Shown here: one piece after another, positions 1 through 64,000 of the stretch
Layout of the letters: each line of letters starts with the position of its first letter
Position numbering within the stretch: position 1 is the first letter of the stretch
From: Candidatus Babeliales bacterium
GTDB taxonomy: Bacteria > Babelota > Babeliae > Babelales > JBFXEV01
Length of the DNA: 64,000 nucleotides
Assembly: GCA_050179755.1 (NCBI GenBank)
Contig: JBFXEV010000001.1
Coordinates: 613,940 to 677,939, forward strand
Direction: 5' to 3'
Notes under the pieces: model-generated
Seen by the model: the letters and a program-made list of their open reading frames with translations, nothing else
Databases searched by the model: none
Told to the model about the DNA's origin: nothing
Made by a program: the position numbers and the translations under genes

Positions 1-74
1 GTAGTGGTGTTTTCTCTTCTTTGTGTAGAGAGCTTACCAAGATGCTATCTTGAGTAAGCTCCAGATTTGATGAC

Positions 75-2288
75 TTAATTAATATTATCAACAATAAATT
101 CAGAAACCGCCTCGCCAATTAAATAAGCTGCAATTGCTGTATTACCCGCATGAATCCAGGGTTTTACATATACGCTGGTATCTGCAACGCGTAGACTGTC
201 TACGCCAAGTACTCTGCATCGCGAATCAAGGACAGTGTTTGGATTCTTTGCTTTTCCAGTTTGTTTGTCTACTGCGCCCATTTGGCACGTACCGCTTATG
301 TGATGTCCCCACGAGCTCCAATTTTTTATGTATTGTTTAAGTTCATCAACAGTAGCAGCATTTGGACCGGGAATAATTTCCCATGGCTGGCCAGGAATGC
401 TGTATTTATCTTTGATGAGTGGGTTATTCATCACGTTACGTACCTCTTGAATCATAAGAGCAATTCGTTCTATTGCTATTTCATCTTCAAAAAGTTGTTC
501 GTGCAGTATTGGTGAAATTCTTGGATCTTTGCTTGCCAGGCGAACTGTGCCATTAGCAACGTGTGGTACTAAGTTTACTAGGTTCCAACTAAGAAACGTT
601 CGTGGACTGGAAGTAAACATTGAAAAAAATGTTGCTCCTTGGAGCGGCACTCCTGTTTGATCAAGCGGATCATCAATATTTGGTATTAGTTGATTTCTTG
701 GGAAATCAAAATAATTGCCTGGATATTGTGGGCCAAACCATGTTTGATCAAAATTAAATATAAAGGCATTAAATGGTATTGCTTGGATTTTAGGGAGCGG
801 GAATTGCCCTGTTTGTTCGCCAGCAAAATTATACCATTGGAGCGAGGATGTATTATAAGCCAAAGGGTTTTCTGGAAACGCTGCAAGTGATGCAATGCAT
901 ACAGCAAATATTTCTGGGTTAATTTGTTCTAAATTTGGGTTAAGAGCCAATATAAAAGCTGCTTGCCAAGCTGGTATAAAAACTAAAGGATTAGTTTCGT
1001 AACTTAGATACGCTTCGCAATGGTCTAGCAGATCAGATCCCACGCCTGGTAGATTAATTTTGGTTTTTATACCTACATCTTCTAAGTGTTCTTTTGGCCC
1101 AATACCAGAGAGCATAAGCAGTTGCGGTGATTGAAGTGCACCACAGCACACGATTACCTCTTTTTTGGCAATATAATTGGTGGTGCGGGCAGGTAAAGAT
1201 TGATCAGTGTTTATTGCAAGGCAATCAGTAGGGTTTGGACAACTTTCAACGGGGCATATAACTTCAAATGCGGCGCCAGATTGTACTTCTTGCAAATATG
1301 CTTTGTCATAAGCTTTAACGCCAACTGCTTTATATTTATTTTGGTTTTTGCAGCATGAACGTTTGTTTTCCTTCAAGATAATTTCTGAAACCAAGGTATT
1401 AAAAATAACTCTAATATTTCCTGTGTTGGCCATTTCAGGTACTAATAAATCTTGGTAGCCATAAGATCGATTCCCTGCAGCAGTAATATCTTGATCATTG
1501 TTGCCAATACCAACGATTTCTTGAGGATTACAAAAGTTTTCAAGAAAAGGTTTTTGAACCATAGCAACAACTACATCGGCGATATCTTGTGATAATTCTT
1601 CTATTGGCGTATGTTTAATTGATAACCAACCTTCTGTCGAGCAGCCATCACCTGGTGTTGCATATAGAATCTTTACTATTTTATTATACAAGCGATGTAT
1701 GTTATCGCCTCTCCAGTAATCATCTTCAACAACTTCGGCAATATTATTATAGACTTGTAATGATCCAAGTATATGTACAAAGCCATGCATATTAGATGAG
1801 CCACCTGCTCCAAGTCCACGAGGATATGCATAATATATGCCATTTTGATCAGAAGAAATAAAGTTTGCAAGATTTTGCGTTGCGTTCCAGTTGCCACAAT
1901 TAGTTGAATTGGGATCTTGGTTAAATCTGTTTCTTTCAAGAACCAAATTTATAGGAATACGTATGAGATTTTTATCGAATTGAACGCGTGGGTCAGTAGA
2001 TTGTAAACTGGTATCGGGGCCCGCTTCAAGAACTATTACTGAATAGCCTGCTTGTGCAAGGCGTGCTGCTACCACTGAACCAGCAGTTCCTGCCCCTACT
2101 ATTATATAGTCAGCGCTATAATCAAACGATCCATGGCACGAATATTGTTTTTGGCAGCATGAGGGCAAACTACCTTTTTGGCTGTGGCCGTCTGTTTGTG
2201 CGAACGCCATATAAGGCGTAATTATATTGAGTAGTAAACTAAAAAAAATGAATTGTGCAAACATTTGTTTGCTGTGTGCTTTGTTCAT
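75..2288 (-). CDS. Secreted GMC-family FAD-dependent oxidoreductase (choline dehydrogenase/alcohol oxidase-like), 737 aa
   Basis: ATG at 2286-2288 preceded by AAAGGA. Signal-like N-terminus [24 protein letters not shown] Rossmann motif [18 protein letters not shown]-terminal GMC blocks [10 protein letters not shown] and [17 protein letters not shown]. Confidence 0.85.
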
Positions 2289-2496
2289 TACAAATCCTTT
2301 GCTTGTATTATTAAACTGCTTTTTGTTGGGTTGTTCTAGAGTTAGTTAAGCTGTTTTGGCGCCTTTCTTTTTAGCAAATTATTCCTAATATTACCTTAGC
2401 AGTTATGCTGGAAATTGCAATGCGCTGATTTTTTATTGTCACCTCTTGTGTTGTTTTGTTGCATTTGGGTACGCTAAAGTTAATAAAGGAGACGAA

Positions 2497-2907
2497 ATGC
2501 AAAAAACAATTACGTTGTTTTTGGTGATGTGTGGTCAAATGTATGCAATGGAGAAAGAACAAACTCAACAACGAATCTCAATAATGGTAGCCGCCTGGGT
2601 GGTAACGCCCGACACACCGCTTAATGAAAAAAGTGAATTTCGTTTATTTCAGTTCCCCAATGGTTCACGCAAAATTACTTATACGTCCAGGCCTCAAGGG
2701 ATTTTTGAAAAGCCGTGTGATGTAAAAACAGTATTAGAATTGCCTGCATCAAGTGTGATCGACATACCCATTCATTTACATAGCTGTACAAAAGACTATT
2801 TAAAGCTAAGTGCACCACAAGACGTTCATTGGTATAAAAGTTCTATCGTAACTCATGGTGCAGCAGTATTGAGTACGATTCTTGTTATGGCTGCACTTTT
2901 TCATTAG
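2497..2907 (+). CDS. Small hypothetical exported/tail-anchored protein (136 aa)
   Basis: ATG 2497 follows AAAGGAG (2485-2491). N-terminus MQKTITLFLVMCGQMYA, C-terminal hydrophobic GAAVLSTILVMAALF. No family recognised. 23-nt convergent overlap with the symporter gene. Confidence 0.45.
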   Translation: MQKTITLFLVMCGQMYAMEKEQTQQRISIMVAAWVVTPDTPLNEKSEFRLFQFPNGSRKITYTSRPQGIFEKPCDVKTVLELPASSVIDIPIHLHSCTKDYLKLSAPQDVHWYKSSIVTHGAAVLSTILVMAALFH

Positions 2908-4204
2908 GGATTTCAAGCACGTGTGCATATTTGTGCGCCAAGTATAAAAGCCCTAATACGTTTGGCACTGCGACAAGTGGCAAGATAACATCTGCAATTG
3001 CCCAGGCAAGAGGCACTGCTATTAATGATCCTACAAAAATGATTAAACAGACAAAAATTACATATGCATTTACATATTTAAATTGTGTGATCGTTGCAAA
3101 GCTTTGACGGCCATTAAAGCTGTTCCCAATTACTGTGCCGATCACAAACATGCAAATTGCTGCTACAAGTAATGGTCTGCCAAGAACCGGAATATATTGA
3201 TTAAAGACTTGATACATCATGGTGTTGTCAAGCGTGCCTTTTTGCCAAAGTCCAGAAATTAACACTAAAAGTCCTGATAATGTGCATAGTAGCATATCCA
3301 CACAGGCAGATACCATAGCAAGAATCCCTTGATCAGATGGATGTGCAACATCTGCCATTGCATGCGGAATAGAAGAAGTTCCCATGCCAGACTCGGTAAT
3401 AAAAGCACCTTTATAGACGCCAGAGCGCACTGCAGAATAAAAAGTTGCTCCTAGAAATCCGCCAAGCGCAGGCAATGGTGCAAATGAATATTTTAACACG
3501 AGGCTCAGCGCATCGAGTGTTGCGCTCCAATTGTTAATTAATATTATTAATGAAGATGAAACATAAATAAAAAACATTGCTGGTACTAGCTTGCTATTAA
3601 ACTCACCAATTCGTTTGGCGCCTCCTTGTAAAAGTATGAATACTAAGATAGCAAGTGTTGCGCCAGTGACCCATGTTGGTATAGATTCTTGCGCAAGTAC
3701 ATCTGCAAGCACGTTTGTTTGAAGCCCTGACCAGCAAGAAAATAAAAATACTGTTGCAAACGTGTACCACCAACCAAGCCATGGATATACTTTTTGTAAA
3801 TATTGCATGGGGCCGCCTACAATTTTGCCGTCTGGTTGTTGTGATCTAAAATGAACTGCAAAGGTAACTTCTGCAAACTTGGTAACGCTTGCAACAAAAG
3901 CATAAAAAACTAACCAAAACAAAGCGCCGGGCCCGCCGACAGCAATAGCGATTGAAGGCCCCACAATAGTGCCCATGCCAATAGAAGTAGACATGGCATT
4001 AAATAATGCATAAAACGGATTAATGCCAGCCCTATCGCTGCGTTCAGTTAAACCGTTTCTGAGCAAATGCCAAAAGCGAGGCAATCCTCTCAATTGCAAA
4101 AAATTGAGTTTTACAGTCAAAAAGAGAGCAGCACCAAGTAATATAAATGCTGCAGGCACTGCAAGCACGTAGGCAATGTAATCAATTAACGAAAGTAAAT
4201 TCAT
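2885..4204 (-). CDS. Alanine/glycine:cation symporter (AGCS family)
   Basis: Multi-TM 439-aa ORF with AGCS-type blocks GGPGALFWLVFYAFVASVTKFAE and VGGPMQYL. ATG at 4202-4204. Confidence 0.85.
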   Translation of the reverse strand: MNLLSLIDYIAYVLAVPAAFILLGAALFLTVKLNFLQLRGLPRFWHLLRNGLTERSDRAGINPFYALFNAMSTSIGMGTIVGPSIAIAVGGPGALFWLVFYAFVASVTKFAEVTFAVHFRSQQPDGKIVGGPMQYLQKVYPWLGWWYTFATVFLFSCWSGLQTNVLADVLAQESIPTWVTGATLAILVFILLQGGAKRIGEFNSKLVPAMFFIYVSSSLIILINNWSATLDALSLVLKYSFAPLPALGGFLGATFYSAVRSGVYKGAFITESGMGTSSIPHAMADVAHPSDQGILAMVSACVDMLLCTLSGLLVLISGLWQKGTLDNTMMYQVFNQYIPVLGRPLLVAAICMFVIGTVIGNSFNGRQSFATITQFKYVNAYVIFVCLIIFVGSLIAVPLAWAIADVILPLVAVPNVLGLLYLAHKYAHVLEIPNEKVQP

Positions 4205-4216
4205 GTGGTTCTTTCT

Positions 4217-4819
4217 TTATCTTACTTTTGCCAAATATGAAAGCGCGGATCTCAATTGATGATCAAAAGGGGCATTGCTCATATCATTAGTTTTAACGTG
4301 CTGTAGTGCGCCAGTAATTTCTTGCCGTGAATAATTGAGCGAAGTGAGTACTTGGGTAATTTGTTGCCATTGCTTTGCGCTGCTATCATCTGCTAAATTT
4401 ACACCACTCGTAATAAGTTGTGCTACTTTGTCTTTTAAATGTACCACAATTTGCTCAGCTTTTTTCTTGCCAATACCAGGTACTTTTGAAAGCATGGTGC
4501 TATTTTCTTGCCCTATTGCCTCAAGTGTGCCATTGCCACCTAAACATTCAAGCGTTGCAAGACCAATTTTAGGACCAATACCAGAGCAACTTATCACCAG
4601 CAAAAATACGGTGCGGTCAAGTTCTGTTTCAAATCCATAGAGTGTTGGGCCCTGCTCTTGGTTCCAATGAAGATAGGTCAATAAAGAACTTTCTTTATTA
4701 AGAGTATAGGCAGCTTCTTGAGCCACAAGTACCGCAAAACTAATGCCGGAGCCTGCAGCTTGTATTACTACTGTTTTGGGCCTAATGGAGTGAATGGTGC
4801 CTTTAATGCTATCAATCAT
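4217..4819 (-). CDS. ruvA: Holliday junction branch-migration protein RuvA
   Basis: MIDSIKGTI start, LYGF block, two HhH motifs (CSGIGPKIGLA, VPGIGKKKAEQIV), 200 aa. GAGGAA RBS upstream. Confidence 0.88.
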   Translation of the reverse strand: MIDSIKGTIHSIRPKTVVIQAAGSGISFAVLVAQEAAYTLNKESSLLTYLHWNQEQGPTLYGFETELDRTVFLLVISCSGIGPKIGLATLECLGGNGTLEAIGQENSTMLSKVPGIGKKKAEQIVVHLKDKVAQLITSGVNLADDSSAKQWQQITQVLTSLNYSRQEITGALQHVKTNDMSNAPFDHQLRSALSYLAKVR

Positions 4820-4954
4820 GTTTCCTCAATAAATTTTTACCTATTCTTGTTTCAAGTATACGGTGCAATTAATGCGCACGCAAATGGCCTTTATAGCATT
4901 TTTGTTGACAAATGAGCTTTGTGTGGTACCTTTTTAAATGAATTTGAAAGATAT

Positions 4955-5030
4955 GTGGGAATAGCTCAGCTGGTAGAGCGTTGCCTTGCCAAGGCAAAGG
5001 TCGCGGGTTCGAATCCCGTTTCCCACTCCA
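4955..5030 (+). tRNA. tRNA-Gly (anticodon GCC), CCA encoded
   Basis: Hand-folded cloverleaf: acceptor GTGGGAA/TTCCCAC, D stem GCTC/GAGC, anticodon stem TTGCC/GGCAA with loop TTGCCAA, T stem GCGGG/CCCGT with TTCGAAT loop, discriminator T, CCA. Confidence 0.95.
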
Positions 5031-5093
5031 CTCGCCGCCGCTCCTTTGGAGCTAAGGCGTAGTGCCACGCATAGCGCTTCGCGTGAAGGTGGG
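5031..5093 (+). repeat. GC-rich repeat family 1, copy D (immediately 3' of tRNA-Gly)
   Basis: CTCGCCGCCGCTCCTTTGGAGCTAAGGCGTAG...GCGCTTCGCGTGAAGGTGGG. Shares blocks (GGCGTAG, GCTTCGC, GAAGG-GG end) with copies at 6081, 10296, 33069, 48778 and 56237. Contains the hairpin GCTCC-TTT-GGAGC. Confidence 0.5.
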
Positions 5094-5109
5094 TAGTCTT
5101 CGTTCTTGT

Positions 5110-5131
5110 AGGCTATTTTCTATAGCCTTTA
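5110..5131 (+). terminator. Possible weak intrinsic terminator after tRNA-Gly
   Basis: 7-bp stem AGGCTAT/ATAGCCT (5110-5116 / 5122-5128), 5-nt loop, followed by TTTAT. Short stem and a poor U-tract. Confidence 0.3.
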
Positions 5132-5133
5132 TC

Positions 5134-5186
5134 CGCTCATCCAGAGTGTTCTATAAAGCTTTAGCGAAATAGAATGTATCGAGGGG
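5134..5186 (+). repeat. Structured repeat family 2, copy 1
   Basis: Arms CGCTCATCCAGAGTG ... ATGTATCGAGGGG enclosing its own stem TTCTAT/ATAGAA (5149-5154 / 5169-5174). Confidence 0.6.
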
Positions 5187-5285
5187 CATTCAGGACTATT
5201 TCCCAAAGCCGAGTATACTGATACACTTACAAATAGCGTCCTTAAATTATTGTTTTTATGATTTTTTTCTCAAGGTACCACATAT

Positions 5286-6059
5286 ATGAAATCTATTGTT
5301 CAAGAAGGTTCTACTATCTCCAAGGCGGTTGAAAGTGCCTGGCAATCAGCCGGCAAACCCCACGAGTTTACCGTAAAAATCCTTGAAGAACCACAACACA
5401 ACTTTATTGGTATGACCACGCGATCCGCAAAAGTCGCTTTATTTTTTAAAGAACCAATATCATCTGGTAAGTCACACGATAAAGCAGAACGTTTTGGTCG
5501 CCAAGAACGTGCCGAGCGCAGTGAGCGCCCAGAACGCGGCGAACGCTCTGAGCGTGATAACCGTGGACGCGCTAAAAAGCAAGGTCGCGGGCCTCGCCAA
5601 GAAACTAATGGCAAACCATCCTCGTATGCAAAAGATTTTAGAAATGCGCAAGAAGAACAGCCTTCTTGGCCTAAAGAGCGTGAGCGAGCGCCGCAACGTG
5701 CACATAGTAAACCTTCTTTTGAACAAAAAGAGCAAGCTTTAGAGCATGAAGGTTCAGAAGATATGGCATTTGATGGCGTGTTCTGGACGCCAGAAATGAT
5801 TATCATGGCAAAAGATTGGTTGCAAGGTTCACTGGCTGCAATGGATTTGCCGCATGTGCACTATTCTACTGATGTGAATCGCCTTTATTTTAAAGTTTCA
5901 TTTGACGAGCCGGTTAATCCTAATATGGCAACCGAACGTCAAATATTCCGTAGCTTTGCAATGCTTTTAATGCAGCATATGCGCAATAGGCTTAAGCGCC
6001 CACTTAAGGGGTTTAAGGTTGTGTTGTCCCGCGGCGGTGTTGACGTTGAAGATGAATAG
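5286..6059 (+). CDS. jag: Jag/KhpB-like RNA-binding protein with an R/E-rich central repeat and an atypical C-terminus
   Basis: Jag_N-like start MKSIVQEGSTISKAVESAWQSAGKPHEFTVKILEEPQHNFIGM. Conserved position directly upstream of mnmE. Central ERAERSERPERGERSERDNRGR low-complexity tract. I could not see a clear GxxG/R3H motif. Confidence 0.7.
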   Translation: MKSIVQEGSTISKAVESAWQSAGKPHEFTVKILEEPQHNFIGMTTRSAKVALFFKEPISSGKSHDKAERFGRQERAERSERPERGERSERDNRGRAKKQGRGPRQETNGKPSSYAKDFRNAQEEQPSWPKERERAPQRAHSKPSFEQKEQALEHEGSEDMAFDGVFWTPEMIIMAKDWLQGSLAAMDLPHVHYSTDVNRLYFKVSFDEPVNPNMATERQIFRSFAMLLMQHMRNRLKRPLKGFKVVLSRGGVDVEDE

Positions 6060-6080
6060 AAGAGAATTTCTTTCTCGTGA

Positions 6081-6135
6081 AATGGCCAAGCCAGGCGTAG
6101 CTTTTGCGAAGACTGGTGGCGTTGACGTGCACGAA
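6081..6135 (+). repeat. GC-rich repeat family 1, copy E (3' of jag)
   Basis: AATGGCCAAGCCAGGCGTAGCTTTTGCGAAGACTGGTGGCG. Aligns by eye with copy D (AGGCGTAG ... GCG-GAAG-TGG) and with copies at 48778 and 33069 (reverse). Confidence 0.45.
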
Positions 6136-6146
6136 GAATAATCAAT

Positions 6147-6245
6147 CGCTCACCCTGAGTAGTCCGTCATTTATGTGTTTTGCATTAAGCTTCTAGAGCC
6201 ATGAGTATGTTGTGGGAATAGGCAAATGACGGATGTATCGAAGGG
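6147..6245 (+). repeat. Structured repeat family 2, copy 2 (long centre)
   Basis: Arms CGCTCACCCTGAGTAG ... ATGTATCGAAGGG. Perfect 10-bp internal stem TCCGTCATTT/AAATGACGGA (6163-6172 / 6224-6233). Confidence 0.6.
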
Positions 6246-6271
6246 TTTCGGTTTCTATCGAGGTTATAAAC

Positions 6272-7705
6272 ATGGCATTATTTCATGCCAAAGATCAAGA
6301 AACTATTATAGCGCAATGCACCCCTCAAGGTAGTGGTGCATTGGCGCTTATTCGCTTATCTGGCAACACTGCATTTGAAGTTGCAGATCAACTTTGTAAG
6401 CTTGCAAGTAACATAAAGCTTTCTGAAGTTCCTTCACATACCGTGCATTATGGCAGCGTGGTAGAGCACACCGGTGCAATAATTGACCGCGTGATGATTA
6501 TTGCCATGCGTGGCCCCAAAACATTTACTGGCCAAGATACCGTAGAAATTACGTGTCATAATAATCAATTTGTGATTGAGCAAATTATTGAACGTGCAAT
6601 TGCGTGTGGTGCTCGTTTGGCTACGGGCGGCGAATTTTCAAAACGGTCAGTATTAAATAACAAGATGGATTTGGTGCAAGCAGAAGCAGTGCATGAATTG
6701 ATCCATGCAGCACATCAACAAAGTCTCAAGCAATCGCTGTCTCAGCTTGAAGGCAGCTTTAGCCGGTGGATTATCACTCTTGAAAAGCGCTTAGTTAAAT
6801 GCTTGGCACTTTCTGAAGCTAGTTTTGAATTTCTTGATGAAGAAAATATGGCGTTTGGTGGGCAAATTAGAGAGATGCTTTCCGCAACGCTCCGTGATAT
6901 TACCACCATTAAAAAAACGTTTGATCAACAACAACAAATTAGAGACGGCATTCGCATTGCCCTTTTGGGTTCAGTTAACGTAGGCAAATCATCTTTATTT
7001 AACGCACTGCTTGAAAAAGAACGCGCAATTGTGACTGATATTGCAGGCACCACGCGTGATGTTATAGAAGCAAGTATGAGCGTTGATGGTGGGTTTTGGA
7101 CGTTTGTGGATACAGCAGGATTACGCACAACCAATGACATTGTGGAGCTTAAAGGCATTGAACGATCTCACGAAGAAGCTGCAAAAGCTGATATTATTTT
7201 ATTGATCTATGATGGTGCACGCGAACTGCTTGAATCTGAGCGTGTGGTTTATCAATCAATTTTACGTGAGTATGGTTCTAAAGTTGTTGTGGTTCAAAAT
7301 AAGTCTGATCAATTTTTTTCACCGCTCATCCCGAGTGAATCGCGTAGCGATTTGTATCGAGGGACAGCCGATAAAAAAGATTTTCAAAAGTTGTTAATCC
7401 TTAAAACCTCTGTAAATCTTCCAGAAACTATCATTCAACTTCATCAAGTAATCAAAAATAAAGTGGCAACTCTTTTTGCAAGCAGCGCATCACCCTTTTT
7501 GCTTAATAAGCGTCAATTTCAATTGCTTGTGCAACTTGAACAAACAATTAATACTATAATGCCAATGCTAGATGGTGCTGTTGAATATGAGCTGCTCTCA
7601 TGCCATGTGCAAGATGCTTTGAGCAACCTTTCTGAACTTAGCGGTAAATCTATAAGTGAAGCCGGCATGGATGCAGTATTTAAAGAATTTTGTGTTGGAA
7701 AGTAA
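6272..7705 (+). CDS. mnmE: tRNA uridine-5-carboxymethylaminomethyl modification GTPase MnmE (TrmE)
   Basis: Start chosen at MALFHAKDQETIIAQCTP (ATG 6272). The track ORF begins 39 nt earlier, inside repeat copy 2. G motifs GSVNVGKSSL, DTAG and NKSD, and the C-terminal FCVGK signature. Confidence 0.92.
   Translation: MALFHAKDQETIIAQCTPQGSGALALIRLSGNTAFEVADQLCKLASNIKLSEVPSHTVHYGSVVEHTGAIIDRVMIIAMRGPKTFTGQDTVEITCHNNQFVIEQIIERAIACGARLATGGEFSKRSVLNNKMDLVQAEAVHELIHAAHQQSLKQSLSQLEGSFSRWIITLEKRLVKCLALSEASFEFLDEENMAFGGQIREMLSATLRDITTIKKTFDQQQQIRDGIRIALLGSVNVGKSSLFNALLEKERAIVTDIAGTTRDVIEASMSVDGGFWTFVDTAGLRTTNDIVELKGIERSHEEAAKADIILLIYDGARELLESERVVYQSILREYGSKVVVVQNKSDQFFSPLIPSESRSDLYRGTADKKDFQKLLILKTSVNLPETIIQLHQVIKNKVATLFASSASPFLLNKRQFQLLVQLEQTINTIMPMLDGAVEYELLSCHVQDALSNLSELSGKSISEAGMDAVFKEFCVGK
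7323..7363 (+). repeat. Structured repeat family 2, copy 3, in frame inside mnmE
   Basis: CGCTCATCCCGAGTGAATCGCGTAGCGATTTGTATCGAGGG with hairpin AATCGC-GTA-GCGATT. Translated as (P)LIPSESRSDLYRG just after the NKSD G4 motif. Confidence 0.6.
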
Positions 7706-7776
7706 CAATAACGCTGCTTGCCCGAATTTGCTGTAAGCAAAGAAGGGTATTTCGCGAATTCTGTAGAGGCAAATAG

Positions 7777-8480
7777 CTATTTTAACAATTGCATATATCC
7801 GTTAATTATCTTATTTTTATAATAGCCTAGAGCTTTTGGGTTAAGTAATAGTGCTGCTGCAACGTGTCCGCGCTCTTCTGCCATTTGCATTGGGGTTTGG
7901 CTTTTTTCTTTATATCTTACTCTAGCACTCAGTGTATGTTTAAGTTGATTTATATGTCTTATTGTAAGCGCAGCAATGATTTGTTCTTTATAGAGAGGAG
8001 TCATAACGCATTTATAAGCTGGCAGCTGTCTTAGTGGTAGATGATTAATAAAATCTTTTGGCATTGGTAAGCAAAAAGAAAAAATTTTGGTGTATACTTC
8101 TGCTGGCCTTGTTAAATTCAGTCGATTTATGCAGCATAAATAAGTGAACCATTTTTTTTTCATTCTATGCATCCACATATCAGAAAACTCAGGACCGCCC
8201 TGTGGACTTATTAACAATGTTTCTATGATCTGCAACCTGTTGTACATTGCAGCTTGATGAAAAGGAGGTGGATTTTTTAGTTTTTTTTTGATTTTGTTTT
8301 GACCTTGGCTCCTTTTAGCAGTAATTGAGCAGCGTCTGCTGAATTATCATTTTCAATTGTTGTAAATAAAAGACGACGCAGCGGTTGTTTTGATGGGGGT
8401 GCGCTCTTTTTCATAGCCATGATAGATGGAGCAAAAATGAGCGAGCAGGCAAGGAATGAGATAGATTGTCTTGCTGGCAT
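7777..8480 (-). pseudogene. Exported ankyrin-repeat protein gene split by a frameshift at a poly(A)9 tract
   Basis: ORFs 8277-8480 (signal + ...DAAQLLLKGAKVKTKSKKN*) and 7777-8247 are in different frames. The second frame read upstream gives KNPPPFHQAAMYNRLQIIETLL (ankyrin consensus). The junction is the T9 run at 8281-8289. A C-terminal ankyrin is also present (TPMQMAEERGHVAAALLLNPKA). Confidence 0.6.
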
Positions 8481-8573
8481 GTTATTCCTTTTTGAGTTTC
8501 ATCATATATACTCTTATTTTTAGTATACACAAGCAATTATTGTAACTGCAAGTGGGTATAGATAGCAGTTTAC

Positions 8574-25551: not shown

Positions 25552-26535
25552 ATGAAAGATTTTTGCAAATTGTTACTGGTTTTTTGGTTTCAGCTTGGTT
25601 CATTATGTGGAATGGAGGTTGAACAACCTGCAGCATTTCAACCAGATAGTTGGATAACAGATCTTTTATCGCACCAAGTTCCTCCAGCATCTACTATTAC
25701 TCCAAAAGAAGAACCTAAATTTCATGCATTATCTGTTTTTATGCAACAACTTACCTATCACGATAGGTTGTTGTTTAAAAAGATACCTTGCAGCGCTGTG
25801 CATGAAATAGATAAACAAGTTGCTGCAGTAACTGCTCTTGCAGAAAAGAAAGTGTGCCAAGCAAAGCCTACGCATCAAATAATACTTGTGGGCGATGATG
25901 CTATGGACGGTACAACTCAGTTACTTTTTGTGAGTGCTGTTGAAGCATTGTTAACTGTTGCTACAAAAAAAGGTTCAGCAGCGCAAAGATCTGGCTGGGT
26001 TTTTAAAGGTGAGTATGGTTTTTATATTTTGCATCCTTTGCATCTTGCGCTAAAGCATAATTTAATTGAATGTGCAGAAATATTAATAAAGAATGGTGTT
26101 GATTCTAATGCGCAAGATCATTTGGGCAGAGGGCCATTGCACGTAGTATCATTTCTTAAAGATGAAGATGCGCAAACTAAACTTGCAAAGCTTCTATGTT
26201 TTAAAGGCGGTGATTTAAATGGTGCAACTAAGCAAGGAATTACACCAATGGCTTCTGCCGTAGAAAGAAAAGCGCATAAGTTATTGGATTTTTTATTAGA
26301 CCTAGGAGCAAACCCTAATAGTAATGTGGAAGCTGAGGCGGCTGGTAAAAAAAGTTTGCATGCAGTGGGTGTTTCTCCACTTTGGCTTGCATTATCACAA
26401 AGAGACATTATATCAGTTGGGTTGCTTTTAAAAAGAAGAGCAAAATTAAAAGCTGCAGAGCAAGTGGCCGCGCAGCTTATGCATGATAACGAACAAGATC
26501 AAAATTATAAAGTACTTCTTAAGAAGGCTCTATAA
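25552..26535 (+). CDS. Exported ankyrin-repeat protein (327 aa)
   Basis: Signal MKDFCKLLLVFWFQLGSLCG. Repeats HPLHLALKHNLIECAEILIKNGVDSNAQD, GRGPLHVVSF, GITPMASAVERKAHKLLDFLLDLGANPN. Confidence 0.8.
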   Translation: MKDFCKLLLVFWFQLGSLCGMEVEQPAAFQPDSWITDLLSHQVPPASTITPKEEPKFHALSVFMQQLTYHDRLLFKKIPCSAVHEIDKQVAAVTALAEKKVCQAKPTHQIILVGDDAMDGTTQLLFVSAVEALLTVATKKGSAAQRSGWVFKGEYGFYILHPLHLALKHNLIECAEILIKNGVDSNAQDHLGRGPLHVVSFLKDEDAQTKLAKLLCFKGGDLNGATKQGITPMASAVERKAHKLLDFLLDLGANPNSNVEAEAAGKKSLHAVGVSPLWLALSQRDIISVGLLLKRRAKLKAAEQVAAQLMHDNEQDQNYKVLLKKAL

Positions 26536-26538
26536 AGA

Positions 26539-27165
26539 TTATTTCTCTTTTTTCGTTTCTATTGTCTCAAGACTCATATCCACGAATTTATGTAAATCAT
26601 TATAATCTTCATCGTCAGAAAGTTGCGATTTAGGAAGATATTGTTTACGCAATTCGTGTTTCTTTTTTTCTTCCGTTAATCGTTGTTCAAGTAATTCCAG
26701 AGTTTCTTGTTTTTCCGCTAGTCTAAGTGCACCTAATCGTTGCTCTATAATTGATTTACTTGCAGCATCGGGTTGTATTTTAAGATGTTGCATGCCGAGC
26801 AATAAAGAAATAAATCGATTTGAGGATGATTCTTTAGCTGCTCTAGAAATTGCATCTTCAAGAGTTCCTTGTAAAAGTGCCTTGCGCACAACGCCTGCAT
26901 GTAACTCCATTGCATCTTGGTGCGCTTGACGCTCAGCCGCTCCTGCACCAAATTCTTGGTCAAGTCGGTTTAGCACAGTTGTTACAACGCCCGGCATTGA
27001 AGGTAGTAGATCACTTAATTGCCAATTATCATCTGCGCTGTTGCTTGCAGCTTCCGCTGCAGGGCTTACTGCGCGTGGTGATCCTGCGGCAGGCGGCCAG
27101 CATTGCATTGCACACGCGTTATTAATAGTGCTTGTGAGAATAACTAAATAGAGTATTTTTTTCAT
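26539..27165 (-). CDS. Hypothetical exported protein with a C-terminal coiled coil (208 aa)
   Basis: Signal MKKILYLVILTSTINNACA. An A/P/S-rich stretch followed by a helical E/K-rich tail. No family recognised. Confidence 0.6.
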   Translation of the reverse strand: MKKILYLVILTSTINNACAMQCWPPAAGSPRAVSPAAEAASNSADDNWQLSDLLPSMPGVVTTVLNRLDQEFGAGAAERQAHQDAMELHAGVVRKALLQGTLEDAISRAAKESSSNRFISLLLGMQHLKIQPDAASKSIIEQRLGALRLAEKQETLELLEQRLTEEKKKHELRKQYLPKSQLSDDEDYNDLHKFVDMSLETIETKKEK

Positions 27166-27179
27166 ATTTTTAACCTTTT

Positions 27180-28430
27180 TTATTTCTTGTTGCCGGTAGG
27201 AGCATTATTACTATTAGCTACTGTAGCAGTAGGTTGTTTATTTGTTGTAGGTGAGCGCCCCGCTTGTTGTTGTTGCGCTGCGGCCGCAGGTTGCGCAAGC
27301 CTTGCTGCAGCGGGTGATGCTTGAGCAGGTAATGCAGCAGCTTGCATGTGCGCTTGTTGAGCTTGTTGCGATTCAGCAATTAATTGAGCAGCAGCAGCTT
27401 TAGCAATTCCGGCAGCTTCAAGTTCTTGCACAAGAATTTGTTCTTGTTTTGCATTGTATGCTTGTACTACATTAAGTTCACGTTGCATACGCTCTAATTC
27501 TTGATTCTTGAGCGCTAATTCATGTTGTTCTGCTTGCAATGCTAATGCAGCACGTTCTTGCTCTGCTTTTTGTGCTGCAAGTTGGGCGCTTCGTAGTGCC
27601 AACTCGTCTAATTGTGGCTGCAATGTTTGCTCGTCTTTGGTGATAGCTTCTAGCGCAGCTTGCGCGCGGGTTGTTTTTAGTTTTATTCTTGCTTTGGCAT
27701 CTGCTACTTTTTTGCTATCTTCGCTTTTAGCATTGCCAAGCCTTTCAATATAATCACAACTTTCTGCGCTACTAAGCATTGCTTGTTCTAAAAATTTAAA
27801 TAATAGTTTTTGAGCAGTTGTTCCGAAAGTAACTTCGTCTGGTTGTTCTCGTAATGCTGATACAAGGTCATTTGCTTCAGTTATTTTGCCGGAGAGCACT
27901 ATTATTTCAGCAATTGTGTTTACTACCTCTTCTCGTAGATTAGCGTTACTAAGATAATTTAAGAAGGTGCGGTTGGTAATATCTGGTGCTAATTGGCTAG
28001 GGTAAATCCGATACATTGATTTAAGTGCTCTAAAAAATAAAACAGAGCGTGCATCAAGGGTGGATAGCCTTGTTTTTATGTGCTTATGAATTCTTTCAAG
28101 AACTAAAGTAGAAATAGGATATTGTGGTATAACGTCGTCAACAGCATCAAGTATATTGCTTGTTAACTGATTTTCTTTTAAATATCCTTTAGTAAATCCT
28201 CTATGCATCCTATGGAGTAACGTTTGTTTTCCGTTCTCACTAGCTTTATTCCAATCCCCTCTTCTTATTTCATCAAATATAGAAGTTGGATTCAATTTAT
28301 CAGCCGCTGAGTTATAGACGTTGCCTGCTGTACTCACCGCTAACTTTACAGTTCCAGTTACATAATCCATGGAAATAGCATTATGGAAAACGCCACACAA
28401 CAAGGCACATGTTGCTATTTTTTTAAACAT
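27180..28430 (-). CDS. Hypothetical exported coiled-coil protein with a Q/A-rich tail (416 aa)
   Basis: GGGGGA RBS. Signal MFKKIATCALLCGVFHNAIS. Long A/Q/E/L heptad region and a low-complexity AAAQQQQAGRSPTT tail. Confidence 0.6.
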   Translation of the reverse strand: MFKKIATCALLCGVFHNAISMDYVTGTVKLAVSTAGNVYNSAADKLNPTSIFDEIRRGDWNKASENGKQTLLHRMHRGFTKGYLKENQLTSNILDAVDDVIPQYPISTLVLERIHKHIKTRLSTLDARSVLFFRALKSMYRIYPSQLAPDITNRTFLNYLSNANLREEVVNTIAEIIVLSGKITEANDLVSALREQPDEVTFGTTAQKLLFKFLEQAMLSSAESCDYIERLGNAKSEDSKKVADAKARIKLKTTRAQAALEAITKDEQTLQPQLDELALRSAQLAAQKAEQERAALALQAEQHELALKNQELERMQRELNVVQAYNAKQEQILVQELEAAGIAKAAAAQLIAESQQAQQAHMQAAALPAQASPAAARLAQPAAAAQQQQAGRSPTTNKQPTATVANSNNAPTGNKK

Positions 28431-28476
28431 AATAATTCCCCCTTTTTTACTTGCTATAATATTCTTTTTTTATACT

Positions 28477-29424
28477 TTATTGCGCCATTTTAGATTTTTG
28501 ATACACATTCTCTTGATATAACCAACGTGCAAGGTTATCAAGAAACACGTCCACATTGATCACCGTTGTTTTTGGTCCAACTGTTTCAATTTTTAATTCT
28601 TTTGGCACAGCTGTTTTGATAACTGCATGTTGATATCCTACATAAGGTTGGTTAGAAATTGCAAGGATTGTGCCTTGTGGATTCATTTCTTTAAGCCAAA
28701 GCTTAATAGTATCACCAGTATTTGGGCGACGTGTGTTGCCATCGGCAGCTTGCTGCATTGGTGTATCGATAAAAAACATTTGTACCGATTCTTTAAATTC
28801 TTTTGGCAAATTTGCTTGATCAACAATCATTTTTGCAGCTTCTGTCTCAGTGGTGGGTGCAACGCTTGGTTCTTGCCAATCATTTCTTATAGGCAGTTGT
28901 GTATTTGATCTATCAAATAGTTCTACGAGTGATTCTTTTTGAGCATCTAACGGTCGCTGTCCTACCAAGAAAATGAGTTGTTTAAAGCGGATGCCTTTAT
29001 TCCACAGATCAAGTGCATATTGTAAGCGTGTACGCATGCTAGAAAGTGTTGCGCCAAGAATAATAACATCATTATATTCTTTTTGCGTCGGTTTTATCTC
29101 GTCAAATATATGCAATTCTTTAAAGTAAGGTTCTAATTGAGGTTTGAGCTCATCAAATTTTTGCTCTATTTGCCAACGTTCAACACCGGGTTTGCGTAAC
29201 CATGCTTGCTGCGTTGCTTGCACAACAGAATCTAAAGTTCCATCATGTTGCACATTAGTTATTTTGAGAATTTCATTAAGTGCTGGCGAAATCATAGTAT
29301 GTTGCAGTACATAATTTGTTAGATCAACGTAATGCTCTTTGGTATCGGATTTAAAGCAGCCTGATGAGCATGAAAGTATTGCGCAAGATAAAAATAATAA
29401 GTGAGAGAATTTAGATCTATGCAT
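28477..29424 (-). CDS. Lipoprotein, possibly DUF218/YdcF-like
   Basis: Lipobox LSCSSGC. Blocks DVIILGATLSSMRTRLQYALDLW, TETEAAKMI, RPNTGDT and ILAISNQPYVGYQHAV loosely follow the DUF218 pattern. The family call is tentative. Confidence 0.5.
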   Translation of the reverse strand: MHRSKFSHLLFLSCAILSCSSGCFKSDTKEHYVDLTNYVLQHTMISPALNEILKITNVQHDGTLDSVVQATQQAWLRKPGVERWQIEQKFDELKPQLEPYFKELHIFDEIKPTQKEYNDVIILGATLSSMRTRLQYALDLWNKGIRFKQLIFLVGQRPLDAQKESLVELFDRSNTQLPIRNDWQEPSVAPTTETEAAKMIVDQANLPKEFKESVQMFFIDTPMQQAADGNTRRPNTGDTIKLWLKEMNPQGTILAISNQPYVGYQHAVIKTAVPKELKIETVGPKTTVINVDVFLDNLARWLYQENVYQKSKMAQ

Positions 29425-29437
29425 AGTTGTTTTTTCG

Positions 29438-30253
29438 CTAATGTGGTAATCGAAATATATTGCTCTGCTTTATTATCATCTCTTCTTTACATAATTGATA
29501 CAAGATCTTTTTTACTCGTTCTTCTTCTTTATTAATGTTCATAATAATAGTTTCATATGATATTGCAACAGACTCTGTCAGTAGTCTTATTATAGCACCG
29601 CGTATTTGCCTATCTGAGCCTTCAAACTTTGATTGCACTGCGTGATGTTTGCTTTTGCGGCTTGGATTAATCATGTGCGATTTAAGCAATACGCCATAAT
29701 CCATTAATGCATAGTACCATTCACGAGGGTTTGAAGAATCTAAAGCTTCTTTAATAAAGGGCATTAGTTCTTTATCTGAAATCTTATCTTTTTTCTGAAA
29801 GAAAAAATGAATAAACACGGTGCGAATATTGGTTTCTATAAAAACGTGGGGCTTGTTAAATGCAAACGTGCAAACTGCATGTGCGGTGTATGGCCCTATG
29901 CCAGGCAGCGCAATAAGCTCTTCTGGCTCGTGAGGGAATATGCCGTTATATTTGGTTACAATTTCTTTGCAGGCATTATGCAATGATTTTGCACGACGAT
30001 TATACCCTAAGCCTTGCCACATACAAAGAACATCAGCAAGTGGTGCCTGTGCCAAATTACTAAAGTTAGGAAATCTTTTTAAAAAAGCATCATACTTTGG
30101 TGCCACTCTATGAGTCTGGGTTTGTTGCAGCATGATTTCTGAAACTAGAATATGATAGGGGTCACTAGTTGTGCGCCAAGCAAATTCACGTTTGCTTGCG
30201 TTATAATGATCCCAGATGATCGTGCGAAATTGTTTGATGCTTAACTTTGTCAT
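29438..30253 (-). CDS. MutY-like HhH-GPD adenine DNA glycosylase lacking the Fe-S cluster loop
   Basis: ATG 30251-30253 (the track start is TTG two codons earlier). VSEIMLQQTQT, WQGLGYNRRA, LPGIGPYTAHAV. There are no Cys residues after ALMDYG, where MutY/EndoIII carry Cx6Cx2Cx5C. Short C-terminus. Confidence 0.75.
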   Translation of the reverse strand: MTKLSIKQFRTIIWDHYNASKREFAWRTTSDPYHILVSEIMLQQTQTHRVAPKYDAFLKRFPNFSNLAQAPLADVLCMWQGLGYNRRAKSLHNACKEIVTKYNGIFPHEPEELIALPGIGPYTAHAVCTFAFNKPHVFIETNIRTVFIHFFFQKKDKISDKELMPFIKEALDSSNPREWYYALMDYGVLLKSHMINPSRKSKHHAVQSKFEGSDRQIRGAIIRLLTESVAISYETIIMNINKEEERVKKILYQLCKEEMIIKQSNIFRLPH

Positions 30254-30293
30254 GCACAAAAGTGTACTGCAAAGGAAAAATTGAGCAACTAGA

Positions 30294-32957
30294 TTAAACC
30301 GGCCCTACTTTGAATATGCTGAGGTTATCTCTGTTAAGCACTCGCTTAACGGCATCACGCACTTCTTGAACCGTAATTTTTTTGATTTCTTCTATGCGCG
30401 TTACTAAATAATCGTGCGGATATTTCCTTGCATTTAAATACAAGAAAGTACTTACAATGGATCCATTTGTTGAATATTGATCATTAAGGTCATTTGCCAT
30501 AGTTTGCTGCGCAAGCACTAAATCATCTTGAGTAAATTCATTTGCTAGTGTATCGATTGTATTAAGAATTAATTCTTGTGCTTCTTGAACCCGTGTTTGG
30601 GAAACTTGGGTTTTAATAAAGACTTCGCCAGGTTCTTGATTTGCCCCTTGTACAACTGAGCCACCAATCCAGTAAAATGCATTTGTTTTTTCTCGTAAAG
30701 CAAATAATTTATTGTTAAACACAACATCAAATAAAAGTAATGGGATATAATCTTTATGTTTGCTATTGACTGAAAGTCCAATAAAACCAAGCATGATTTG
30801 CTCACGTTCAATGTTATAGGTGATTTCTGTTTCAGTTTTTTTAACTTGGCCATTGAATAGCTTGCGGTCTTCAACTTTTGGCCCGTGCCATTTACCCAGA
30901 GTCTTTTCTAATACTTCAATTATATTGATACCAGATAAATCTCCTGCAATAGCAATAGTTGCACCGTTAGGACTACAATAATTGGTGTGGAACGCTTTAA
31001 TATCGTCAAGAGTAATACTTGCAATCGACTCGGGCGTTCCAATAGGATCTTGGAAGAATCCTGCTTCTTCATACAGATGTTTGCCCATCAAATAACACAT
31101 AATTGATTGTGGATCATCCCAGTAGTTTACATAATCGGTGAGCGCAAGTTGTTTTTGCTTTTCTAATTTTTCTTGTTCAAATAAGGGGTTGCAAATAATA
31201 TCAGTTAAAAGTTCAAATGCTTTTTGAGCTTCTTTGTTTAGCGTACTCATTCGATATGTTCCTGGAGAGATTGCAATACCTATGCCTCTTTTTTCAACCT
31301 CATTCCAGAGTAGTTCTTTTGGCCAATTTTTTGTACCTTCAAATAACATGGCAACATATAGTGCGTTCAAAGGTGATTTGTCTTTTGGTTGATAACCGCT
31401 ATCGAATTTTAGGTCCAACTGTACTTCAATCTGTGGTAAATTATCATTGTGATAGTAGAGTACCTTAAGGCCATTTGAAAGGGTGTGCACTCCAGGTTTT
31501 GGAATGGCAATGGCAATAGGTTCTTGTGCGATTACTGTGTGCACGTACTTACCTTGCTCTACAGGAGACTGGCGCATTTTATTTTGCGAGAGCAAAAGAT
31601 CTTCTTGATTTACTTTCTCTTGTAGTTCTTTCCAAATGGGTCGTTCCTCTTCCGGAAGAGGTAGCAGTGTGCCCATGTGCCTTACTGAGCTGCGCAAGTA
31701 TTTTTTAATAAAGGTTTGTATTTCTTGTTTAATGTGCGCATAATCGTGTCTTAAATATTCAAATACGCCATCTTCTTTTTTGGTTGTAAGATAATGTGAA
31801 GCAATAGAAGATGCTTGAGCATGATTATTTTCCAGCATTACATAAAAGCTTGCTTCAAACATGGTGATTACTTTTGAAATTTCTTCAATTGTAGGCCCTT
31901 CAGTTTGCAGTAGAGAAAGTTCTTGCTGAATACAAGCTATTATTTTTTCTACATCTTCTTGTTGGTTTGGTTCAAATCCTATAAGCAGTATATCATGATC
32001 ATGAAGTCTCCATGTGTTTGCACTGATTGAATGTATCAACTTTTGGTTCTCTACTAATTTTTTATATAATCGAGAATTTTGCCCGCTACATAAGATATTT
32101 AAAAAGACATCAAGCGCAATGCTAGAGTATTTTTTTGAACCCGGAACTTCATATGCTATAGCTACAACTGGCTTTTGCACATTTCGGTAGAGAGTTACTG
32201 ATTTTGAGCAAATATCTTCTTGGTGAGTACATTGTTTTTGTTTATATGAAAAATTCGGTTTTTTGTCGCCAAAGTGCTTAGTAACTTGTTTAAGAGCCTC
32301 TTTAGGGTCAATATTACCTACAATTACCAAAACGGCATTGTTGGGAATATAATGCTTTTTATAGAATGCTACCAGTTTTTCACGAGATAACGATTCTAAG
32401 TCTGATTGATAACCAATTATAGGATAATGATACGGGTGATCAGGGAAAACAGAAGCCATCAATGTTTGGCTTACTTGGATGCCATAATCGTCACGGCAAT
32501 TTTTCATTTCTTGAATGACCACTTGAAGCTCAGCGTTAAGTAAGTCTTGCTTAAAGGTGCAATTGGTCATAATATCAGAAAGAATAGGGAGTGCCTCAAA
32601 CCAATGTTGGGTCGGTAAGTCTAAATAAAAACGTGTGCGATCATAGCTTGTATCCGCATTAAAAGAACCTGAAAGCTTGTTAACCGTTAGGCGAATATCA
32701 GTTTCGGACATTTTCTGAGTACCCTTAAAGCACATGTGCTCAAGCCAATGAGCAAGGCCCTTTTCATCGTCAGCTTCATGCTTTGAACCTACATTTACCC
32801 AAAGTTGAGTGCTCACGTTTTGTGTAGTTTTTACCGGCCGAATTAAGACGGTCAGACCATTTTCAAGCACATGTTTTTGCACGTGCGTGCTCGCATTAAT
32901 GAATGTAATGCAGAGTAAAAGGTTCAATGAGACTAGGTTAATAAGTAGTTTTTGCAT
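30294..32957 (-). CDS. Secreted M16 (pitrilysin/insulinase) family zinc peptidase, tandem-domain, 887 aa (paralog a)
   Basis: Signal MQKLLINLVSLNLLLCITFINA. Inverted zinc motif GLAHWLEHMCFKGT. A second inactive-type M16 half. Confidence 0.88.
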   Translation of the reverse strand: MQKLLINLVSLNLLLCITFINASTHVQKHVLENGLTVLIRPVKTTQNVSTQLWVNVGSKHEADDEKGLAHWLEHMCFKGTQKMSETDIRLTVNKLSGSFNADTSYDRTRFYLDLPTQHWFEALPILSDIMTNCTFKQDLLNAELQVVIQEMKNCRDDYGIQVSQTLMASVFPDHPYHYPIIGYQSDLESLSREKLVAFYKKHYIPNNAVLVIVGNIDPKEALKQVTKHFGDKKPNFSYKQKQCTHQEDICSKSVTLYRNVQKPVVAIAYEVPGSKKYSSIALDVFLNILCSGQNSRLYKKLVENQKLIHSISANTWRLHDHDILLIGFEPNQQEDVEKIIACIQQELSLLQTEGPTIEEISKVITMFEASFYVMLENNHAQASSIASHYLTTKKEDGVFEYLRHDYAHIKQEIQTFIKKYLRSSVRHMGTLLPLPEEERPIWKELQEKVNQEDLLLSQNKMRQSPVEQGKYVHTVIAQEPIAIAIPKPGVHTLSNGLKVLYYHNDNLPQIEVQLDLKFDSGYQPKDKSPLNALYVAMLFEGTKNWPKELLWNEVEKRGIGIAISPGTYRMSTLNKEAQKAFELLTDIICNPLFEQEKLEKQKQLALTDYVNYWDDPQSIMCYLMGKHLYEEAGFFQDPIGTPESIASITLDDIKAFHTNYCSPNGATIAIAGDLSGINIIEVLEKTLGKWHGPKVEDRKLFNGQVKKTETEITYNIEREQIMLGFIGLSVNSKHKDYIPLLLFDVVFNNKLFALREKTNAFYWIGGSVVQGANQEPGEVFIKTQVSQTRVQEAQELILNTIDTLANEFTQDDLVLAQQTMANDLNDQYSTNGSIVSTFLYLNARKYPHDYLVTRIEEIKKITVQEVRDAVKRVLNRDNLSIFKVGPV

Positions 32958-33068
32958 AAATAGAATCGCTTTTAGTATTAACTCAAAAAGTAGCTTTTGT
33001 CATAAAGTAAGCATAGCAGGATGGCGAGCTTTTTCAATTATTTTCCATATAATCACAAATTGAAATAA

Positions 33069-33106
33069 TTCGCGCAAGGCCGCCTGGCGCTTCAATCCTT
33101 GCCATT
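33069..33106 (-). repeat. GC-rich repeat family 1, short copy G (reverse orientation)
   Basis: The reverse complement AATGGCAAGGATTGAAGCGCCAGGCGGCCTTGCGCGAA shares AATGGC, CCAGGCG and TTGCG..AA with copy E. Confidence 0.35.
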
Positions 33107-33196
33107 ATTTTTACAAATTGTATAATAAGTAATAATAATATAATGTATTATGGTTAAATGGTGGATATTCTTCTTTTCTTATTAGTAAGGCAAAAA

Positions 33197-34261
33197 ATGG
33201 CCCAATCATTCAAAATGCTCACAATCCTTTGTTTGACTATCTCTGTAAGCAGTAAGGCTACGTTTGTAAAGATGGAGGAGTTATTTCACCCTCATCTTAA
33301 GCAGACAATTATTTTGGGTGCCGATATATATAGTAATGATATTTCTCAACAAGATGATGTATTGGCTGCGATACAAAATAACAAAGCATATACAATTTTA
33401 GAGGTTTTCAATGATGACAAGCCAATAAGTGAGCCTACATTACTTTTACATGCGCTAGAGGCAGAATTAACCCTTCAAAGATTGCCAGGCTATAAATGTG
33501 ATTTCGGAAAAGGCTTACGGCAACTTATTGATGCGAAATATTCCTTTAGAGAATACTATACTGAATGTATGAAAAAATTAGGGCAAGATGAAGATGCTAA
33601 AGCAGCAATTTTCATTTCTACTATTCGTGCATTTAACCAGGCACTTGCTGACGGCTTTGCTATACTCAAAGAAATTTCACAAGACATTGCACTTTTAAAA
33701 AATGATAATTTTTACTCAGCAGACCAGATAGAAATCCTTGCTATTGAATTGGACAAAATCGGTATTTTATGTAATGAAATAAATACTATTATTGCCACGG
33801 CGTTTCCAAAAGAAGTTGGTGATGATGAAACTGATACAATTACTTTTGTAGATTTGGTTTCGAGCGATACATTTATAGAAAGTATAAACGATTTGTTCCA
33901 TGGCGAGAGTAGTCTATTTTCAAACTTGTTTGATATGAGTAATTTATTATTTGAGATGCGAGTAATAGTTCATATTTTAAAAAATAAACGAGAGCCAGTT
34001 ATTTTTGTGTGTGCATATGAATCGCGTATTGATAATATATCAAGGATTTTAAAAGATTTATCATATATTGTTCAGACATCAAAAGAAAGAGATTTAAGCA
34101 ATCTACCAACTAGTCCTAATATTTATATTGGGGTGGACGCTATTTCTATTTCACCGTATTTTATATTGGCTGCAATTCCAGAGTTTAATGTTCAAGAATT
34201 TATAGCTGCGTGCAAAACATTAAAAAACAACCCGCCTGCAGATGTTGCCGCGGCGGGTTAA
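33197..34261 (+). CDS. Hypothetical exported protein (354 aa) inserted between M16 paralogs
   Basis: ATG 33197 (MAQSFKMLTILCLTISVSSKA signal) after TAAGG. No family recognised. Confidence 0.6.
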   Translation: MAQSFKMLTILCLTISVSSKATFVKMEELFHPHLKQTIILGADIYSNDISQQDDVLAAIQNNKAYTILEVFNDDKPISEPTLLLHALEAELTLQRLPGYKCDFGKGLRQLIDAKYSFREYYTECMKKLGQDEDAKAAIFISTIRAFNQALADGFAILKEISQDIALLKNDNFYSADQIEILAIELDKIGILCNEINTIIATAFPKEVGDDETDTITFVDLVSSDTFIESINDLFHGESSLFSNLFDMSNLLFEMRVIVHILKNKREPVIFVCAYESRIDNISRILKDLSYIVQTSKERDLSNLPTSPNIYIGVDAISISPYFILAAIPEFNVQEFIAACKTLKNNPPADVAAAG

Positions 34262-34274
34262 TGTTTCTTGGTGC

Positions 34275-36935
34275 TCAATTAACAGAACCTACTTTAAATA
34301 CGCTCATGTTCTTGGAATTAAATACCTTTTTTACCGCATCACGCACTTCTTGCACCGTGATCTTTTTAAGCTCATCAATACGCGTTACATAATAGTCATA
34401 CGGCAGTTCATAATCATGCAAAAAAGCAAACGAGCTTGCAATAGAATTATTGGTAGAATATTGATCATTAATAGTATTAATTAGGGCGTTTTGCGCATCA
34501 TAAAGATCATGCTCAGTAAACGAATCTGCCGCATGATCAATAAAATGTAAAATCATGTCTTGTGCTTCTTGTGCTCGCGTTTGAGAAACTTGCGTTTTAA
34601 TGACTGCATAACCAGGGCGTTTGGAAACGTTACTAATTACGGATCCTGCAATGCCATAAAAGGCATTACTTTGCTCGCGCAAGGTAAATAACTTTTTATT
34701 GAGCACTTGGTTAAACAGCGCCAGTGCGTGAAAATCTTTATGACGGCGATCAATTGATGGACCACATACTGCAAGCATTATTTGCTCACGTTCAATAGGG
34801 TGTAGTATTGTTTCTGGTTTATGTTTAGGTAACGTTTGATATGTGATATCTTTAACTCTTAGTCCCTGCCATTTGCCAAACGTATGCTCGACAATTTTTC
34901 GTAGGTTTAATCCATTCAAATCACCAACAATCACTAGTGTTGCACCTTGCGGGCTGTAATATTTGGCATGAAAATCATGGAGCATGTTGGGTGTTATGGC
35001 CGCAATGCTTTCTGGCGTGCCTAATGTGTTAGGGCATTGACCTTGCCACATATGCTTATCAATTAAATAATCTAAAATAGAATCTGGGTTATCCCAGAAC
35101 TTTTTATAGTAAGCAAGCACGTGCTGTTTAATTTTTTCTAAATTGTTAGTATCAAAACGGGGATTTGCAATAATATCTGTTGCCAGTTCCATGCTCATTG
35201 CAGCATTTTGTGTAAGCACGTTCATGGTAAATGAACCAATACCAGTGGTAACCCCTGCACCATAGCGCTCAAGTTCTTCCATGAGGTTTTTCTTGGAGCG
35301 TGTTTTGGTTCCTTCAAGAAGCATTGCATTAAGAATTGAGCAGAGACCGGGTGCTTTCTTGGGTTCATACCAACTATCAAATTTAAATTGTAAATTAATA
35401 GTTACTTTCGGGATATTATCATTATGATAATAGAGCACTTTAAGGCCATTGTCGAGCATAAATTCTTGCGGCACTGCAATATCATGCACGTTTGGTTCAC
35501 GCGCAATAACCTTATGCATATAGACCGGCGCTTCAACTGGTGATATCCGCTTTTTATCTTGCAATAATTGGGCATCTTCTTGGTTTGATTGTGTTTGCAA
35601 TTGCTTCCAAGTCTCATGCTCTTCAGGTGGTAACGGCATTAGCAAGCCGGTGTGCATTATTGAAGGCCGCAAATAATTGCATACCAGTTGTTGTATGTCA
35701 TGCATAATTGATGTTATAGTGCTCGTAAAATAATTAAAGAGCGCATCGTCATGCCCTGTTGCAAGATACAGGCGGCCAATAGTTTCTGCTTGACTGTGAT
35801 TTGATTCAAGCATATCAAAAAAACTTGATTGGATTTTTTGCACCGTCCATGCAACTTCATTTTGTGTTGGTCCATATATTTTTAAACGTTCAAGTTCATT
35901 CCAAATAATAGCATGAATTGTAGGTATTGTTGCCGCATCATGTGGTTCAAATATAATCCACAACGTATCAGCATCAAATAAGCCAAAAGAATGTACGCTT
36001 ATACTGGTAACAAGTTGTTCTTCATCAACTAATCTTTTGTATAAACGTGAATCTCTGCCACCCGCAAGAATACGTTCAAGCACTTCAAAGGCTATAGGTT
36101 GCCCTGCTTTTGCGCCCGGTATTTTAAATAGTGCAATGGCAGTGGGTTTTTGCACGTCGCGATAAAGTGTTATGTTTTTAGTTTCTATATCTGTGTGATT
36201 GCTCCATTCTTTTTGATGGTATGCCCAATTAGGCTGCATGTGGCCAAAAGTGGCGGTCGCGCGTTCAATAACATCATTAACTTCTACATTGCCAACTATC
36301 ACCAATACAGCGTTATTAGGTATATAATGTTTTTTATAGAATGCATATAATCTATCACGCGAGAGGGCTTGAAGATCTGATTTAAATCCAATTATAGGAT
36401 AATGGTACGGATGATCGGGGAATAATGCAGTTATCATTTCCATCATCAAATGGCGCAAAAAATTATCATGATGATTTTTCATTTCTTGAATCACCACTTG
36501 CACCTCAGCATTCAAAAGATCCTGTTTAAACGTGCAATTTTGCATCATATCTGCAAACATCGGGAGCGCCTCAAACCAATGTTGTGAGGGAAAATTTAAA
36601 AAATAGCGCGTATAATCGTAGCTGGTTGCTGCGTTAAAGGAGCCTGATAATTTTGCTGCAGTTAAGCGCACGTCAGTTTCACTCATATTGTCTGTGCCTT
36701 TAAAACACATGTGCTCAAGCCAATGCGCAAGTCCTTTTTCGGAGTCAGCTTCATGTTTGGAACCAACATTAAACCAAAGTTGCGTGCTTACTTTTTGTGC
36801 TGTTTTAACGGGGCGTACGAGAATGGTCATACCATTTTCAAGTACATGTTTGTGCACATGTTTACCAGCGGATGCTGTTAGAGCACACGCGAATAATGAT
36901 AGATATAAAAATAGGTGAATTAGCTTTTTATGCAT
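34275..36935 (-). CDS. Secreted M16 family zinc peptidase, 886 aa (paralog b)
   Basis: Signal MHKKLIHLFLYLSLFACALTASA. GLAHWLEHMCFKGT. N-terminal ~130 aa nearly collinear and highly similar to paralog a. Confidence 0.88.
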   Translation of the reverse strand: MHKKLIHLFLYLSLFACALTASAGKHVHKHVLENGMTILVRPVKTAQKVSTQLWFNVGSKHEADSEKGLAHWLEHMCFKGTDNMSETDVRLTAAKLSGSFNAATSYDYTRYFLNFPSQHWFEALPMFADMMQNCTFKQDLLNAEVQVVIQEMKNHHDNFLRHLMMEMITALFPDHPYHYPIIGFKSDLQALSRDRLYAFYKKHYIPNNAVLVIVGNVEVNDVIERATATFGHMQPNWAYHQKEWSNHTDIETKNITLYRDVQKPTAIALFKIPGAKAGQPIAFEVLERILAGGRDSRLYKRLVDEEQLVTSISVHSFGLFDADTLWIIFEPHDAATIPTIHAIIWNELERLKIYGPTQNEVAWTVQKIQSSFFDMLESNHSQAETIGRLYLATGHDDALFNYFTSTITSIMHDIQQLVCNYLRPSIMHTGLLMPLPPEEHETWKQLQTQSNQEDAQLLQDKKRISPVEAPVYMHKVIAREPNVHDIAVPQEFMLDNGLKVLYYHNDNIPKVTINLQFKFDSWYEPKKAPGLCSILNAMLLEGTKTRSKKNLMEELERYGAGVTTGIGSFTMNVLTQNAAMSMELATDIIANPRFDTNNLEKIKQHVLAYYKKFWDNPDSILDYLIDKHMWQGQCPNTLGTPESIAAITPNMLHDFHAKYYSPQGATLVIVGDLNGLNLRKIVEHTFGKWQGLRVKDITYQTLPKHKPETILHPIEREQIMLAVCGPSIDRRHKDFHALALFNQVLNKKLFTLREQSNAFYGIAGSVISNVSKRPGYAVIKTQVSQTRAQEAQDMILHFIDHAADSFTEHDLYDAQNALINTINDQYSTNNSIASSFAFLHDYELPYDYYVTRIDELKKITVQEVRDAVKKVFNSKNMSVFKVGSVN

Positions 36936-37009
36936 TATTGATCTCTCTATTTTTTAAGATGTTGTACTATTCTTAGTGTAGCGTGACTTAGCAATAGCGT
37001 CTAATGGAT

Positions 37010-37036
37010 AAAAAAAAGGCTGCTTTTAAACAGCCC
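37010..37036 (-). terminator. Intrinsic terminator downstream of M16 paralog c
   Basis: On the minus-strand RNA: GGGCUG-UUUAAAAG-CAGCCU followed by a U7-8 run (the plus-strand A run at 37010-37017). Confidence 0.55.
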
Positions 37037-37041
37037 TATTA

Positions 37042-39681
37042 TTATTTTATTCTGCCAATTTTAATTTTTGCCAGTTTATTGCTATCCAAGAATTTCTTGC
37101 ACGTTGCAAGAACGTCTTGCTTAGTAATTTTTGCAAGATGTTGTGCACGCGTATCGTAATAATCCATAGGCAAATGATAGCGTTCTAAGAATAAAAATGT
37201 TGCTGCAATGCTGCGGTTGGCCTCAAAGTTATTAACCATTGAATTGGCAAGTGCGTTATACGCTTGCGCAAATTCTTCATCATCAATGGTATTGCATGCG
37301 GTATTGATTGTATGTTCAATCGCTTTTTCAGCTTCTTCCAGTCTATCGAGTGAGACAATAGTTTTTATAAATACCATGCCAGGTTGTTTGTCGCTGCTGG
37401 CAAGCAAGGACCCGCCAATAGTATAAAAGAGCCCGGATTGTTCACGCAGCTCAAATAACCGAGAACTCATAGAGCCCAGCACGCCACCGGTGAATATTTG
37501 ATTGAATAACAGTAACTTATCGTATTCTGGATCAAGGCGAGAAACAGAAAGCCCTGCATAGGTGAGCACTATTTGATCGCGATTGATCGGGTAATTAAGA
37601 ACCTCTTGTTTTTCTATTGGCGCAAGTGGAGGGAAAACAGTTTCTTTAACTTCAGGGCCCTGCCATGCGCCGAGTGTGCGTTCAAGCAAAGCTGGAATAT
37701 CGTAGCCAGATAAATCACCCACAATTGCCATTATTGTGCCTTTTGGTGTGATGGCTTGCTTATAACATTGATTAAGAAGTTCTTGATCAATATTTTTAAG
37801 TGATTCGGGGGTGCCCATTGCTTGTTTTGCGTAGGGGTGGTTTTTATAAATAATCTCTTGTGCAAGTTGTGATGCAAACTCAGAAGGCGTATCCCAAAAG
37901 TTTTTAATGCTTGCATATAATTGCGAGCGCACTTTATTGATCGCTTCTTTAGGGAAATTGGATTCCGTTAAAATTTCAAGTAATAACCCAAGCCCTTTTT
38001 CAAGATCTTGGCTTAACATATTCATATTAATAAGCCCTGGTGATGCGCCAAAACTCATGCCGTTACTTTCAATCACATTGGCAAGCTGTTCGCCAGTATG
38101 TTTTTTAGTACCTTCAGAAAGCATGGCACTCATAAACATGTTGAGGCCTTGCAAGTCTTCTGGGTCATAATAATATTTTGTCTTTAAATCCAGAAGTAAC
38201 TCAACCTTAGGGATGTTTGGGTTATGGTAAAATAATATTTTTAAACCATTAGGCAGTGTAATTGATTGAGGTTTAGGGAAGTTAAATGGTTTTGGTTTGT
38301 CAGTGCAAATAGTATGCACGTGCACACCTTTTTCTACTTCAACTTCGCGCTTTATGCGTGAGAGCACGCGGGCATCTTCTTGGTCGGAGCGGTCTTGAAA
38401 ATGATGCCACAGATCTTTATCTTGGTCTTTGAATGGCAGCACTACGCCCGTATGCTCAAGCGTTGGGCGCACGAAGAAATGTATAATTTCTTTAATATCT
38501 TTTTCAATTTCTTCTGGGCTTTCAGTGCCATACGTAAACATAAAATTGGGTTCACCAAGTGCCAAGTAAGTTTGGCCGATGATATATGCCTGCTTTTGTG
38601 TGTTTTCAAGCACGGATAAGTATTTAGTTTTGGCTTGTTTTATGGCGCGCTTAAGCTCATCTTGGCTAAAGCCGTTTTGCGCAATATCTTCTAGCTGGGC
38701 ATTGATGATATCAGTAATTTTTTGTATATCTTTTGCATCGTTTGGTTGAAAGTAAATAAAGAGTATGCCGCAATCAAATAAGTCATACGTAAAAGCTTCA
38801 AGCTCAGTGCATAATTGCATTTCGTGTATAAGTTTTTTTTGTAATCGTGAGCTTTTGCCAAGCCCAATTAGCCAGCATAAAACTTCTAAGGCAAAGTCTT
38901 TGCTTGAACGTGCTCCAGGAACGGTAAAAGCAAGCGCTGCAAACGGTTGCTGCACGTCACGATAGATGGTTACCGATTTGCCACCAATTTCTGGTGAAAA
39001 GTAAAATTCTTCTTTTTTGTAATCAAAGTTTGGCTTAATACAACCAAACTCTTTTTCAGCTTCGGCAAATACTTGCTCAGGATCAACGTCACCCACCACA
39101 ACGAGCGTTGCATTATTGGGTATATAATGCTCTTTATAAAATGCAATAAGTTGATCGCGCTTTAGATTCCAGAGATCTTGTTTAAAGCCAATAATAGGGT
39201 GTTGGTACGGATGGCCAGAGAAAATGGATCCGATCATATCTTCAATAAGTGATGAAGTATAGTCATCGCGGTACATTTTAAGTTCCTGAATAACTGCCTT
39301 AAGTTCAGAATTTAATAGTTCTTCTTTAAAGGTGCAATTGGCCATGCAATCTGCCATAATAGGCAATGCTTGCCGCCAATTTTGGCTTGGTAGATTAAAT
39401 AAGTAGCCAGTGTAATCAAATGAAGTAAAGGCGTTACAATCACCAGAAAGCTTGTTCACGATCATATTAATATCTGACTCTGATAGCTTTTTGGTGCCCT
39501 TAAAGATCATGTGCTCAATTAAATGCGCAATGCCCTTTTGGCCAGTTTTTTCATCTTTGGAGCCTACGTTATACCAAAGTTGGATTGAGACCTTAGGTAT
39601 GTTATGGGTAGGTCTGACAAGAACTGTCAGACCATTTTTTAATTTTTTCTCAAATACGTGATTAATAGAAGCGTGTGTCAT
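37042..39681 (-). CDS. M16 family zinc peptidase without a signal peptide, 879 aa (paralog c)
   Basis: Starts MTHASINHVFEKKLKNGLTVLVRP with no hydrophobic leader. GIAHLIEHMIFKGT. Same two-half architecture. Confidence 0.88.
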   Translation of the reverse strand: MTHASINHVFEKKLKNGLTVLVRPTHNIPKVSIQLWYNVGSKDEKTGQKGIAHLIEHMIFKGTKKLSESDINMIVNKLSGDCNAFTSFDYTGYLFNLPSQNWRQALPIMADCMANCTFKEELLNSELKAVIQELKMYRDDYTSSLIEDMIGSIFSGHPYQHPIIGFKQDLWNLKRDQLIAFYKEHYIPNNATLVVVGDVDPEQVFAEAEKEFGCIKPNFDYKKEEFYFSPEIGGKSVTIYRDVQQPFAALAFTVPGARSSKDFALEVLCWLIGLGKSSRLQKKLIHEMQLCTELEAFTYDLFDCGILFIYFQPNDAKDIQKITDIINAQLEDIAQNGFSQDELKRAIKQAKTKYLSVLENTQKQAYIIGQTYLALGEPNFMFTYGTESPEEIEKDIKEIIHFFVRPTLEHTGVVLPFKDQDKDLWHHFQDRSDQEDARVLSRIKREVEVEKGVHVHTICTDKPKPFNFPKPQSITLPNGLKILFYHNPNIPKVELLLDLKTKYYYDPEDLQGLNMFMSAMLSEGTKKHTGEQLANVIESNGMSFGASPGLINMNMLSQDLEKGLGLLLEILTESNFPKEAINKVRSQLYASIKNFWDTPSEFASQLAQEIIYKNHPYAKQAMGTPESLKNIDQELLNQCYKQAITPKGTIMAIVGDLSGYDIPALLERTLGAWQGPEVKETVFPPLAPIEKQEVLNYPINRDQIVLTYAGLSVSRLDPEYDKLLLFNQIFTGGVLGSMSSRLFELREQSGLFYTIGGSLLASSDKQPGMVFIKTIVSLDRLEEAEKAIEHTINTACNTIDDEEFAQAYNALANSMVNNFEANRSIAATFLFLERYHLPMDYYDTRAQHLAKITKQDVLATCKKFLDSNKLAKIKIGRIK

Positions 39682-39768
39682 AAGGCTTTAAATCTCTTTT
39701 GGTAAGGCTATCTTAAGAATTTTAGGATAGCCTAGATTGCCAAAAAGAGCAAAACCCGAGCAAGGTTA

Positions 39769-41202
39769 TTAAAGTAAGCGTGCTTGCAGCCCATCGAGAG
39801 TTACTTGTAAATTTCTAAGCGCTTTCGCCAGTTTATCTTTTTGCTGATCAGCTTGCGCACGCCTTGCAGCTTCTTCTTGTTCGCGCTGGAGTTTTTCAGC
39901 TTGTGCTCGCTGTGCATTTTCTTCTTGAATCTGTTTCAGCCTTGCTTCTTGCTCTAGCCTAACCTTTTCTTGTTGGCGTTTTTTTGCCTCTTCTAATTCA
40001 CGTTTTGCTTTTGCTTCTAATTCTCGTTTGCGTTTTTCTTCTGCTTGTTTTAAACGCTCTTGTTCTAAACGCAGTGCTTCTTGTTGCTGACGTTGGCCAT
40101 TTGTGGGTTGCGGTGGGGTTATCACTGGTTGCGTAGCACCTATTCGCTGATAAAAAAGCATATAGCTTTGATGTATACTTTCTCTGCCATTTTCACCCAT
40201 TATTTCCATTTGGTTCCAGTCCACTTCTTGTACTCGACTATCGTTGCAATAGTACCAGGTGTTATTAGATCGCACGTATGCAATGTAATGCCCCGCTCGT
40301 AGCTCACCCATCTGAACAATTGCACCAATTAAACGATAGTTTGGAGCATTTGTTGTTGGTTTTGCCATATAGGGGCCAAAATTTACCACTTCCTCTACGG
40401 TGATATTTTGTTCTAATTTCTTAAGCTGCCCACTAAAAGGATCTTGCTCAAAGCGCTTGAGTGCTATTATGACTATTTCATTAAGATGATTTATGGCGAT
40501 TCTTCTGTTGCAATTAGGGATTTCTTTTCTGTTATGTTTCAAAAGATCTTGCCGTTGTGTTTTTTCAGCATCACTTAAGTCAAGGCGATAATAGTTATTA
40601 GGATCATTCAGTTGTTCTGTTTTAAAGAAATTTTGTAAACACGCTTTCACTGTAGTTAAATTGCCAACTTCAGGACTTATGAATAATTCATAGTCAACGC
40701 GTGTACGTTCAAAATTAATACTGGGGCAGGCTACAATACTTGCCTGTCCATAATTGAGTATTTTCCCAATAGGATGATCTCTCTTTAATCTGTTGGGATC
40801 ACGATATTGTGCTCCTTGAAAGCGTGGATCTTCTTCCATAAGAAAGTTAAGTATGCGGCTTACAAATTCATGTGCATCCTGGTGCCCGCAACCACCCATT
40901 ACTTTATATGCATGATCATGTATAAAGGTATAAAGTGATTGATTATTTTGCCCAAGATCGCGGCCTTTGTTCATTTCTTTCATTAATTGTACAAAGCTTG
41001 CACTAAAGCTATTTGCAGGGTAAGCAATATTTTGAGTGAGTAAATAGTTTCTGAGCGGCACAGTGTTATACAAATTTTGCAACGTAGCATTAACATAACA
41101 TGTAGCGCCAAAGTTATTAAGGCCAGGCGGCCGTGCACAAAAAAGAATGTGACTTGAACAGCATATAAGAGACGCTAATATAATATATTTTTTTAAAACC
41201 AT
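39769..41202 (-). CDS. Signal-peptide-bearing ubiquitin-specific protease (USP/UBP, peptidase C19) with a C-terminal coiled coil
   Basis: AAAGGAA RBS. Signal MVLKKYIILASLICCSSHILFCA. Cys box GLNNFGATCYVNATLQNL, then GHQDAHEF, then His box GHYIAYVRSNNTWYYCNDSRV, then YMLFYQR. About 110 aa of E/K/R/Q-rich tail. Confidence 0.85.
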   Translation of the reverse strand: MVLKKYIILASLICCSSHILFCARPPGLNNFGATCYVNATLQNLYNTVPLRNYLLTQNIAYPANSFSASFVQLMKEMNKGRDLGQNNQSLYTFIHDHAYKVMGGCGHQDAHEFVSRILNFLMEEDPRFQGAQYRDPNRLKRDHPIGKILNYGQASIVACPSINFERTRVDYELFISPEVGNLTTVKACLQNFFKTEQLNDPNNYYRLDLSDAEKTQRQDLLKHNRKEIPNCNRRIAINHLNEIVIIALKRFEQDPFSGQLKKLEQNITVEEVVNFGPYMAKPTTNAPNYRLIGAIVQMGELRAGHYIAYVRSNNTWYYCNDSRVQEVDWNQMEIMGENGRESIHQSYMLFYQRIGATQPVITPPQPTNGQRQQQEALRLEQERLKQAEEKRKRELEAKAKRELEEAKKRQQEKVRLEQEARLKQIQEENAQRAQAEKLQREQEEAARRAQADQQKDKLAKALRNLQVTLDGLQARLL

Positions 41203-41231
41203 GGCATTCCTTTTTTGTATTTGTTCATTTT

Positions 41232-42866
41232 CTATTTACTCATATAGCTTGTGCATTTTTCTCTACCAAAAAAGAGACCAACCTTATGTAAATCAATATC
41301 TTTAAATTTATACCATGCAGCAATAAAATCTGAGGTAATATTAAGTCTTTTGGGCGTATGTTTTATTATTTTAGAGATACCTTTAGCAGCGGCAAGCATT
41401 TGGTTGAATATGCTGTCTACGCGTTGTAGCAATGTTTTTTTTCTAAAAAGAACCATATCTATACTGTTGTATAAATATTTATCGCAAAGATAATTTTTAT
41501 TGTTTTCGCATTTAAATTTCCAGGCGTAAAGATCGTTAGTAATATGTTCATGCGGTATTAACTCTTTTTTTGTTTTTTTATCAATGAATGGTTCACTTTG
41601 TGCAAAATTTAAATAAAACGCGTAGGCAAAAGTTCTTTCAAGCTCTGTAATGCAGGTGGGAATATCTAGGGCGTCAATAAGCTCGACCGATCCATTTGTA
41701 ATAATGAAATGCTCTTGTTTGCTTTCTCGTAGTATATCATTCAATATATGATTAATTTTGTTATATGTTAAAGAAATACAATGCACATTATCATATAATT
41801 GTTCTAATGATTTAAAAGAAACCCCTTCTTTTTTAGGGGGATTATAAATTATGTATATATCTTTAAAACCCGTTGCATGTTGTAGCAGTGAATTAATAAA
41901 ATTGTTAATTTGCTCAAGGTTGTTATCAGATAAAATTATTACATCTGCACGAGCAGTTTTATATTGAGCTAATCTGTTTAGTTTTGGTTCATTAATTTGT
42001 GGGTACTGAGGTCTGCTTCTAATGTCTTGGCTTGCAGGTTTAATAAGATGGTTAGTAAGTTTTGCGGTGAGAAAAGGATTTTCTCTATTGTAGATATAAA
42101 GAATGTCAGGAATGAATGCAAATTTATCACCGCACATTTCAAGCATAGGAAAATAGGTAGCTGCATCGTTGCCTAGCGGGAAAAATTTACCTTGATATCC
42201 TGGAACCTGTTCGTTGATCACGTCTTCTAATTTAATGTTCTTAAATAGCCATGCGTAAAACGTACGTAAATGTGTATAGACCCAACGGGGCCAAGTTCTG
42301 AAAGAGCGATTAGCGATAACGTTTGCAGGTACTGGTGTACAAATATCTGCTTGACTGCCATCATGACCTTTAAATTGCCCATAGGTGAGCCATACTTGTT
42401 TTTCTTGATATGTTCTATTTAAAATAGAAAAAACTTGATCATGTGCCAGCCAATCATCACCATCAACCTGCACAATGATTTCATTGTCATCACAAGTGTG
42501 AAATAAGTTATAAATATTTTTCATTTTCTTACAGCGTTTTGTATTGACTTGTAATGTTAATTTTTCGTGTAAATTGTGTAAATCAATGTATTGTTGCACA
42601 AGCATTGCAGTATTGTCGCTAGAGCCGTCATCAATATAAACGACTCTAAAGTTTGAGTAATCCTGCATAAAAATAGAGTCTAGATTTTTTTTTACCCATG
42701 GCTCATTATTGTAGGCACTTACAGAGATCACAAAGGGTAATTCTGTTGGTAATTTGATAGTTGCGTTGAGTTGGAGATATGTATTGACTATAACATATAT
42801 GAAACACAACTTATTTTTCATACCTAACTCCACTCTGGTTTTGGCACGGTTATTCTTTATGAACAT
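41232..42866 (-). CDS. Membrane-anchored family 2 glycosyltransferase with an unassigned C-terminal domain (paralog 1)
   Basis: Hydrophobic LCFIYVIVNTYLQL, then the GT2 core FVISVSAYNNEPWVKKNLDSIFMQDYSNFRVVYIDDGSSDNT and DGDDWL. About 270 aa of extra C-terminal region. Confidence 0.8.
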   Translation of the reverse strand: MFIKNNRAKTRVELGMKNKLCFIYVIVNTYLQLNATIKLPTELPFVISVSAYNNEPWVKKNLDSIFMQDYSNFRVVYIDDGSSDNTAMLVQQYIDLHNLHEKLTLQVNTKRCKKMKNIYNLFHTCDDNEIIVQVDGDDWLAHDQVFSILNRTYQEKQVWLTYGQFKGHDGSQADICTPVPANVIANRSFRTWPRWVYTHLRTFYAWLFKNIKLEDVINEQVPGYQGKFFPLGNDAATYFPMLEMCGDKFAFIPDILYIYNRENPFLTAKLTNHLIKPASQDIRSRPQYPQINEPKLNRLAQYKTARADVIILSDNNLEQINNFINSLLQHATGFKDIYIIYNPPKKEGVSFKSLEQLYDNVHCISLTYNKINHILNDILRESKQEHFIITNGSVELIDALDIPTCITELERTFAYAFYLNFAQSEPFIDKKTKKELIPHEHITNDLYAWKFKCENNKNYLCDKYLYNSIDMVLFRKKTLLQRVDSIFNQMLAAAKGISKIIKHTPKRLNITSDFIAAWYKFKDIDLHKVGLFFGREKCTSYMSK

Positions 42867-43040
42867 TTTATAGTAGTCATATTCAACAAAGCAAGATTTT
42901 GCCTGAATAGGCCAAAGAAAAGAGCATTCTATTTAATATAAGGGAATTTTATACATCTTGGCTTCTTAAATATTGTTTTTTTAAAGGTAATTAGATTACA
43001 GTTAATTTAAGAAAGAATAAATGTAAATTGAGGGGGGATA

Positions 43041-43724
43041 ATGAATAAAAGCGTTATATTGGCAAAATGTGGTATTTGTTTTTGGATGTTGCTGCCATTC
43101 AATAATAGTTTAGGCCTTGGGCGGCTGCAAAATAAAAAAAATAAAGTTCAAAGCGCGCAAGAGCGTGCATCAAAGGCAAAGAAGGCTTTATACAATACTT
43201 GCCCTACTGCCCCTAAAAACTTAAAAATAGCAACAGCACAGAGTTTGGCCGTTAGTAGGTCGTTTACTGATATATGGTCAATTTCAAAGGAATTATTTGA
43301 CTACATTACGCATTTGCTGCCTCAAGGTTCTACTATTTTAGAACTAGGGAGTGGTTGGGGGACTGGAGAACTTGCTAAAAAATATACCATGTATTCAATT
43401 GAGAATGATTCTAATTGGCTTCACAAGTATAAGAGCACGTATATTTTTGCTCCAATAATAGATGGATGGTATGATACTGCGGTACTCAGTAAACAGCTAC
43501 CAGAAAAATATGATCTTATATTAATTGATGGTCCTCCTGCTGCTATTGGCCGAAACAAATTCTATACAAATATTCATCTTTTTAATACAAATGTTCCTAT
43601 GATTTTTGATGACGTAAATAGACCTGACGAAAAGGCCTTACTTACACAAGTAGCAGCATATCTAAACAGACCATTCAAGATATGTAAAAGTAGAGGTAAG
43701 CAGTTTGGCGTGATTTTGCCATAA
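43041..43724 (+). CDS. Exported SAM-methyltransferase-like protein resembling DUF579 / Polysacc_synt_4 polysaccharide O-methyltransferases
   Basis: GAGGGGGG RBS. Signal-like ILAKCGICFWMLLPF. ILELGSGWGTG (motif I). YDLILIDGPPAAIGRN and FDDVNRPDEKAL resemble the xylan methyltransferase family blocks as I recall them. Confidence 0.55.
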   Translation: MNKSVILAKCGICFWMLLPFNNSLGLGRLQNKKNKVQSAQERASKAKKALYNTCPTAPKNLKIATAQSLAVSRSFTDIWSISKELFDYITHLLPQGSTILELGSGWGTGELAKKYTMYSIENDSNWLHKYKSTYIFAPIIDGWYDTAVLSKQLPEKYDLILIDGPPAAIGRNKFYTNIHLFNTNVPMIFDDVNRPDEKALLTQVAAYLNRPFKICKSRGKQFGVILP

Positions 43725-43741
43725 TTTGTAAATATTGTTTA

Positions 43742-44593
43742 TCAATGCCACGTCCCGGCATAGTAATGTATTGCCATCGTTTCTGGTTGAATAAGTATCT
43801 TATTTGACCAAGAAAAAAAGAAGTTACTAGGGAATATTATGTTTATTCCGGGGCATTCAGGCATATATGTATGGACCACACTGGTAAAAAAATCAGGCCC
43901 AACCCGATCTAATAAGTTGCTATTATTACGATAATTGGGAAGCTCCTCAATTATTTTTTGCATTAACGGGTGGTGTGGTGAACAGGCAATAATGCCATTT
44001 GCAAGACGCGCTTTATTTTTAAGCCGCTTGATTTCAAGAAGCCCTGCATAAAAATCACAATAATGATGTAGCCAATCAAATGGCTTAATACATTCAAAAT
44101 CTATATCAACGTAGAGGCCCCCAAATTGCTCTAATATTTCATAACGAAGAATGTCAGATTTTGCACCCCAATTTAATTCAAGATCGTAGTACTTTTGATT
44201 AATGAGTGTAATGTTTTTGAGATCCTCATTAGTCCATAATTTATATTCCCAATCAGGATTTAATTTTAACCAGCTTTTTTGCCATTTTTTGCAATGTTCA
44301 GGGAACGGTTTAGGGCCAATCCAAATTTGATGAATAATTTTTGGTATGCGGATTCTTTGATAATCTTCTTTATTAGAAACTATATGTTCTTGATATTGCT
44401 GCCGAAAAAATTCAAAAGGAATAGCTGCCGGATGACGTTTTGTGACGAGATTTTTATAAGTTTGTTCATCTATGCTGTGGCATACCATTGCTCTATCAAA
44501 AGATGGTATTTGTTGTTGTTTCTTGCTATTTGCTGATATCAGTGTGCAAAAAAAAAGGAAGAATGCTGTTTGTTTTTTTTTATTGAACTTCAT
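43742..44593 (-). CDS. Anchored GT32-type glycosyltransferase (Gly_transf_sug, DXD motif)
   Basis: MKFNKKKQTAFFLFFCTLISA leader. IPKIIHQIWIGPKPFP, NPDWEYKLWTNEDL, SDILRYEILEQFGGLYVDIDFE. Confidence 0.82.
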   Translation of the reverse strand: MKFNKKKQTAFFLFFCTLISANSKKQQQIPSFDRAMVCHSIDEQTYKNLVTKRHPAAIPFEFFRQQYQEHIVSNKEDYQRIRIPKIIHQIWIGPKPFPEHCKKWQKSWLKLNPDWEYKLWTNEDLKNITLINQKYYDLELNWGAKSDILRYEILEQFGGLYVDIDFECIKPFDWLHHYCDFYAGLLEIKRLKNKARLANGIIACSPHHPLMQKIIEELPNYRNNSNLLDRVGPDFFTSVVHTYMPECPGINIIFPSNFFFSWSNKILIQPETMAIHYYAGTWH

Positions 44594-45284
44594 GTAAGTC
44601 CTCTAATTTCCAAAGAGCTAAACTCTTAGTTATATACACAATATTAGTGTATTTTATTTCTTCAGTAATAAGTGCCAAAGGTTTTGGAAAATTAAAAGGT
44701 GATATTTCCAAATTGAGAGGTCTCCAGCCACCTACTTTTGGAATATCTTTATTTACAAGACAGCCTGGAAAAGTAGTAGTTAATAAATAGCGCGCACCAG
44801 ATGATTTAAAGTTTCTAAGTGCAGTCCAGATTTCTTCATAGGGAAAATGTACTAAACAGTCTCTGCACATTATTAAATCAGCTTTAGGTAATACATCTGT
44901 AAGAATGTTTGCATGAAAAAAACTTTTTTTTAGATCGGTAAAATGTGATTGATTTTTGGTAATAAGATCATCAACTATATCGATACCTATATAGTGATCT
45001 AATGCCGATAAATCTACATGTTGCAGCCAATTAAAATCGCCACAAGGAGCGTCTAAAAATACTTTAACTTTGTATGATTTTAGTAATTTAGGTATTTCTT
45101 GACGAATTTTTTGTGTTTCTTTGAGAGTTGAGCCTGGTCCAGAAACCGATTCTTTACTGCCCCAAGCATTTTGCTCATAAATAGTAGTAAAAATAGTTTC
45201 TGCTTCATTATTTAAAGCAAGACACGTAGGTGAGATAATACTTAAAAATAAGCATACGCGTATGTTTATTAAAAATTTGTTCAT
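44580..45284 (-). CDS. Exported class I SAM-dependent methyltransferase
   Basis: ATG 45282-45284 after GAAGG (the track start is TTG four codons earlier). Signal MNKFLINIRVCLFLSIISPTCLA. VFLDAPCGDFNW (motif I), IGIDIVD, DLIMCRDCLVH. 14-nt overlap with the GT32 start. Confidence 0.75.
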   Translation of the reverse strand: MNKFLINIRVCLFLSIISPTCLALNNEAETIFTTIYEQNAWGSKESVSGPGSTLKETQKIRQEIPKLLKSYKVKVFLDAPCGDFNWLQHVDLSALDHYIGIDIVDDLITKNQSHFTDLKKSFFHANILTDVLPKADLIMCRDCLVHFPYEEIWTALRNFKSSGARYLLTTTFPGCLVNKDIPKVGGWRPLNLEISPFNFPKPLALITEEIKYTNIVYITKSLALWKLEDLHEVQ

Positions 45285-45674
45285 TGCAACCTTCAATTTT
45301 TATGTGGTTTACTTTATATTACGAGACTACAACGCGAGCCTTTTTTAAGTCAATGGTTTATAAAAAAATAAGTATGTATGCGGCTATTATAGATGGCTTT
45401 AAGTCAAGGTTTGTTGCAAGATTGTGTAAGAGAGGTTTATCAATTATTAGTAATTGTGTGACATAGTGTAAATGAATTGCGTTAATACTGCATTATCTTT
45501 ATAAATTCTTACTGTTCAATTTAAGTAAAAGTTGGGTATTGTCATAGTAACCGCTCAAAATTTTAGGGGGAGTATTAGCTGAAAAATTTGCTTTTAGACT
45601 AATTATTTGCAAAGCTCATCAACGCTCATTAGAATATGTATCATATGATATAAATAAATTGGAGAAAAAGTTAT

Positions 45675-47252
45675 ATGGTACATTATATTACAAAACTTCG
45701 TTTAGTTTTGTGCATGGCAATAGTAATAGCGGGTGTGTTAATTGCAAAAACTTTACACCATCCTAAAGAATTGCCGCTTGTTATATCTGTTTGTGCTTAT
45801 AACGATGCGCGCTGGGTGGAAAAAAATCTTGATTCTATTTTTATGCAAAAATATTCCAATTATCATGTGGTGTATATTGATGATGCATCTACTGATAATA
45901 CTCCCGAAATAGTAAAAGAATACATTGCCAGGCACCATTTGGAAGATAAAATAACCTTACAGGTAAATCCTACGCGCTGTCGCAAGATGCAGAATATATA
46001 TAATTTATTTCATGCTTGTGATGATCATGATATCATTGTGCAAGTTGATGCGGATGATTGGTTGCCACATGATCAAATATTTTCTTTAATTAATAGTAAA
46101 TATCAAAATGAAAATATATGGCTCACCTATGGTCAATTTAGGGGTTATCCTAATAATAGAACGGGCCCTGTTAGAGCATTGCCCGAGCATGTAGTTGCAA
46201 CGGGAACATTTAGAGAATGGGGTTGGGAGTATCTTCATTTACGTACGTTTTATGCATGGTTATTTAAGAGTATTAAGTTAGAAGATTTTATTTCAGAGCT
46301 AACACCAGGGTTTGAGGGTAAATTTTTCCCGGTACAAAATGATAGCGCTTCTTATTATCCTATGCTTGAAATGGCAGGAAATAGAATAGAGTTTATTCCA
46401 GATATAACATATATATACAATGAAACTAATCCTTTGTGTGGAGTGCGGGTTGACTTTAAGTTGCATGAAAATACTGGTATTGATATTAAGAAGAATAGAA
46501 AAAAATATGCAAAACTAGACGCGCCCATTTATAACAGACTTGATGAGTTTCAAGGTGCTCAAGCTGATTTAATTATTCTGGCTCAAGATCCTTACAAAAA
46601 CTTGCTTGTACTGCTTGATTCAACATCTAAATTAAAGGGCATAAAAGACATATATGTAGTAGGTAACGAGCTTAATAAAACTGACTTGGAATCGCTGCAA
46701 TCTCGTTATACGAACGTTCGATTTATTTCGGCCCTTAAGGATACTTTTTGTGCCACATTACGTATGGCATTGCAAAAATGTAAGCAACAACATGTTGTAT
46801 TGTGTACTGATGCCCTATTTGTGCAGGATCCTATAGATGTGTGTCAGTGCATATTAGAATTAGAAAAAACATTCGCACATGGTTTTTATTTAGGTTTTTC
46901 TCATGCTGGTTTCCCCTTTAATAATGAAAACACTGATGCAAGACTAATGGATCAGCATGTACATGATAATATCTATACATGGAAATTTAATTGTAGTTAT
47001 GATCAGTTATGTAATAATATTGATATGACCTTATTACGTAAGCAAAGCGTATTGAAAGATCTTAATCAGATTGAGCAAAAGTTATCAGATGATAACATGC
47101 AATCTTTCATAATTTCATGGCAAAACAAGGAACATTCCAATATGAAAAATATCGGCTTGTTTTTTGATACGTTAAAAGTAGGTGGTTTGCATAGTCAACC
47201 ACAGCAAACATTGCTTGCTTATAATGCGCGAGGGAAGAATTTAATAATATAA
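45675..47252 (+). CDS. Membrane-anchored family 2 glycosyltransferase with an unassigned C-terminal domain (paralog 2)
   Basis: GGAGAAAAAG RBS. TM LRLVLCMAIVIAGVLIA. LVISVCAYNDARWVEKNLDSIFMQKYSNYHVVYIDDASTDNT, DADDWL. Collinear with 41232-42866. Confidence 0.8.
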   Translation: MVHYITKLRLVLCMAIVIAGVLIAKTLHHPKELPLVISVCAYNDARWVEKNLDSIFMQKYSNYHVVYIDDASTDNTPEIVKEYIARHHLEDKITLQVNPTRCRKMQNIYNLFHACDDHDIIVQVDADDWLPHDQIFSLINSKYQNENIWLTYGQFRGYPNNRTGPVRALPEHVVATGTFREWGWEYLHLRTFYAWLFKSIKLEDFISELTPGFEGKFFPVQNDSASYYPMLEMAGNRIEFIPDITYIYNETNPLCGVRVDFKLHENTGIDIKKNRKKYAKLDAPIYNRLDEFQGAQADLIILAQDPYKNLLVLLDSTSKLKGIKDIYVVGNELNKTDLESLQSRYTNVRFISALKDTFCATLRMALQKCKQQHVVLCTDALFVQDPIDVCQCILELEKTFAHGFYLGFSHAGFPFNNENTDARLMDQHVHDNIYTWKFNCSYDQLCNNIDMTLLRKQSVLKDLNQIEQKLSDDNMQSFIISWQNKEHSNMKNIGLFFDTLKVGGLHSQPQQTLLAYNARGKNLII

Positions 47253-47282
47253 TTTTTGCATATGGTAAATAAGGAATATGCG

Positions 47283-48713
47283 ATGTCGACTAGTCTTTTT
47301 AAGCGACAATGCACTAATACGTTCTTTTTTGGAGCAACCGCCATTTTTACAAAGGGCATTTGGCTTATTGCAATGCCCACTATTCTCAATAAACTTACCG
47401 TGCACGATGTTGGCGTATTTGATTTTTACCAATCCATATTTTTGATTGGTAGTTTAATGATATCTTCATTGACTGCACAGCCACTTCTCCGATTTTATCT
47501 TAAACACCGTAATGAACCAGATTTGCAGCGTGCCACCATTGGAGCAAGCAGTGTAATTATTGCGCTGTGCACAGCACTTTGCTTTGTGTTCGCGGCCCTA
47601 ACATTTGCGCGTTATAGTTTTTGTGGTGATTGTTATTACGTGATGTTTCTTTTTGTAAATGCGGGGCTATTTGCATGTTTTTCATGTGCAACGTCGTTTT
47701 ATCAGATTCGTGAACGCATACAAGAATATGTGTTGCTTTATAGCGCGCAAAGTATTTTGGCATTAGCACTTGTGTTTACAGGCTTGCGTCTTGGGTATGG
47801 CATGCCGGTACTATTTTGGGCTAATAGCATTTCTTATTTATTATGTATGCCAGCGCTGCGCGTGTTTTTTACGCACATTCGTTTGTGTGATACGCGCGCT
47901 GTATACGAGCAACTTGTGTTTGGTATGCCGCTGTTTGCTTATAATATACTCTATATGTTATTGTTTGCGGTGGATCGTTGGTATTTGGCGGCAACGCAAG
48001 GCTATGAGATAGTGGGTGTATACGCGATATTGTGGTATTTTGGTAGAATTTTTGTCTATGGCACTTTAGCGCTTTATGAAGCAAGTCCTATACTATTGTA
48101 TAATGTGCAGCACGAGCATGATGGCAATCGCATTATTGCGCGAACTATTAAGTATATTACTCTCGCGTATGTGACTGGCGCATTAATGGTTACACCCTGC
48201 GCTTATATACTGCTTTCACAATTTTTGCCAGCGTATAAGCATTTGATTTGCTATGTGCCGCTCTTTATTACGCCACTTTTGTTTATAGAGACGGGCAAAT
48301 TTTGGCAAGCGGGATTTAACTTGGCAACTCAAACAAAGCATATTCCTTTTATTACGTTGAGCACTCTACTTTTACAACTTGGCGGGCTTTATTTCTTAGG
48401 CCAGTGGGGATTGGTTGGTGTGCTGTATGCCAATGGTTTTGCCTTTATGTGTTATGCCCTCATGAATGCTGTTGGCAGCGCGTATATATATGATAAAATG
48501 CTATTTGACGTGCGGGAGCTGGGCACTATGTTTGTGCTCTATGGTATTTATACCTTATTTTTTTGGTACGCACTCTCTACCCCCTTTCCTATCGTATGCT
48601 TTTTTGTAGGGGCCTTTACCTGGCCGATTGTGCTATGGTTTTCAGGGGTTTTGTCAGCCGACGAAAAGGTGTATATATTACAAATATTCAAAAAAATGTT
48701 GCCAGTGGCTTAG
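47283..48713 (+). CDS. Polysaccharide/oligosaccharide flippase (Wzx-like, MOP superfamily)
   Basis: ATG 47283 six nt after AAGGAA (the track ORF starts at TTG 47256). About 12-14 hydrophobic segments throughout. Visibly higher G+C than the preceding GT genes. Confidence 0.7.
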   Translation: MSTSLFKRQCTNTFFFGATAIFTKGIWLIAMPTILNKLTVHDVGVFDFYQSIFLIGSLMISSLTAQPLLRFYLKHRNEPDLQRATIGASSVIIALCTALCFVFAALTFARYSFCGDCYYVMFLFVNAGLFACFSCATSFYQIRERIQEYVLLYSAQSILALALVFTGLRLGYGMPVLFWANSISYLLCMPALRVFFTHIRLCDTRAVYEQLVFGMPLFAYNILYMLLFAVDRWYLAATQGYEIVGVYAILWYFGRIFVYGTLALYEASPILLYNVQHEHDGNRIIARTIKYITLAYVTGALMVTPCAYILLSQFLPAYKHLICYVPLFITPLLFIETGKFWQAGFNLATQTKHIPFITLSTLLLQLGGLYFLGQWGLVGVLYANGFAFMCYALMNAVGSAYIYDKMLFDVRELGTMFVLYGIYTLFFWYALSTPFPIVCFFVGAFTWPIVLWFSGVLSADEKVYILQIFKKMLPVA

Positions 48714-48777
48714 ATACTAGACATTTTTTGGAACTTGATTATGCTTAGTACTGTTCTTATTCAAAACTAACTAAATT

Positions 48778-48850
48778 AATGAGCCAAGTTCAGGCTCGTG
48801 AGAGTTGCGGTGCGTATGCCAATCAAATGGCAAGAAGCATCGCTTTTTCG
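48778..48850 (+). repeat. Possible degenerate GC-rich repeat family 1 copy F
   Basis: AATGAGCCAAGTTCAGGCTCGTGAGAGTTGCGGTGCG aligns loosely with copy E (AATGGCCAAGCCAGGCGTAGCTTTTGCGAAG). Confidence 0.3.
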
Positions 48851-48911
48851 TTCTTAACAGACAAAAGCTCTTATGGGATTTTGAACCAACACTTTAACAC
48901 AACGAGGAACT

Positions 48912-49466
48912 ATGAATAAGCAAATTATGGCAGTAGTAATGTGTGCGGCAATCACTTTTTCCGGTGAAATTTCGGCTGCAAAGCAGCTTTATGATCAACA
49001 TGACCGTAAAGCAATAGAAACGTGGGTTGCAAATTATTACAAGTCACTTTCTTCTCAACAAAAACAAGCTATTCTTGCAATAAGTAAAGCAAATCTTAAA
49101 ATGCTTGAAACAAGTAAAATAGCCTTGCAACATCACTCCGCCAAGGAGTTATTCACCCCCGCAGAATTGAAACGTTTAATGCAATTCTGGACGCAAAGTG
49201 GTGAACTCATTAAAGACCAAGGAGCTCTTGAAGTCCTTGATGTCGCTTGTGCGCTGAATGCACTAACCCAATTAAGACTTAATTGGTTTAAAAAAATTGT
49301 AACAACTTATCAAAAAGAACCTGGAATGATGGAAAACATTGGTGCTTACTTTACAGAAAAAGGTAAATATAAACTGTATCGTGAACTAAATATGTTATTT
49401 AAATCAACAAAAGAAATAATTGAGCAATGTATGCTCTTTGAACAAGAATTGTTAAAATCGTTTTAA
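48912..49466 (+). CDS. Hypothetical exported helical protein (184 aa)
   Basis: GAGGAA RBS. Signal MNKQIMAVVMCAAITFSGEISA. No family recognised. Confidence 0.55.
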   Translation: MNKQIMAVVMCAAITFSGEISAAKQLYDQHDRKAIETWVANYYKSLSSQQKQAILAISKANLKMLETSKIALQHHSAKELFTPAELKRLMQFWTQSGELIKDQGALEVLDVACALNALTQLRLNWFKKIVTTYQKEPGMMENIGAYFTEKGKYKLYRELNMLFKSTKEIIEQCMLFEQELLKSF

Positions 49467-49476
49467 TTATAAAAAT

Positions 49477-50496
49477 ATGAAATATTACATGAAACATATA
49501 GGTAAAATATTGGTGGTTGCACTGTTATGTGCAACCACGTTTGTGCAAGCTGAAGTATCTGTGCAAGAAAAAATAAACAATAAACTTGAGCATTATATTG
49601 CTCCTGAGAATCAGGCAAAGTTTTTAGAGTTAGATGCTTTTTTGATTCATAATGGTGCTCCAGAGCAGCGTGCTTTAATGAATGAGATTGATAAAAATAT
49701 AGTTTTACTAGCGCGTACCTATCTCAATTTTTTTGATAATTTAATAATAAGCAATGAAGATTTAATTCTAGAAATAGGCCAAATCTGCAGTGAGGATAAT
49801 CCAGCTCATATAGATAGGGCACTTGAGCTAACAGGAACTTGTTTTGCTTTGGGTGACGTATTTAATGCGGTAGTTAAATGTGCCAATGATAAAGGAATGG
49901 CTGCAGTGGATACAAGAACGTTTACCACAAGCGGCCAATACATATGCTTTTTTGAAGAGTTAGTAGCATGCTCATGCGCTATATCTGAGTGTTTGGCTCG
50001 TGCGTGCGGAGAAAGTAAGCAACGAGTTTCTTTACATCCTTTATCTAGTGATGAATCAAATGAAATTATAAAAACATTTTCAGATCAGTTTAATGCACTC
50101 ACACTGCAAAGCCAGTTGTTACTCAAAAAAATTGTGCGTCCTCTTAATGATTGTATGCAACAAGCTAAAGAAATGCAGTTGACTTTATTTGATAAGTCTT
50201 TGTATTTTCTGGACATGATGAAGTTGCAGCAACAAATTGATTTTGACTCTGTTATACTGCAATTTTTCGCACATCGAGTTAACACACTTCAAAGAAGATA
50301 TGAATTCAATGAAGAATTATTAAAACTGACTCAAGAATATAATGAATTCAACAGAATTTTTAATAAGCCAAAGCAGGAAGATATAATGCAACTCCTGCAT
50401 ATGTGTAAGCGTGCGATGAAAATGACTCAAGAGTATTTGGAAACTGTTCTGCAAAAACTTGATACTGTTGAAACACAAATAGCCGTATTATCTTAG
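49477..50496 (+). CDS. Hypothetical exported helical protein (339 aa), paralog of 50624-51553
   Basis: Signal GKILVVALLCATTFVQA. The segment FLELDAFLIHNGAPEQRALMNEIDKNIVLLARTY aligns by eye with YFALENYLAHEASEDVRKMVRVLEQDTFKIMHMY of the next gene. Confidence 0.6.
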   Translation: MKYYMKHIGKILVVALLCATTFVQAEVSVQEKINNKLEHYIAPENQAKFLELDAFLIHNGAPEQRALMNEIDKNIVLLARTYLNFFDNLIISNEDLILEIGQICSEDNPAHIDRALELTGTCFALGDVFNAVVKCANDKGMAAVDTRTFTTSGQYICFFEELVACSCAISECLARACGESKQRVSLHPLSSDESNEIIKTFSDQFNALTLQSQLLLKKIVRPLNDCMQQAKEMQLTLFDKSLYFLDMMKLQQQIDFDSVILQFFAHRVNTLQRRYEFNEELLKLTQEYNEFNRIFNKPKQEDIMQLLHMCKRAMKMTQEYLETVLQKLDTVETQIAVLS

Positions 50497-50523
50497 TCGC
50501 GCATTAATAAATAATTTTTTATG

Positions 50524-50557
50524 GCCGGTATGATTTTCTTCATACCGGCTTTTTTTC
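50524..50557 (+). terminator. Rho-independent terminator
   Basis: Perfect 10-bp stem GCCGGTATGA/TCATACCGGC (50524-33 / 50540-49), 6-nt loop, then T7. Confidence 0.85.
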
Positions 50558-50623
50558 TGTAATCCTGCCCAATTTTCTGTTATGCTGATTCAATCTATTT
50601 AAATTAACATCAAAGGAGTCTGC

Positions 50624-51553
50624 ATGTTCACAAATGTAAAGTTTTTACTTTCTACTTTATTATTTACCATTTCTTTCATACAAGCTTATAGTCAGGACAT
50701 GTATTACCAAGACGAGCGTCTAGCAGAGTTTCGCAAGCAAGAAGAAGAGCGGTATTTTGCTCTGGAGAATTATTTAGCGCATGAAGCCTCAGAAGATGTA
50801 AGAAAAATGGTAAGAGTATTGGAGCAAGATACTTTTAAAATAATGCATATGTATGGTGAGATTATTGAAAGTTTAGTGATTAAAACACGCCCTTTAGTAG
50901 AAAAAGCTTGCGCCAATTCAGTAATGCCTGTTTTATCTATCACTGGTAGCATAGGTTCATTATGTATAGAAATTGATGATATTGCTAAAAAATATTTTTT
51001 TATTGAAGAAGAACGTGATTTAATGCAACAAGATGCTATAGAAGAGTTTATTGCTTATATTAATAATAGGCTTGAACAATTTTTTGCTTTGATTGATGGA
51101 CTGTCCAATCACGAAGGACATAGAAATGTTTCTTTGCTAACAATAGATAATGAACTTAAGAATTCAATATACGATCAATTTAATAATATTTTTTTAAAGA
51201 CAGATGCTTTAAGTCAACAAGTATTTAGTATTATGCTTCAAGAAATTAAAGAGTCAATTCCGTTATTACAGCATAGGTATAGTCAATTTTTGCATGATAT
51301 GCTTGTATTGAGAGAGCACGTTAATTGTGATTCAGAAACATTTGTGCTTTTTGTAGATTGTCGATTAGAAAGAATGGGTACCAAATTTAAAGAGTGTTTA
51401 TTTTATCAAGATGAAGAATATGCGAAATATTTTGACATCAGAGCGTTTGAAAATCTAACACCGCAAGATATAACATTATTATTTGCGATGTTTCTTAAAA
51501 ATGTAGATAGGTGTAAAGAAACAGCCTGGCAAGAATATAATAATCTAGTTTAA
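50624..51553 (+). CDS. Hypothetical exported helical protein (309 aa)
   Basis: AAAGGAG RBS. Signal MFTNVKFLLSTLLFTISFIQA. Paralogous to 49477-50496. Confidence 0.6.
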   Translation: MFTNVKFLLSTLLFTISFIQAYSQDMYYQDERLAEFRKQEEERYFALENYLAHEASEDVRKMVRVLEQDTFKIMHMYGEIIESLVIKTRPLVEKACANSVMPVLSITGSIGSLCIEIDDIAKKYFFIEEERDLMQQDAIEEFIAYINNRLEQFFALIDGLSNHEGHRNVSLLTIDNELKNSIYDQFNNIFLKTDALSQQVFSIMLQEIKESIPLLQHRYSQFLHDMLVLREHVNCDSETFVLFVDCRLERMGTKFKECLFYQDEEYAKYFDIRAFENLTPQDITLLFAMFLKNVDRCKETAWQEYNNLV

Positions 51554-52158
51554 TCTATCGTTAGAACAGCAGCATATATTTTTTTATGATAATATGTTTT
51601 TGTTGTTCCTAAATTACATAATAACTTTTTAATTGAGCAGGGCAAAATCATATGATTGCCCTGTTCTTCTTTATTGCGGTAAAATCGCCATACTTCAAAC
51701 ACATTAAATGGATTAAATTCAAGAATAATAAGTTGCCCGTTTGGCGCCAGATGATCGGTGAGTGTTTTTAGCAAGTTCTTACGTTGATCTTTTTGTATGT
51801 GATGAAGAACGTTTGCCATATATATTATATCAAATTGTCCCGCAAAAGATTTTGAAAAGCGAAGCTTTTCATTTTTGGTTCCATACCACCCTTGTGCAAT
51901 TTCAATTAATTCATCTGATGTATCAACGCCTTGAATCTGTGCTTGCGGCAGCAAAGCACTCAGAATATATGCCATGGTGCCATCACCACAACCATAATCA
52001 AGAATAGTTGCAGGGTTAGTGCCCTGTTTATTCAGTATTTTTGTTATAATGTGCGCTTGATATTCAGCAAAAAAAGCAGCTTGCTCTCCAGCGAGTTCTA
52101 ATGCATGCTCCAGTGCCTCTTGATATAAATTATCAGTTCTAAAAGGTTCCATATACAT
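51550..52158 (-). CDS. Class I SAM-dependent methyltransferase (cytoplasmic)
   Basis: ILDYGCGDGTMAY (motif I), GVDTSDELIE, FDIIYMANVLHH. 4-nt convergent overlap with the previous gene. Confidence 0.8.
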   Translation of the reverse strand: MYMEPFRTDNLYQEALEHALELAGEQAAFFAEYQAHIITKILNKQGTNPATILDYGCGDGTMAYILSALLPQAQIQGVDTSDELIEIAQGWYGTKNEKLRFSKSFAGQFDIIYMANVLHHIQKDQRKNLLKTLTDHLAPNGQLIILEFNPFNVFEVWRFYRNKEEQGNHMILPCSIKKLLCNLGTTKTYYHKKIYAAVLTID

Positions 52159-52266
52159 AGTATAGCCTATATTTATAGGAATCCAAACCTGTTTTATTGC
52201 AATTTGTCACTTAGGAGTGGTACTCTGATACTAGAATAGATACCTACTCACTAAAAGAGGGAGAAT

Positions 52267-53730
52267 ATGGTGAATAGTAAGAAATTAAGAATAGCTTCTC
52301 TGGTGATAGCATTCTCTGTAGTGGGAATAAGCATACAGGCTAATATAACCCTTGATCAAGTAAATATTGCTAAAGTACAACATAAACAAAATGTTATGCC
52401 AGTGGCCATTATTGGTGCTGGGCCTGCAGGTTTAAGCGCTGCCGTATATACTGCACGCAGTGGATTGCCAACGTATGTTTTTACTAATGATGCTCCTGGT
52501 GGCCATTTAATGGATATTAAGCAAATTGAAAATTGGCCCGCATTACCAAAAACATCTGGTGAAGATATTGCCAAAAAATTACAAGATCAAGCACTCAGTT
52601 TTGGTGCTCAGATGGTTAATGATGGCGTGGCCTCAGTAAATTTTGATGTGTATCCTTTTGAAATTAAAACTACTAATGATGAAACGGTGTATGCATTATC
52701 GGTGATTATTGCCACAGGGTTTATGCAAGAAAAGCTTGATATTCCTGGTGCGCAAAAATATTGGGGAAATGGTATAGGTTTATGTACCATTTGTGATGCG
52801 CCGTTTGCAGCTGGCCAAGATGTGGTAGTGGTGGGAGATGATGATTTTGCTGCAGAGCGTGTTATTCAATTGGCTGAATTTGCAAATAATGTGATCATGG
52901 TTACGCGTAAGAAAAAATTATCAGTTAATGCAACAACCATTGGCGATTTAAACCGTTTGAAAAATGCCGAACTTATTGTTGGGCATGAAGTTACCGAAGT
53001 AGAAGGTGACGGTTCACGTGTGACTGGCGTACGCTTGCGTAATTTAGAAGCCGGTAGTGAGCGAACTATTCCGGTTTCAACAGTTTATTTAAACAGCGTT
53101 TATAAACCAGACTCTGCATTTTTAAAAGGTCAAATTCCTATGGATGGAGAAGGTTATATTTTACGTCAGCCTGATTCACAACAAACACTTATTCCAAGCA
53201 TATTTGCAGCCGGTGCGGTTACCAATAAACCAAACAAAGCAGGTCCTTCGGCAGGTTTTGGTATGGCAGCGGCAGTAGAGCTTATTGAATTTATGCATAA
53301 AACTGTTGGTTTTAACTCAGAAGTGAGTAAGGATCTTGAGCAGTTATATTATAAATCACCACAAAAACGCAAAATGAGCAGTAGTGATCAAGTGACTTCA
53401 CGTACTCAACTTGCTGAAGTATTTAAGAAAAAACCAATTACCGTACTCTTTGCTTATTTACCAATGTGCCCATATTGCAGAGCTATGTATCCAGACATGC
53501 TTGACGCGGTACATGATTTTGGCGATGTTGTAACGCTTGTTAAATTAAATGCGAGTGAAAGCAATGATTTAACGCAGAACCTCACGTTTGATAGCGTACC
53601 AACAACGTTTATTTATAGAGATGGCGTGTTAGTGCATACTATCCGCGGCAGAGCAAATAAATTAGCAATCTCTAAAGTGCTTTCAAGCATTGCTGAGCAA
53701 GTGAAATCAGATAAAGAGGCTGCCAAGTAA
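52267..53730 (+). CDS. Thioredoxin-reductase-like flavoprotein fused to a C-terminal thioredoxin-fold domain, with an N-terminal signal/anchor
   Basis: AAGAGGGAG RBS. LRIASLVIAFSVVGISIQA leader. FAD motif VAIIGAGPAGLSAAVY. Redox CTIC (GLCTICDA). The second Rossmann motif is degenerate (VVVVGDDDFAAE). The C-terminal domain carries CPYC (LPMCPYCRAM). Confidence 0.8.
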   Translation: MVNSKKLRIASLVIAFSVVGISIQANITLDQVNIAKVQHKQNVMPVAIIGAGPAGLSAAVYTARSGLPTYVFTNDAPGGHLMDIKQIENWPALPKTSGEDIAKKLQDQALSFGAQMVNDGVASVNFDVYPFEIKTTNDETVYALSVIIATGFMQEKLDIPGAQKYWGNGIGLCTICDAPFAAGQDVVVVGDDDFAAERVIQLAEFANNVIMVTRKKKLSVNATTIGDLNRLKNAELIVGHEVTEVEGDGSRVTGVRLRNLEAGSERTIPVSTVYLNSVYKPDSAFLKGQIPMDGEGYILRQPDSQQTLIPSIFAAGAVTNKPNKAGPSAGFGMAAAVELIEFMHKTVGFNSEVSKDLEQLYYKSPQKRKMSSSDQVTSRTQLAEVFKKKPITVLFAYLPMCPYCRAMYPDMLDAVHDFGDVVTLVKLNASESNDLTQNLTFDSVPTTFIYRDGVLVHTIRGRANKLAISKVLSSIAEQVKSDKEAAK

Positions 53731-53742
53731 ACTAAGTAACTA

Positions 53743-55038
53743 TTAATATATTGGAAACTGCTTGCACAGCAACTCGACCTCGAGTTTGAGTGCAAGTAAT
53801 TTCTTTTCATCGTCACGATGTTTAATTGCCTCATCAATAAATCTTGCAATTAATTGCATTTCCTTTTCACCCATGCCACGTGTGGTGGCTGCTGGCGTGC
53901 CAATGCGTATGCCACTAGTGATCCACGGCTGCTCCGGATCAAATGGTATGCAGCTGCGGCTGATAATAATACCTGCTTTTTCTAAAGCGGTATCTGCTTG
54001 TTTACCGTTTACATTCTTATTTCGTACATCAACAATAAACAAATGATTATCCGTGCCACCACTCACTATGCGATAGCCTTGTGTTTCTAAAGCTTGTGCA
54101 AGTACGCGCGCATTATGGACTACCTGTTGTTGGTAGAGTTTAAACTCAGGTTGTTGCGCCAACTTAAAAGCTACTGCTTTTGCTGCAATCACGTGCATAA
54201 ACGGCCCGCCTTGTGAGCCAGGCATAATAGCGCGGTCAAGCGCTTGCGCATACTCTTGTTTGCACATCACAAGCCCGCCTCGTGGGCCTCTGAGAGTTTT
54301 ATGCGTGGTGCTTGAAATATAGTCTGCTAGCCCGACGGGGCTTGGGTGCACGCCTGCTGCAACTAATCCCGCAATATGGGCAATGTCAGTAAGAAGCAAA
54401 GCTCCAACTGACTGGGCAATAGTAGCAAAGCGTTTAAAATCAATAGTACGCGAATATGCAGAAGCGCCGGCAATAATAAGTTTGGGTTTATGTTCATGGG
54501 CAAGGCGCTCAATTTCATCATAATCAAGCATTTCCGTCTCGCGATTTACAGTATACTGCACGCTTTTATATAATTGGCCTGATATGTTGACCGCATGACC
54601 ATGGGTTAAATGCCCGCCCTCTCGCAAAGACATGCCAAGTATAGTATCACCCGGCTTTAAGGCAGACAAATAGACGGCTAAATTAGCTTGTGAACCTGCA
54701 TGGGGTTGCACGTTTGCATGCTCGGCCCCAAAAAGTTCTTTGCAGCGCTCAATAGCAAGGAGCTCTACTTCATCCACGTACTGGCACCCAGCATAATATC
54801 GTTTATTAGGGTAACCTTCTGCATATTTATTGGTCAGTACTGAGCCGGTGGCCTCTAAAACAGCCTGGGGTGCATAATTTTCTGAAGCAATAAGGGTGAG
54901 CTGATGCTGCTCGCGCTCAAGCTCTTGGCCTATGATATGGTCTAATTTGGGGTCGAGGGTGCGTAGATTCTCTTCTTTTGCGAGCGCGCGGCCCAGAATT
55001 TGGCTATTTTTGGGGTTGAAAGAGCTGAGGTCTTGCAT
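53743..55038 (-). CDS. glyA: Serine hydroxymethyltransferase
   Basis: [29 protein letters not shown], and the PLP-lysine block [13 protein letters not shown]. Confidence 0.95.
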
Positions 55039-55098
55039 GGGGCACCTTTTTAATAAATGTTTTATTTTCAGTCTACTTCATATTCACAAAGCACACAA

Positions 55099-55127
55099 TT
55101 GCTTTTTTTTACGCGTTTTTCTATACT
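55099..55127 (+). promoter_or_regulatory. Candidate sigma70-type promoter for efp-nusB
   Basis: TTGCTT (55099-55104), a 17-nt spacer, then TATACT (55122-55127), about 48 nt upstream of the efp GTG. AAGAGG RBS at 55160-55165. Confidence 0.4.
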
Positions 55128-55174
55128 AAAAAGAGTGAAATATACGTTTAATAGAAGATTAAGAGGCACTTATC

Positions 55175-55738
55175 GTGATTTCGGCAACAGAATTCCGCAA
55201 AGGTACAAAAATACTTTTTAAAGATGAACCCTACGTGGTCGTAAGTTTCCAGTGGACTAAACCTGGAAAAGGTGGCGCTTATATTAAAACTAAGATGAAA
55301 AATATGATCACCAGCCTTTTGCGTGAAGAAACGTTCCGCGCTGATCAAAAGGTAGAGCAGCCTGATATGCAATATAAAGAAATGCAATATCTTTACCTTG
55401 ATGGTGACCTTTATAATTTCATGAATCAAGAAACATTTGAACAAGTGGCTTTTAATAAAGACCAGTTAGAAGAAGTTCTTGATTATCTTAAAGAAGAATC
55501 AATTTATACTGTTTTATATTTTAACGATGCGCCTATAGCAGTGACTCCTCCCCTTTTTATGGAACTTAAAGTTGCAGAAACTATGCCTGGCGTGCGTGGT
55601 GATACGGCTCAAGGTGGGGCTACAAAACCTGCAACACTTGAAACTGGCCTTGTGCTCCAAGTTCCTTTATTTGTTGAAGAAGGTGATATTCTTAAAGTTG
55701 ATACGCGCGATGCTAAATACATCGAACGTATTAAATAA
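55175..55738 (+). CDS. efp: Elongation factor P (GTG start)
   Basis: MISATEFRKGTKILFKDEPYVVVSFQWTKPGKGGAYIKTKMKN matches the EF-P N-terminus including the KPGKG loop. 187 aa. Confidence 0.93.
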   Translation: MISATEFRKGTKILFKDEPYVVVSFQWTKPGKGGAYIKTKMKNMITSLLREETFRADQKVEQPDMQYKEMQYLYLDGDLYNFMNQETFEQVAFNKDQLEEVLDYLKEESIYTVLYFNDAPIAVTPPLFMELKVAETMPGVRGDTAQGGATKPATLETGLVLQVPLFVEEGDILKVDTRDAKYIERIK

Positions 55739-55756
55739 CATACTTAGGACCCGTAT

Positions 55757-56236
55757 ATGAATCCCGAGATTATGGATCAAGCAGCTGAACCTGAACAGTT
55801 TCAAACTGATAAATCCTACGGTGACTTATCGCAGCGCGATAAACGTTCACTTGTATTTCATTTGCTCTATATCATGGAAGTTTTTGATTATGAAGCTACC
55901 ATGGAATCAATTGTTGATAATCTCAACCGTGGTTTTCATATGGATGTGCCATTGGATGCTCCCGAAGTTGAAACTGCACGGCTCATTATTGAGCAACGTG
56001 CGGCTCTTGATGAACGGTATATCCCTTTGCTTTCAAATTGGCGTATTGAGCGTATTGGTGTGTGCACCAAACTTATTTTGCGGTATGCAATTTGGGAGCT
56101 GGAAACTGGTGACACTGATCCTAAAATAGTGATCAATGAAGCGATTGAGCTTGCAAAAGCATTTGCTGAAAAAGATGCGTTTAAGTTTATTAATGGTATT
56201 CTCGATCAGATTATTAAACAAAAGTCAGAAGAATAG
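55757..56236 (+). CDS. nusB: Transcription antitermination factor NusB
   Basis: RSLVFHLLYIMEV, ILRYAIWEL, INEAIELAKAFAEKDAFKFINGILD. Lies downstream of efp. Confidence 0.85.
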   Translation: MNPEIMDQAAEPEQFQTDKSYGDLSQRDKRSLVFHLLYIMEVFDYEATMESIVDNLNRGFHMDVPLDAPEVETARLIIEQRAALDERYIPLLSNWRIERIGVCTKLILRYAIWELETGDTDPKIVINEAIELAKAFAEKDAFKFINGILDQIIKQKSEE

Positions 56237-56290
56237 ATCCCTGTCCGCCGTAGCCAGCCAAGCCGGAAGGCCTGGATTGGCGAAGGAGGA
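56237..56290 (+). repeat. GC-rich repeat family 1, copy A (starts right after the nusB stop)
   Basis: ATCCCTGTCCGCCGTAGCCAGCCAAGCCGGAAGGCCTGGATTGGCGAAGGAGGA. Central hairpin CCAAGCC-GGAA-GGCCTGG. Its reverse complement aligns with copy B. Confidence 0.55.
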
Positions 56291-56352
56291 AAATTATTAA
56301 ACAAAAAGAAACGGCAGTTCCGTCATAGCATCTTTTAATTAGTGATAAGAGT

Positions 56353-56390
56353 AAAGACAAGTTGCGCACAGTGGCTTGTCTTTTTTTATT
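56353..56390 (+). terminator. Rho-independent terminator after nusB
   Basis: 9-bp stem AAAGACAAG/CTTGTCTTT (56353-61 / 56375-83), 13-nt loop, running into T7. Confidence 0.65.
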
Positions 56391-56397
56391 AGGTAAA

Positions 56398-57168
56398 TTA
56401 AAATTTTCGTATGCTCACCGGCATTGCTGGATCAATAATATGCACCAGGCTTTCCGTAAACATATCTTGATTGCCACTCACATAACACTCAATCGTTAAA
56501 GCACCTTCTTCTTTTTGCTCACGAGGCTTGGGTAGCAATGGCAGCGGCGTTCTGCCAGACGAGATGATAGTAATCTGTGACCCCACAAAATCTTGTATTT
56601 CATTTTGAATAAGGTCATAATGCGTGCAACCTAAAATGAGCGTATCAATGCCATGTGCAATGAGTGGCGAAACATACTGTGTTATGCGATCTTCTATGAG
56701 CGCATGATTATCAAACTGATGTTCAATGGTGCTTGCAAGCGTGGGGCACGGTTGCTCAAACACGGTAATGCGTGGGTTACTGTATTGTAATGCATGCTTG
56801 TGCACTTGCGCAAGAATAGTGGCAGGTGTTGCCATAATGCCTATACGATTTGTTTTGGTGGTTTTAAGAGCAGCGGGCACCACTACTTCTAGCATAGTAA
56901 TAAAAGCAATATGTGGGTATTTTGCGGCCAAATAGGGGCCAGATATTGCAGAAATGGTGTGGCAGGCGATCACAATATAATCAACATGCTGCGTGAGCAG
57001 AAATTCAGTAATGCGTTCACTTAATACACGAATTTGATCAGGCGACTTGAGGCCATAGGGCATGTTGGCGGTGTCTGCAACGTATACAATGTGTGCATTT
57101 CTGGTGCGCAGTATTTGCTTTACCACGCTTAATCCGCCGATACCTGAATCAAAAACGCCAACTTTCAT
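56398..57168 (-). CDS. murI: Glutamate racemase
   Basis: MKVGVFDSGIGGLSV, catalytic Cys blocks VIACHTIS and LILGCTHY. 256 aa. Confidence 0.9.
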   Translation of the reverse strand: MKVGVFDSGIGGLSVVKQILRTRNAHIVYVADTANMPYGLKSPDQIRVLSERITEFLLTQHVDYIVIACHTISAISGPYLAAKYPHIAFITMLEVVVPAALKTTKTNRIGIMATPATILAQVHKHALQYSNPRITVFEQPCPTLASTIEHQFDNHALIEDRITQYVSPLIAHGIDTLILGCTHYDLIQNEIQDFVGSQITIISSGRTPLPLLPKPREQKEEGALTIECYVSGNQDMFTESLVHIIDPAMPVSIRKF

Positions 57169-57169
57169 A

Positions 57170-57211
57170 TCGTTTATTCTGAATTCGCTTTAAGCTCATT
57201 CAGATAAACGA
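57170..57211 (-). promoter_or_regulatory. 14-15 bp inverted repeat abutting the murI start codon
   Basis: TCGTTTATTCTGAAT (57170-84) and ATTCAGATAAACGA (57198-211) pair with a single 1-nt bulge. On the mRNA the hairpin ends 1 nt before the ATG. Confidence 0.3.
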
Positions 57212-57254
57212 GGTTAAAGGTTTTTATTTTATTATATAATTAGTTTGAGTGTAA

Positions 57255-57283
57255 TATAAAAGGGGCACTCTTGCGAGCACCCC
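57255..57283 (-). terminator. Strand-specific rho-independent terminator after ndk
   Basis: The minus-strand RNA GGGGUGCUC-GCAA-GAGUGCCCC forms 9 bp (two G.U pairs), then UUUUAUAUU. On the plus strand the same stem has two C/A mismatches. Confidence 0.7.
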
Positions 57284-57306
57284 TTATTTGTTCTTATATA
57301 TTTGAT

Positions 57307-57747
57307 TTATTCAAAGTCTTCGTCGTCGAATTCTTCGTCTAAATCAGGGAAAAACTGCTCAATTTCAATAGCAGCATTTTCCGCGCTGTCAGAACCATGC
57401 GTTGCATTTTTACTGATATCAGTGCCATACAATGCACGCACCGTGCCAGCTTCTGCTTTTTTAGGATCGGTGGCACCCATAAGTTTGCGCCAATCTTCAA
57501 CAGCATTTTCTTTTTCAAGAACCAAAAGCACCACAGGACCAGATGTCATATAGCTCACTAATTCACCATAGAACGGACGGTCTTTATGTACTGCATAGAA
57601 TTGTTGAGCTTGAGCTTTATCAAGGTCAATTTCTTCTCCTGCAATAATATCAAAGCCATGATCCTCAATCATTTCAATAATATCATCTACGTGACCAGCT
57701 TCTACTGCATCAGGTTTAATGATCGCAAATGTACGTTGTAATGACAT
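57307..57747 (-). CDS. ndk: Nucleoside diphosphate kinase with an acidic C-terminal extension
   Basis: QRTFAIIKPDAV, GATDPKKAEAGTVRALYG, NATHGSDS (active-site His). Tail DLDEEFDDEDFE. Confidence 0.93.
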   Translation of the reverse strand: MSLQRTFAIIKPDAVEAGHVDDIIEMIEDHGFDIIAGEEIDLDKAQAQQFYAVHKDRPFYGELVSYMTSGPVVLLVLEKENAVEDWRKLMGATDPKKAEAGTVRALYGTDISKNATHGSDSAENAAIEIEQFFPDLDEEFDDEDFE

Positions 57748-57752
57748 GCAGA

Positions 57753-59648
57753 TTATTCCTTTGTTTTCTTTGCTTTAGGAGCTGATGTTTCTTTATCAGC
57801 TTCTTTTTGTTCTTCTTTATGACGTTCTAATTCTAATTGAAGGAGCGATTTAGGGCGATTAGCTTCAGGCTGCGTTTGAGACTTACGCTCTTTACGCTCT
57901 GGGCGTTCACCACGTTCGCTGCGTTCACTACCACGTTCACTACGTTCGCCGCGTTCGGTGCGTTCACGAGGTGCTTTAGCTTCACGTGGTTCACGTTGTT
58001 CACGCGGTTGTTCAGCTGTAGCATCCAAACGAGGGCTCAAGCCAATCTTTTGTTCGCCACTGCTTACTTTGACCACGCGGAATTTTTCCTTTTGACCAAC
58101 TTTGAGGATGTCCTCAATTTTTTGGCCTGGATATTCTTTAACGTGTACAAGACCTTCTACACCAGAAGCTAATTTAACAAAAGCTCCAAAGTTAGTGATC
58201 TTAGAAACTTCACCTTCAATAATTGATCCTACGGGGAAGTCTTTTTCAATGGTTTCCCATGGGTTATTGCCAAGTTGTTTTACACCAAGTGAAACACGCT
58301 GGCTCTTTTCATCAACTGAAAGAACAACTGCTTCAATTTCAGTGCCAACTTTATAGCGATCAGAAGGATGCACTATATGTTCTGTCCATGAAAGGTCAGA
58401 AATATACACAAGACCATCAATGCCAGGTTTTAATTCAACAAACACACCAAAGTCGGTAATGTTGCTGATTGGCCCTTTAACTTTTTGACCAACTTTAAAT
58501 TCTTCGGCAATGCCTTCCCACGGATTTTTCTCAAGCTGTTTAATGCTGAGTGACATTCTGCGGTTTTCTTTATCAATAGAAACCACTTTTGCAGCAACTT
58601 CTTGGCCTGGTTTGTATTGCTTTTTCAAGTTATCAATACGTCCGCCCCAAGAAACTTCGCTAATGTGCACCAAGCCTTCAACGCCTTTTGCAACTTCTAC
58701 AAATAAGCCGTAGTCGGTAATGCTTGAAACAACACCTTTGATAGTGTCACCAGCGTTAACTTCCCCAGTAACTTTATCCCAAGGGTTTTCAGAAAGTTGT
58801 TTAAGGCCAAGAGAGATTTTTTCGTGGTCTTTATCAAATGATAAGACTTTAACGTCAATCTTTTCACCTAATTTAATAAGTTCACTTGGATGGCCAATAC
58901 GTCCCCATGTCATATCAGTAATATGAAGGAGTCCATCAACGCCGCCGATATCAATAAAGGCACCATAATTGGTGATATTTTTAACAATACCAGGGATCAC
59001 TTGACCAACTTCAAGACCTGTTAAGATATCTTTGCGTTGTTCAGTGCGCTGTTCTTGTAAATGTTTGCGGCGAGAAATAATAACGTTACCACGCTTTTGG
59101 TTAATTTTTAACACGTTTGCAGTGATACGTTGGCCAACCCATTCATCAAAGTTAGTGATACGGTGAAGATCAACTTGTGATCCTGGAAGGAACGCTGATA
59201 CACCAATATCCACGCTTAAACCACCTTTAACTTTGTGAGTAACAATACCTTCTGCAGGTTCGCCAGACTCAAAGAGTTTAGTGATTTTATCCCATGCTCT
59301 GAGTGATTTAGCTTTTTCATAGGAAATATGAATATTTCCGTCGTAGCCTTCAAGTTCATCAAGGATTACTTCTACCACGTCGCCAACTTTAAGATTTTTC
59401 ATCTCGTAGTCAGAAAATTCATAACGGGGAATAAAGCCATGAGATTTATAACCGATGTCCACGAGGGCACCATCGTTTTCTACTTTGATAATGCTTGCTT
59501 GAATAATAGTACCAACGGTAAGATTTTCAAAAGCACCATCAAAAAGGGTTTCAAGCTCTTGTTGGAGCTGAGCATTAACTAAATGCTCGTCATCCACTTG
59601 AGGAAGAGCACGTGCAAATTGACTTGCGCGCAAGACTTCTTTTGCCAT
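57753..59648 (-). CDS. rpsA: 30S ribosomal protein S1 with an R/E-rich C-terminal tail
   Basis: ATG 59646-59648 (MAKEVLRASQF). The track ORF extends 35 codons further upstream. Six S1 repeats (GxVxxxxxxGxFVxxxxGxxGLxHxSE pattern). Tail PRERTERGERSERGSERSERGERPERKERK. 5-nt gap to ndk. Confidence 0.92.
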   Translation of the reverse strand: MAKEVLRASQFARALPQVDDEHLVNAQLQQELETLFDGAFENLTVGTIIQASIIKVENDGALVDIGYKSHGFIPRYEFSDYEMKNLKVGDVVEVILDELEGYDGNIHISYEKAKSLRAWDKITKLFESGEPAEGIVTHKVKGGLSVDIGVSAFLPGSQVDLHRITNFDEWVGQRITANVLKINQKRGNVIISRRKHLQEQRTEQRKDILTGLEVGQVIPGIVKNITNYGAFIDIGGVDGLLHITDMTWGRIGHPSELIKLGEKIDVKVLSFDKDHEKISLGLKQLSENPWDKVTGEVNAGDTIKGVVSSITDYGLFVEVAKGVEGLVHISEVSWGGRIDNLKKQYKPGQEVAAKVVSIDKENRRMSLSIKQLEKNPWEGIAEEFKVGQKVKGPISNITDFGVFVELKPGIDGLVYISDLSWTEHIVHPSDRYKVGTEIEAVVLSVDEKSQRVSLGVKQLGNNPWETIEKDFPVGSIIEGEVSKITNFGAFVKLASGVEGLVHVKEYPGQKIEDILKVGQKEKFRVVKVSSGEQKIGLSPRLDATAEQPREQREPREAKAPRERTERGERSERGSERSERGERPERKERKSQTQPEANRPKSLLQLELERHKEEQKEADKETSAPKAKKTKE

Positions 59649-59702
59649 GTATATGTTCTTTTGAGGGGTTAGGAGGTTATACTTATACAGCTTACATAAT
59701 AT

Positions 59703-59731
59703 AAAATAGCATGAAAACGCTGGTTTGGCAA
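59703..59731 (-). promoter_or_regulatory. Candidate promoter for rpsA-ndk
   Basis: On the minus strand: TTGCCA (59731-59726), a 17-nt spacer, then TATTTT (59708-59703). Lies just downstream of the terminator of the preceding gene. Confidence 0.35.
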
Positions 59732-59741
59732 AGTTAATAAT

Positions 59742-59772
59742 AAAAAAGGGCACTGTTTATATAAGTGCCCTT
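59742..59772 (-). terminator. Rho-independent terminator after 59801-60451
   Basis: Perfect 9-bp stem AAGGGCACT/AGTGCCCTT (59746-54 / 59764-72). On the minus strand it is followed by UUUUAUUAUU. Confidence 0.68.
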
Positions 59773-59800
59773 TGTGTAAATTGCTAGCGATATCTGGTAT

Positions 59801-60451
59801 TTATCCGCAGCTACCCATTAAGCATTCTTCAATGTCTTGAAGGATAGTAGGAATTAAGCGTTTACCATGGCTTGCTGACCAGAAGTCATACCAGGCTTTT
59901 TGTGGTGCTGGTGCAACTGGTGCTTGTTCATTGGCTGCATAATCTTTAAGTGCAACAAAAAATTCTTCAATCAAATTAACCAAGCGATTATCTTGCAATA
60001 CAGCCCAGCGAGAAATACCGTGTGCATCGTTAAGCCAATCAGTTTTCTTTTTTAGTAAGGCACTTACAATATGTTGATCAGAAAAATCTCTTACTTTTGC
60101 AGCGGCTGAAAGTCCTTTAGAAGAGAACGTATAACATTCTGCTTGAATTTTCTTCCAGAGTTGGCTGCGAATTCTGGCACGATTATTATGATAATCTTTA
60201 TATCTATTATGTAGCGTATTAGCAGCAATAAAACCAGCCAAGATCAATACACATTTGCCAGGATGTTTGCCAAGAGTTTCTTGATAAAGTTTATCAACGC
60301 ATTGGCCAGGGAAATTTATAATAGCGCTAGGAATTGCTTTAATGCTGTCTATATAACCAGGTTGTATAGGCTCAGTAGCTATCATAGGCATTGCTGCCGA
60401 AACAGTAATAAGGCCTAATAGAACTGGTTTTAGGAATTTCTTGAATATCAT
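59801..60451 (-). CDS. Hypothetical exported/membrane protein (216 aa)
   Basis: GGAGG RBS. Signal MIFKKFLKPVLLGLITVSAAMPMIA. A second hydrophobic segment CVLILAGFIAANTL. No family recognised. Confidence 0.55.
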   Translation of the reverse strand: MIFKKFLKPVLLGLITVSAAMPMIATEPIQPGYIDSIKAIPSAIINFPGQCVDKLYQETLGKHPGKCVLILAGFIAANTLHNRYKDYHNNRARIRSQLWKKIQAECYTFSSKGLSAAAKVRDFSDQHIVSALLKKKTDWLNDAHGISRWAVLQDNRLVNLIEEFFVALKDYAANEQAPVAPAPQKAWYDFWSASHGKRLIPTILQDIEECLMGSCG

Positions 60452-60693
60452 TGATAATGACCTCCATCATTGAATTATCTGTAACCAGCGTAGTCTTTTT
60501 AGGCTTGTTTGTCAAGTTGGCCCTAACTCGCCCAGGCTTATCAGGTAGTATATATCTACGGTTGTTTTCTATTTGTAACAATTGATCTCTGGTCTTAGCT
60601 TTGTTTGCAATTTGCCTTGTCAGGAGAGTATTCTATTTCATGAAGAGGTGTCGTGGATAATGAAATTGGTTTTAAAGTGAATTAGGGTTGATC

Positions 60694-62307
60694 ATGGTTG
60701 ATTCATTTAAGGATATGGCGCTCAAAGATGAGCTTAAAAAGGCACTTGATGAGCTAGGGTTTACTAAACCTACTGAAATTCAAGCAAAAGCTATTCCTGA
60801 GCTTATTAATGGTAAAAAAAATATAGATTTTCATGGTCAGGCCCAAACGGGGACTGGTAAAACTCTTGCGTTTGGACTTCCACTTCTAAACAATATAGAT
60901 CCTAAAGAAAAGCATGTGCAAGCGCTCATTGTAGCGCCTACGCGGGAGCTTGTGGTGCAGATTACTGAAAGCTTAGAAAAAGTATCAAAGCATTTGCCTG
61001 TTTCTATTACTACTATCTATGGTGGCATGTCCATGCAAGATCAGATTCGCATTCTTAAGCGTGGCGTTCAGATTGTGGTAGGAACGCCTGGCCGTTTGAA
61101 TGATCATATTCGCAGAAAGACGTTAGATCTTTCGCATATTCGCACGTTAGTACTTGATGAAGCAGATATTATGCTTGAAATGGGGTTTAAAGAAGAAATA
61201 GATGAAATACTCAAAAGTTGTTCTAAAGATCGCAATATTTGGTTGTTTTCTGCAACCGTAAAAGGTGGCATAGAAACTATCAAGCGATCTCATATGCGCA
61301 ATCCCATTTCCGTAAGTGTATCTAAAACTGATGTGGGCAATAAGCAAGTGCAGCAATACTATTCTATAGTTCCTGCCCGGCAGCGCATTGCAGCGGTAGC
61401 TCGTTTTATAGATAAAGCACCCGATTTTTATGGGCTTATTTTTTGCCCAACCAAGTTGCTTGCAAGTGAAGTGGCAGAACTTCTTTTAAAGCGTGGCTAT
61501 AAAGTTGCAGCATTGCATGGTGATATGAATCAGGCTGCCCGTAATAAAGTGATAAAGCGTTTTAAAGATAAACAAATTGATATCTTAGTGGCAACAGACG
61601 TGGCAGCGCGTGGCATAGATGTTGCAAATCTTACTCATGTGATTAATTATGGCATACCCATGGATCAAGAAAGCTATGTGCATCGTATAGGTAGAACTGG
61701 CAGAGCAGGTAAAGAAGGTATTGCAATTACTTTTATTAATCCATCAGAAGTGGGCAAGATCAAGCGTTTGCAGCAGCGTTTTAACTTTGTGATAAATCCT
61801 ATACAAGTTCCTACGTTTGAAGATATTGCAGCAAGCCGCATTGCAGATGCTGCAGAATATATGGCCCTAGCCTCTCACAAAGATAAGCAAGATGGTAATT
61901 ATCTTGAAAAACTACGCGCGTTGGCAACGGAATATGATCATGCAGCATTGGTTAATATTGCCGTGCATTGTTTGCATGACTTATTCTTTAAACATATCAA
62001 AGATGCAGATATTGATTTTTCGCATGCTGCTCAAGAGCGAGCGCCACGTGAACGGGGTGAAAGCAGGCTTGCGCCAGGACATGAAGAATTGTTATTAACC
62101 ATTGGTCTTGATGATGGAGCAACAAAGCCCGATCTTCTTGCATTTTTAGAAAAACATGCAAATCTTAAGTCTCGTGATCTTGGCAAAGTTAAGCTTATGA
62201 AGCGCCAAAGCTTTATTAGCGTGCCCTCAAAAGAAATTAGCCGCGTGATCCGTGAACTTGACCGCAAAAAACTTATGGGCCGTGAGGTTCGCGTGCGCCG
62301 GGCGTAA
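60694..62307 (+). CDS. deaD: DEAD-box ATP-dependent RNA helicase (DeaD/CsdA-like with a DbpA-type C-terminal RNA-binding domain)
   Basis: Q motif GFTKPTEIQ, AQTGTGKT, PTRELV, DEAD, SAT, HRIGRTGRAG. ATG 60694 preferred over TTG 60688. Confidence 0.9.
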   Translation: MVDSFKDMALKDELKKALDELGFTKPTEIQAKAIPELINGKKNIDFHGQAQTGTGKTLAFGLPLLNNIDPKEKHVQALIVAPTRELVVQITESLEKVSKHLPVSITTIYGGMSMQDQIRILKRGVQIVVGTPGRLNDHIRRKTLDLSHIRTLVLDEADIMLEMGFKEEIDEILKSCSKDRNIWLFSATVKGGIETIKRSHMRNPISVSVSKTDVGNKQVQQYYSIVPARQRIAAVARFIDKAPDFYGLIFCPTKLLASEVAELLLKRGYKVAALHGDMNQAARNKVIKRFKDKQIDILVATDVAARGIDVANLTHVINYGIPMDQESYVHRIGRTGRAGKEGIAITFINPSEVGKIKRLQQRFNFVINPIQVPTFEDIAASRIADAAEYMALASHKDKQDGNYLEKLRALATEYDHAALVNIAVHCLHDLFFKHIKDADIDFSHAAQERAPRERGESRLAPGHEELLLTIGLDDGATKPDLLAFLEKHANLKSRDLGKVKLMKRQSFISVPSKEISRVIRELDRKKLMGREVRVRRA

Positions 62308-63156
62308 TTATGGCCATTCATCCATTTTGTTAATGATTTCTATATCTTCATCATTTTGAAATGTAATAAATCTCATAACTGGCATATTTTTAAATAATTC
62401 AATGGTAGCTCGTAGGCCAAGATCAAATATTTGTTCTTGATTCATTGTGATTAGGGTATCAGAGGTAACTATTGGCTCTATGGTAAAGACATGTTTTTTG
62501 TGCAGAGAAAACTTTAAGGTAATATTGTTATATACAGCGAACCAGCATTGATTTATTTTTTCATTGTAAAGAATGGTCTCTAAGGTGTTATCCTCTTTTT
62601 TCATATTAATTGGTTGCTTATTTGAGTCTAACCACGTAATGCGTAGCATGTGGCTATTCACTTTAAAGTGATGATATATATCATATGGCCAGTAAGTATA
62701 TAATTTTACATATATTTTTTTATTATGGTTTTTGCTTTCTGCGTTATAAGAATCATAAAAATACTCATAAGTCTCAAAGTGTGTGATTATATTATTGCCG
62801 ATCAAGCCTAACATAAACATTTGATAGCGATAGAAGTTGATACCATACCAATTGCAAAGATCATAGCGTTTTTTCCAGGCGATGTGGGTAGGGCCTAAAT
62901 ATAAATATATTTTATTGTTTCTATTATAGAACCAAATATCAAAATGTGTTTTATAGTGTTTTAATTCTATTAATGGCGGGATATTATGTAAATGGTTCAT
63001 CCAAATCATTCTCTTAGCCATAGTATTACTTACGATATTGTTCTGAGAATCTTGGTAAATGCATCCTAATTGTGACCCATTTTCAAGAATTGAAAGAATA
63101 TTTTCTTCTGTATACTCTGTATTAAGCATTGCTAAGAATTCATAATTTTTACTCAT
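62308..63156 (-). CDS. Hypothetical cytoplasmic protein (282 aa), very AT-rich. Possible cognate partner of the upstream toxin-like gene
   Basis: ATG 63154-63156. N/Y/I/K-rich with no signal peptide. A single-line hand count at 62701-62760 gives 11/60 G+C. Its stop abuts the deaD stop. Confidence 0.55.
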   Translation of the reverse strand: MSKNYEFLAMLNTEYTEENILSILENGSQLGCIYQDSQNNIVSNTMAKRMIWMNHLHNIPPLIELKHYKTHFDIWFYNRNNKIYLYLGPTHIAWKKRYDLCNWYGINFYRYQMFMLGLIGNNIITHFETYEYFYDSYNAESKNHNKKIYVKLYTYWPYDIYHHFKVNSHMLRITWLDSNKQPINMKKEDNTLETILYNEKINQCWFAVYNNITLKFSLHKKHVFTIEPIVTSDTLITMNQEQIFDLGLRATIELFKNMPVMRFITFQNDEDIEIINKMDEWP

Positions 63157-63262
63157 TGCTTTCTCTCTCTATAGTTTATATTGTTGTCTACAAACCAATT
63201 TTTCCACTGTTGTGGGATTGGTTCTTTTGAAACTACGACAAATGGTTTTTGTAAGTTGTTGC

Positions 63263-64000
63263 CTATTTTTTTTGCCCGTTGTAGTTTTTTCTTAACTTTT
63301 CAATAACATCTGCTCTCTCTACTTCCCAAGTACCTGCTTTGCACTCTATTAGTTCAGTATCAGTTTCAATATCTATTTCTACTAGTTTGTTTTCTATTTT
63401 CATTTCATAGCCCATTTTAACAATTGTTTTATTTTGGTCATGTAATTCCACAATATACTCTAATTCAAACAATGATCCTTTTTTTTGATCCTCATGTTTG
63501 AGTATTCTCCACAAAGCGCCATCATTTGCGAGAAAACCCTCTACTCCTAAAAATAATTTAATACAGTGTTTAATTAATTCAATTTCAGCTTCAGTTAAAT
63601 AAGGTGTAAGTGAAAAATCTATTTTATCAATGTCGATTGCAGGGTCATGTTTTGGAAGATCCCAACAGCGATCCGTCTCTTTTGGAGGTCTTACTTTTGT
63701 GGGGTATTGGTGTTGTGGCGTAACTTCACCTTGTTCATCGATTACTTCATCATCTGGAGATGGGATAGCATTTTTATCATTGTCCTGGTCTTCCTCGACC
63801 TTTTCTTCAAGCTGCCCCTCGATTTGTAGTATTGGTTTGCCTTGACTCCAATTACAAGAATCTATTACTTCAATTTCAATACCCTGCACCCCACCACACG
63901 TTTCTCCAGCAATCTCTGGTGGCCTTTGCACGCAGGGCCAATTCTCAGATTCATTTGTAGGAATTTCTGGTAATTTGCAGCCATACGGCTCTCTAATTTC
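63263..64000 (-). CDS. 3' part of a larger gene (open to the window edge). C-terminal PD-(D/E)xK nuclease-like domain
   Basis: The frame stays open upstream of the track start (GTG 63931) to position 64000. Acidic linker, then GSLFELEYIVEL ... VEIDIETDTELIECKAG (an E ... D ... ExK arrangement). Confidence 0.5.
   Translation of the reverse strand, partial: EIREPYGCKLPEIPTNESENWPCVQRPPEIAGETCGGVQGIEIEVIDSCNWSQGKPILQIEGQLEEKVEEDQDNDKNAIPSPDDEVIDEQGEVTPQHQYPTKVRPPKETDRCWDLPKHDPAIDIDKIDFSLTPYLTEAEIELIKHCIKLFLGVEGFLANDGALWRILKHEDQKKGSLFELEYIVELHDQNKTIVKMGYEMKIENKLVEIDIETDTELIECKAGTWEVERADVIEKLRKNYNGQKK

Follow-up and report, generated by a model that had tools for sequence, protein, structure and literature searches.

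Short oriented hairpin repeats in a Babeliales genome and their probable partnership with a clade of stand-alone GIY-YIG nucleases

The window analysed in this study, a 64,000-nucleotide stretch of contig JBFXEV010000001.1 from Candidatus Babeliales bacterium, contains three copies of a short repeat around the genes jag and mnmE, one of which lies inside mnmE itself (Table 1). All three fit the layout 5'-CGCTCA / P1 / GAGTR / hairpin / TGTATCGA / P1'-3' and are found on the plus strand (n=3). If both strands of the 64-kb window are searched, exact matches to the 5' arm occur only at 5134, 6147 and 7323 and those to the 3' arm only at 5175, 6234 and 7353, which agrees with a preliminary description of this sequence that had listed three plus-strand copies with common arms. 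The three stems given there (TTCTAT/ATAGAA, TCCGTCATTT/AAATGACGGA and AATCGC/GCGATT) are perfect and were correctly placed as well. Of the lengths it reported, 53, 99 and 41 nt, the first stands, while copies 2 and 3 each gain one base because the arms pair with each other, and thus span 6147-6246 (100 nt) and 7323-7364 (42 nt).

Table 1. Repeat copies and host gene in the window; all positions are window coordinates.
Feature	Position	Strand	Setting and remarks	Tag	P1 5' strand	5' core	P2	3' core	P1 3' strand
Copy 1, 53 nt	5134..5186	+	solo, tRNA-Gly/jag spacer	CGCTCA 5134-5139	TCCA 5140-5143	GAGTG 5144-5148	5149-5174, stem 5149-54/5169-74	TGTATCGA 5175-5182	GGGG 5183-5186
Copy 2, 100 nt	6147..6246	+	solo, jag stop to mnmE start; A6152-T6246 makes P1 5 bp	6147-6152	CCCT 6153-6156	GAGTA plus G 6157-6162	6163-6233, 10-bp stem 6163-72/6224-33, 51-nt top unique to this genome	TGTATCGA 6234-6241	AGGG 6242-6245
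Possible second 3'-arm remnant (weak)	6254..6264	+	just 3' of copy 2; TCTATCGAGGT, 2 mismatches						
mnmE (tRNA modification GTPase)	6272..7705	+	essential; host of copy 3; ORF open through the insert						
Copy 3, 42 nt, ~14 codons	7323..7364	+	in-frame insert in mnmE	7323-7328	TCCC 7329-7332	GAGTG 7333-7337	AATCGC-GTA-GCGATT 7338-7352	TGTATCGA 7353-7360	GGGA 7361-7364

The copies differ in their state of preservation. Copy 1 is probably decaying, since its P1 is defective (T.G, C-G, C-G, A.G) and of a type, TCCA/GGGG, that was found in one locus only. Degenerate remnants occupy the orthologous place in the relatives L004 and L001, and its centre has AGCTTTAGCGAA in common with copies in L002, L007, L025 and L119. 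Judged from sequence comparison, copy 2 is an insertion, because the jag-mnmE spacer of L004 and L001 measures only ~21 nt. At the same site L002 shows a 100-N scaffold gap between CCGCTCTCCCT and AGGG. The possible 3'-arm remnant behind copy 2 may be due to chance, since the window contains 18 other matches with two mismatches.

That copy 3 lies in frame within a gene had been missed in the preliminary description. It contributes (P)LIPSESRSDLYRG to a variable loop after the G4 motif NKSD of MnmE, which comprises 477 aa in the window compared with typically ~459 and is 100% identical to an NCBI Candidatus Babeliales MnmE. Orthologues of copy 3 are present in L001 (2158-2204) and L002 (2504-2561), the latter with arms and flanks that are identical but enclose a different centre of 26 nt. 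Such a swap of the centre between lineages, with identical arms, points to ongoing turnover or selection. The window copies are old solo insertions, at orthologous sites common to relatives with 73-78% MnmE identity. No target-site duplication or exact empty site was definable at the mnmE, jag-mnmE and rng-junction sites; the insertion boundaries of the latter two are not alignable, and the mnmE gene of L004 was rejected as an empty site because a decayed 5' arm persists there.

The pairing between the arms, overlooked in the preliminary description, forms the 4-bp helix P1, in which positions 7-10 of the 5' arm pair with positions 12-9 of the 3' arm. Across ~180 copies P1 covaries strongly: its pairs are Watson-Crick in 91-98% of cases versus 50-92% after shuffling, and it occurs as TCCC/GGGA (53 loci), TCCT/AGGA (30), CCCT/AGGG (16) and TCTC/GAGA (5). 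Among 35 distinct 42-nt copies, compensatory changes were detected in all four P1 pairs and in five of six pairs of the apical hairpin P2. Paired cells amounted to 94.3% in these copies versus 68.3% in shuffles, and their covariation score of 0.70 (0.20 in shuffles) was reached by 0/500 shuffles.

Below P2, the tag CGCTCA is unpaired and conserved, and the core is asymmetric and conserved, with GAGTR on its 5' side and TGTATCGA on its 3' side; part of this conservation stems from the search pattern, which fixed most of the tag. Both core strands show Y-GA-R, a context in which tandem sheared G.A pairs form. A K-turn reading of the core was rejected, since its bulge and G.A positions misfit the Kt-7 layout, and the tandem Y-GA-R alone was retained. 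A 5' hairpin or pseudoknot between CGCTC and GAGTG is possible; these bases are invariant and lie outside the reach of covariation. P2, which closes the unit, is free in sequence and length, and 3' of the hairpin neither a conserved TCYRG nor a conserved C was found, the tail being unconserved. In high-GC phyla the element exists without P2 (CGYTCR-P1-GAGYY-YRTCGA-P1'), and thus the part formerly described as the centre is an apical-loop expansion of a shorter and more widespread hairpin. These centres had been called sequence-free, which is true among the three window copies, where they are unrelated, but not across the family, where recurrent classes exist: the dominant tops with apical C-GNA-G triloops and the AGCTTTAGCGAA class, to which copy 1 belongs.

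If a single arm is considered with mismatches allowed, three matches in the window are only weakly above shuffles (reached in 2/100 and 7/100), and the copies do not stand out by folding energy (DNA z-scores 0 to -1.95), stability being no distinctive feature. Consequently, it is the fixed order of the two paired arms, together with evidence from outside, that makes the window copies significant. The two-arm pattern matches at least 115 stretches of other genomes, which together with the covariation supports the former view of a selected hairpin element rather than chance similarity. Copies detected in this way are dispersed through numerous genomes of Dependentiae and extend to six or more further phyla, the matches outside Dependentiae belonging to Myxococcota, Dehalococcoidia, Sphingomonadales, Solimonas, Armatimonadia, Margulisiibacteriota and Gemmatimonadota. 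One 1.75-Mb Babeliales chromosome comprises at least 29 copies in 18 eight-kb blocks along it, in a scan that under-samples copies with long centres such as copy 2.

In their distribution the copies behave as suggested for REP/RPE-like elements: they are dispersed and mostly intergenic, form inverted pairs and tandem arrays and occasionally reside in frame inside genes. Within long ORFs 11/159 copies (~7%) were found versus 60% of random positions, which speaks for selection on intragenic copies. These intragenic copies occur in both orientations, 9/11 of them are multiples of 3 nt, and their hosts include real genes, besides mnmE for example TilS-like, DsbD, ComEC and heparinase-like genes. 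Relative to co-directional flanking genes, 20 copies are sense and 38 antisense, and 30 lie between convergent versus 11 between divergent genes. The motif strand is not associated with local GC skew (80 to 82, family-wide), and thus there is no sign of a preference for the lagging-strand template. On chromosome OY968766.1, 12/13 copies before 950 kb and 5/16 thereafter are on the plus strand; since this switch departs from GC skew and the whole family is balanced, a replication-strand bias was rejected.

Apart from a few ordinary genes common to related genomes, one gene family alone recurs near the copies. It encodes a ~95-aa single-domain GIY-YIG nuclease (PF01541 ORF, E 2e-19), whereas the preliminary description had thought of a tyrosine or HUH recombinase. 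Starting from the motif, inverted copies were found to bracket this gene at three loci (L002, L045, L103). Five homologues picked by protein similarity alone, from Gallionella, Binatia, Rugosibacter, Thermodesulfobacteriota and a low-G+C metagenome contig, all (5/5) possess the motif ~30-50 nt upstream, and 4/5 (L123, L125, L126, L128) an inverted copy downstream as well; the nuclease of the metagenome contig is closest (74%) to the Dependentiae enzyme. A Methylobacterium homologue (L130) is likewise flanked by the motif, which is thus present at 6/7 homologue loci on the protein side. The exception is a pseudogene of Sphingomonas paeninsulae between rnc and era. The 3' arms point towards the gene in L002 and at the five loci reached through the protein, the 5' arms in L045 and L103, and because orientation to the nuclease gene differs between loci, a classical TIR model was rejected.

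In L002, the closest relative, the motif-GIY-motif cassette lies between rng and the next gene, and its GIY-YIG gene contains an internal stop. The rng junction is without the cassette in the window (0-nt spacer), L004 and L001, a difference in favour of mobility, and no GIY-YIG gene was found in the 64-kb window, the partnership of nuclease and hairpin being one by association. More distant GIY-YIG proteins of ~33% identity (Shinella, Sphingobium, Sinorhizobium) are flanked by canonical SRM/CGTC or CCTC-tagged hairpins, and thus each nuclease clade has its own hairpin class. Three nucleases flanked by canonical SRMs served as a proxy for Ssn; against these the partner clade reaches 25-55 bits, compared with 53-74 bits against the UPF0213 structures 1ywl and 1zg2. 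This points to a separate clade, nearer to UPF0213 than to the SRM-flanked nucleases, and its members probably fall outside the Ssn definition of Chenal 2025.

Taken together, we consider the copies to be short oriented DNA hairpin repeats of the REP/RPE/NTS type that are partnered with this GIY-YIG clade, to which we assign a probability of about 0.72. By analogy, the pair would represent a previously undescribed version of the Ssn/NTS-like nuclease/hairpin-repeat architecture, from which cleavage and mobility are inferred. As in SsnA/NTS, binding would take place where the DNA is transiently single-stranded and one of its strands has folded into the hairpin; the nuclease would recognise the 5' tag together with the core and place its nick a few bases 5' of the former. 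At the apex, any sequence that pairs with itself would be accepted, as NTS loops have been shown to allow. Copies may spread as non-autonomous miniature elements, and those within genes would survive only where the protein tolerates the insert and the reading frame is kept. One might go further and see in motif and clade a second, independent nuclease/ssDNA-hairpin system with a distinct two-helix, G.A-rich recognition fold, whose cassette is an autonomous mobile element seeding miniatures that can settle in frame even within essential genes, yet such a scenario is unlikely.

The data favour a DNA element over an RNA, because the copies are mostly intergenic, stand in either orientation to genes and show almost no G-T wobbles. 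A structured RNA was among the earlier suggestions. It could act in cis as a regulatory element, a protein-binding motif or a small ribozyme, on a common transcript with tRNA-Gly, jag and mnmE. Such an RNA would fit the covarying helices, the common orientation of the three window copies and their surrounding genes, and some tops that resemble UUCG or GNRA loops. The CGCTC tag can moreover pair with GAGTG to give an H-type pseudoknot with P1, a pairing used in the minimum-free-energy fold of copy 3. However, 996 positions in P2 stems comprise 953 Watson-Crick, 13 G-T and 4 A-C pairs, i.e. ~1.3% G-U, C-A mismatches in P1 are as many as T-G, and neither the excess of antisense copies nor the two orientations inside genes are expected of such an RNA; SsnA, in addition, does not bind RNA. 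Rfam 15 gave no match to the element at the gathering threshold (window and 12 loci) or at E<=10 (5000-7450), the matches obtained being tRNA and SRP RNA plus a chance tmRNA fragment on the tRNA, and the initial impression that the consensus is of no recognised named family is thereby supported for RNA families. Hammerhead (CUGAUGA/GAAA), pistol and twister cores misfit by eye on both strands, with which Rfam concurs. We therefore regard the RNA reading as quite improbable. Somewhat better, though still rather improbable, is the idea that a once mobile family left three inert relics here, without a current partner or function: there are three copies in 64 kb, each at a site common to diverged relatives, P1 of copy 1 is broken, decayed remnants persist at equivalent sites, the L002 nuclease gene is interrupted and the window contains none. 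Yet in copies 2 and 3 the tag, the core and both helices, P1 and P2, are still perfect despite the 73-78% figure for host-gene protein divergence, and the centre of the mnmE copy was exchanged between lineages while the arms remained unchanged.

Other enzymes could be envisioned as well. Like REP/BIME, the elements combine a subterminal-hairpin logic with inverted pairs and tandem arrays; this, together with the enrichment between convergent genes, would be in line with the substrate of a HUH (RAYT/TnpA) transposase of REP or IS200/IS605 type, or with the TIR/MITE of a DDE transposon. This is very improbable: the 800 nt around the copies contain no recurrent family of transposase-like ORFs, the tag reads CGCTCA instead of GTAG, the asymmetric unit is found solo, neither mnmE nor jag-mnmE shows a target-site duplication, and the gene bracketed by copies encodes a GIY-YIG nuclease. 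Integron attC sites, to which the preliminary description had also likened the repeats, resemble them conceptually as folded single-strand sites with a conserved base and a variable top. However, the arms contain no R''/R' core sites (RYYYAAC/GTTRRRY), there is no cassette spacing or array, one copy lies within mnmE and no integrase recurs nearby, which leaves this assignment with next to no probability.

If the pairing of hairpin repeats and GIY-YIG clade holds, it extends Ssn to a different minimal clade whose substrate is invisible to the SRM pattern, and current surveys would consequently undercount such systems. It would also provide a testable functional lead for UPF0213-like proteins, as well as new candidate nucleases that cut ssDNA at specific sites. 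Their substrate would be modular, since the free apical helix could carry any sequence, a property that the Ssn authors want for ssDNA tools. If the further-reaching, independent second system were true, it would give the uncharacterised UPF0213-like proteins a function, and for the first time a mobile element of prokaryotes would be known to depend on a stand-alone GIY-YIG nuclease. Besides, the element accounts for scaffold gaps and spurious peptide strings that recur in metagenome-assembled genomes, and it draws a parallel between Dependentiae and Rickettsia, unrelated intracellular lineages that both carry palindromic elements in frame inside housekeeping genes.

Compared with known systems, the repeats resemble REP/REPIN-RAYT and IS200/IS605 in that hairpins bracket the gene of an enzyme thought to act on them as ssDNA and in that non-autonomous copies far outnumber this gene. 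They differ from REP/RAYT in possessing a GIY-YIG nuclease and no GTAG tag instead of a Y1-HUH transposase and GTAG; to our knowledge, no strand-transfer chemistry is known for GIY-YIG enzymes. The asymmetric, solo unit without duplication at mnmE or jag-mnmE does not correspond to a MITE or TIR transposon. Nothing relevant was found in the literature on the motif sequence strings and on UPF0213/YhbQ. Rickettsia palindromic elements, reportedly the subject of Ogata et al. in 2000, are matched in behaviour, by which and not by consensus sequence they were compared: a palindromic repeat, in frame within genes as well as intergenic. Tagged palindromic repeats with head-to-head dimers and clusters, a 3' intergenic preference, some in-gene copies that keep the frame, and intracellular hosts are common to the present family and the CGTC-REP/RPE elements.

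CGTC-tagged REPs, which include dRS3 as well as RPE-4 and RPE-6 of Rickettsia, possess a CGTC (or TGTC/CCTC) tag, an 8-9 bp stem starting with A-T pairs, a 4-5 nt loop and a CCA tail (Di Nocera et al., 2013, PMC3733652). The present element does not follow this definition, with its CGCTCA tag, a 4-bp P1 followed by an internal loop, and an unconserved tail. In the Ssn system, SsnA binds and cuts NTS as ssDNA only, on one strand only and upstream of the hairpin, and tolerates replacement or extension of the NTS loop (Chenal et al., 2025, Nat Commun 16:2388, PMC11893778). Ssn proteins are defined by blastp E<1e-10 to Nm SsnA (CAX49033.1) with 75% cover, or by cd10448, and SRMs by the pattern HGTCWYN(0-2)YYVSBRHN(0-5)WNVSBRGN(0-2)RNCYNB (PMC11893778). 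Among 984 kb of loci this pattern found 12 canonical SRMs, 0/12 overlapping our 195 copies and none in the window; canonical SRMs co-occur with the present motif in L010, L047, L060, L081, L098 and L111. Instead of the plain 7-9 bp palindrome of SRMs, the present unit has a 4-bp P1, an asymmetric GA-rich internal loop and a second helix. The SRM size range of 20-50 nt accommodates the 42-nt short form but neither copy 1 with its 53 nt nor copy 2 with 100 nt, and NTS are rarely intragenic (2%), compared with ~7% here, including an essential gene. Nevertheless, both are short oriented hairpin repeats whose 5' tag, CGTCA in the Ssn system and CGCTCA in the present family, is conserved and unpaired, and both have ...TCA-TCCCG...GGGA in common. 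Both occur in hundreds of dispersed and clustered copies with a free apical loop and are enriched in symbionts. Moreover, both show the motif-gene-motif bracket around a ~94-aa single-domain GIY-YIG gene, an inverted arrangement that we found at L002, L045, L103, L123, L125, L126, L128 and L130.

The three plus-strand repeats of the window share a common plan, in which an unpaired 5' tag (CGCTCA) is followed by a helix formed between the two arms (P1), a core (GAGTR and its 3' partner) and an apical hairpin (P2). The window belongs to a Candidatus Babeliales (Dependentiae/TM6) genome, and its MnmE matches at 100% identity an NCBI MAG protein encoded on a 1.53-Mb contig. The arm patterns noticed in the preliminary description match exactly at the three sites, neither strand of the 64 kb holds a further match, and the three central stems, here called P2, are all perfect and lie at the coordinates assigned to them. 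The pairing between the arms had been overlooked: copy 3 pairs TCCC with GGGA and copy 2 (A)CCCT with AGGG(T), while copy 1 holds a defective TCCA/GGGG. Since the folding energies alone are unremarkable (DNA z-scores 0 to -1.95), selection is argued here from what other genomes show.

Window copies, neighbouring genes and a motif-bracketed nuclease gene of another genome
Feature	Locus	Coordinates	Strand
tRNA-Gly(GCC)	window	4955-5030	+
Copy 1	window	5134-5186	+
jag	window	5286-6059	+
Copy 2	window	6147-6246	+
mnmE	window	6272-7705	+
Copy 3	window	7323-7364	+
Clade B nuclease gene	L103	2596-2880	-

Also overlooked was that copy 3 is an in-frame insert within mnmE, translated as PLIPSESRSDLYRG. 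It occupies a variable loop past the G4 motif NKSD of MnmE, which comprises 477 aa here versus the usual ~459. In the close relatives L001 and L002 this site is occupied by the element too, and the centre in L001 is related to that of copy 3. In L002 (2504-2561) arms and flanks are identical to those of the window, whereas a quite different 26-nt centre replaces the 15-nt one; this copy is translated in another frame (…CIEGQP), and length changes downstream restore the reading frame of the gene. Judged from these alignments, the apical hairpin at a fixed mnmE site appears to be exchanged by some agent. A third relative, L004, retains nothing more than a decayed 5' arm at this position. Copy 2 is an insertion as well, since the jag-mnmE spacer measures 212 nt in the window, whereas L001 and L004 have one of ~21 nt. 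In both of these relatives, copy 1 is matched by decayed counterparts. Given such orthologous placement, the three window copies are old insertions. They are solo copies, one of them probably decaying, and the window contains no nuclease gene.

Other sequence of this region deserves mention as well. The last eight codons of jag (GGCGGTGTTGACGTTGAAGATGAATAG, 6033-6059) are repeated 82 nt downstream as GGTGGCGTTGACGTGCACGAAGAATAA (6115-6141), separated by about 55 hairpin-prone nt (…CCAGGCGTAGCTTTTGCGAAGACTGG). The same arrangement is found in L002, and a single jag end in L004 and L001; to judge by sequence, this resembles another, independent old insertion close to the jag stop, accompanied by a direct duplication of ~27 nt. 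Directly past tRNA-Gly lies a G+C-rich stretch (5031-5133, …GGCGTAGTGCCACGCATAGCGCTTCGCGTGAAGGTGGG…), part of which is also found in L001 and L002 (GGCGTAGTG); it has no match in Rfam or, by blast, among the other loci compared. Elsewhere in the window (30294-39681, minus strand), three paralogous genes for ~880-aa M16 (insulinase-type) peptidases occupy about 9.4 kb. A plus-strand ORF (33158-34261) comes between the first two, and within the repeat families D1-D3 the DNA identity among the three genes is 61-73%.

Scanning species-representative genomes for both arms, set 12-42 nt apart, matched at least 115 genome stretches. Among the matches listed most stem from Babeliales/Dependentiae, and further ones from Myxococcota, Dehalococcoidia, Sphingomonadales, Solimonas, Armatimonadia, Margulisiibacteriota and Gemmatimonadota. 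One 1.75-Mb chromosome alone holds at least 29 copies, in at least 18 eight-kb blocks along its length. With a relaxed pattern, 195 copies were obtained. P1 is a covarying 4-bp helix with 91-98% Watson-Crick pairs versus a shuffled expectation of 50-92%: pair 10:9' is C-G in 97 and T-A in 74 copies, while pair 7:12', unconstrained by the search pattern, is T-A in 136 and C-G in 26. A covariation test on 35 distinct 42-nt copies gave a score of 0.70 versus 0.20 for shuffled alignments, with none of 500 shuffles reaching 0.70; 94.3% of cells are paired (68.3% shuffled), and compensatory changes occur at all P1 pairs and at five of six P2 pairs. The copy alignment is pattern-derived, so that conservation of tag and core carries an ascertainment bias. 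On each of its strands the core reads Y-GA-R, the setting in which tandem sheared G.A pairs form, and the majority of P2 hairpins are topped by C-GNA-G triloops.

The centres had been described as unrelated and sequence-free. Among the three window copies they are unrelated, but across the family centres form recurring classes; AGCTTTAGCGAA in the centre of copy 1, for example, recurs in copies at five other loci, whereas the 72-nt centre of copy 2 is unique. Some copies form head-to-tail tandem arrays, with P2 in 50-nt units (L119, 150-480) or without it in seven 40-nt units just downstream of a GIY-YIG gene (L123, 2813-3090). On chromosome OY968766.1 (L009-L118), 12 of 13 listed copies before ~950 kb lie on the plus strand versus 5 of 16 thereafter; this switch does not track local GC skew, nor is there a skew association family-wide (80 to 82).

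Two further observations concern assembly and annotation. Scaffold gaps of 100 N coincide exactly with copies in L002 (1328-1427, concealing the orthologue of copy 2) and in the motif-bearing locus L007 (about 5550-5650); thus the repeats break short-read assemblies. Translation of the motif yields recurrent peptide strings (VRPEPVEG, HPSTSSGRT, RSSRV, PLIPS), which lengthen or pad called ORFs (C-terminus of protein P0184; L007, 5938-6432; L045, 7113-7460), and are likely to account for spurious extensions at the N- and C-termini of proteins annotated in MAGs.

A structured RNA had been considered besides a DNA substrate. A sense-strand RNA finds no support in Rfam 15, where the motif matches no family, nor in the pairing itself: P2 stems comprise 953 Watson-Crick, 13 G-T and 4 A-C pairs, and among P1 mismatches C-A is as frequent as T-G. 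Orientation is mixed as well, with 20 sense and 38 antisense copies between co-directional genes, and 30 copies between convergent versus 11 between divergent genes. Long ORFs contain just 11 of 159 copies, compared with 60% of random positions. These intragenic copies occur in both orientations within real genes (PP-loop/TilS-like, DsbD_TM, ComEC, heparinase-like), and in 9 of the 11 the unit length is a multiple of 3 nt, versus 45% in the full set of copies (binomial p about 0.015). Taken together, these results disfavour a sense-strand RNA and fit a DNA element on which purifying selection acts once it has inserted.

As partner of such an element, a tyrosine or HUH recombinase had been suggested. 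Instead, the gene bracketed by copies encodes a small single-domain GIY-YIG protein (clade B), found from both the motif and the protein side. In L002, the closest relative compared, a GIY-YIG ORF (PF01541, E 2e-19) with an internal stop lies between inverted copies, a cassette that is absent from the same junction in the window, L004 and L001. Intact genes of this type are likewise bracketed in two other genomes (L045 and L103). Besides GIY-YIG, no gene family recurs near the copies, save a few ordinary genes common to related genomes. Starting from the protein, five homologues (60-74% identity) were chosen by similarity and contig size and nothing else. In each of them the motif precedes the start codon by 30-50 nt, and in four an inverted copy follows shortly after the gene. 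In four of the five, from high-G+C taxa, the motif lacks P2 (e.g., CGTTCGCCCTGAGCTTGTCGAAGGGCGAA; minimal form GAGCTTGTCGA), and the centre of the window copies therefore represents an enlarged apical loop. The P2-bearing form flanks a Methylobacterium homologue (51% identity), while a Sphingomonas pseudogene homologue has no flanking motif; the orientation of flanking copies varies between loci. In Rugosibacter (CP010554.1; L125, 975-3987), a type I restriction-modification operon harbours a motif-flanked GIY-YIG gene, with a split N6_Mtase (two ORFs) on one side of it and the specificity subunit on the other; this suggests that the cassette inserted into hsdM.

The comparisons establish the anatomy, the covariation, the dispersal, the scarcity of copies inside genes, where survivors tend to keep the frame, and the GIY-YIG bracket as approached from motif and protein; beyond these, a mechanism can be envisioned. 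By analogy with SsnA, the nuclease would bind the folded top strand on ssDNA and nick it 5' of the tag. We infer present or past mobility of the cassette, from which solo copies would be seeded. GIY-YIG enzymes are not known to possess strand-transfer activity.

SsnA, a 94-aa single-domain GIY-YIG protein, binds the hairpin repeat NTS (CGTCATTCCCGCGMAVGCGGGAATCYRG) solely as ssDNA and solely on one strand, its cut falling upstream of the hairpin; for cutting, the three bases preceding the palindrome matter, whereas the loop can be replaced or extended (Chenal et al. 2025, PMC11893778). Such repeats typically bracket ssnA genes, and Ssn proteins are defined by E<1e-10 to Nm SsnA (CAX49033.1), cd10448 and flanking Ssn-related motifs (SRMs) (PMC11893778). 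The same repeats had earlier been described under the name of CGTC-tagged REPs, among them dRS3, RPE-4 and RPE-6 (PMC3733652). The present motif follows the Ssn/NTS logic and has the string TCA-TCCCG…GGGA in common with it. However, the published SRM pattern fits none of the 195 motif copies, and the features of CGTC-REPs are absent. Compared with the nuclease clade of the motif, GIY-YIG genes that have canonical SRMs on their flanks (Shinella, Sphingobium), or in Sinorhizobium a CCTC-tagged variant, reach 25-55 bits. Scores within that clade are 79-161 bits, and those of its members against the UPF0213 structures 1ywl and 1zg2 are 53-74 bits. From these comparisons, the motif-nuclease pair probably falls outside the Ssn definition. 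The finding is real and biologically meaningful and no new category. Canonical NTS/SRM hairpins such as CGTCATTCCCGCGCAGGCGGGAATCCAG were found in the same 8-kb blocks as the motif (L010, L047, L060, L081, L098 and L111), and thus two hairpin classes coexist in the same genomes.

What the first reader, a model, noticed from the sequence alone, without database searches (positions are those of the whole stretch)
7323..7363. In-frame insertion of the hairpin repeat into the G domain of the essential GTPase MnmE
Copy 3 lies inside mnmE without breaking the frame. It encodes (P)LIPSESRSDLYRG immediately after the G4 motif NKSD.

About 30 residues separate NKSD from the LKTS strand. As I recall the E. 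coli protein, only ~18 residues occupy the equivalent segment. That fits a 14-17 codon insertion.

The inserted segment is visibly more GC-rich than its flanks.

In-frame colonisation of surface loops of conserved proteins is the hallmark of Rickettsia palindromic elements. Seeing the same behaviour from an unrelated consensus suggests an independent, possibly undescribed, peptide-coding selfish element.
Basis: partly seen in the sequence, partly recalled or inferred. Interest (0 to 1): 0.62.

Follow-up and report, generated by a model that had tools for sequence, protein, structure and literature searches.

The report
Hairpin repeat inserted in MnmE loop
A 51-base copy of a small hairpin-forming DNA repeat sits in frame inside the tRNA-modification GTPase gene mnmE of an uncultured Babeliales bacterium, adding 17 amino acids to a floppy surface loop. 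Related bacteria carry copies in the same loop, so this is a new host and variant of behaviour already known from Rickettsia palindromic elements and intragenic REPs.

Summary
Window 7322-7372 (51 nt, 57% GC against about 30% in the flanks) is a copy of a dispersed hairpin repeat. The repeat has about 60-80 copies in this 1.5-Mb Babeliales (Dependentiae) genome. It has conserved arms (CCGCTCAYCCYGAG ... TCGARGGR) and a variable, self-pairing centre.

The copy adds exactly 17 residues (PLIPSESRSDLYRGTAD) between the G4 motif NKSD and the next strand of MnmE. The same-genus relative and 18 other order members lack it. AlphaFold gives the segment pLDDT below 50, consistent with a disordered loop.

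- The insertion is not unique to this genome. Two sister lineages carry an element at the same left junction.
- At least three more distant Babeliales MnmEs carry copies in the same loop in other frames or orientations. This loop is the only internal insertion site seen in 120 homologues.
- The compact core (CCTGAGCYTGTCGAAGG) occurs in many phyla at 47-174 copies per genome.
- In-frame REPs are already described (RPEs; Di Nocera 2013).

No transposase partner was found.

Verdict: a REP/RPE-like selfish hairpin tolerated in a permissive loop. It is a new variant of a known kind, of moderate interest.

The parts
6272..7705 (+). mnmE (tRNA modification GTPase MnmE), 477 aa counted from the ATG at 6272. 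The longest ORF starts at 6233, inside repeat copy 2.
   Evidence: Pfam TrmE_N, MMR_HSR1 and MnmE_helical. Orthologues are present in 31 of 31 relatives. Homologues start at MALFH.../M..F.
7298..7309 (+). G4 motif NKSD (residues 343-346).
   Evidence: Translation. The K and D columns are invariant in the alignments.
7322..7372 (+). Inserted repeat copy, 51 nt = 17 codons, PLIPSESRSDLYRGTAD (residues 351-367).
   Evidence: Gap in the protein and DNA alignments against the congener. An identical 17-aa peptide is encoded by a copy in a congener hemerythrin-domain gene. GC is 57%. AlphaFold pLDDT is below 50 for residues 350-373.
7322..7337 (+). Conserved left arm CCGCTCATCCCGAGTG.
   Evidence: Shared by about 80 sites in the genome, against 4 in the control.
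7338..7353 (+). Variable centre AATCGCGTAGCGATTT, a 7-bp stem with a 3-nt loop.
   Evidence: Fold. Centres differ between copies but 28 of 42 fold with z below -2. The congener copy keeps the stem through a change on both sides, CGCG..GCG to CACG..GTG.
7354..7372 (+). Conserved right arm GTATCGAGGGAC plus tail AGCCGAT.
   Evidence: The tail resembles the ACGGCGGACAG / ACAGCCGA tails of other copies.
7313..7321 (+). T-run plus CA (TTTTTTTCA) abutting the left arm. It may be the target or part of the element. The matching A-run is at 7373-7378.
   Evidence: The same TTTTCA|CCGCTC junction occurs in at least 5 other copies and in relatives P0002 and P0003.
7400..7408 (+). LKT strand that closes the loop (residues 377-379).
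   Evidence: AlphaFold strand 376-378 and alignment.
6146..6244 (+). Repeat copy 2, long form with a 77-nt centre, in the jag-mnmE spacer just upstream of the mnmE start.
   Evidence: genome 620085-620183. The centre folds.
5133..5187 (+). Repeat copy 1, about 105 nt downstream of a tRNA gene (4955-5027).

Best explanation
Window 7322-7372 is a copy of a small non-autonomous palindromic repeat of the REP / RPE type. It became part of the mnmE coding sequence as DNA. It persists because it is 51 nt long, is read in a frame without stop codons, and lies in the variable connection between G4 (NKSD) and the next strand of the G domain. That connection is a solvent-exposed, disordered loop.

**Shown**
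- The repeat family exists and is dispersed.
- The segment is absent from the congener and from most relatives.
- The segment is modelled as unstructured.
- The same loop carries element copies in several other Babeliales lineages, in different frames, orientations and positions.
- No other internal site of MnmE shows insertions in 120 homologues.
- The family's arms are conserved across 80 of 201 Dependentiae genomes, while the centres vary but always self-pair.
- The compact core is multi-copy in many other phyla.

**Inferred**
- The element spreads as a selfish hairpin by an unidentified trans-acting activity, with no transposase of its own.
- Selection removes all genic insertions except in-frame ones in permissive loops.
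- The copy in this genome probably descends from one insertion in the common ancestor of this lineage and of the P0002 and P0003 lineages, after the split from the congener.
- The centre was later exchanged in P0002, either by gene conversion or by a second hit at the same site.
- The 17 residues are probably neutral passengers with no function of their own.
For: **The repeat family**
- Exact copy and family counts with clean controls.

**The insertion in MnmE**
- A 17-aa extra segment against 19 relatives.
- The DNA gap coincides with the element.
- With the 51 nt removed, the loop is 14 aa, as in the congener.
- An identical peptide is encoded by a copy in an unrelated congener gene that has no orthologue here.
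- A second in-frame copy in this genome is absent from its congener orthologue.

**Structure**
- AlphaFold gives pLDDT below 50 for residues 350-373, flanked by confident strands 338-343 and 376-378.
- E. coli MnmE shows a 14-residue gap at this segment.

**The loop in relatives**
- The loop is 12-16 aa in 93 of 120 homologues.
- All internal rare insertions lie in this loop.
- Element DNA was confirmed in the loops of P0002, P0003, P0005, P0009 and P0052.
- A tree built with the loop masked groups this genome with P0002 and P0003, sister to the congener.

**Distribution and structure of the family**
- The long form occurs in 80 of 201 Dependentiae genomes, with 0 hits in the reversed controls.
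- The compact core occurs across phyla at 47-174 copies per genome.
- Centres fold far better than shuffles.

**Assembly check**
- No contig in the source-like metagenome skips the insert.
Against: - No mobilising enzyme was found, so mobility is inferred from distribution only. The only Y1-transposase-like gene lacks the HUH histidine and the catalytic tyrosine, and it is not flanked by repeats in the congener.
- No arm pairs flank a transposase gene.
- No target-site duplication is evident.
- The element's exact ends are uncertain. The flanking T-run and A-run may belong to it.
- Support for the clade that would make the insertion a single ancestral event is moderate (95/74 and 97/76).
- The centre differs completely between this genome and P0002.
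- Translation of the insert and the activity of the decorated MnmE are untested.
- Recurrent hits in one loop could reflect selection for something rather than mere tolerance.
Confidence: 0.8

Rival explanations
1. The copies in this genome, P0002 and P0003 are independent insertions into the same preferred target (T-rich ...TTTTCA^). They are not one ancestral event. The loop is a hot spot because of target choice as much as tolerance.
For: - The centre of P0002 (TTCTTCGTAGCTTTAGCGAAGAAGAAT) is unrelated to this genome's centre (AATCGCGTAGCGATTT), although the arms are identical.
- The residues before and after the element differ between the three (4+10, 4+2 and 13+1).
- The TTTTCA|CCGCTC junction recurs at other copies.
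- Other lineages clearly had separate hits in this loop.
- The congener's empty site contains ATTTTCA.
Against: - The three form a clade in the loop-masked tree.
- The left junction is the same in all three.
- The T-run may be part of the element itself rather than a target.
Confidence: 0.3
2. The hairpin or its peptide has been exapted. One possibility is an mRNA structure that affects mnmE expression or decay. Another is a loop extension that modulates the G domain. Recurrence in this loop would then reflect positive selection.
For: - Insertions recur in one loop across lineages.
- The insert has been retained in frame while the protein diverged by about 21-24%.
- The stem is kept by a compensatory change in a congener copy.
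Against: - The inserted peptides differ in frame, orientation and sequence between lineages, so no common peptide function exists.
- Most Babeliales MnmEs (93 of 120) have the short loop.
- The segment is modelled as disordered.
- The same element sits in unrelated proteins and mostly between genes.
Confidence: 0.08
3. The segment did not arrive by transposition. It was copied in by ectopic recombination or gene conversion, or by template switching at a hairpin, from a nearby copy. Copy 2 lies about 1 kb upstream.
For: - Copies share 14-16-nt arms that could prime template switching.
- Centres appear to be swapped between otherwise identical copies.
- Nested copies exist (genome 1340584-1340659).
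- No transposase was found.
Against: - Copy 2 has a different centre. The closest copies (44 of 45 identical) are far away, at genome 709147 and 846438.
- Conversion needs a pre-existing homologous target in mnmE, and the congener shows none.
Confidence: 0.15
4. The segment is an assembly artefact: a repeat-induced misjoin in a metagenome-assembled genome.
For: Short-read contigs of the source-like landfill metagenome break inside the repeat (records 1 and 8).
Against: - The two contigs overlap by 29 nt across the centre and continue into mnmE on both sides with 0 differences.
- The frame is preserved.
- Independent assemblies of relatives carry an element at the same place.
- No contig skips the insert.
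Confidence: 0.02

Closest known systems
Rickettsia palindromic elements (RPEs; Ogata et al. 2000, 2002, as summarised in PMC10969869 and PMC3733652)
   Same: - A dispersed palindromic repeat in an obligate intracellular or host-associated bacterium with a small genome.
- Copies are inserted in frame into functional genes and encode a recurrent peptide.
- Copies are located where the fold tolerates them.
- No transposase of its own.
   Different: - The size is 51 nt here (24-100 nt in the family), against about 100-150 bp for RPE-1.
- Only about 5 of about 70 copies are genic here, against nearly half for some RPE families.
- The architecture is modular: conserved arms around a freely variable self-pairing centre.
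- The host phylum is Dependentiae.
- Sequence relatedness to any RPE was not tested.
CGTC-tagged REPs, including RPE-4, RPE-6 and Neisseria dRS3 (Di Nocera, De Gregorio and Rocco 2013, PMC3733652)
   Same: - Short stem-loop repeats found in several phyla, especially Sphingomonadales.
- Stems of 8-9 bp starting with A-T pairs and loops of 4-5 nt. The compact form here reads AT-CCTGAG-CTTGT-CGAAGG-AT.
- The tag varies (CGTC, TGTC, CCTC). Some copies here read CGTC.
- Often arranged in inverted pairs.
- Intragenic in-frame copies are reported.
- No dedicated transposase.
   Different: - Most copies here carry GCTC rather than CGTC.
- No CCA tail is seen.
- The long form replaces the loop by a whole extra hairpin.
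- The paper's consensus figures are not held, so identity with any of the four CGTC families could not be checked.
REP / BIME / REPIN elements mobilised by RAYT (TnpA-REP) transposases
   Same: - Imperfect palindromes of 20-40 nt in tens to hundreds of copies.
- Inverted doublets.
- Mostly intergenic, often downstream of genes and next to tRNA genes.
   Different: - No GTAG tag.
- No functional RAYT. The single Y1-like gene lacks the catalytic residues and is not flanked by repeats in the congener.
Intragenic MITEs of other bacteria (Coxiella QMITE1/2, PMC5896051; ERIC; Correia/NEMIS)
   Same: Small non-autonomous repeats that create in-frame fusions or insertions in host ORFs.
   Different: Those are 70-300 bp, with terminal inverted repeats and often target duplications and a recognisable parent IS. 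None of these features was found here.

Membership tests
Rickettsia palindromic elements (RPE) | Dispersed palindromic repeat with many copies per genome | tested here: met
   42 long-form plus 24 compact copies, against 0 and 1 in controls. Hairpin folds.
Rickettsia palindromic elements (RPE) | Copies inserted in frame in functional ORFs, absent from orthologues | tested here: met
   mnmE, a 379-aa protein, and three more ORFs.
Rickettsia palindromic elements (RPE) | Sequence similarity to an RPE consensus (RPE-1 to RPE-10) | not tested
   No RPE sequence was available in the tools. Ogata 2002 is not held.
Rickettsia palindromic elements (RPE) | Length about 100-150 bp (RPE-1 type) | tested here: not met
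   The insert is 51 nt. Family members are 24-100 nt.
REP/REPIN with RAYT | Terminal GTAG tetranucleotide | tested here: not met
   The arms read CCGCTCAYCC... and ...GGRTGAGCGG. GTAG occurs only by chance in one centre loop.
REP/REPIN with RAYT | A RAYT (HUH Y1 transposase) gene flanked by the repeats | tested here: not met
   The single PF01797 hit (63 bits) has LVH in place of HUH and Phe in place of the Tyr. It is conserved in the congener, where no repeats flank it.
CGTC-tagged REPs (Di Nocera 2013) | Unpaired terminal CGTC (or TGTC / CCTC) tag | tested here: inconclusive
   Most copies read GCTC-AT. Some read CTCGTCC or GTTCGTCC. In those copies the CGTC can pair with GACG.
CGTC-tagged REPs (Di Nocera 2013) | 8-9 bp stem beginning with A-T pairs, loop of 4-5 nt | tested here: met
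   The compact form reads ATCCTGAG-CTTGT-CGAAGGAT. This is not met by the long form, whose loop is replaced by a hairpin.
CGTC-tagged REPs (Di Nocera 2013) | Short unpaired CCA tail | tested here: not met
   The tails here are ATGAGCGG or CGGCGGACAG.
CGTC-tagged REPs (Di Nocera 2013) | Match to one of the four family consensus sequences | not testable with these tools
   The consensus sequences are in figures that are not held. No sequence strings are in the text or supplements.
MITE | Terminal inverted repeats of 15-30 bp shared with a parent IS, and target-site duplication | tested here: not met
   No transposase lies between convergent arm pairs. No duplication is visible at the mnmE junctions.
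MnmE (host gene) | TrmE_N, G domain with G1-G4, helical domain, C-terminal FCxGK | tested here: met
   Pfam. GSVNVGKS, DTAG and NKSD are present and the protein ends in FCVGK. It matches solved MnmE structures.

The most novel reading that the evidence does not exclude
The arms-plus-variable-centre hairpins of Babeliales and the compact CCTGAGCYTGTCGAAGG hairpin of many phyla could be one pan-bacterial class of minimal mobile elements.

On this reading they move without a transposase of their own. Possible routes are a host or widely shared nuclease, or hairpin-primed template switching at replication forks. They would insert preferentially into T-rich single-stranded targets and into each other's loops, and they would exchange centres by conversion.

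The MnmE G4-G5 loop would then be a natural landing pad. Its many independent hits give a series of filled and empty sites from which the insertion chemistry could be read.
Probability: 0.25. Interest if true: 0.7.

Novelty: new variant of a known kind. Interest (0 to 1): 0.45.

Why it matters
In-frame colonisation of proteins by palindromic repeats is mostly known from Rickettsia and from scattered intragenic REPs. This case adds three things.

- **A new host phylum.** The host is Dependentiae, parasites of protists.
- **A modular element architecture.** Invariant arms enclose a freely exchangeable hairpin.
- **A natural experiment.** One loop of a conserved GTPase has been hit repeatedly, in different frames and orientations, across an order. 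That series of filled and empty sites could help define where and how these hairpins insert. Their mobilising activity is still unknown, and Di Nocera 2013 notes that CGTC REPs lack a dedicated transposase.

It also marks a position in MnmE that tolerates insertions of 8 to over 100 residues.

For annotation, the element explains odd GC-rich segments and spurious small ORFs in these genomes.

Tried and rejected
- **Rfam.** No family matches any copy, long or compact, at gathering score or at E up to 5-10.
- **RAYT hypothesis.** Rejected. The only Y1_Tnp-like gene lacks the catalytic residues and is not repeat-flanked in the congener.
- **Parent IS.** Convergent arm pairs 150-6000 nt apart enclose tRNA, secE/nusG, rsmH and similar genes, with no transposase.
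- **Frameshift idea.** A pairwise DNA alignment suggested a 49-nt insertion plus a compensating 2-nt indel. I dropped this. The congener's hemerythrin-gene copy and the P0002 and P0003 alignments show a clean 51-nt block.
- **GIY-YIG nuclease lead from earlier notes.**
  - The small GIY-YIG gene of this genome (562307-562522) has no repeats beside it.
  - Across 34 genomes, 16 of 17 high-load genomes have at least 2 GIY-YIG hits, against 9 of 17 zero-load genomes (p = 0.017).
The result is inconclusive.
- **Literature searches.** Searches by the DNA core and by the peptides it encodes found nothing. A search for thdF together with RPE found nothing.
- **Polymorphism.** No contig in four metagenomes skips the 51 nt. 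These are assembled contigs, which drop rare variants.
Full report
**What is at the site.** Window 6272-7705 (+) encodes a complete MnmE. It has the TrmE_N domain, a G domain with GSVNVGKS / DTAG / NKSD, the helical domain, and the C-terminal FCVGK. It matches solved MnmE structures from end to end. The window lies in a single-contig 1.525-Mb genome of 39% GC. Earlier notes of this scan and the source names of homologous proteins place it in Candidatus Babeliales, phylum Dependentiae.

**The repeat family is real.** BLAST of the region against the whole genome gives several 43-45-nt matches at 94-98% identity, plus many partial ones. A search for the two arms finds 42 copies, against none in the reversed genome. 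The arms are CCGCTCAYCCYGAGTG ... GTATCGARGG, separated by 3-90 nt.

A compact form has the arms joined by only CTTG or CCTG: CCGCTCATCCTGAGCTTGTCGAAGGA. It adds 24 copies, against 1 in the control. About 80 left arms are present in all, against 4 in the control.

The centres differ completely between subfamilies, but almost all are self-complementary. 28 of 42 fold with z below -2 against shuffles. The arms themselves pair through C-G pairs around a tandem G.A/A.G step. Nested copies occur, with a compact copy inside a long one.

The window holds three copies:
- 5133-5187, just after a tRNA gene;
- 6146-6244, in the jag-mnmE spacer;
- 7322-7372, in mnmE.

No Rfam family matches any of them.

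**It is an insertion.** I aligned this MnmE with the same-genus genome G001 (76% identity) and 18 other same-order genomes. It has 17 extra residues between NKSD and the KTS strand. At the DNA level the gap coincides with the element.

The congener carries a near-identical copy, with a compensatory G-C to A-T change in the stem, inside a hemerythrin-domain gene. There it encodes the same 17 residues, PLIPSESRSDLYRGTAD. That gene has no orthologue in this genome. This fixes the unit at 51 nt (7322-7372). With the block removed, the loop is 14 residues, as in the congener.

The block is 57% GC, against 34% and 28% in the flanks. Four of its six reading frames are open, and mnmE uses one of them.

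**Where it sits in the protein.** An AlphaFold model built on the 20-sequence alignment (mean pLDDT 79) gives confident strands at 338-343 (ending in G4) and at 376-378. Residues 350-373, the insert and its surroundings, have pLDDT below 50. E. coli MnmE shows a 14-residue gap against this segment, and T. maritima MnmE has a somewhat longer connection. The insert therefore lengthens a naturally variable connection of the G domain. That it points away from the nucleotide and dimer faces follows from the Ras-like fold in general. I did not measure it.

**The loop is hit again and again.** Among the 120 closest MnmE homologues in the 5.8-billion-protein collection, the loop is 12-16 residues in 93. 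All internal rare insertions of 8 or more alignment columns fall in this one loop.

Several of the longer loops read as translations of the element. I fetched the DNA for five of them:
- P0002 has TTTTTTTCA|CCGCTCATCCCGAGTG-[a different 27-nt centre]-GTATCGAGGGACAGCC, at the same left junction as here.
- P0003 has TTCTCTTCA|TCCCTCACCCCGAGTG-GATCGGGAAGCGATTT-GTATCGAGGGG.
- P0005 has a copy with a CCCGGCATTTT...AACGGG centre in another frame.
- P0009 has a full copy read in the AHPE frame.
- P0052 has a compact copy in reverse orientation (SFDKLRMNG).

A maximum-likelihood tree of MnmE with the loop masked gives (G001,(P0003,(own,P0002))), with support 95/74 and 97/76. The copy here is therefore most simply an insertion in the common ancestor of three lineages after the split from the congener, with the centre later replaced in P0002. 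Independent hits at a preferred TTTTCA^ target cannot be excluded. The copies in P0005, P0009 and P0052 are clearly separate events.

Wastewater metagenomes hold relatives about 87% identical in mnmE. Their contigs follow the window up to the left arm and then diverge, and the repeat core is laid at 50-100 times the depth of the flanks. In the landfill metagenome that holds the window at 100%, no contig skips the insert. Two contigs overlap across its centre.

**Other in-frame copies.** In this genome the same frame and orientation occur in a 379-aa protein, where the copy encodes PLTPSESPSDLYRGA. This segment is absent from the congener orthologue at 77% identity and from two others.

Compact copies lie in frame in three more proteins:
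- a secreted RING-like protein (ILRQAQDER);
- an ankyrin protein, just after its signal peptide (SAHPELVEG);
- a 1837-aa protein (VLRPAQDGR).

Most copies are intergenic or lie upstream of start codons, for example before leuS.

**How widespread the family is.** The long-form pattern occurs in the congener (23 exact hits), and in 80 of 201 Dependentiae genomes and 54 of 120 genera. There are up to 98 hits per genome and none in any reversed control. Centres vary endlessly but always pair.

The compact core is not confined to this phylum. The hits were in Sphingomonadales, Burkholderiales, Methylococcales, Chloroflexota/Dehalococcoidia, Acidobacteriota, Cyanobacteria and Moraxella. Four of those genomes carry 47-174 exact 17-mer cores each, often as inverted doublets, with zero in the controls.

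**What moves it.** This is unknown.
- The only Y1-transposase-like gene lacks the first HUH histidine and the tyrosine. It is conserved in the congener and has no repeats beside it there.
- No arm pair encloses a transposase.
- Earlier notes of this scan suggested a small GIY-YIG nuclease. Here the small GIY-YIG gene has no repeats beside it. One congener copy does have them.

**Comparison with what is known.** In-frame palindromic repeats are the hallmark of RPEs (PMC10969869). Di Nocera et al. 2013 (PMC3733652) describe two REP superfamilies, with intragenic copies in many species. They file RPE-4 and RPE-6 with the CGTC-tagged REPs, note that these abound in Sphingomonadales, and note that they lack a dedicated transposase.

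The compact form here fits their verbal description in having an 8-9-bp stem starting with A-T pairs and a 4-5-nt loop. It does not fit in tag or tail. Their consensus figures are not held, so membership stays open.

The Babeliales long form seems not to be described in the papers I could search. It has invariant arms with a whole exchangeable hairpin in place of the loop.

**Verdict.** The selfish-element reading is supported. The claims of uniqueness to this lineage and of independence from known elements are not supported. The added value lies in three points: the order-wide modular family, the link to a cross-phylum hairpin core, and the recurrent use of one MnmE loop.

Noticed in passing
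window 6146-6244 and 6233-6272: Repeat copy 2 ends about 28 nt before the likely mnmE start (ATG at 6272). The longest ORF starts at 6233, inside the repeat, so automatic annotation would add 13 spurious residues.
   Followed up: partly
outside the window: genome C1:216899-217327 (-), L030:1501-1818: An IS200-type Y1 transposase homologue has LVH in place of HUH and Phe in place of the catalytic Tyr. It is conserved at about 80% identity and in synteny in the congener (L031:1465-1893). It looks like a domesticated or dead TnpA, not a RAYT.
   Followed up: partly
outside the window: genome C1:488382-489545 (+), 1093967-1094899 (-), 1483259-1488772 (-), 324334-325512 (-): Four further proteins carry in-frame copies of the same repeat family: a secreted RING-like protein, an ankyrin protein, a 1837-aa protein and a 379-aa membrane-anchored protein. 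Only the 379-aa protein was compared with orthologues.
   Followed up: partly
window 7305-7385 in runs X4, X5, X8: In wastewater and soil metagenomes the repeat core is laid at 50-100 times the depth of flanking mnmE sequence. Elements with this very centre are therefore abundant in many organisms of those samples.
   Followed up: no
outside the window: genome C1:1340582-1340659 (L026) and 1323840-1323925: A compact copy is nested inside the centre of a long copy. This suggests that elements insert into each other's loops.
   Followed up: no
L021:579-1514 (-) (congener G001:C1:1096578-1097513): A congener hemerythrin-domain protein carries the identical 17-aa element peptide in a low-complexity N-terminal linker. 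The gene has no orthologue in this genome.
   Followed up: yes
window 30297-39582: Three tandem paralogous blocks of about 3-4 kb (61-85% identical over the repeated pieces; spacing 3975 and 2800 nt) point to a gene family expansion. Not examined.
   Followed up: no
window 5521-5559 and 57929-57967: An Arg/Glu-rich low-complexity stretch (ERxERxER...) in the Jag-like protein (5286-6059) is 79% complementary to a segment 52 kb away. This is probably a shared simple repeat.
   Followed up: no

Follow-up and report, generated by a model that had tools for sequence, protein, structure and literature searches.

The window, a 64-kb stretch of DNA within a 1.53-Mb contig, carries on its (-) strand an open reading frame at 39769..41202 that starts with ATG and encodes a product of 477 aa. 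The gene has no introns, and its ATG is preceded at 7-11 nt by an AAGGA Shine-Dalgarno-like motif. The protein is identical to the NCBI MAG protein AB7F19_04490 of a Candidatus Babeliales (Dependentiae/TM6) assembly. Neighbouring genes encode RuvA, MnmE, RNase G, GatB, SHMT, ribosomal protein S1 and a DEAD-box helicase, together with leader-bearing ankyrin and TPR proteins. From the N- to the C-terminus, the product consists of a leader (residues 1-23), GLNNFGATCYVNATLQNL (27-44) with Cys35, GHQDAHEFVSRILNFL (106-121), GHYIAYVRSNNTWYYCNDSRV (304-324) with His305 and Asn320/Asp321, and YMLFYQR (347-353), followed by a long charged tail. An earlier, sequence-only reading of this DNA had described a 477-aa product with ubiquitin-specific protease (USP) blocks in canonical order, and the reading frame and all quoted blocks were found again in that order. 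The features are located as follows.

39769..41202, (-) strand: whole coding sequence, 477 aa plus stop codon, predicted exported USP-family (C19) deubiquitinase (open reading frame call, identical MAG protein)
41134..41202, (-) strand: putative Sec-type leader MVLKKYIILASLICCSSHILFCA, residues 1-23 (sequence; modelled helix 2-21)
40138..41130, (-) strand: USP catalytic domain (Thumb, Fingers, Palm), residues 25-355 (PF00443 at 27-351, AF2 model, Foldseek)
41098..41100, (-) strand: codon for the active-site Cys35 (matches the Cys box of USP36 in the alignment; unchanged in all 44 family members)
40453..40755, (-) strand: Fingers subdomain, residues ~150-250 (model strands 151-159, 164-172, 231-240 and 243-247; helices 211-216 and 218-223)
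40288..40290, (-) strand: codon for the active-site His305; the next residue, Tyr306, is the aromatic gatekeeper (aligned to USP36 GHY; both invariant in 44 members)
40240..40245, (-) strand: codons of Asn320-Asp321, NDS motif (aligned to USP36 NDS)
40102..40137, (-) strand: P/Q/T-rich hinge ATQPVITPPQPT, residues 356-367 (sequence; pLDDT falls to 61-78)
39832..40101, (-) strand: ER/K-type charged helix, residues 368-457, a single-alpha-helix-like spacer (composition, heptad count, model)
39772..39831, (-) strand: predicted C-terminal leucine zipper LAKALRNLQVTLDGLQARLL, residues 458-477 (L-x3-L-x2-L-x3-L-x2-L-x3-L; Leu at 6/6 a/d positions)

Residues 27-351 match the Pfam family PF00443 (UCH) in one stretch that covers profile positions 2-254 of 254, and with a score of 135.9 bits (cutoff 23.9; E 2.4e-39) this match is far above chance. 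The top PDB sequence match is USP36 (E 2.4e-18), with the Cys box and the QDAHEF, GHY and NDS motifs aligned. The NCBIfam search returned only spurious sub-threshold matches (TolA, Fis), that to TolA falling on the charged tail.

Across 44 relatives at 24-60% identity, residues N30, C35, D109, H305, Y306 and D321 do not vary, which argues for purifying selection on catalysis. The oxyanion residue Asn30 lies five residues upstream of Cys35, in GLNNFGATCY. G304-H305-Y306 and N320-D321-S322 align with the GHY and NDS motifs of USP36; Asn320 is presumed to be the third member of the catalytic triad, and next to it C319 is nearly invariant in the 44 members. In the QDAHEF motif, which in USP7 grips the C-terminal Arg72-Arg74 tail of ubiquitin, Asp109 is the invariant residue, and Glu112 is present here and replaced in two close homologues. 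Taken together, the alignments show that the predicted catalytic and ubiquitin-tail-binding residues are conserved. The proposed Cys-His-Asn geometry is based on alignment combined with global superposition of the model.

The AF2 model has a pLDDT of 92.2 overall and above 90 over most of the USP domain. Foldseek matched it to USP4, USP2, USP12, USP46 and USP36 with E values of 1e-24 to 1e-26, and the target-normalised TM scores against full catalytic domains with Fingers were 0.82 for USP36 and 0.84 for USP12 and USP46. On the USP36-Fubi structure it superposes with an rmsd of 3.1 A over 341 columns. The model thus shows a full USP fold including the Fingers. The USP (C19) identity proposed by the sequence-only reading, which had named a profile search and a structure prediction as checks, is borne out by the significant match over the whole profile, by the PDB sequence search and by a high-confidence model that superposes globally on eukaryotic USP catalytic domains, Fingers included. 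The gene product is best explained as a USP-family deubiquitinase that is predicted to be catalytically competent.

The tip of the Fingers is remodelled, with a helical insert at ~205-228 and without CxxC zinc knuckles: a search of residues 150-250 for a CxxC pair found none, the only cysteines there being C159, C188 and C231. A zinc ribbon (CxxC...CxxC) is common at the Fingers tip of USPs and does not define them. Its absence does not exclude membership of the family, because some active USPs, e.g. USP7, also have no intact zinc site. A C159-C231 disulfide in place of the lost zinc site was considered; simple counting puts C231 outside the zinc-knuckle position.

The leader has an n-region with two lysines (K4, K5) and an uncharged h-region (IILASLICC), within an uncharged stretch of 18 residues from Y6 to A23. 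A putative cleavage site follows Ala23, with Ala23 at -1 and Phe21 at -3, and on account of this phenylalanine the c-region of the window protein appears weak. At least 75 related proteins carry a leader at the same place, ending ~10 residues ahead of the catalytic Cys. Lys or Arg occurs within the first 8 aa in 67 of 75 of these, the median uncharged run is 17 aa, and Ala or Ser stands at position Cys-12 in 35/75; in relatives, Q/K-P-P follows the putative -1 residue. The leader abutting the Cys box, which had been noted before, has the n- and h-regions of a Sec signal. A lipoprotein signal was rejected, as no lipobox precedes Cys14, Cys15 or Cys22.

Such a leader would direct the protein to Sec export, with cleavage at about Ala23|Arg24, so that the mature enzyme would begin ~11 residues ahead of the catalytic Cys. 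Once folded, the protein may leave the cell via a type II secretion system, or alternatively in outer-membrane vesicles. No secretion system other than type II was detected in Babela massiliensis (PMC4378268), and this system is conserved across TM6 genomes (PMC4776705); by analogy with these relatives it is assumed for the source genome, and the 64-kb window itself holds no type II secretion genes. Signal peptides were found on 79/126 ankyrin-repeat proteins of Babela, which are thought to be secreted (PMC4378268), and in Chromulinavorax on 78% of the ankyrin-repeat proteins and 44% of all CDS, again thought to be secreted (PMC6561590).

Behind the hinge, the tail is modelled by AF2 as one unbroken helix from 368 to 476. 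Residues 368-457 are composed of 86% E/K/R/Q/A/D and 11% hydrophobic residues and contain 28 opposite-charge i/i+4 pairs over 90 residues, so that by sequence criteria and in the model they have the characteristics of an ER/K single alpha-helix. A classical coiled coil was rejected for this stretch, since it has no heptad seam, with 4/26 a/d positions hydrophobic in the best register. The sequence-only reading had described a coiled-coil tail of ~110 aa rich in E/K/R/Q; the tail is indeed helical and of this composition, but a perfect heptad zipper is confined to its last 20 residues and it is not one long coiled coil. The conserved terminal zipper was missed in that reading.

In 42 relatives aligned in register, leucine occupies each a/d position of the zipper in 28-41 of the 42 sequences, that is, 34-41 at the first five positions and 28 at the last, where 6 sequences had already ended. 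A looser pattern, defined as any L/I/V/M/F at five successive a/d positions within the last 32 residues, was found in 53/92 clade members versus 1/49 other USPs, the latter a false positive. This looser pattern also picks out a leader-bearing ORFan at 49477-50496. The spacer in front of the zipper varies from 2 to 250 aa in the relatives and is either P/Q-rich or E/K-rich. An HMM built from the 42 zippers matched USP ORFs only among 1015 ORFs of the window and loci L001-L012 (stop to stop, at least 50 codons), a small sample; on this result the idea that the zipper is a sorting signal used generally in Babeliales was dropped.

The 90-residue ER/K helix might act as a semi-rigid spacer, which at a rise of 0.15 nm per residue would span ~13 nm here, and the terminal 19-residue zipper might act as a docking or oligomerisation module that fixes the place where the enzyme works. 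It is conceivable, and we put it forward only tentatively, that leader, USP domain, spacer and zipper form a tethering device in which the zipper docks the secreted enzyme on the bacterial surface or vacuole, or on a host coiled-coil protein, and the spacer sets the radius of ubiquitin stripping. In that case the symbiont would be guarded by a 'deubiquitinase on a leash'. A literature search found no such spacer-zipper module described for any bacterial or eukaryotic USP, and the tail of spacer plus leucine zipper is apparently undescribed.

The protein belongs to a large metagenomic clade with a common architecture of putative Sec-type leader, USP domain, spacer of 2-250 aa and predicted 19-aa C-terminal leucine zipper. 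All 79 leader-type domains fall into one neighbour-joining clade, recovered with a Jaccard index of at least 0.95 in 77/100 bootstraps. Relatives were collected by an exhaustive HMMER search; a word-indexed profile search gave 11 matches, its candidate list having probably been swamped by the low-complexity tail. Contigs were scanned with sequence patterns. Those derived from a single protein stemmed from non-conserved stretches and found no relative, a 44-sequence alignment was too diverse to yield any, and those from an 8-sequence alignment worked. Two cluster look-ups gave a single additional organism name, again from the Babeliales. Three giant multi-USP matches (P0012, P0014 and P0016), which have long eukaryote-type N-termini and no leader, were set aside as probably fused gene predictions on arrays of tandem USPs.

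The order glycosyltransferase-USP-M16 peptidase was found in two other contigs, and on a further Babeliales chromosome a USP pair is flanked on one side by glycosyltransferases. The GC content of the gene, 0.391, is the same as the average over 16 CDS of the window. The gene transfer looks ancient rather than recent, because the base composition matches the local CDS mean, the order of genes has been kept, the clade is a deep one, and the eukaryotic and giant-virus USPs retrieved by structure search are at most 24% identical. The gene would derive from a eukaryotic USP acquired long ago, which later diversified in the Babeliales lineage. A probable eukaryote-to-bacterium transfer had been suggested from the sequence, and with bacterial housekeeping genes as neighbours this remains the best reading, the transfer being an old one. 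A special tie to giant-virus USPs was dropped, as these reach at most 23% identity and are no closer than cellular USPs.

The window protein has its fold and catalytic motifs in common with eukaryotic USP36, USP12/46, USP2 and USP4 and with giant-virus USPs, at 19-24% identity in the structure-search matches. It differs from eukaryotic USPs in that these are cytosolic or nuclear, have no signal peptides and usually carry zinc knuckles in the Fingers. Close known counterparts by description are the three secreted C19 hydrolases reported for Babela massiliensis in 2015 (Pagnier et al., PMC4378268), which agree in phylum (Dependentiae/TM6), family (C19), predicted signal peptide and interpretation as tools for exploiting host ubiquitin; they are known from genome annotation alone, and the comparison made here is one of description. 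The source of the window is an amoeba- or protist-dwelling Babeliales bacterium, and host-manipulation genes of this type had already been reported for its phylum (PMC4378268).

Among bacterial USP-type deubiquitinase effectors, TssM of Burkholderia (Hermanns et al. 2023, PMC10719079) is a proven bacterial USP that requires a Sec leader together with type II secretion; it works in the cytosol of the host and, according to related work, removes ubiquitin from the bacterial surface. In TssM the Fingers subdomain is deleted internally, and the enzyme has a Littlefinger loop and an N-terminal Ig-like domain (PMC10719079). In the window protein, by contrast, the USP domain begins right behind the leader, at residue 25, and is followed by ER/K spacer and zipper. 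A fingerless TssM-type USP was rejected for it, since the strands of a complete Fingers subdomain are present, the Pfam alignment has no gap and there is no Ig domain. Deubiquitinase activity has also been demonstrated for SnUSP1-3 of Simkania negevensis, a bacterium grown in amoebae; their USP domain is conserved in full, as is every active-site residue. Unlike the window protein, these are large, with N-terminal extensions and their catalytic Cys between residues 101 and 209, and they have hydrophobic regions (PMC10643670). The Chlamydiae relative found in the analysis has neither a leader abutting the domain nor a zipper. Chlamydiae secrete effectors by type III secretion.

Overall, we consider it likely that the gene encodes a USP-family deubiquitinase of an obligate intracellular Babeliales bacterium that is exported by Sec, acts on host ubiquitin, carries a tail of spacer and zipper and goes back to an ancient eukaryotic acquisition. 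In the host, the enzyme would clear host proteins, or the bacterial surface or compartment, of ubiquitin or a close ubiquitin-like modifier, and this deubiquitination would blunt ubiquitin-dependent degradation and xenophagy. Manipulation of host ubiquitin, already proposed from the sequence, is supported as the best reading by the source, an obligate intracellular Babeliales bacterium.

One alternative is that the leader stays uncleaved as a signal anchor, so that the enzyme sits in the periplasm on the inner membrane or in outer-membrane vesicles and has a non-ubiquitin bacterial substrate, or acts only after vesicle delivery. The 18 uncharged residues Y6-A23 and the phenylalanine at -3, unfavourable for signal peptidase I, would fit an anchor, as would the hydrophobic regions by which the Simkania USPs are presumed to attach to the membrane (PMC10643670) and the vesicle release described for Chromulinavorax (PMC6561590). 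However, Ser-Ser-His breaks the hydrophobic core after ~10 residues, and in relatives the segment ends with Ala or Ser at Cys-12 (35/75) and then Q/K-P-P, which looks like a signal-peptidase c-region. Without cleavage, moreover, the first USP strand would lie ~3 residues from the membrane and binding of a 76-residue substrate would therefore be sterically awkward, and the periplasm offers no known GlyGly-conjugated substrate. We regard an anchor as unlikely and favour a cleaved, exported enzyme.

The substrate of this exported enzyme could be a host ubiquitin-like modifier (NEDD8, SUMO, Fubi or an ISG15-like protein) instead of ubiquitin. USP36, the top PDB sequence match, was solved with Fubi and also acts on it, SnUSP2 of Simkania reacts with an ISG15 probe as well (PMC10643670), TssM cross-reacts with NEDD8 (PMC10719079), and the remodelling seen here, with a helical insert and no zinc knuckles, affects the tip of the Fingers, where the body of the modifier is contacted. 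Such a specificity nevertheless seems improbable given the presence of the QDAHEF motif with Asp109 invariant in the family, and given that most USPs prefer ubiquitin, the tested bacterial ones included (PMC10719079, PMC10643670). Finally, the family is overwhelmingly eukaryotic and the source genome was assembled from a metagenome, as would suit a eukaryotic contaminant or a very recent transfer without a settled role in the bacterium. This was rejected on genomic context and has a negligible probability in our view: the gene is embedded in 64 kb of bacterial genes within a 1.53-Mb contig, has the GC content of the neighbouring CDS, a Shine-Dalgarno-like motif and no introns, shares its gene order with other Babeliales contigs and has relatives at 24-60% identity that form a bacterial-type clade.

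An exported, host-directed deubiquitinase of eukaryotic origin is not new, because the C19 hydrolases of Babela massiliensis were reported in 2015 and the active TssM and SnUSP1-3 are known; the sequence-only reading, which had taken an exported bacterial USP to be unusual, overstated this point (PMC4378268, PMC10719079, PMC10643670). The general picture is likewise unchanged from that already stated for Babela massiliensis in 2015 (PMC4378268). What the present protein adds to the short list of bacterial USPs (TssM, SnUSP1-3) is a type that contains Fingers, is predicted to be Sec-exported and makes up a large metagenomic clade. Dependentiae are widespread, almost uncultured protist parasites whose handling of host defences is largely inferred from genomes, and with 330 residues plus a tail and a high-confidence model the protein is a compact candidate for showing that they secrete active deubiquitinases. 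The conserved zipper on a variable spacer provides a handle on the binding partner of the enzyme and could reveal the site of ubiquitin removal in infection.

Promoter and terminator scans were at background level. The sole suggestive site, at 37016-37037 behind the M16 gene, was a hairpin resembling a terminator, and a GT2-USP-M16 operon is therefore possible.

The USP (C19) protein of the window is the product of a single open reading frame with the following features:

39769-41202, minus strand: USP open reading frame, 477 codons, ATG start
Residues 1-23: N-terminal leader
Residues 27-44: Cys box, with Cys35
Residues 106-121: GHQDAHEF block
Residues 304-324: His box, with His305 and Asn320/Asp321
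Residues 347-353: YMLFYQR
Residues 458-477: C-terminal zipper LAKALRNLQVTLDGLQARLL, a perfect L-x3-L-x2-L-x3-L-x2-L-x3-L up to the C-terminus

An AAGGA motif lies 7-11 nt 5' of the ATG. The motif blocks described in the sequence-only reading were all found in the translation, in the order claimed. The UCH profile (PF00443, Pfam) gave a significant match with an E value of 2.4e-39 (135.9 bits versus a cutoff of 23.9), aligned in a single stretch over profile positions 2-254 of 254. A PDB sequence search returned USPs only, headed by USP36 (2.4e-18), with which the Cys box, QDAHEF, GHY and NDS line up residue by residue. An AlphaFold2 model built from a 44-sequence family alignment (mean pLDDT 92.2, pTM 0.74) consists of a leader helix (residues 2-21), a mixed alpha/beta domain (25-355), a low-confidence hinge (~356-367) and a single unbroken helix (368-476). 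Foldseek matched it in the PDB to USP4, USP2, USP12, USP46, USP36, Ubp8, USP15 and USP21 (E 1e-24 to 1e-26; target-normalised TM up to 0.84), with an rmsd of 3.1 Å over 341 columns against USP36-Fubi. Profile, PDB and model evidence together confirm the USP identity, and the observation is confirmed. The catalytic triad geometry is predicted from the alignment and the global superposition. Since the matched PDB targets are complete catalytic domains, the Fingers subdomain is present, whereas the Burkholderia USP TssM is fingerless. The Fingers tip is remodelled; it holds no CxxC pair (its sole Cys are 159, 188 and 231) and has a short helical insert at ~205-228 in the model. Giant-virus USPs match the model structurally just as closely, at no more than 23% identity, and are no nearer than cellular USPs.

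The window is unmistakably bacterial DNA. Its products include RuvA, MnmE, RNase G, GatB, SHMT, ribosomal protein S1 and a DEAD-box helicase, along with a tRNA, and numerous genes for ankyrin, TPR and orphan proteins that carry leaders are scattered among these housekeeping genes. A protein identical to the USP is on record as a hypothetical protein from a 1.53-Mb contig of a Candidatus Babeliales assembly. On the same strand, a GT2 glycosyltransferase gene lies 29 nt upstream of the USP gene and the first of three tandem M16 peptidase paralogues 87 nt downstream. The order glycosyltransferase-USP-M16 recurs in two other loci (L001 and L002), and on a Babeliales chromosome (L004) glycosyltransferase genes lie upstream of a tandem USP pair. 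At 0.391, the GC content of the USP gene is the same as the average over 16 neighbouring CDS (0.391, sd 0.030). Bacterial neighbours, recurring gene order and matching GC exclude both eukaryotic contamination and a recent transfer.

The three M16 (insulinase/pitrilysin) paralogues (30294-32957, 34275-36935 and 37042-39681, all minus strand) are double peptidases of ~880 aa; two carry leaders, but not the one adjoining the USP gene. In L001 and L002, too, the USP gene is followed by an M16 gene, a conserved pairing. The GT2/methyltransferase/flippase cluster beside the USP gene includes a leader-bearing glycosyltransferase (43742-44593, minus strand; also L002 2672-4165 and 5715-7823). It has a DXD region for sugar binding and weakly matches the TcdA/TcdB catalytic domain; it could act on the host like large clostridial toxins and Legionella glucosyltransferases or could serve plain surface-glycan biosynthesis. 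Tandem USP duplication occurs in related Babeliales genomes (L001 6678-8020; L004 3977-6665). The upstream L001 copy is broken into 248- and 177-aa products and is probably a frameshifted pseudogene; both L004 copies are intact, each ending in a zipper.

An exhaustive HMMER search for USPs over 1.84 billion cluster representatives gave 7477 matches, of which 16 had an E value no higher than 1e-30. The family sample comprised the best 150 of these 7477 plus nine further homologues, of which 83 were short (<=650 aa) with a hydrophobic N-terminal leader. Among 75 family members aligned on the catalytic Cys, Cys-10 is Pro in 72, Cys-7 Leu in 67, Cys-5 Asn in 74 and Cys-12 Ala/Ser in 35; 67 have Lys/Arg within residues 1-8, and the uncharged run has a median of 17 residues. 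The catalytic Cys mostly falls at residues 28-36, so the leader always ends ~10-11 residues before the nucleophile, and the abutment on the Cys box first claimed for one protein extends across the family. A neighbour-joining tree of 141 USP domains placed every one of the 79 leader-type sequences within one 92-member clade (77/100 bootstraps at Jaccard >=0.95), most remaining members having a leader slightly under the threshold used or being fragments. Every organism-named family member belongs to Babeliales; more distant members are flanked by bacterial genes, for example those for UvrC, ClpB, MreB, LspA, MurB and TamB, beside ankyrin genes. N30, C35, N38, Q42, D109, H305, Y306, W316, D321, Y347 and Y351 are invariant in 44 members at 24-60% identity, which points to selection on catalysis.

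The sequence-only reading took the last ~110 residues for a long coiled coil. The helical and charged character held (modelled over 368-476); the classical coiled coil over 368-457 did not, and the tail comprises two modules instead. Residues 368-457 are 86% E/K/R/Q/A/D and 11% hydrophobic, with 28 opposite-charge pairs at i/i+4. This is not a coiled-coil signature, as the best heptad register has hydrophobic residues at only 4/26 a/d positions. Charged composition, missing hydrophobic register and dense i/i+4 pairs together give the signature of a putative ER/K single alpha-helix. The zipper is the conserved part of the tail: across 42 relatives aligned in register, a/d positions 1-5 are Leu in 34-41 and the sixth in 28 (six sequences are already over there), with polar, variable residues between. 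A loose pattern, which asks for L, I, V, M or F at each of five a/d positions in a row within the final 32 residues, occurs in 53/92 clade members versus 1/49 other USPs, that one being a false positive. The segment between USP domain and zipper varies in length (2 to 250 residues, median 26) and composition (P/Q-rich in some members, E/K-rich in others), as spacers do. A general sorting tag is not supported on this small sample: across the window and twelve related loci, which together gave 1015 ORFs (>=50 codons, stop to stop), the zipper HMM matched USP ORFs only. The zipper had no match in Pfam or the PDB. Three consecutive leader-bearing orphan ORFs lie at 48912-51553 (plus strand); the middle one (49477-50496) ends with a heptad-like hydrophobic pattern, YLETVLQKLDTVETQIAVLS, and was picked up by the loose pattern, not by the HMM.

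Within Dependentiae/TM6, to which Babeliales belong, the cultivated members parasitise amoebae and flagellates and are obligately intracellular (PMC6561590, PMC4378268). Pagnier et al. reported three secreted C19 hydrolases in Babela massiliensis in 2015 (PMC4378268). USP activity has been proven biochemically for TssM and for three USPs of Simkania (PMC10719079, PMC10643670); that of the window protein is predicted from sequence and model. TssM has been called the only described bacterial USP (PMC10719079), which indicates that Dependentiae USP genes were little noticed, and our literature search found no paper on deubiquitinases or USPs that deals with Babela or Babeliales. USPs of Puniceicoccales, Chlamydiae, Legionellales and another TM6 genome differ in architecture; the leader-USP-spacer-zipper arrangement and the clade size appear undescribed so far. 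The arrangement is an elaboration rather than a new principle, and the novelty is modest; the original interpretation is supported, with two corrections: one to the tail, the other to the premise that such an enzyme is unusual, which was overstated. Three loci from Puniceicoccales MAGs, related to Verrucomicrobia (L005, L006 and L011), each hold two or three adjacent USP genes. At the matched position in L005 and L006 the USP reading frame has an N-terminal leader and, after it, a long basic spacer. No zipper occurs in the USP ORFs examined at L005, L006 and L011, and theirs is a separate bacterial USP architecture.

In the mechanism that we mostly infer, the leader would direct Sec export, most likely with cleavage near Ala23/Arg24. 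Residue -3 to this presumed site is Phe, which is unfavourable; cleavage is favoured by the family pattern of A/S then Q/K-P-P at the leader end, and because the USP strand of an uncleaved protein would start 3 residues from the membrane, a steric problem. Release from the cell would most plausibly use type II secretion, the only system found in Babela (PMC4378268), conserved in TM6 genomes (PMC4776705) and the export route of TssM (PMC10719079); outer-membrane vesicles (PMC6561590) are an alternative route. The enzyme would then deubiquitylate targets in the host, or the surface or compartment of the bacterium; TssM reportedly does so with ubiquitylated LPS. At the end of its spacer the enzyme would be docked or oligomerised through the zipper. 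That the zipper acts with the spacer as a tether placing the deubiquitinase on the symbiont or on a host structure is a tentative idea that we consider rather unlikely. In GCN4 core-variant work by Harbury et al. in 1993, all-Leu a/d cores reportedly tended toward trimers. The L-x2-L-x3-L-x2-L of the zipper presumably fits the loose class-3 nuclear-export-signal pattern, as would any leucine heptad.

Elsewhere in the window, an ORF at 52267-53730 (plus strand) joins a thioredoxin-reductase-like Pyr_redox_2 domain to a thioredoxin domain in a 487-aa product whose first segment, MVNSKKLRIASLVIAFSVVGISIQA, is signal-like; export would be odd for a flavoprotein disulfide reductase. At 16391-22446 (minus strand) five TPR-repeat proteins with leaders stand in a row, one of them matching DUF5092, with a leader-bearing ankyrin protein at 25552-26535 and leader-bearing orphans at 26539-29424, a run that agrees with reports of large predicted secretomes in Dependentiae.

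Follow-up and report, generated by a model that had tools for sequence, protein, structure and literature searches.

A candidate exported glycosylation and methylation toolkit in a Candidatus Babeliales bacterium

We know several systems in which sugars are transferred outside the usual bacterial cytoplasm. In Chlamydia trachomatis, GlgA is a bacterial Leloir enzyme that acts outside the cell, in the inclusion lumen, on host UDP-glucose (Gehre et al. 2016, PMC4829429). The locus described here resembles that system in that it belongs to a presumably obligate intracellular bacterium whose nucleotide-sugar enzymes are predicted to lie outside its own cytoplasm and to use host nucleotide sugar. 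There are two differences. C. trachomatis relies on type 3 secretion, whereas Sec signal peptides are predicted here; and its set is a GT5 with glycogen enzymes that makes a storage glucan, whereas here we find GT2, GT32 and methyltransferases, with UDP-glucose dehydrogenase (UGDH), Gmd and Fcl in relatives. TcdA/TcdB, Legionella Lgt1-3 and SetA are GT-A DXD enzymes that are delivered to the host cytosol and use host UDP-sugars. However, these are single transferases acting on host proteins, with translocation domains of their own or a type IV system, unlike the present type of locus with its predicted Sec signal, many paralogues, fusions, methyltransferases and nucleotide-sugar enzymes.

Giant viruses have UGDH and Gmd/GMER genes of their own, and their glycosylation takes place in the host cytoplasm without involving the ER or Golgi. 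Their glycosylation sets (Mimiviridae/Klosneuvirinae, chloroviruses) comprise multi-domain GT2/GT32/methyltransferase proteins, and the homologues are signal-less. Large viral contigs, giant-virus MAGs among them, often carry bare-domain homologues of GT2 and of the protein that we call P2, and in BFVD the top matches are GTs with several domains from Terrestrivirus, Yasminevirus and Megaviridae. Golgi type II GTs and plant DUF579/GXM glucuronoxylan methyltransferases have a hydrophobic segment at the N-terminus and, beyond it on the non-cytosolic side, the catalytic domain, as is predicted here, but the segment in the present enzymes is short, of cleavable type and stemless. In the searchable literature we found no description of a signal-tagged glycan toolkit of this kind.

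The window (the whole stretch of DNA that was analysed, 64,000 nucleotides) comes from a Candidatus Babeliales (Dependentiae) MAG. As a member of the Babeliales (Dependentiae), the organism is presumably obligate intracellular and of the parasite-of-protists type. At 41232-48713 there is a cluster of six adjacent ORFs, all of them present as the original prediction had drawn them: two for GT2 proteins, one for a GT32, two for SAM-methyltransferase-like proteins and one for a weakly Wzx-like protein. A gene for a ubiquitin-specific protease (USP, UCH; 39769..41202, - strand; PF00443, E 2e-39) with a signal-like N-terminus directly abuts the island, again as predicted. On the other side are genes for three signal-tagged proteins of 184, 339 and 309 aa (48912..51553, + strand), which belong to no Pfam family and lack homologues in the related loci. 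The surroundings are rich in Ank and TPR proteins. The USP and ankyrin neighbours, which are eukaryote-directed, bear the same type of signal as the island enzymes. Since the substrate of a USP is eukaryotic, this indicates that signal-tagged proteins of the organism reach the host. Such a neighbourhood, with a signal-tagged deubiquitinase next door and Ank/TPR proteins around, favours the view that the island encodes host-directed effectors, which would be exported by Sec, released, and would then glycosylate and methylate host proteins or glycans, as Legionella Lgt/SetA or clostridial TcdA/B do, without any bacterial glycan being made. Considering also the evidence given below, we find this view rather unlikely.

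GT2-A (41232..42866, - strand; 544 aa from the first ATG, or 529 aa from M16 in the NCBI model) and GT2-B (45675..47252, + strand; 525 aa) were proposed to be inverted paralogs, and they are: they lie on opposite strands and share 43% identity over the full length. Both match PF00535 (52.3 and 67.5 bits, respectively; cut-off 23.3). The AF2 model (pLDDT 93.6) has a GT-A fold, and Foldseek pairs it at probability 1.0 with TarS, RmlT, PmHS2 and K4CP. In GT2-A the signal-like N-terminus (MKNKLCFIYVIVNTYLQLNA followed by T) precedes a catalytic GT-A domain at about 41991-42740 and a second, degenerate one at about 41277-41990. The corresponding parts of GT2-B are aa 1-24 (45675-45746), 45771-46520 and 46521-47210. 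The DXD motif and the catalytic Asp are kept: D70, D74, D125, D127, D128, D223 and E232 of GT2-B are invariant among 68 sequences.

The C-terminal domain, about 230 aa, had originally been left unassigned. This still holds for sequence families, where no significant Pfam or PDB match was found, but a structure search gives an answer. Modelled alone (pLDDT 91.3), the domain matches TarP, RmlT and SpsA (E 1e-7, TM 0.5-0.6) and, going by this model, is a second, sequence-degenerate GT-A fold. It shows no DXD motif, no invariant columns and none of the catalytic or nucleotide-binding residues sought; the one conserved residue, D379 (82%), falls on the first DXD position. Because the DXD motif and invariant acidic residues are absent, this module probably does not form a second active site. 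Among single-domain structures, TarS, TarP, RmlT, SpsA and WrtF (identity 10-17%) are nearest to the N- and to the C-terminal domain alike; they differ in being cytoplasmic and without signal peptides. The best full-length Foldseek matches (E 2e-18 to 6e-10) are PmHS2 heparosan synthase, K4CP chondroitin polymerase, LARGE1 and COLGALT1. Like the GT2 proteins here, they have two GT-A domains in tandem, but their identity is 9-15% and the relative orientation of the domains is unlike (TM about 0.3); PmHS2 and K4CP are also cytoplasmic and signal-less. Several of these structural neighbours (TarS, TarP, RmlT, PmHS2, K4CP) modify polymers, which counts against effectors directed at the host.

The GT32 (Gly_transf_sug) gene (43742..44593, - strand) encodes a protein of 283 aa that is indeed a DXD glycosyltransferase (PF04488, 54.8 bits, cut-off 23), the motif being D163-I-D165. 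Its signal-like N-terminus is MKFNKKKQTAFFLFFCTLISA followed by NS. It also matches the TcdA_TcdB catalytic Pfam PF12919 (32.6 bits), a point in favour of host-directed effectors that is weakened by the extent of the match, 25 residues round the DXD only. The protein was considered as a TcdA/TcdB-type toxin and rejected as such: full catalytic and delivery domains are absent.

The gene for the methyltransferase MT (44580..45296, - strand; 238 aa from TTG or 234 aa from ATG) overlaps the GT32 start at its 3' end, and the predicted overlap of 14 nt is real. With 24 bits the protein stays below the gathering score (27) of the Pfam methyltransferase profiles. Despite this, the class I SAM-dependent assignment holds up on a full-length match to PHROG 3382 (phrog_3382, 'methyltransferase'; E 1e-53) and on motif I, VFLDAPCGD. 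Several of its 7349 homologues are named class I methyltransferases by NCBI/UniRef. Its signal-like N-terminus is MNKFLINIRVCLFLSIISPTCLA followed by LN. The other methyltransferase-like protein, P2 (43041..43724, + strand; 227 aa), consists of a signal-like segment (aa 1-25), a basic linker of ~50 aa and a small class-I-methyltransferase-like core (aa 79-227) with the motifs ILELGSGWGT and LILIDGP. It belongs to no Pfam family, with no significant Pfam or NCBIfam match, and its family gives only weak hints of class I methyltransferases (KsgA, E 0.002; MetW; Methyltransf_24). The motif layout resembles that of DUF579, the label first given to this ORF. As an identification, DUF579 or IRX15-GXM lacks statistical support: PF04669 and PF21729 do not match the window protein, and the best E value is 0.14, in 1/48 family members.

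All five catalytic proteins begin with a basic and a hydrophobic stretch, as the original prediction said, and ordinary homologues lack it. We used a signal rule of our own (positive n-region, h-region of 7-15 aa, small residues at -3/-1) on the five enzymes and about 300 homologues; in control loci, both viral and free-living, its false positives amount to 2-4% of ORFs. By this rule the five enzymes have Sec (type I) signal-peptide geometry. Their n-regions are positive, with 2-4 K/R when counted from likely starts (6 for the upstream ATG of GT2-A); the h-region that comes next has 10-15 aa and is followed by an AxA-type -3/-1 site of small residues; a hydropathy scan found no TM segments beyond the N-terminus. 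Across the four families (GT2, GT32, P2, MT) the median h-region is 13 aa (at least 19 aa in <6%), the n-region charge is +1.6 to +2.1, the flank after the h-region is neutral to acidic, and a -3/-1 site occurs in 86-98% of members. The GT2 fold (beta1 strand) begins roughly 10-20 residues past the h-region, with no stem. As judged from sequence, the N-termini have the geometry of cleavable Sec signal peptides. Two layouts had been offered for them. Export appears to be the best reading, whereas a Golgi type II anchor, for which an uncleaved span of about 18-22 aa and then a stem would be expected, fails because the h-regions are short, AxA-like sites are present and the GT2 fold follows closely. 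Counting against export, a Cys-pair test showed nothing that points to an oxidising compartment.

Signals of this type are frequent in such organisms. The same rule finds 25/50 ORFs in the window and 57-61% of ORFs of at least 200 aa in Dependentiae-type loci to be signal-like. Chromulinavorax (Dependentiae), which uses Sec export, replicates in the host cytoplasm and has been observed to have outer-membrane vesicles, has a predicted signal in 44% of CDS (PMC6561590). The organism's baseline of roughly 50% had been missed at first. Since about half of ORFs carry such signals, finding them in 5/5 enzymes is only weakly non-random (p about 0.016-0.03), and with a baseline of 57-61% the GT and MT genes carry them no more often than the genes around them. 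It might be argued from these baselines, and from a chance p of about 0.03, that there is no functional unit at all: five unrelated but adjacent members of a half-signal-tagged proteome, with signals that carry no specific meaning. The six-gene composition is indeed not kept elsewhere. Yet the signal is kept down to 30%-identical homologues in each family, fusions join GT2, GT32 and P2, the MT and GT32 genes overlap, and in many genomes GT2, GT32 and UGDH are again found next to one another. We consider the argument for mere adjacency very improbable.

The main support for export, and strong support, comes from comparing the sequences of homologues: those of Dependentiae and Chlamydiota type carry the signal, viral and free-living ones do not. 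None of the 82 viral GT2 homologues and none of the 83 viral P2 homologues has it. The free-living GT2 homologues (n=6) are bare, signal-less domains of ~245 aa, and the named Bacillaceae homologues of MT, 203 aa long, begin at the catalytic core, also without a signal. In contrast, 100 of the 120 closest GT2 homologues are signal-bearing. A hydrophobic N-terminus is present in 100/150 GT32 representatives, the remainder beginning at the IHQIWLG core. The signal would thus seem to be a lineage-specific gain in GT2, GT32 and two class-I SAM-methyltransferase families that are otherwise ordinary cytoplasmic enzymes; the GT2 proteins would also have gained the second, probably non-catalytic GT-A module. 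The closest signal-less relatives are in large viral contigs, giant viruses and free-living bacteria, and nothing indicates the eukaryotic origin that had been raised.

Related loci hold 167 family ORFs in tandem arrays (78 loci). UGDH adjoins GT2 arrays in 12 loci, each time with a hydrophobic N-terminal extension before GTGYVGL (12/12 by eye; 10/12 flagged by the rule). Within one such genome, profile position 2 of UGDH aligns at residue 32, and a GNAT is likewise extended at the N-terminus. In the isolate Noda2021 the tag is carried by Gmd (578 bits, aligned to its profile from residue 21), by Fcl (499 bits, from residue 29) and by UGDH, but not by three other proteins of that locus, namely RNR, a DPM-like GT2 and an FkbM MT. 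GT2-GT32 fusions (P0026-28, P0031) and an SP-GT32-P2 fusion (L007) also occur. If the enzymes were host-directed effectors, the fast diversification of paralogues in tandem arrays would be typical, and the unconserved gene content round the arrays would suit them too. However, fusions of several GTs together with UGDH, Gmd, Fcl, GNAT and methyltransferases resemble stepwise synthesis of a complex glycan, and single-sugar modification of proteins is poorly matched by such a co-located multi-enzyme set.

The last gene of the island (47256..48713, + strand) lies 4-9 nt behind GT2-B. Its product was called a Wzx-like flippase. It is polytopic, with at least 8 strong TM segments in a strict hydropathy scan (12-14 are expected of a Wzx/MOP flippase), but it falls short of PF01943 (25.3 bits, cut-off 28.2), and has no NCBIfam or PDB match; in the 78 related loci the 6 kb around GT2 arrays hold no homologue of it. 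Being translationally coupled to GT2-B, the gene fits better with the classical pathway, in which synthesis in the cytoplasm is followed by flipping. The island could then be a conventional envelope polysaccharide cluster, where an uncleaved N-terminal helix tethers the enzymes to the cytoplasmic face and the Wzx-like protein flips a lipid-linked glycan. GT, MT and MOP-like genes are what such a cluster contains, the GC content is slightly below that of the flanks, as at many polysaccharide loci, and residues 2-26 form one helix in the AlphaFold model. Nevertheless, h-regions of 10-15 aa are too short to span the membrane, AxA-like sites follow them, and the positive charge N-terminal of the h-region implies an N-in/C-out orientation. 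The soluble enzymes UGDH, Gmd and Fcl need no tether, yet they bear the same segment, and free-living homologues of the island enzymes lack it. A profile search detected no initiating phosphoglycosyl transferase, Wzy or chain-length regulator among the island ORFs, and a Wzx homologue is missing near all 167 family genes. N-out anchors on routine O-antigen enzymes, the outcome that the original prediction had named against itself, were not what we saw: the geometry of the segments is not that of N-out anchors, and routine O-antigen enzymes of free-living bacteria are not the nearest homologues. We therefore rate an envelope cluster as quite improbable.

The explanation that we prefer, and to which we would give an even chance, is an exported toolkit for Leloir-type glycosylation and methylation, fed by host UDP-sugars and SAM. 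The locus would be part of the Sec-dependent secretome of the Babeliales bacterium. Going by their signal-like geometry, the enzymes would cross the inner membrane. They would then work beyond the bacterial cytoplasm, perhaps in the periplasm, if small molecules pass between it and the host, but more probably on the surface of the bacterium or, once released, in the host cytosol. It counts against this explanation that bacterial periplasms are not known to offer nucleotide sugars, SAM or NAD(P). The substrates may be host-derived UDP-/GDP-sugars and SAM; use of the host sugars is suggested by the co-tagged UGDH, Gmd and Fcl of relatives. A glycan would be assembled and O-methylated stepwise, and the GT2-GT32 and GT32-P2 gene fusions support joint action of the enzymes. 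Its acceptor could be a component of the bacterial envelope, a secreted protein or a host molecule. Whichever it is, the lack of the signal in viral and free-living relatives suggests that in these bacteria sugar chains may be built outside the bacterial cytoplasm, from building blocks that the host supplies.

In the textbook view, bacteria keep Leloir glycosyltransferases, SAM methyltransferases and the dehydrogenases and dehydratases that act on nucleotide sugars in the cytoplasm, because the co-substrates of these enzymes are found only there. The Babeliales MAG belongs to the phylum Dependentiae (TM6), whose members are obligately intracellular parasites of protists. An ORF listing places all six genes of the predicted glycan island where they had been claimed (41232-48713). 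Glycos_transf_2 is matched above cut-off by both GT2 proteins, GT2-A and GT2-B (525-544 aa), which are indeed inverted paralogues, lying on opposite strands with 43% identity over their full length. In GT32 (283 aa), which contains a D-I-D motif, Gly_transf_sug scores 54.8 bits. The 238-aa product MT is a class I SAM methyltransferase (phrog_3382, E 1e-53; Pfam sub-threshold), and those of its 7349 homologues that have names are called class I methyltransferases; its stop and the GT32 start share 14 nt, the overlap originally noted. The Wzx-like protein (485 aa), whose gene starts 4-9 nt after GT2-B, is polytopic and has a weak Wzx match (25.3 bits versus a cut-off of 28.2). GC in the island is 0.32-0.37 compared with 0.38-0.42 in the flanks. 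A horizontally acquired genomic island seemed unlikely, as this difference is slight and the sole tRNA is 36 kb off.

Each of the five enzymes, including the 227-aa protein P2, carries the predicted N-terminal segment of export type: from the likely starts, 2-4 K/R residues precede an h-region 10-15 aa long, and the -3/-1 positions are occupied by small residues. None has another hydrophobic span. We surveyed this geometry in about 300 signal-bearing homologues from four families. The h-region has a median of 13 aa (interquartile range 11-15, at least 19 aa in fewer than 6%), the n-region charge is +1.6 to +2.1, and the 15 residues after the h-region are neutral or acidic. In GT2 members, the opening beta-strand of the fold (xKPlVVvIPSYNN) begins within about 10 to 20 residues past the h-region. 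Judged by sequence, this is the geometry of cleavable Sec signal peptides. The original interpretation thus keeps its export component, as a prediction from signal geometry, and loses its Golgi type II layout: the h-regions are short, there are -3/-1 sites, and no stem precedes the GT2 fold. Nor is the geometry that of an N-out tether. An ordinary cluster held at the cytoplasmic face by N-terminal tethers is in our opinion improbable.

Other readings of the N-termini were considered and set aside. Neither a lipobox nor an RR motif is visible, as a lipoprotein or Tat signal would have. Mis-called start codons are rejected since the extension and its n-h-c character are kept in homologues down to 30% identity; in GT2-B and P2, moreover, the next Met past the h-region falls within the catalytic core. 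As a test for an oxidising compartment, Cys enrichment was sought in signal-bearing GT2 domains and not seen (4.0 vs 4.1 Cys per domain), nor is there a clear conserved Cys pair among them. In four loci from Chlamydiota and "Verrucomicrobia" MAGs (L050, L058, L066 and L035), the two-domain GT2s have longer, TM-like N-terminal segments (about 18-19 aa), and a linker of 20-25 aa comes next. In appearance these segments are closer to membrane anchors than to signals that are cleaved.

In Chromulinavorax, the only well-studied relative, signal peptides are predicted for 44% of CDS, Sec is the sole export route evident, and the cells shed vesicles and replicate in the host cytoplasm (PMC6561590). 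We scored signals by a rule that requires a positive n-region, an h-region of at most 18 aa and a -3/-1 site. The rule is specific: in control loci from viruses and free-living bacteria it flags 2-4% of ORFs, and in Dependentiae-type loci 57-61%. In the window, 25 of 50 ORFs are signal-like, among them ankyrin, TPR, M16 peptidase, GMC oxidoreductase and TrxR-Trx proteins; EF-P, NusB, SHMT and Ndk are negative. Hence the tagging of all five island enzymes (chance probability about 0.03) is weak evidence. The genes might simply be neighbours within a signal-rich proteome, but we consider such mere adjacency very improbable. A 202-aa class I methyltransferase at 51550-52158 (-), with Methyltransf_23/12/25/11 above cut-off, lacks a signal and is an internal negative control: the region's methyltransferases are not all tagged.

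Several other window genes encode signal-like N-termini. A TrxR-like/thioredoxin fusion (Pyr_redox_2 + Thioredoxin) at 52267-53730 (+) and a GMC-family FAD oxidoreductase at 75-2288 (-) appear to be further cofactor-dependent enzymes of cytoplasmic type that are predicted to be exported. At 30294-39681 (-), M16 (insulinase-like) peptidases are encoded by three genes in tandem, each product being about 880 aa long. Two of them have a hydrophobic signal-like N-terminus, which is absent from the one at 37042-39681; one of the two passes the formal rule and the other has an h-region of 19 aa. A run of seven tandem genes at 16391-22446 (-), six small (137-299 aa) and one of 642 aa, looks like a paralogous effector family: all seven N-termini are hydrophobic, six pass the rule and five proteins match TPR repeats. 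The signal-like N-terminus of the ankyrin-repeat protein at 25552-26535 (+) agrees with Chromulinavorax, where signals are reported on 78% of ankyrin proteins. Directly 3' of the Wzx-like gene, 48912-51553 (+) encodes three signal-tagged proteins (184, 339 and 309 aa) that match no Pfam family and lack homologues in the 78 related loci, that is, those with homologous GT2 arrays.

The strength of the case lies in comparison. Each enzyme family divides in the same way: genomes of endosymbiont type encode the tagged members, and in other genomes the catalytic domain stands bare. Of the 120 closest GT2 homologues, 100 have a hydrophobic N-terminus. When 185,579 species genomes were scanned, 255 GT2 relatives were found. 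(The paralogue P0046 gave no record on exact look-up.) The full two-domain form occurs in Dependentiae/Babeliales, Chlamydiota and further MAGs with contigs up to about 1-1.9 Mb. In Deltaproteobacteria, Binataceae and Acidobacteriaceae the GT2 homologues measure about 245 aa, start at beta1 and lack both the hydrophobic N-terminus and the C-terminal domain. In IMG/VR, 390 stretches have the GT2 domain alone (30-43% identity), with a hydrophobic N-terminus in none of the 82 ORFs examined. P2 is found there in 95 stretches (36-56% identity), with none in 83 ORFs; most of its roughly 50 to 60 closest cellular homologues have one. Bacillaceae homologues of MT (203 aa, about 50% identity) start at the catalytic core. 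For GT32, 100 of 150 representatives have a hydrophobic N-terminus and the remainder start at the IHQIWLG core. We built a rough NJ tree from 226 GT2 domains. Viral and free-living sequences without a signal form two clades in it (62 and 28 leaves) and the signal-bearing sequences lie outside both, so signal gain would be one or a few events per family. It is the count of families, not of sequences, that constitutes independent evidence.

By sequence and structure, glycosyltransferases of giant and other large viruses are the closest relatives outside endosymbionts. In 50,697 isolated phage genomes, tblastn did not find P2 and matched GT2 once, weakly, so the viral relatives are not ordinary cultured phages. 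Bare GT2 (245-aa) and P2 (155-175-aa) domains are common on large viral contigs of IMG/VR (L161-L240, L081-L160), which reach about 550 kb and in some cases are labelled giant-virus MAGs; tandem duplicates of bare domains also occur (L163:3971-5469).

The GT2 C-terminal domain, originally called unassignable, indeed has no significant sequence match in profile searches against PDB and Pfam; structure prediction and Foldseek do assign it, as a second GT-A fold. The AlphaFold2 models are confident, with a pLDDT of 93.6 for the complete protein and of 91.3 when this domain is modelled alone. The best structural matches of the whole protein (PmHS2, K4CP, COLGALT1, LARGE1) are two-GT-A-domain enzymes, and the isolated domain matches TarP, RmlT and SpsA (E 1e-7, TM about 0.58). 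It has no invariant residue and a single, partly conserved Asp at the DXD position. We infer that it is non-catalytic or highly divergent; perhaps it is an acceptor-binding module. The DUF579 identity originally proposed for P2 is unproven: the best IRX15/GXM match is sub-threshold (E 0.14). No Pfam or NCBIfam family was matched. A weak profile match to KsgA-type methyltransferases (E 0.002), scattered sub-threshold matches to other methyltransferase Pfams and the motifs LELGSGxGT (motif-I-like) and LILIDGP make it best called a small class-I-methyltransferase-like protein.

The families are also linked to one another. GT2-GT32 fusions of about 830 aa exist, and one Babeliales MAG encodes a 508-aa fusion of a signal peptide, GT32 and P2 (L007:4356-5882). 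Because P2 occurs fused to GT32, its substrate may well be a glycan. Tandem arrays comprise 167 family ORFs over the 78 loci, with GT32 in 17 of these. Together, fusions and arrays indicate a putative stepwise synthesis of a single methylated glycan. Wzx, USP and the three downstream proteins were sought beside the homologous GT2 arrays and found in none of the 78 loci; the six-gene island as such is thus not a conserved unit. Babeliales/TM6 MAGs have further fusions, in which GT32 (554 aa, L042:3671-5335) or MT (395 aa, L059:7988-9175) follows a signal peptide and an unassigned segment. Beside the GT arrays, two Babeliales genomes keep four or five tandem paralogues, signal-tagged and 440-497 aa long (L241:12478-18929, L243:694-7875), with a common motif (...H.ITY..N..FH..YLR...) and no Pfam match. 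After them come two or three further proteins with signals, about 300 aa in length and faintly similar to HipA_2 kinases.

Tagging extends to enzymes that make nucleotide sugars. The same genome has a second GT cluster, which at about 35 kb is far larger (L241:1-22475 and L242:1-21647; Logan SRR27751815_238706). It contains GT4, a GT2-GT32 fusion, five paralogues of GT2, GT32 in two or three copies, and a GNAT and a UDP-glucose dehydrogenase (UGDH) that are both signal-tagged. The NAD domain of this UGDH begins at residue 32, preceded by MKFRSITLLSLLVFAQSHA. The cluster end adjoins NUDIX, a genuine MurJ, an ABC ATPase, IS605 OrfB/TnpB and Lon, all untagged. At 12 of the 78 loci a UGDH gene neighbours the GT2 arrays, with an extension directly before GTGYVGL in 12/12 by eye and 10/12 by the formal rule. 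A cultured isolate, Ca. Dependentiae bacterium Noda2021 (AP025250.1, L244:7608-15665), has signal-like N-termini on Gmd (TIGR01472, 578 bits, profile from residue 21), GDP-fucose synthase (Fcl; from residue 29, 499 bits, just missing the cut-off of 500), UGDH, a NUDIX protein weakly like GDP-mannose mannosyl hydrolase, and two family GT2s; the extensions of the first four are 20-35 aa. An ankyrin and an LRR protein are also neighbours of these four, and RNR subunits, a 248-aa DPM-like GT2 and an FkbM methyltransferase of the same locus are untagged. The tag is thus shared by enzymes dependent on UDP-Glc, GDP-Man, NAD(P), SAM and acetyl-CoA.

Our best reading, which we regard as evenly balanced between right and wrong, is an exported glycosylation and methylation toolkit that would act outside the bacterial cytoplasm on host-supplied donors. 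The enzymes could instead be effectors that modify host proteins. The deubiquitinase originally predicted next to the island is there (a UCH-family gene at 29 nt distance), and the fusions and arrays point to synthesis of one glycan; we find the effector explanation rather unlikely. Returning to the exported toolkit, we tentatively suggest, with less than even confidence, that Dependentiae and some Chlamydiota-like endosymbionts may run a whole Leloir-type pathway outside their own cytoplasm, comprising nucleotide-sugar interconversion (UGDH, Gmd, Fcl), GT-A transferases and O-methyl-/acetyl-transferases, and supplied directly from the host cytosol with UDP-Glc, GDP-Man, SAM, NAD(P) and acetyl-CoA. 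A search of the accessible literature on Dependentiae/TM6 and glycosyltransferases found no description of signal-tagged Leloir enzymes in this phylum. The closest functional precedent is C. trachomatis, which secretes glycogen enzymes into the inclusion, where their donor is host UDP-glucose (PMC4829429).

Two families are defined here: a large, previously uncharacterised family with two GT-A domains, which has over 250 relatives in genomes and forms tandem arrays, and a small methyltransferase-like family that giant viruses have too and that has no Pfam entry. If the whole-pathway reading is true, it would be a bacterial counterpart to the cytoplasmic glycosylation of giant viruses, built from enzyme families that those viruses also have. 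If just these enzymes gained Sec signals phylum-wide, family by family, a host-fed compartment could take over the glycan synthesis of obligate intracellular bacteria. This would account for the decoration of self or host by organisms nearly free of metabolism, and would give a concrete function to part of the enormous, unexplained secretome of Dependentiae.
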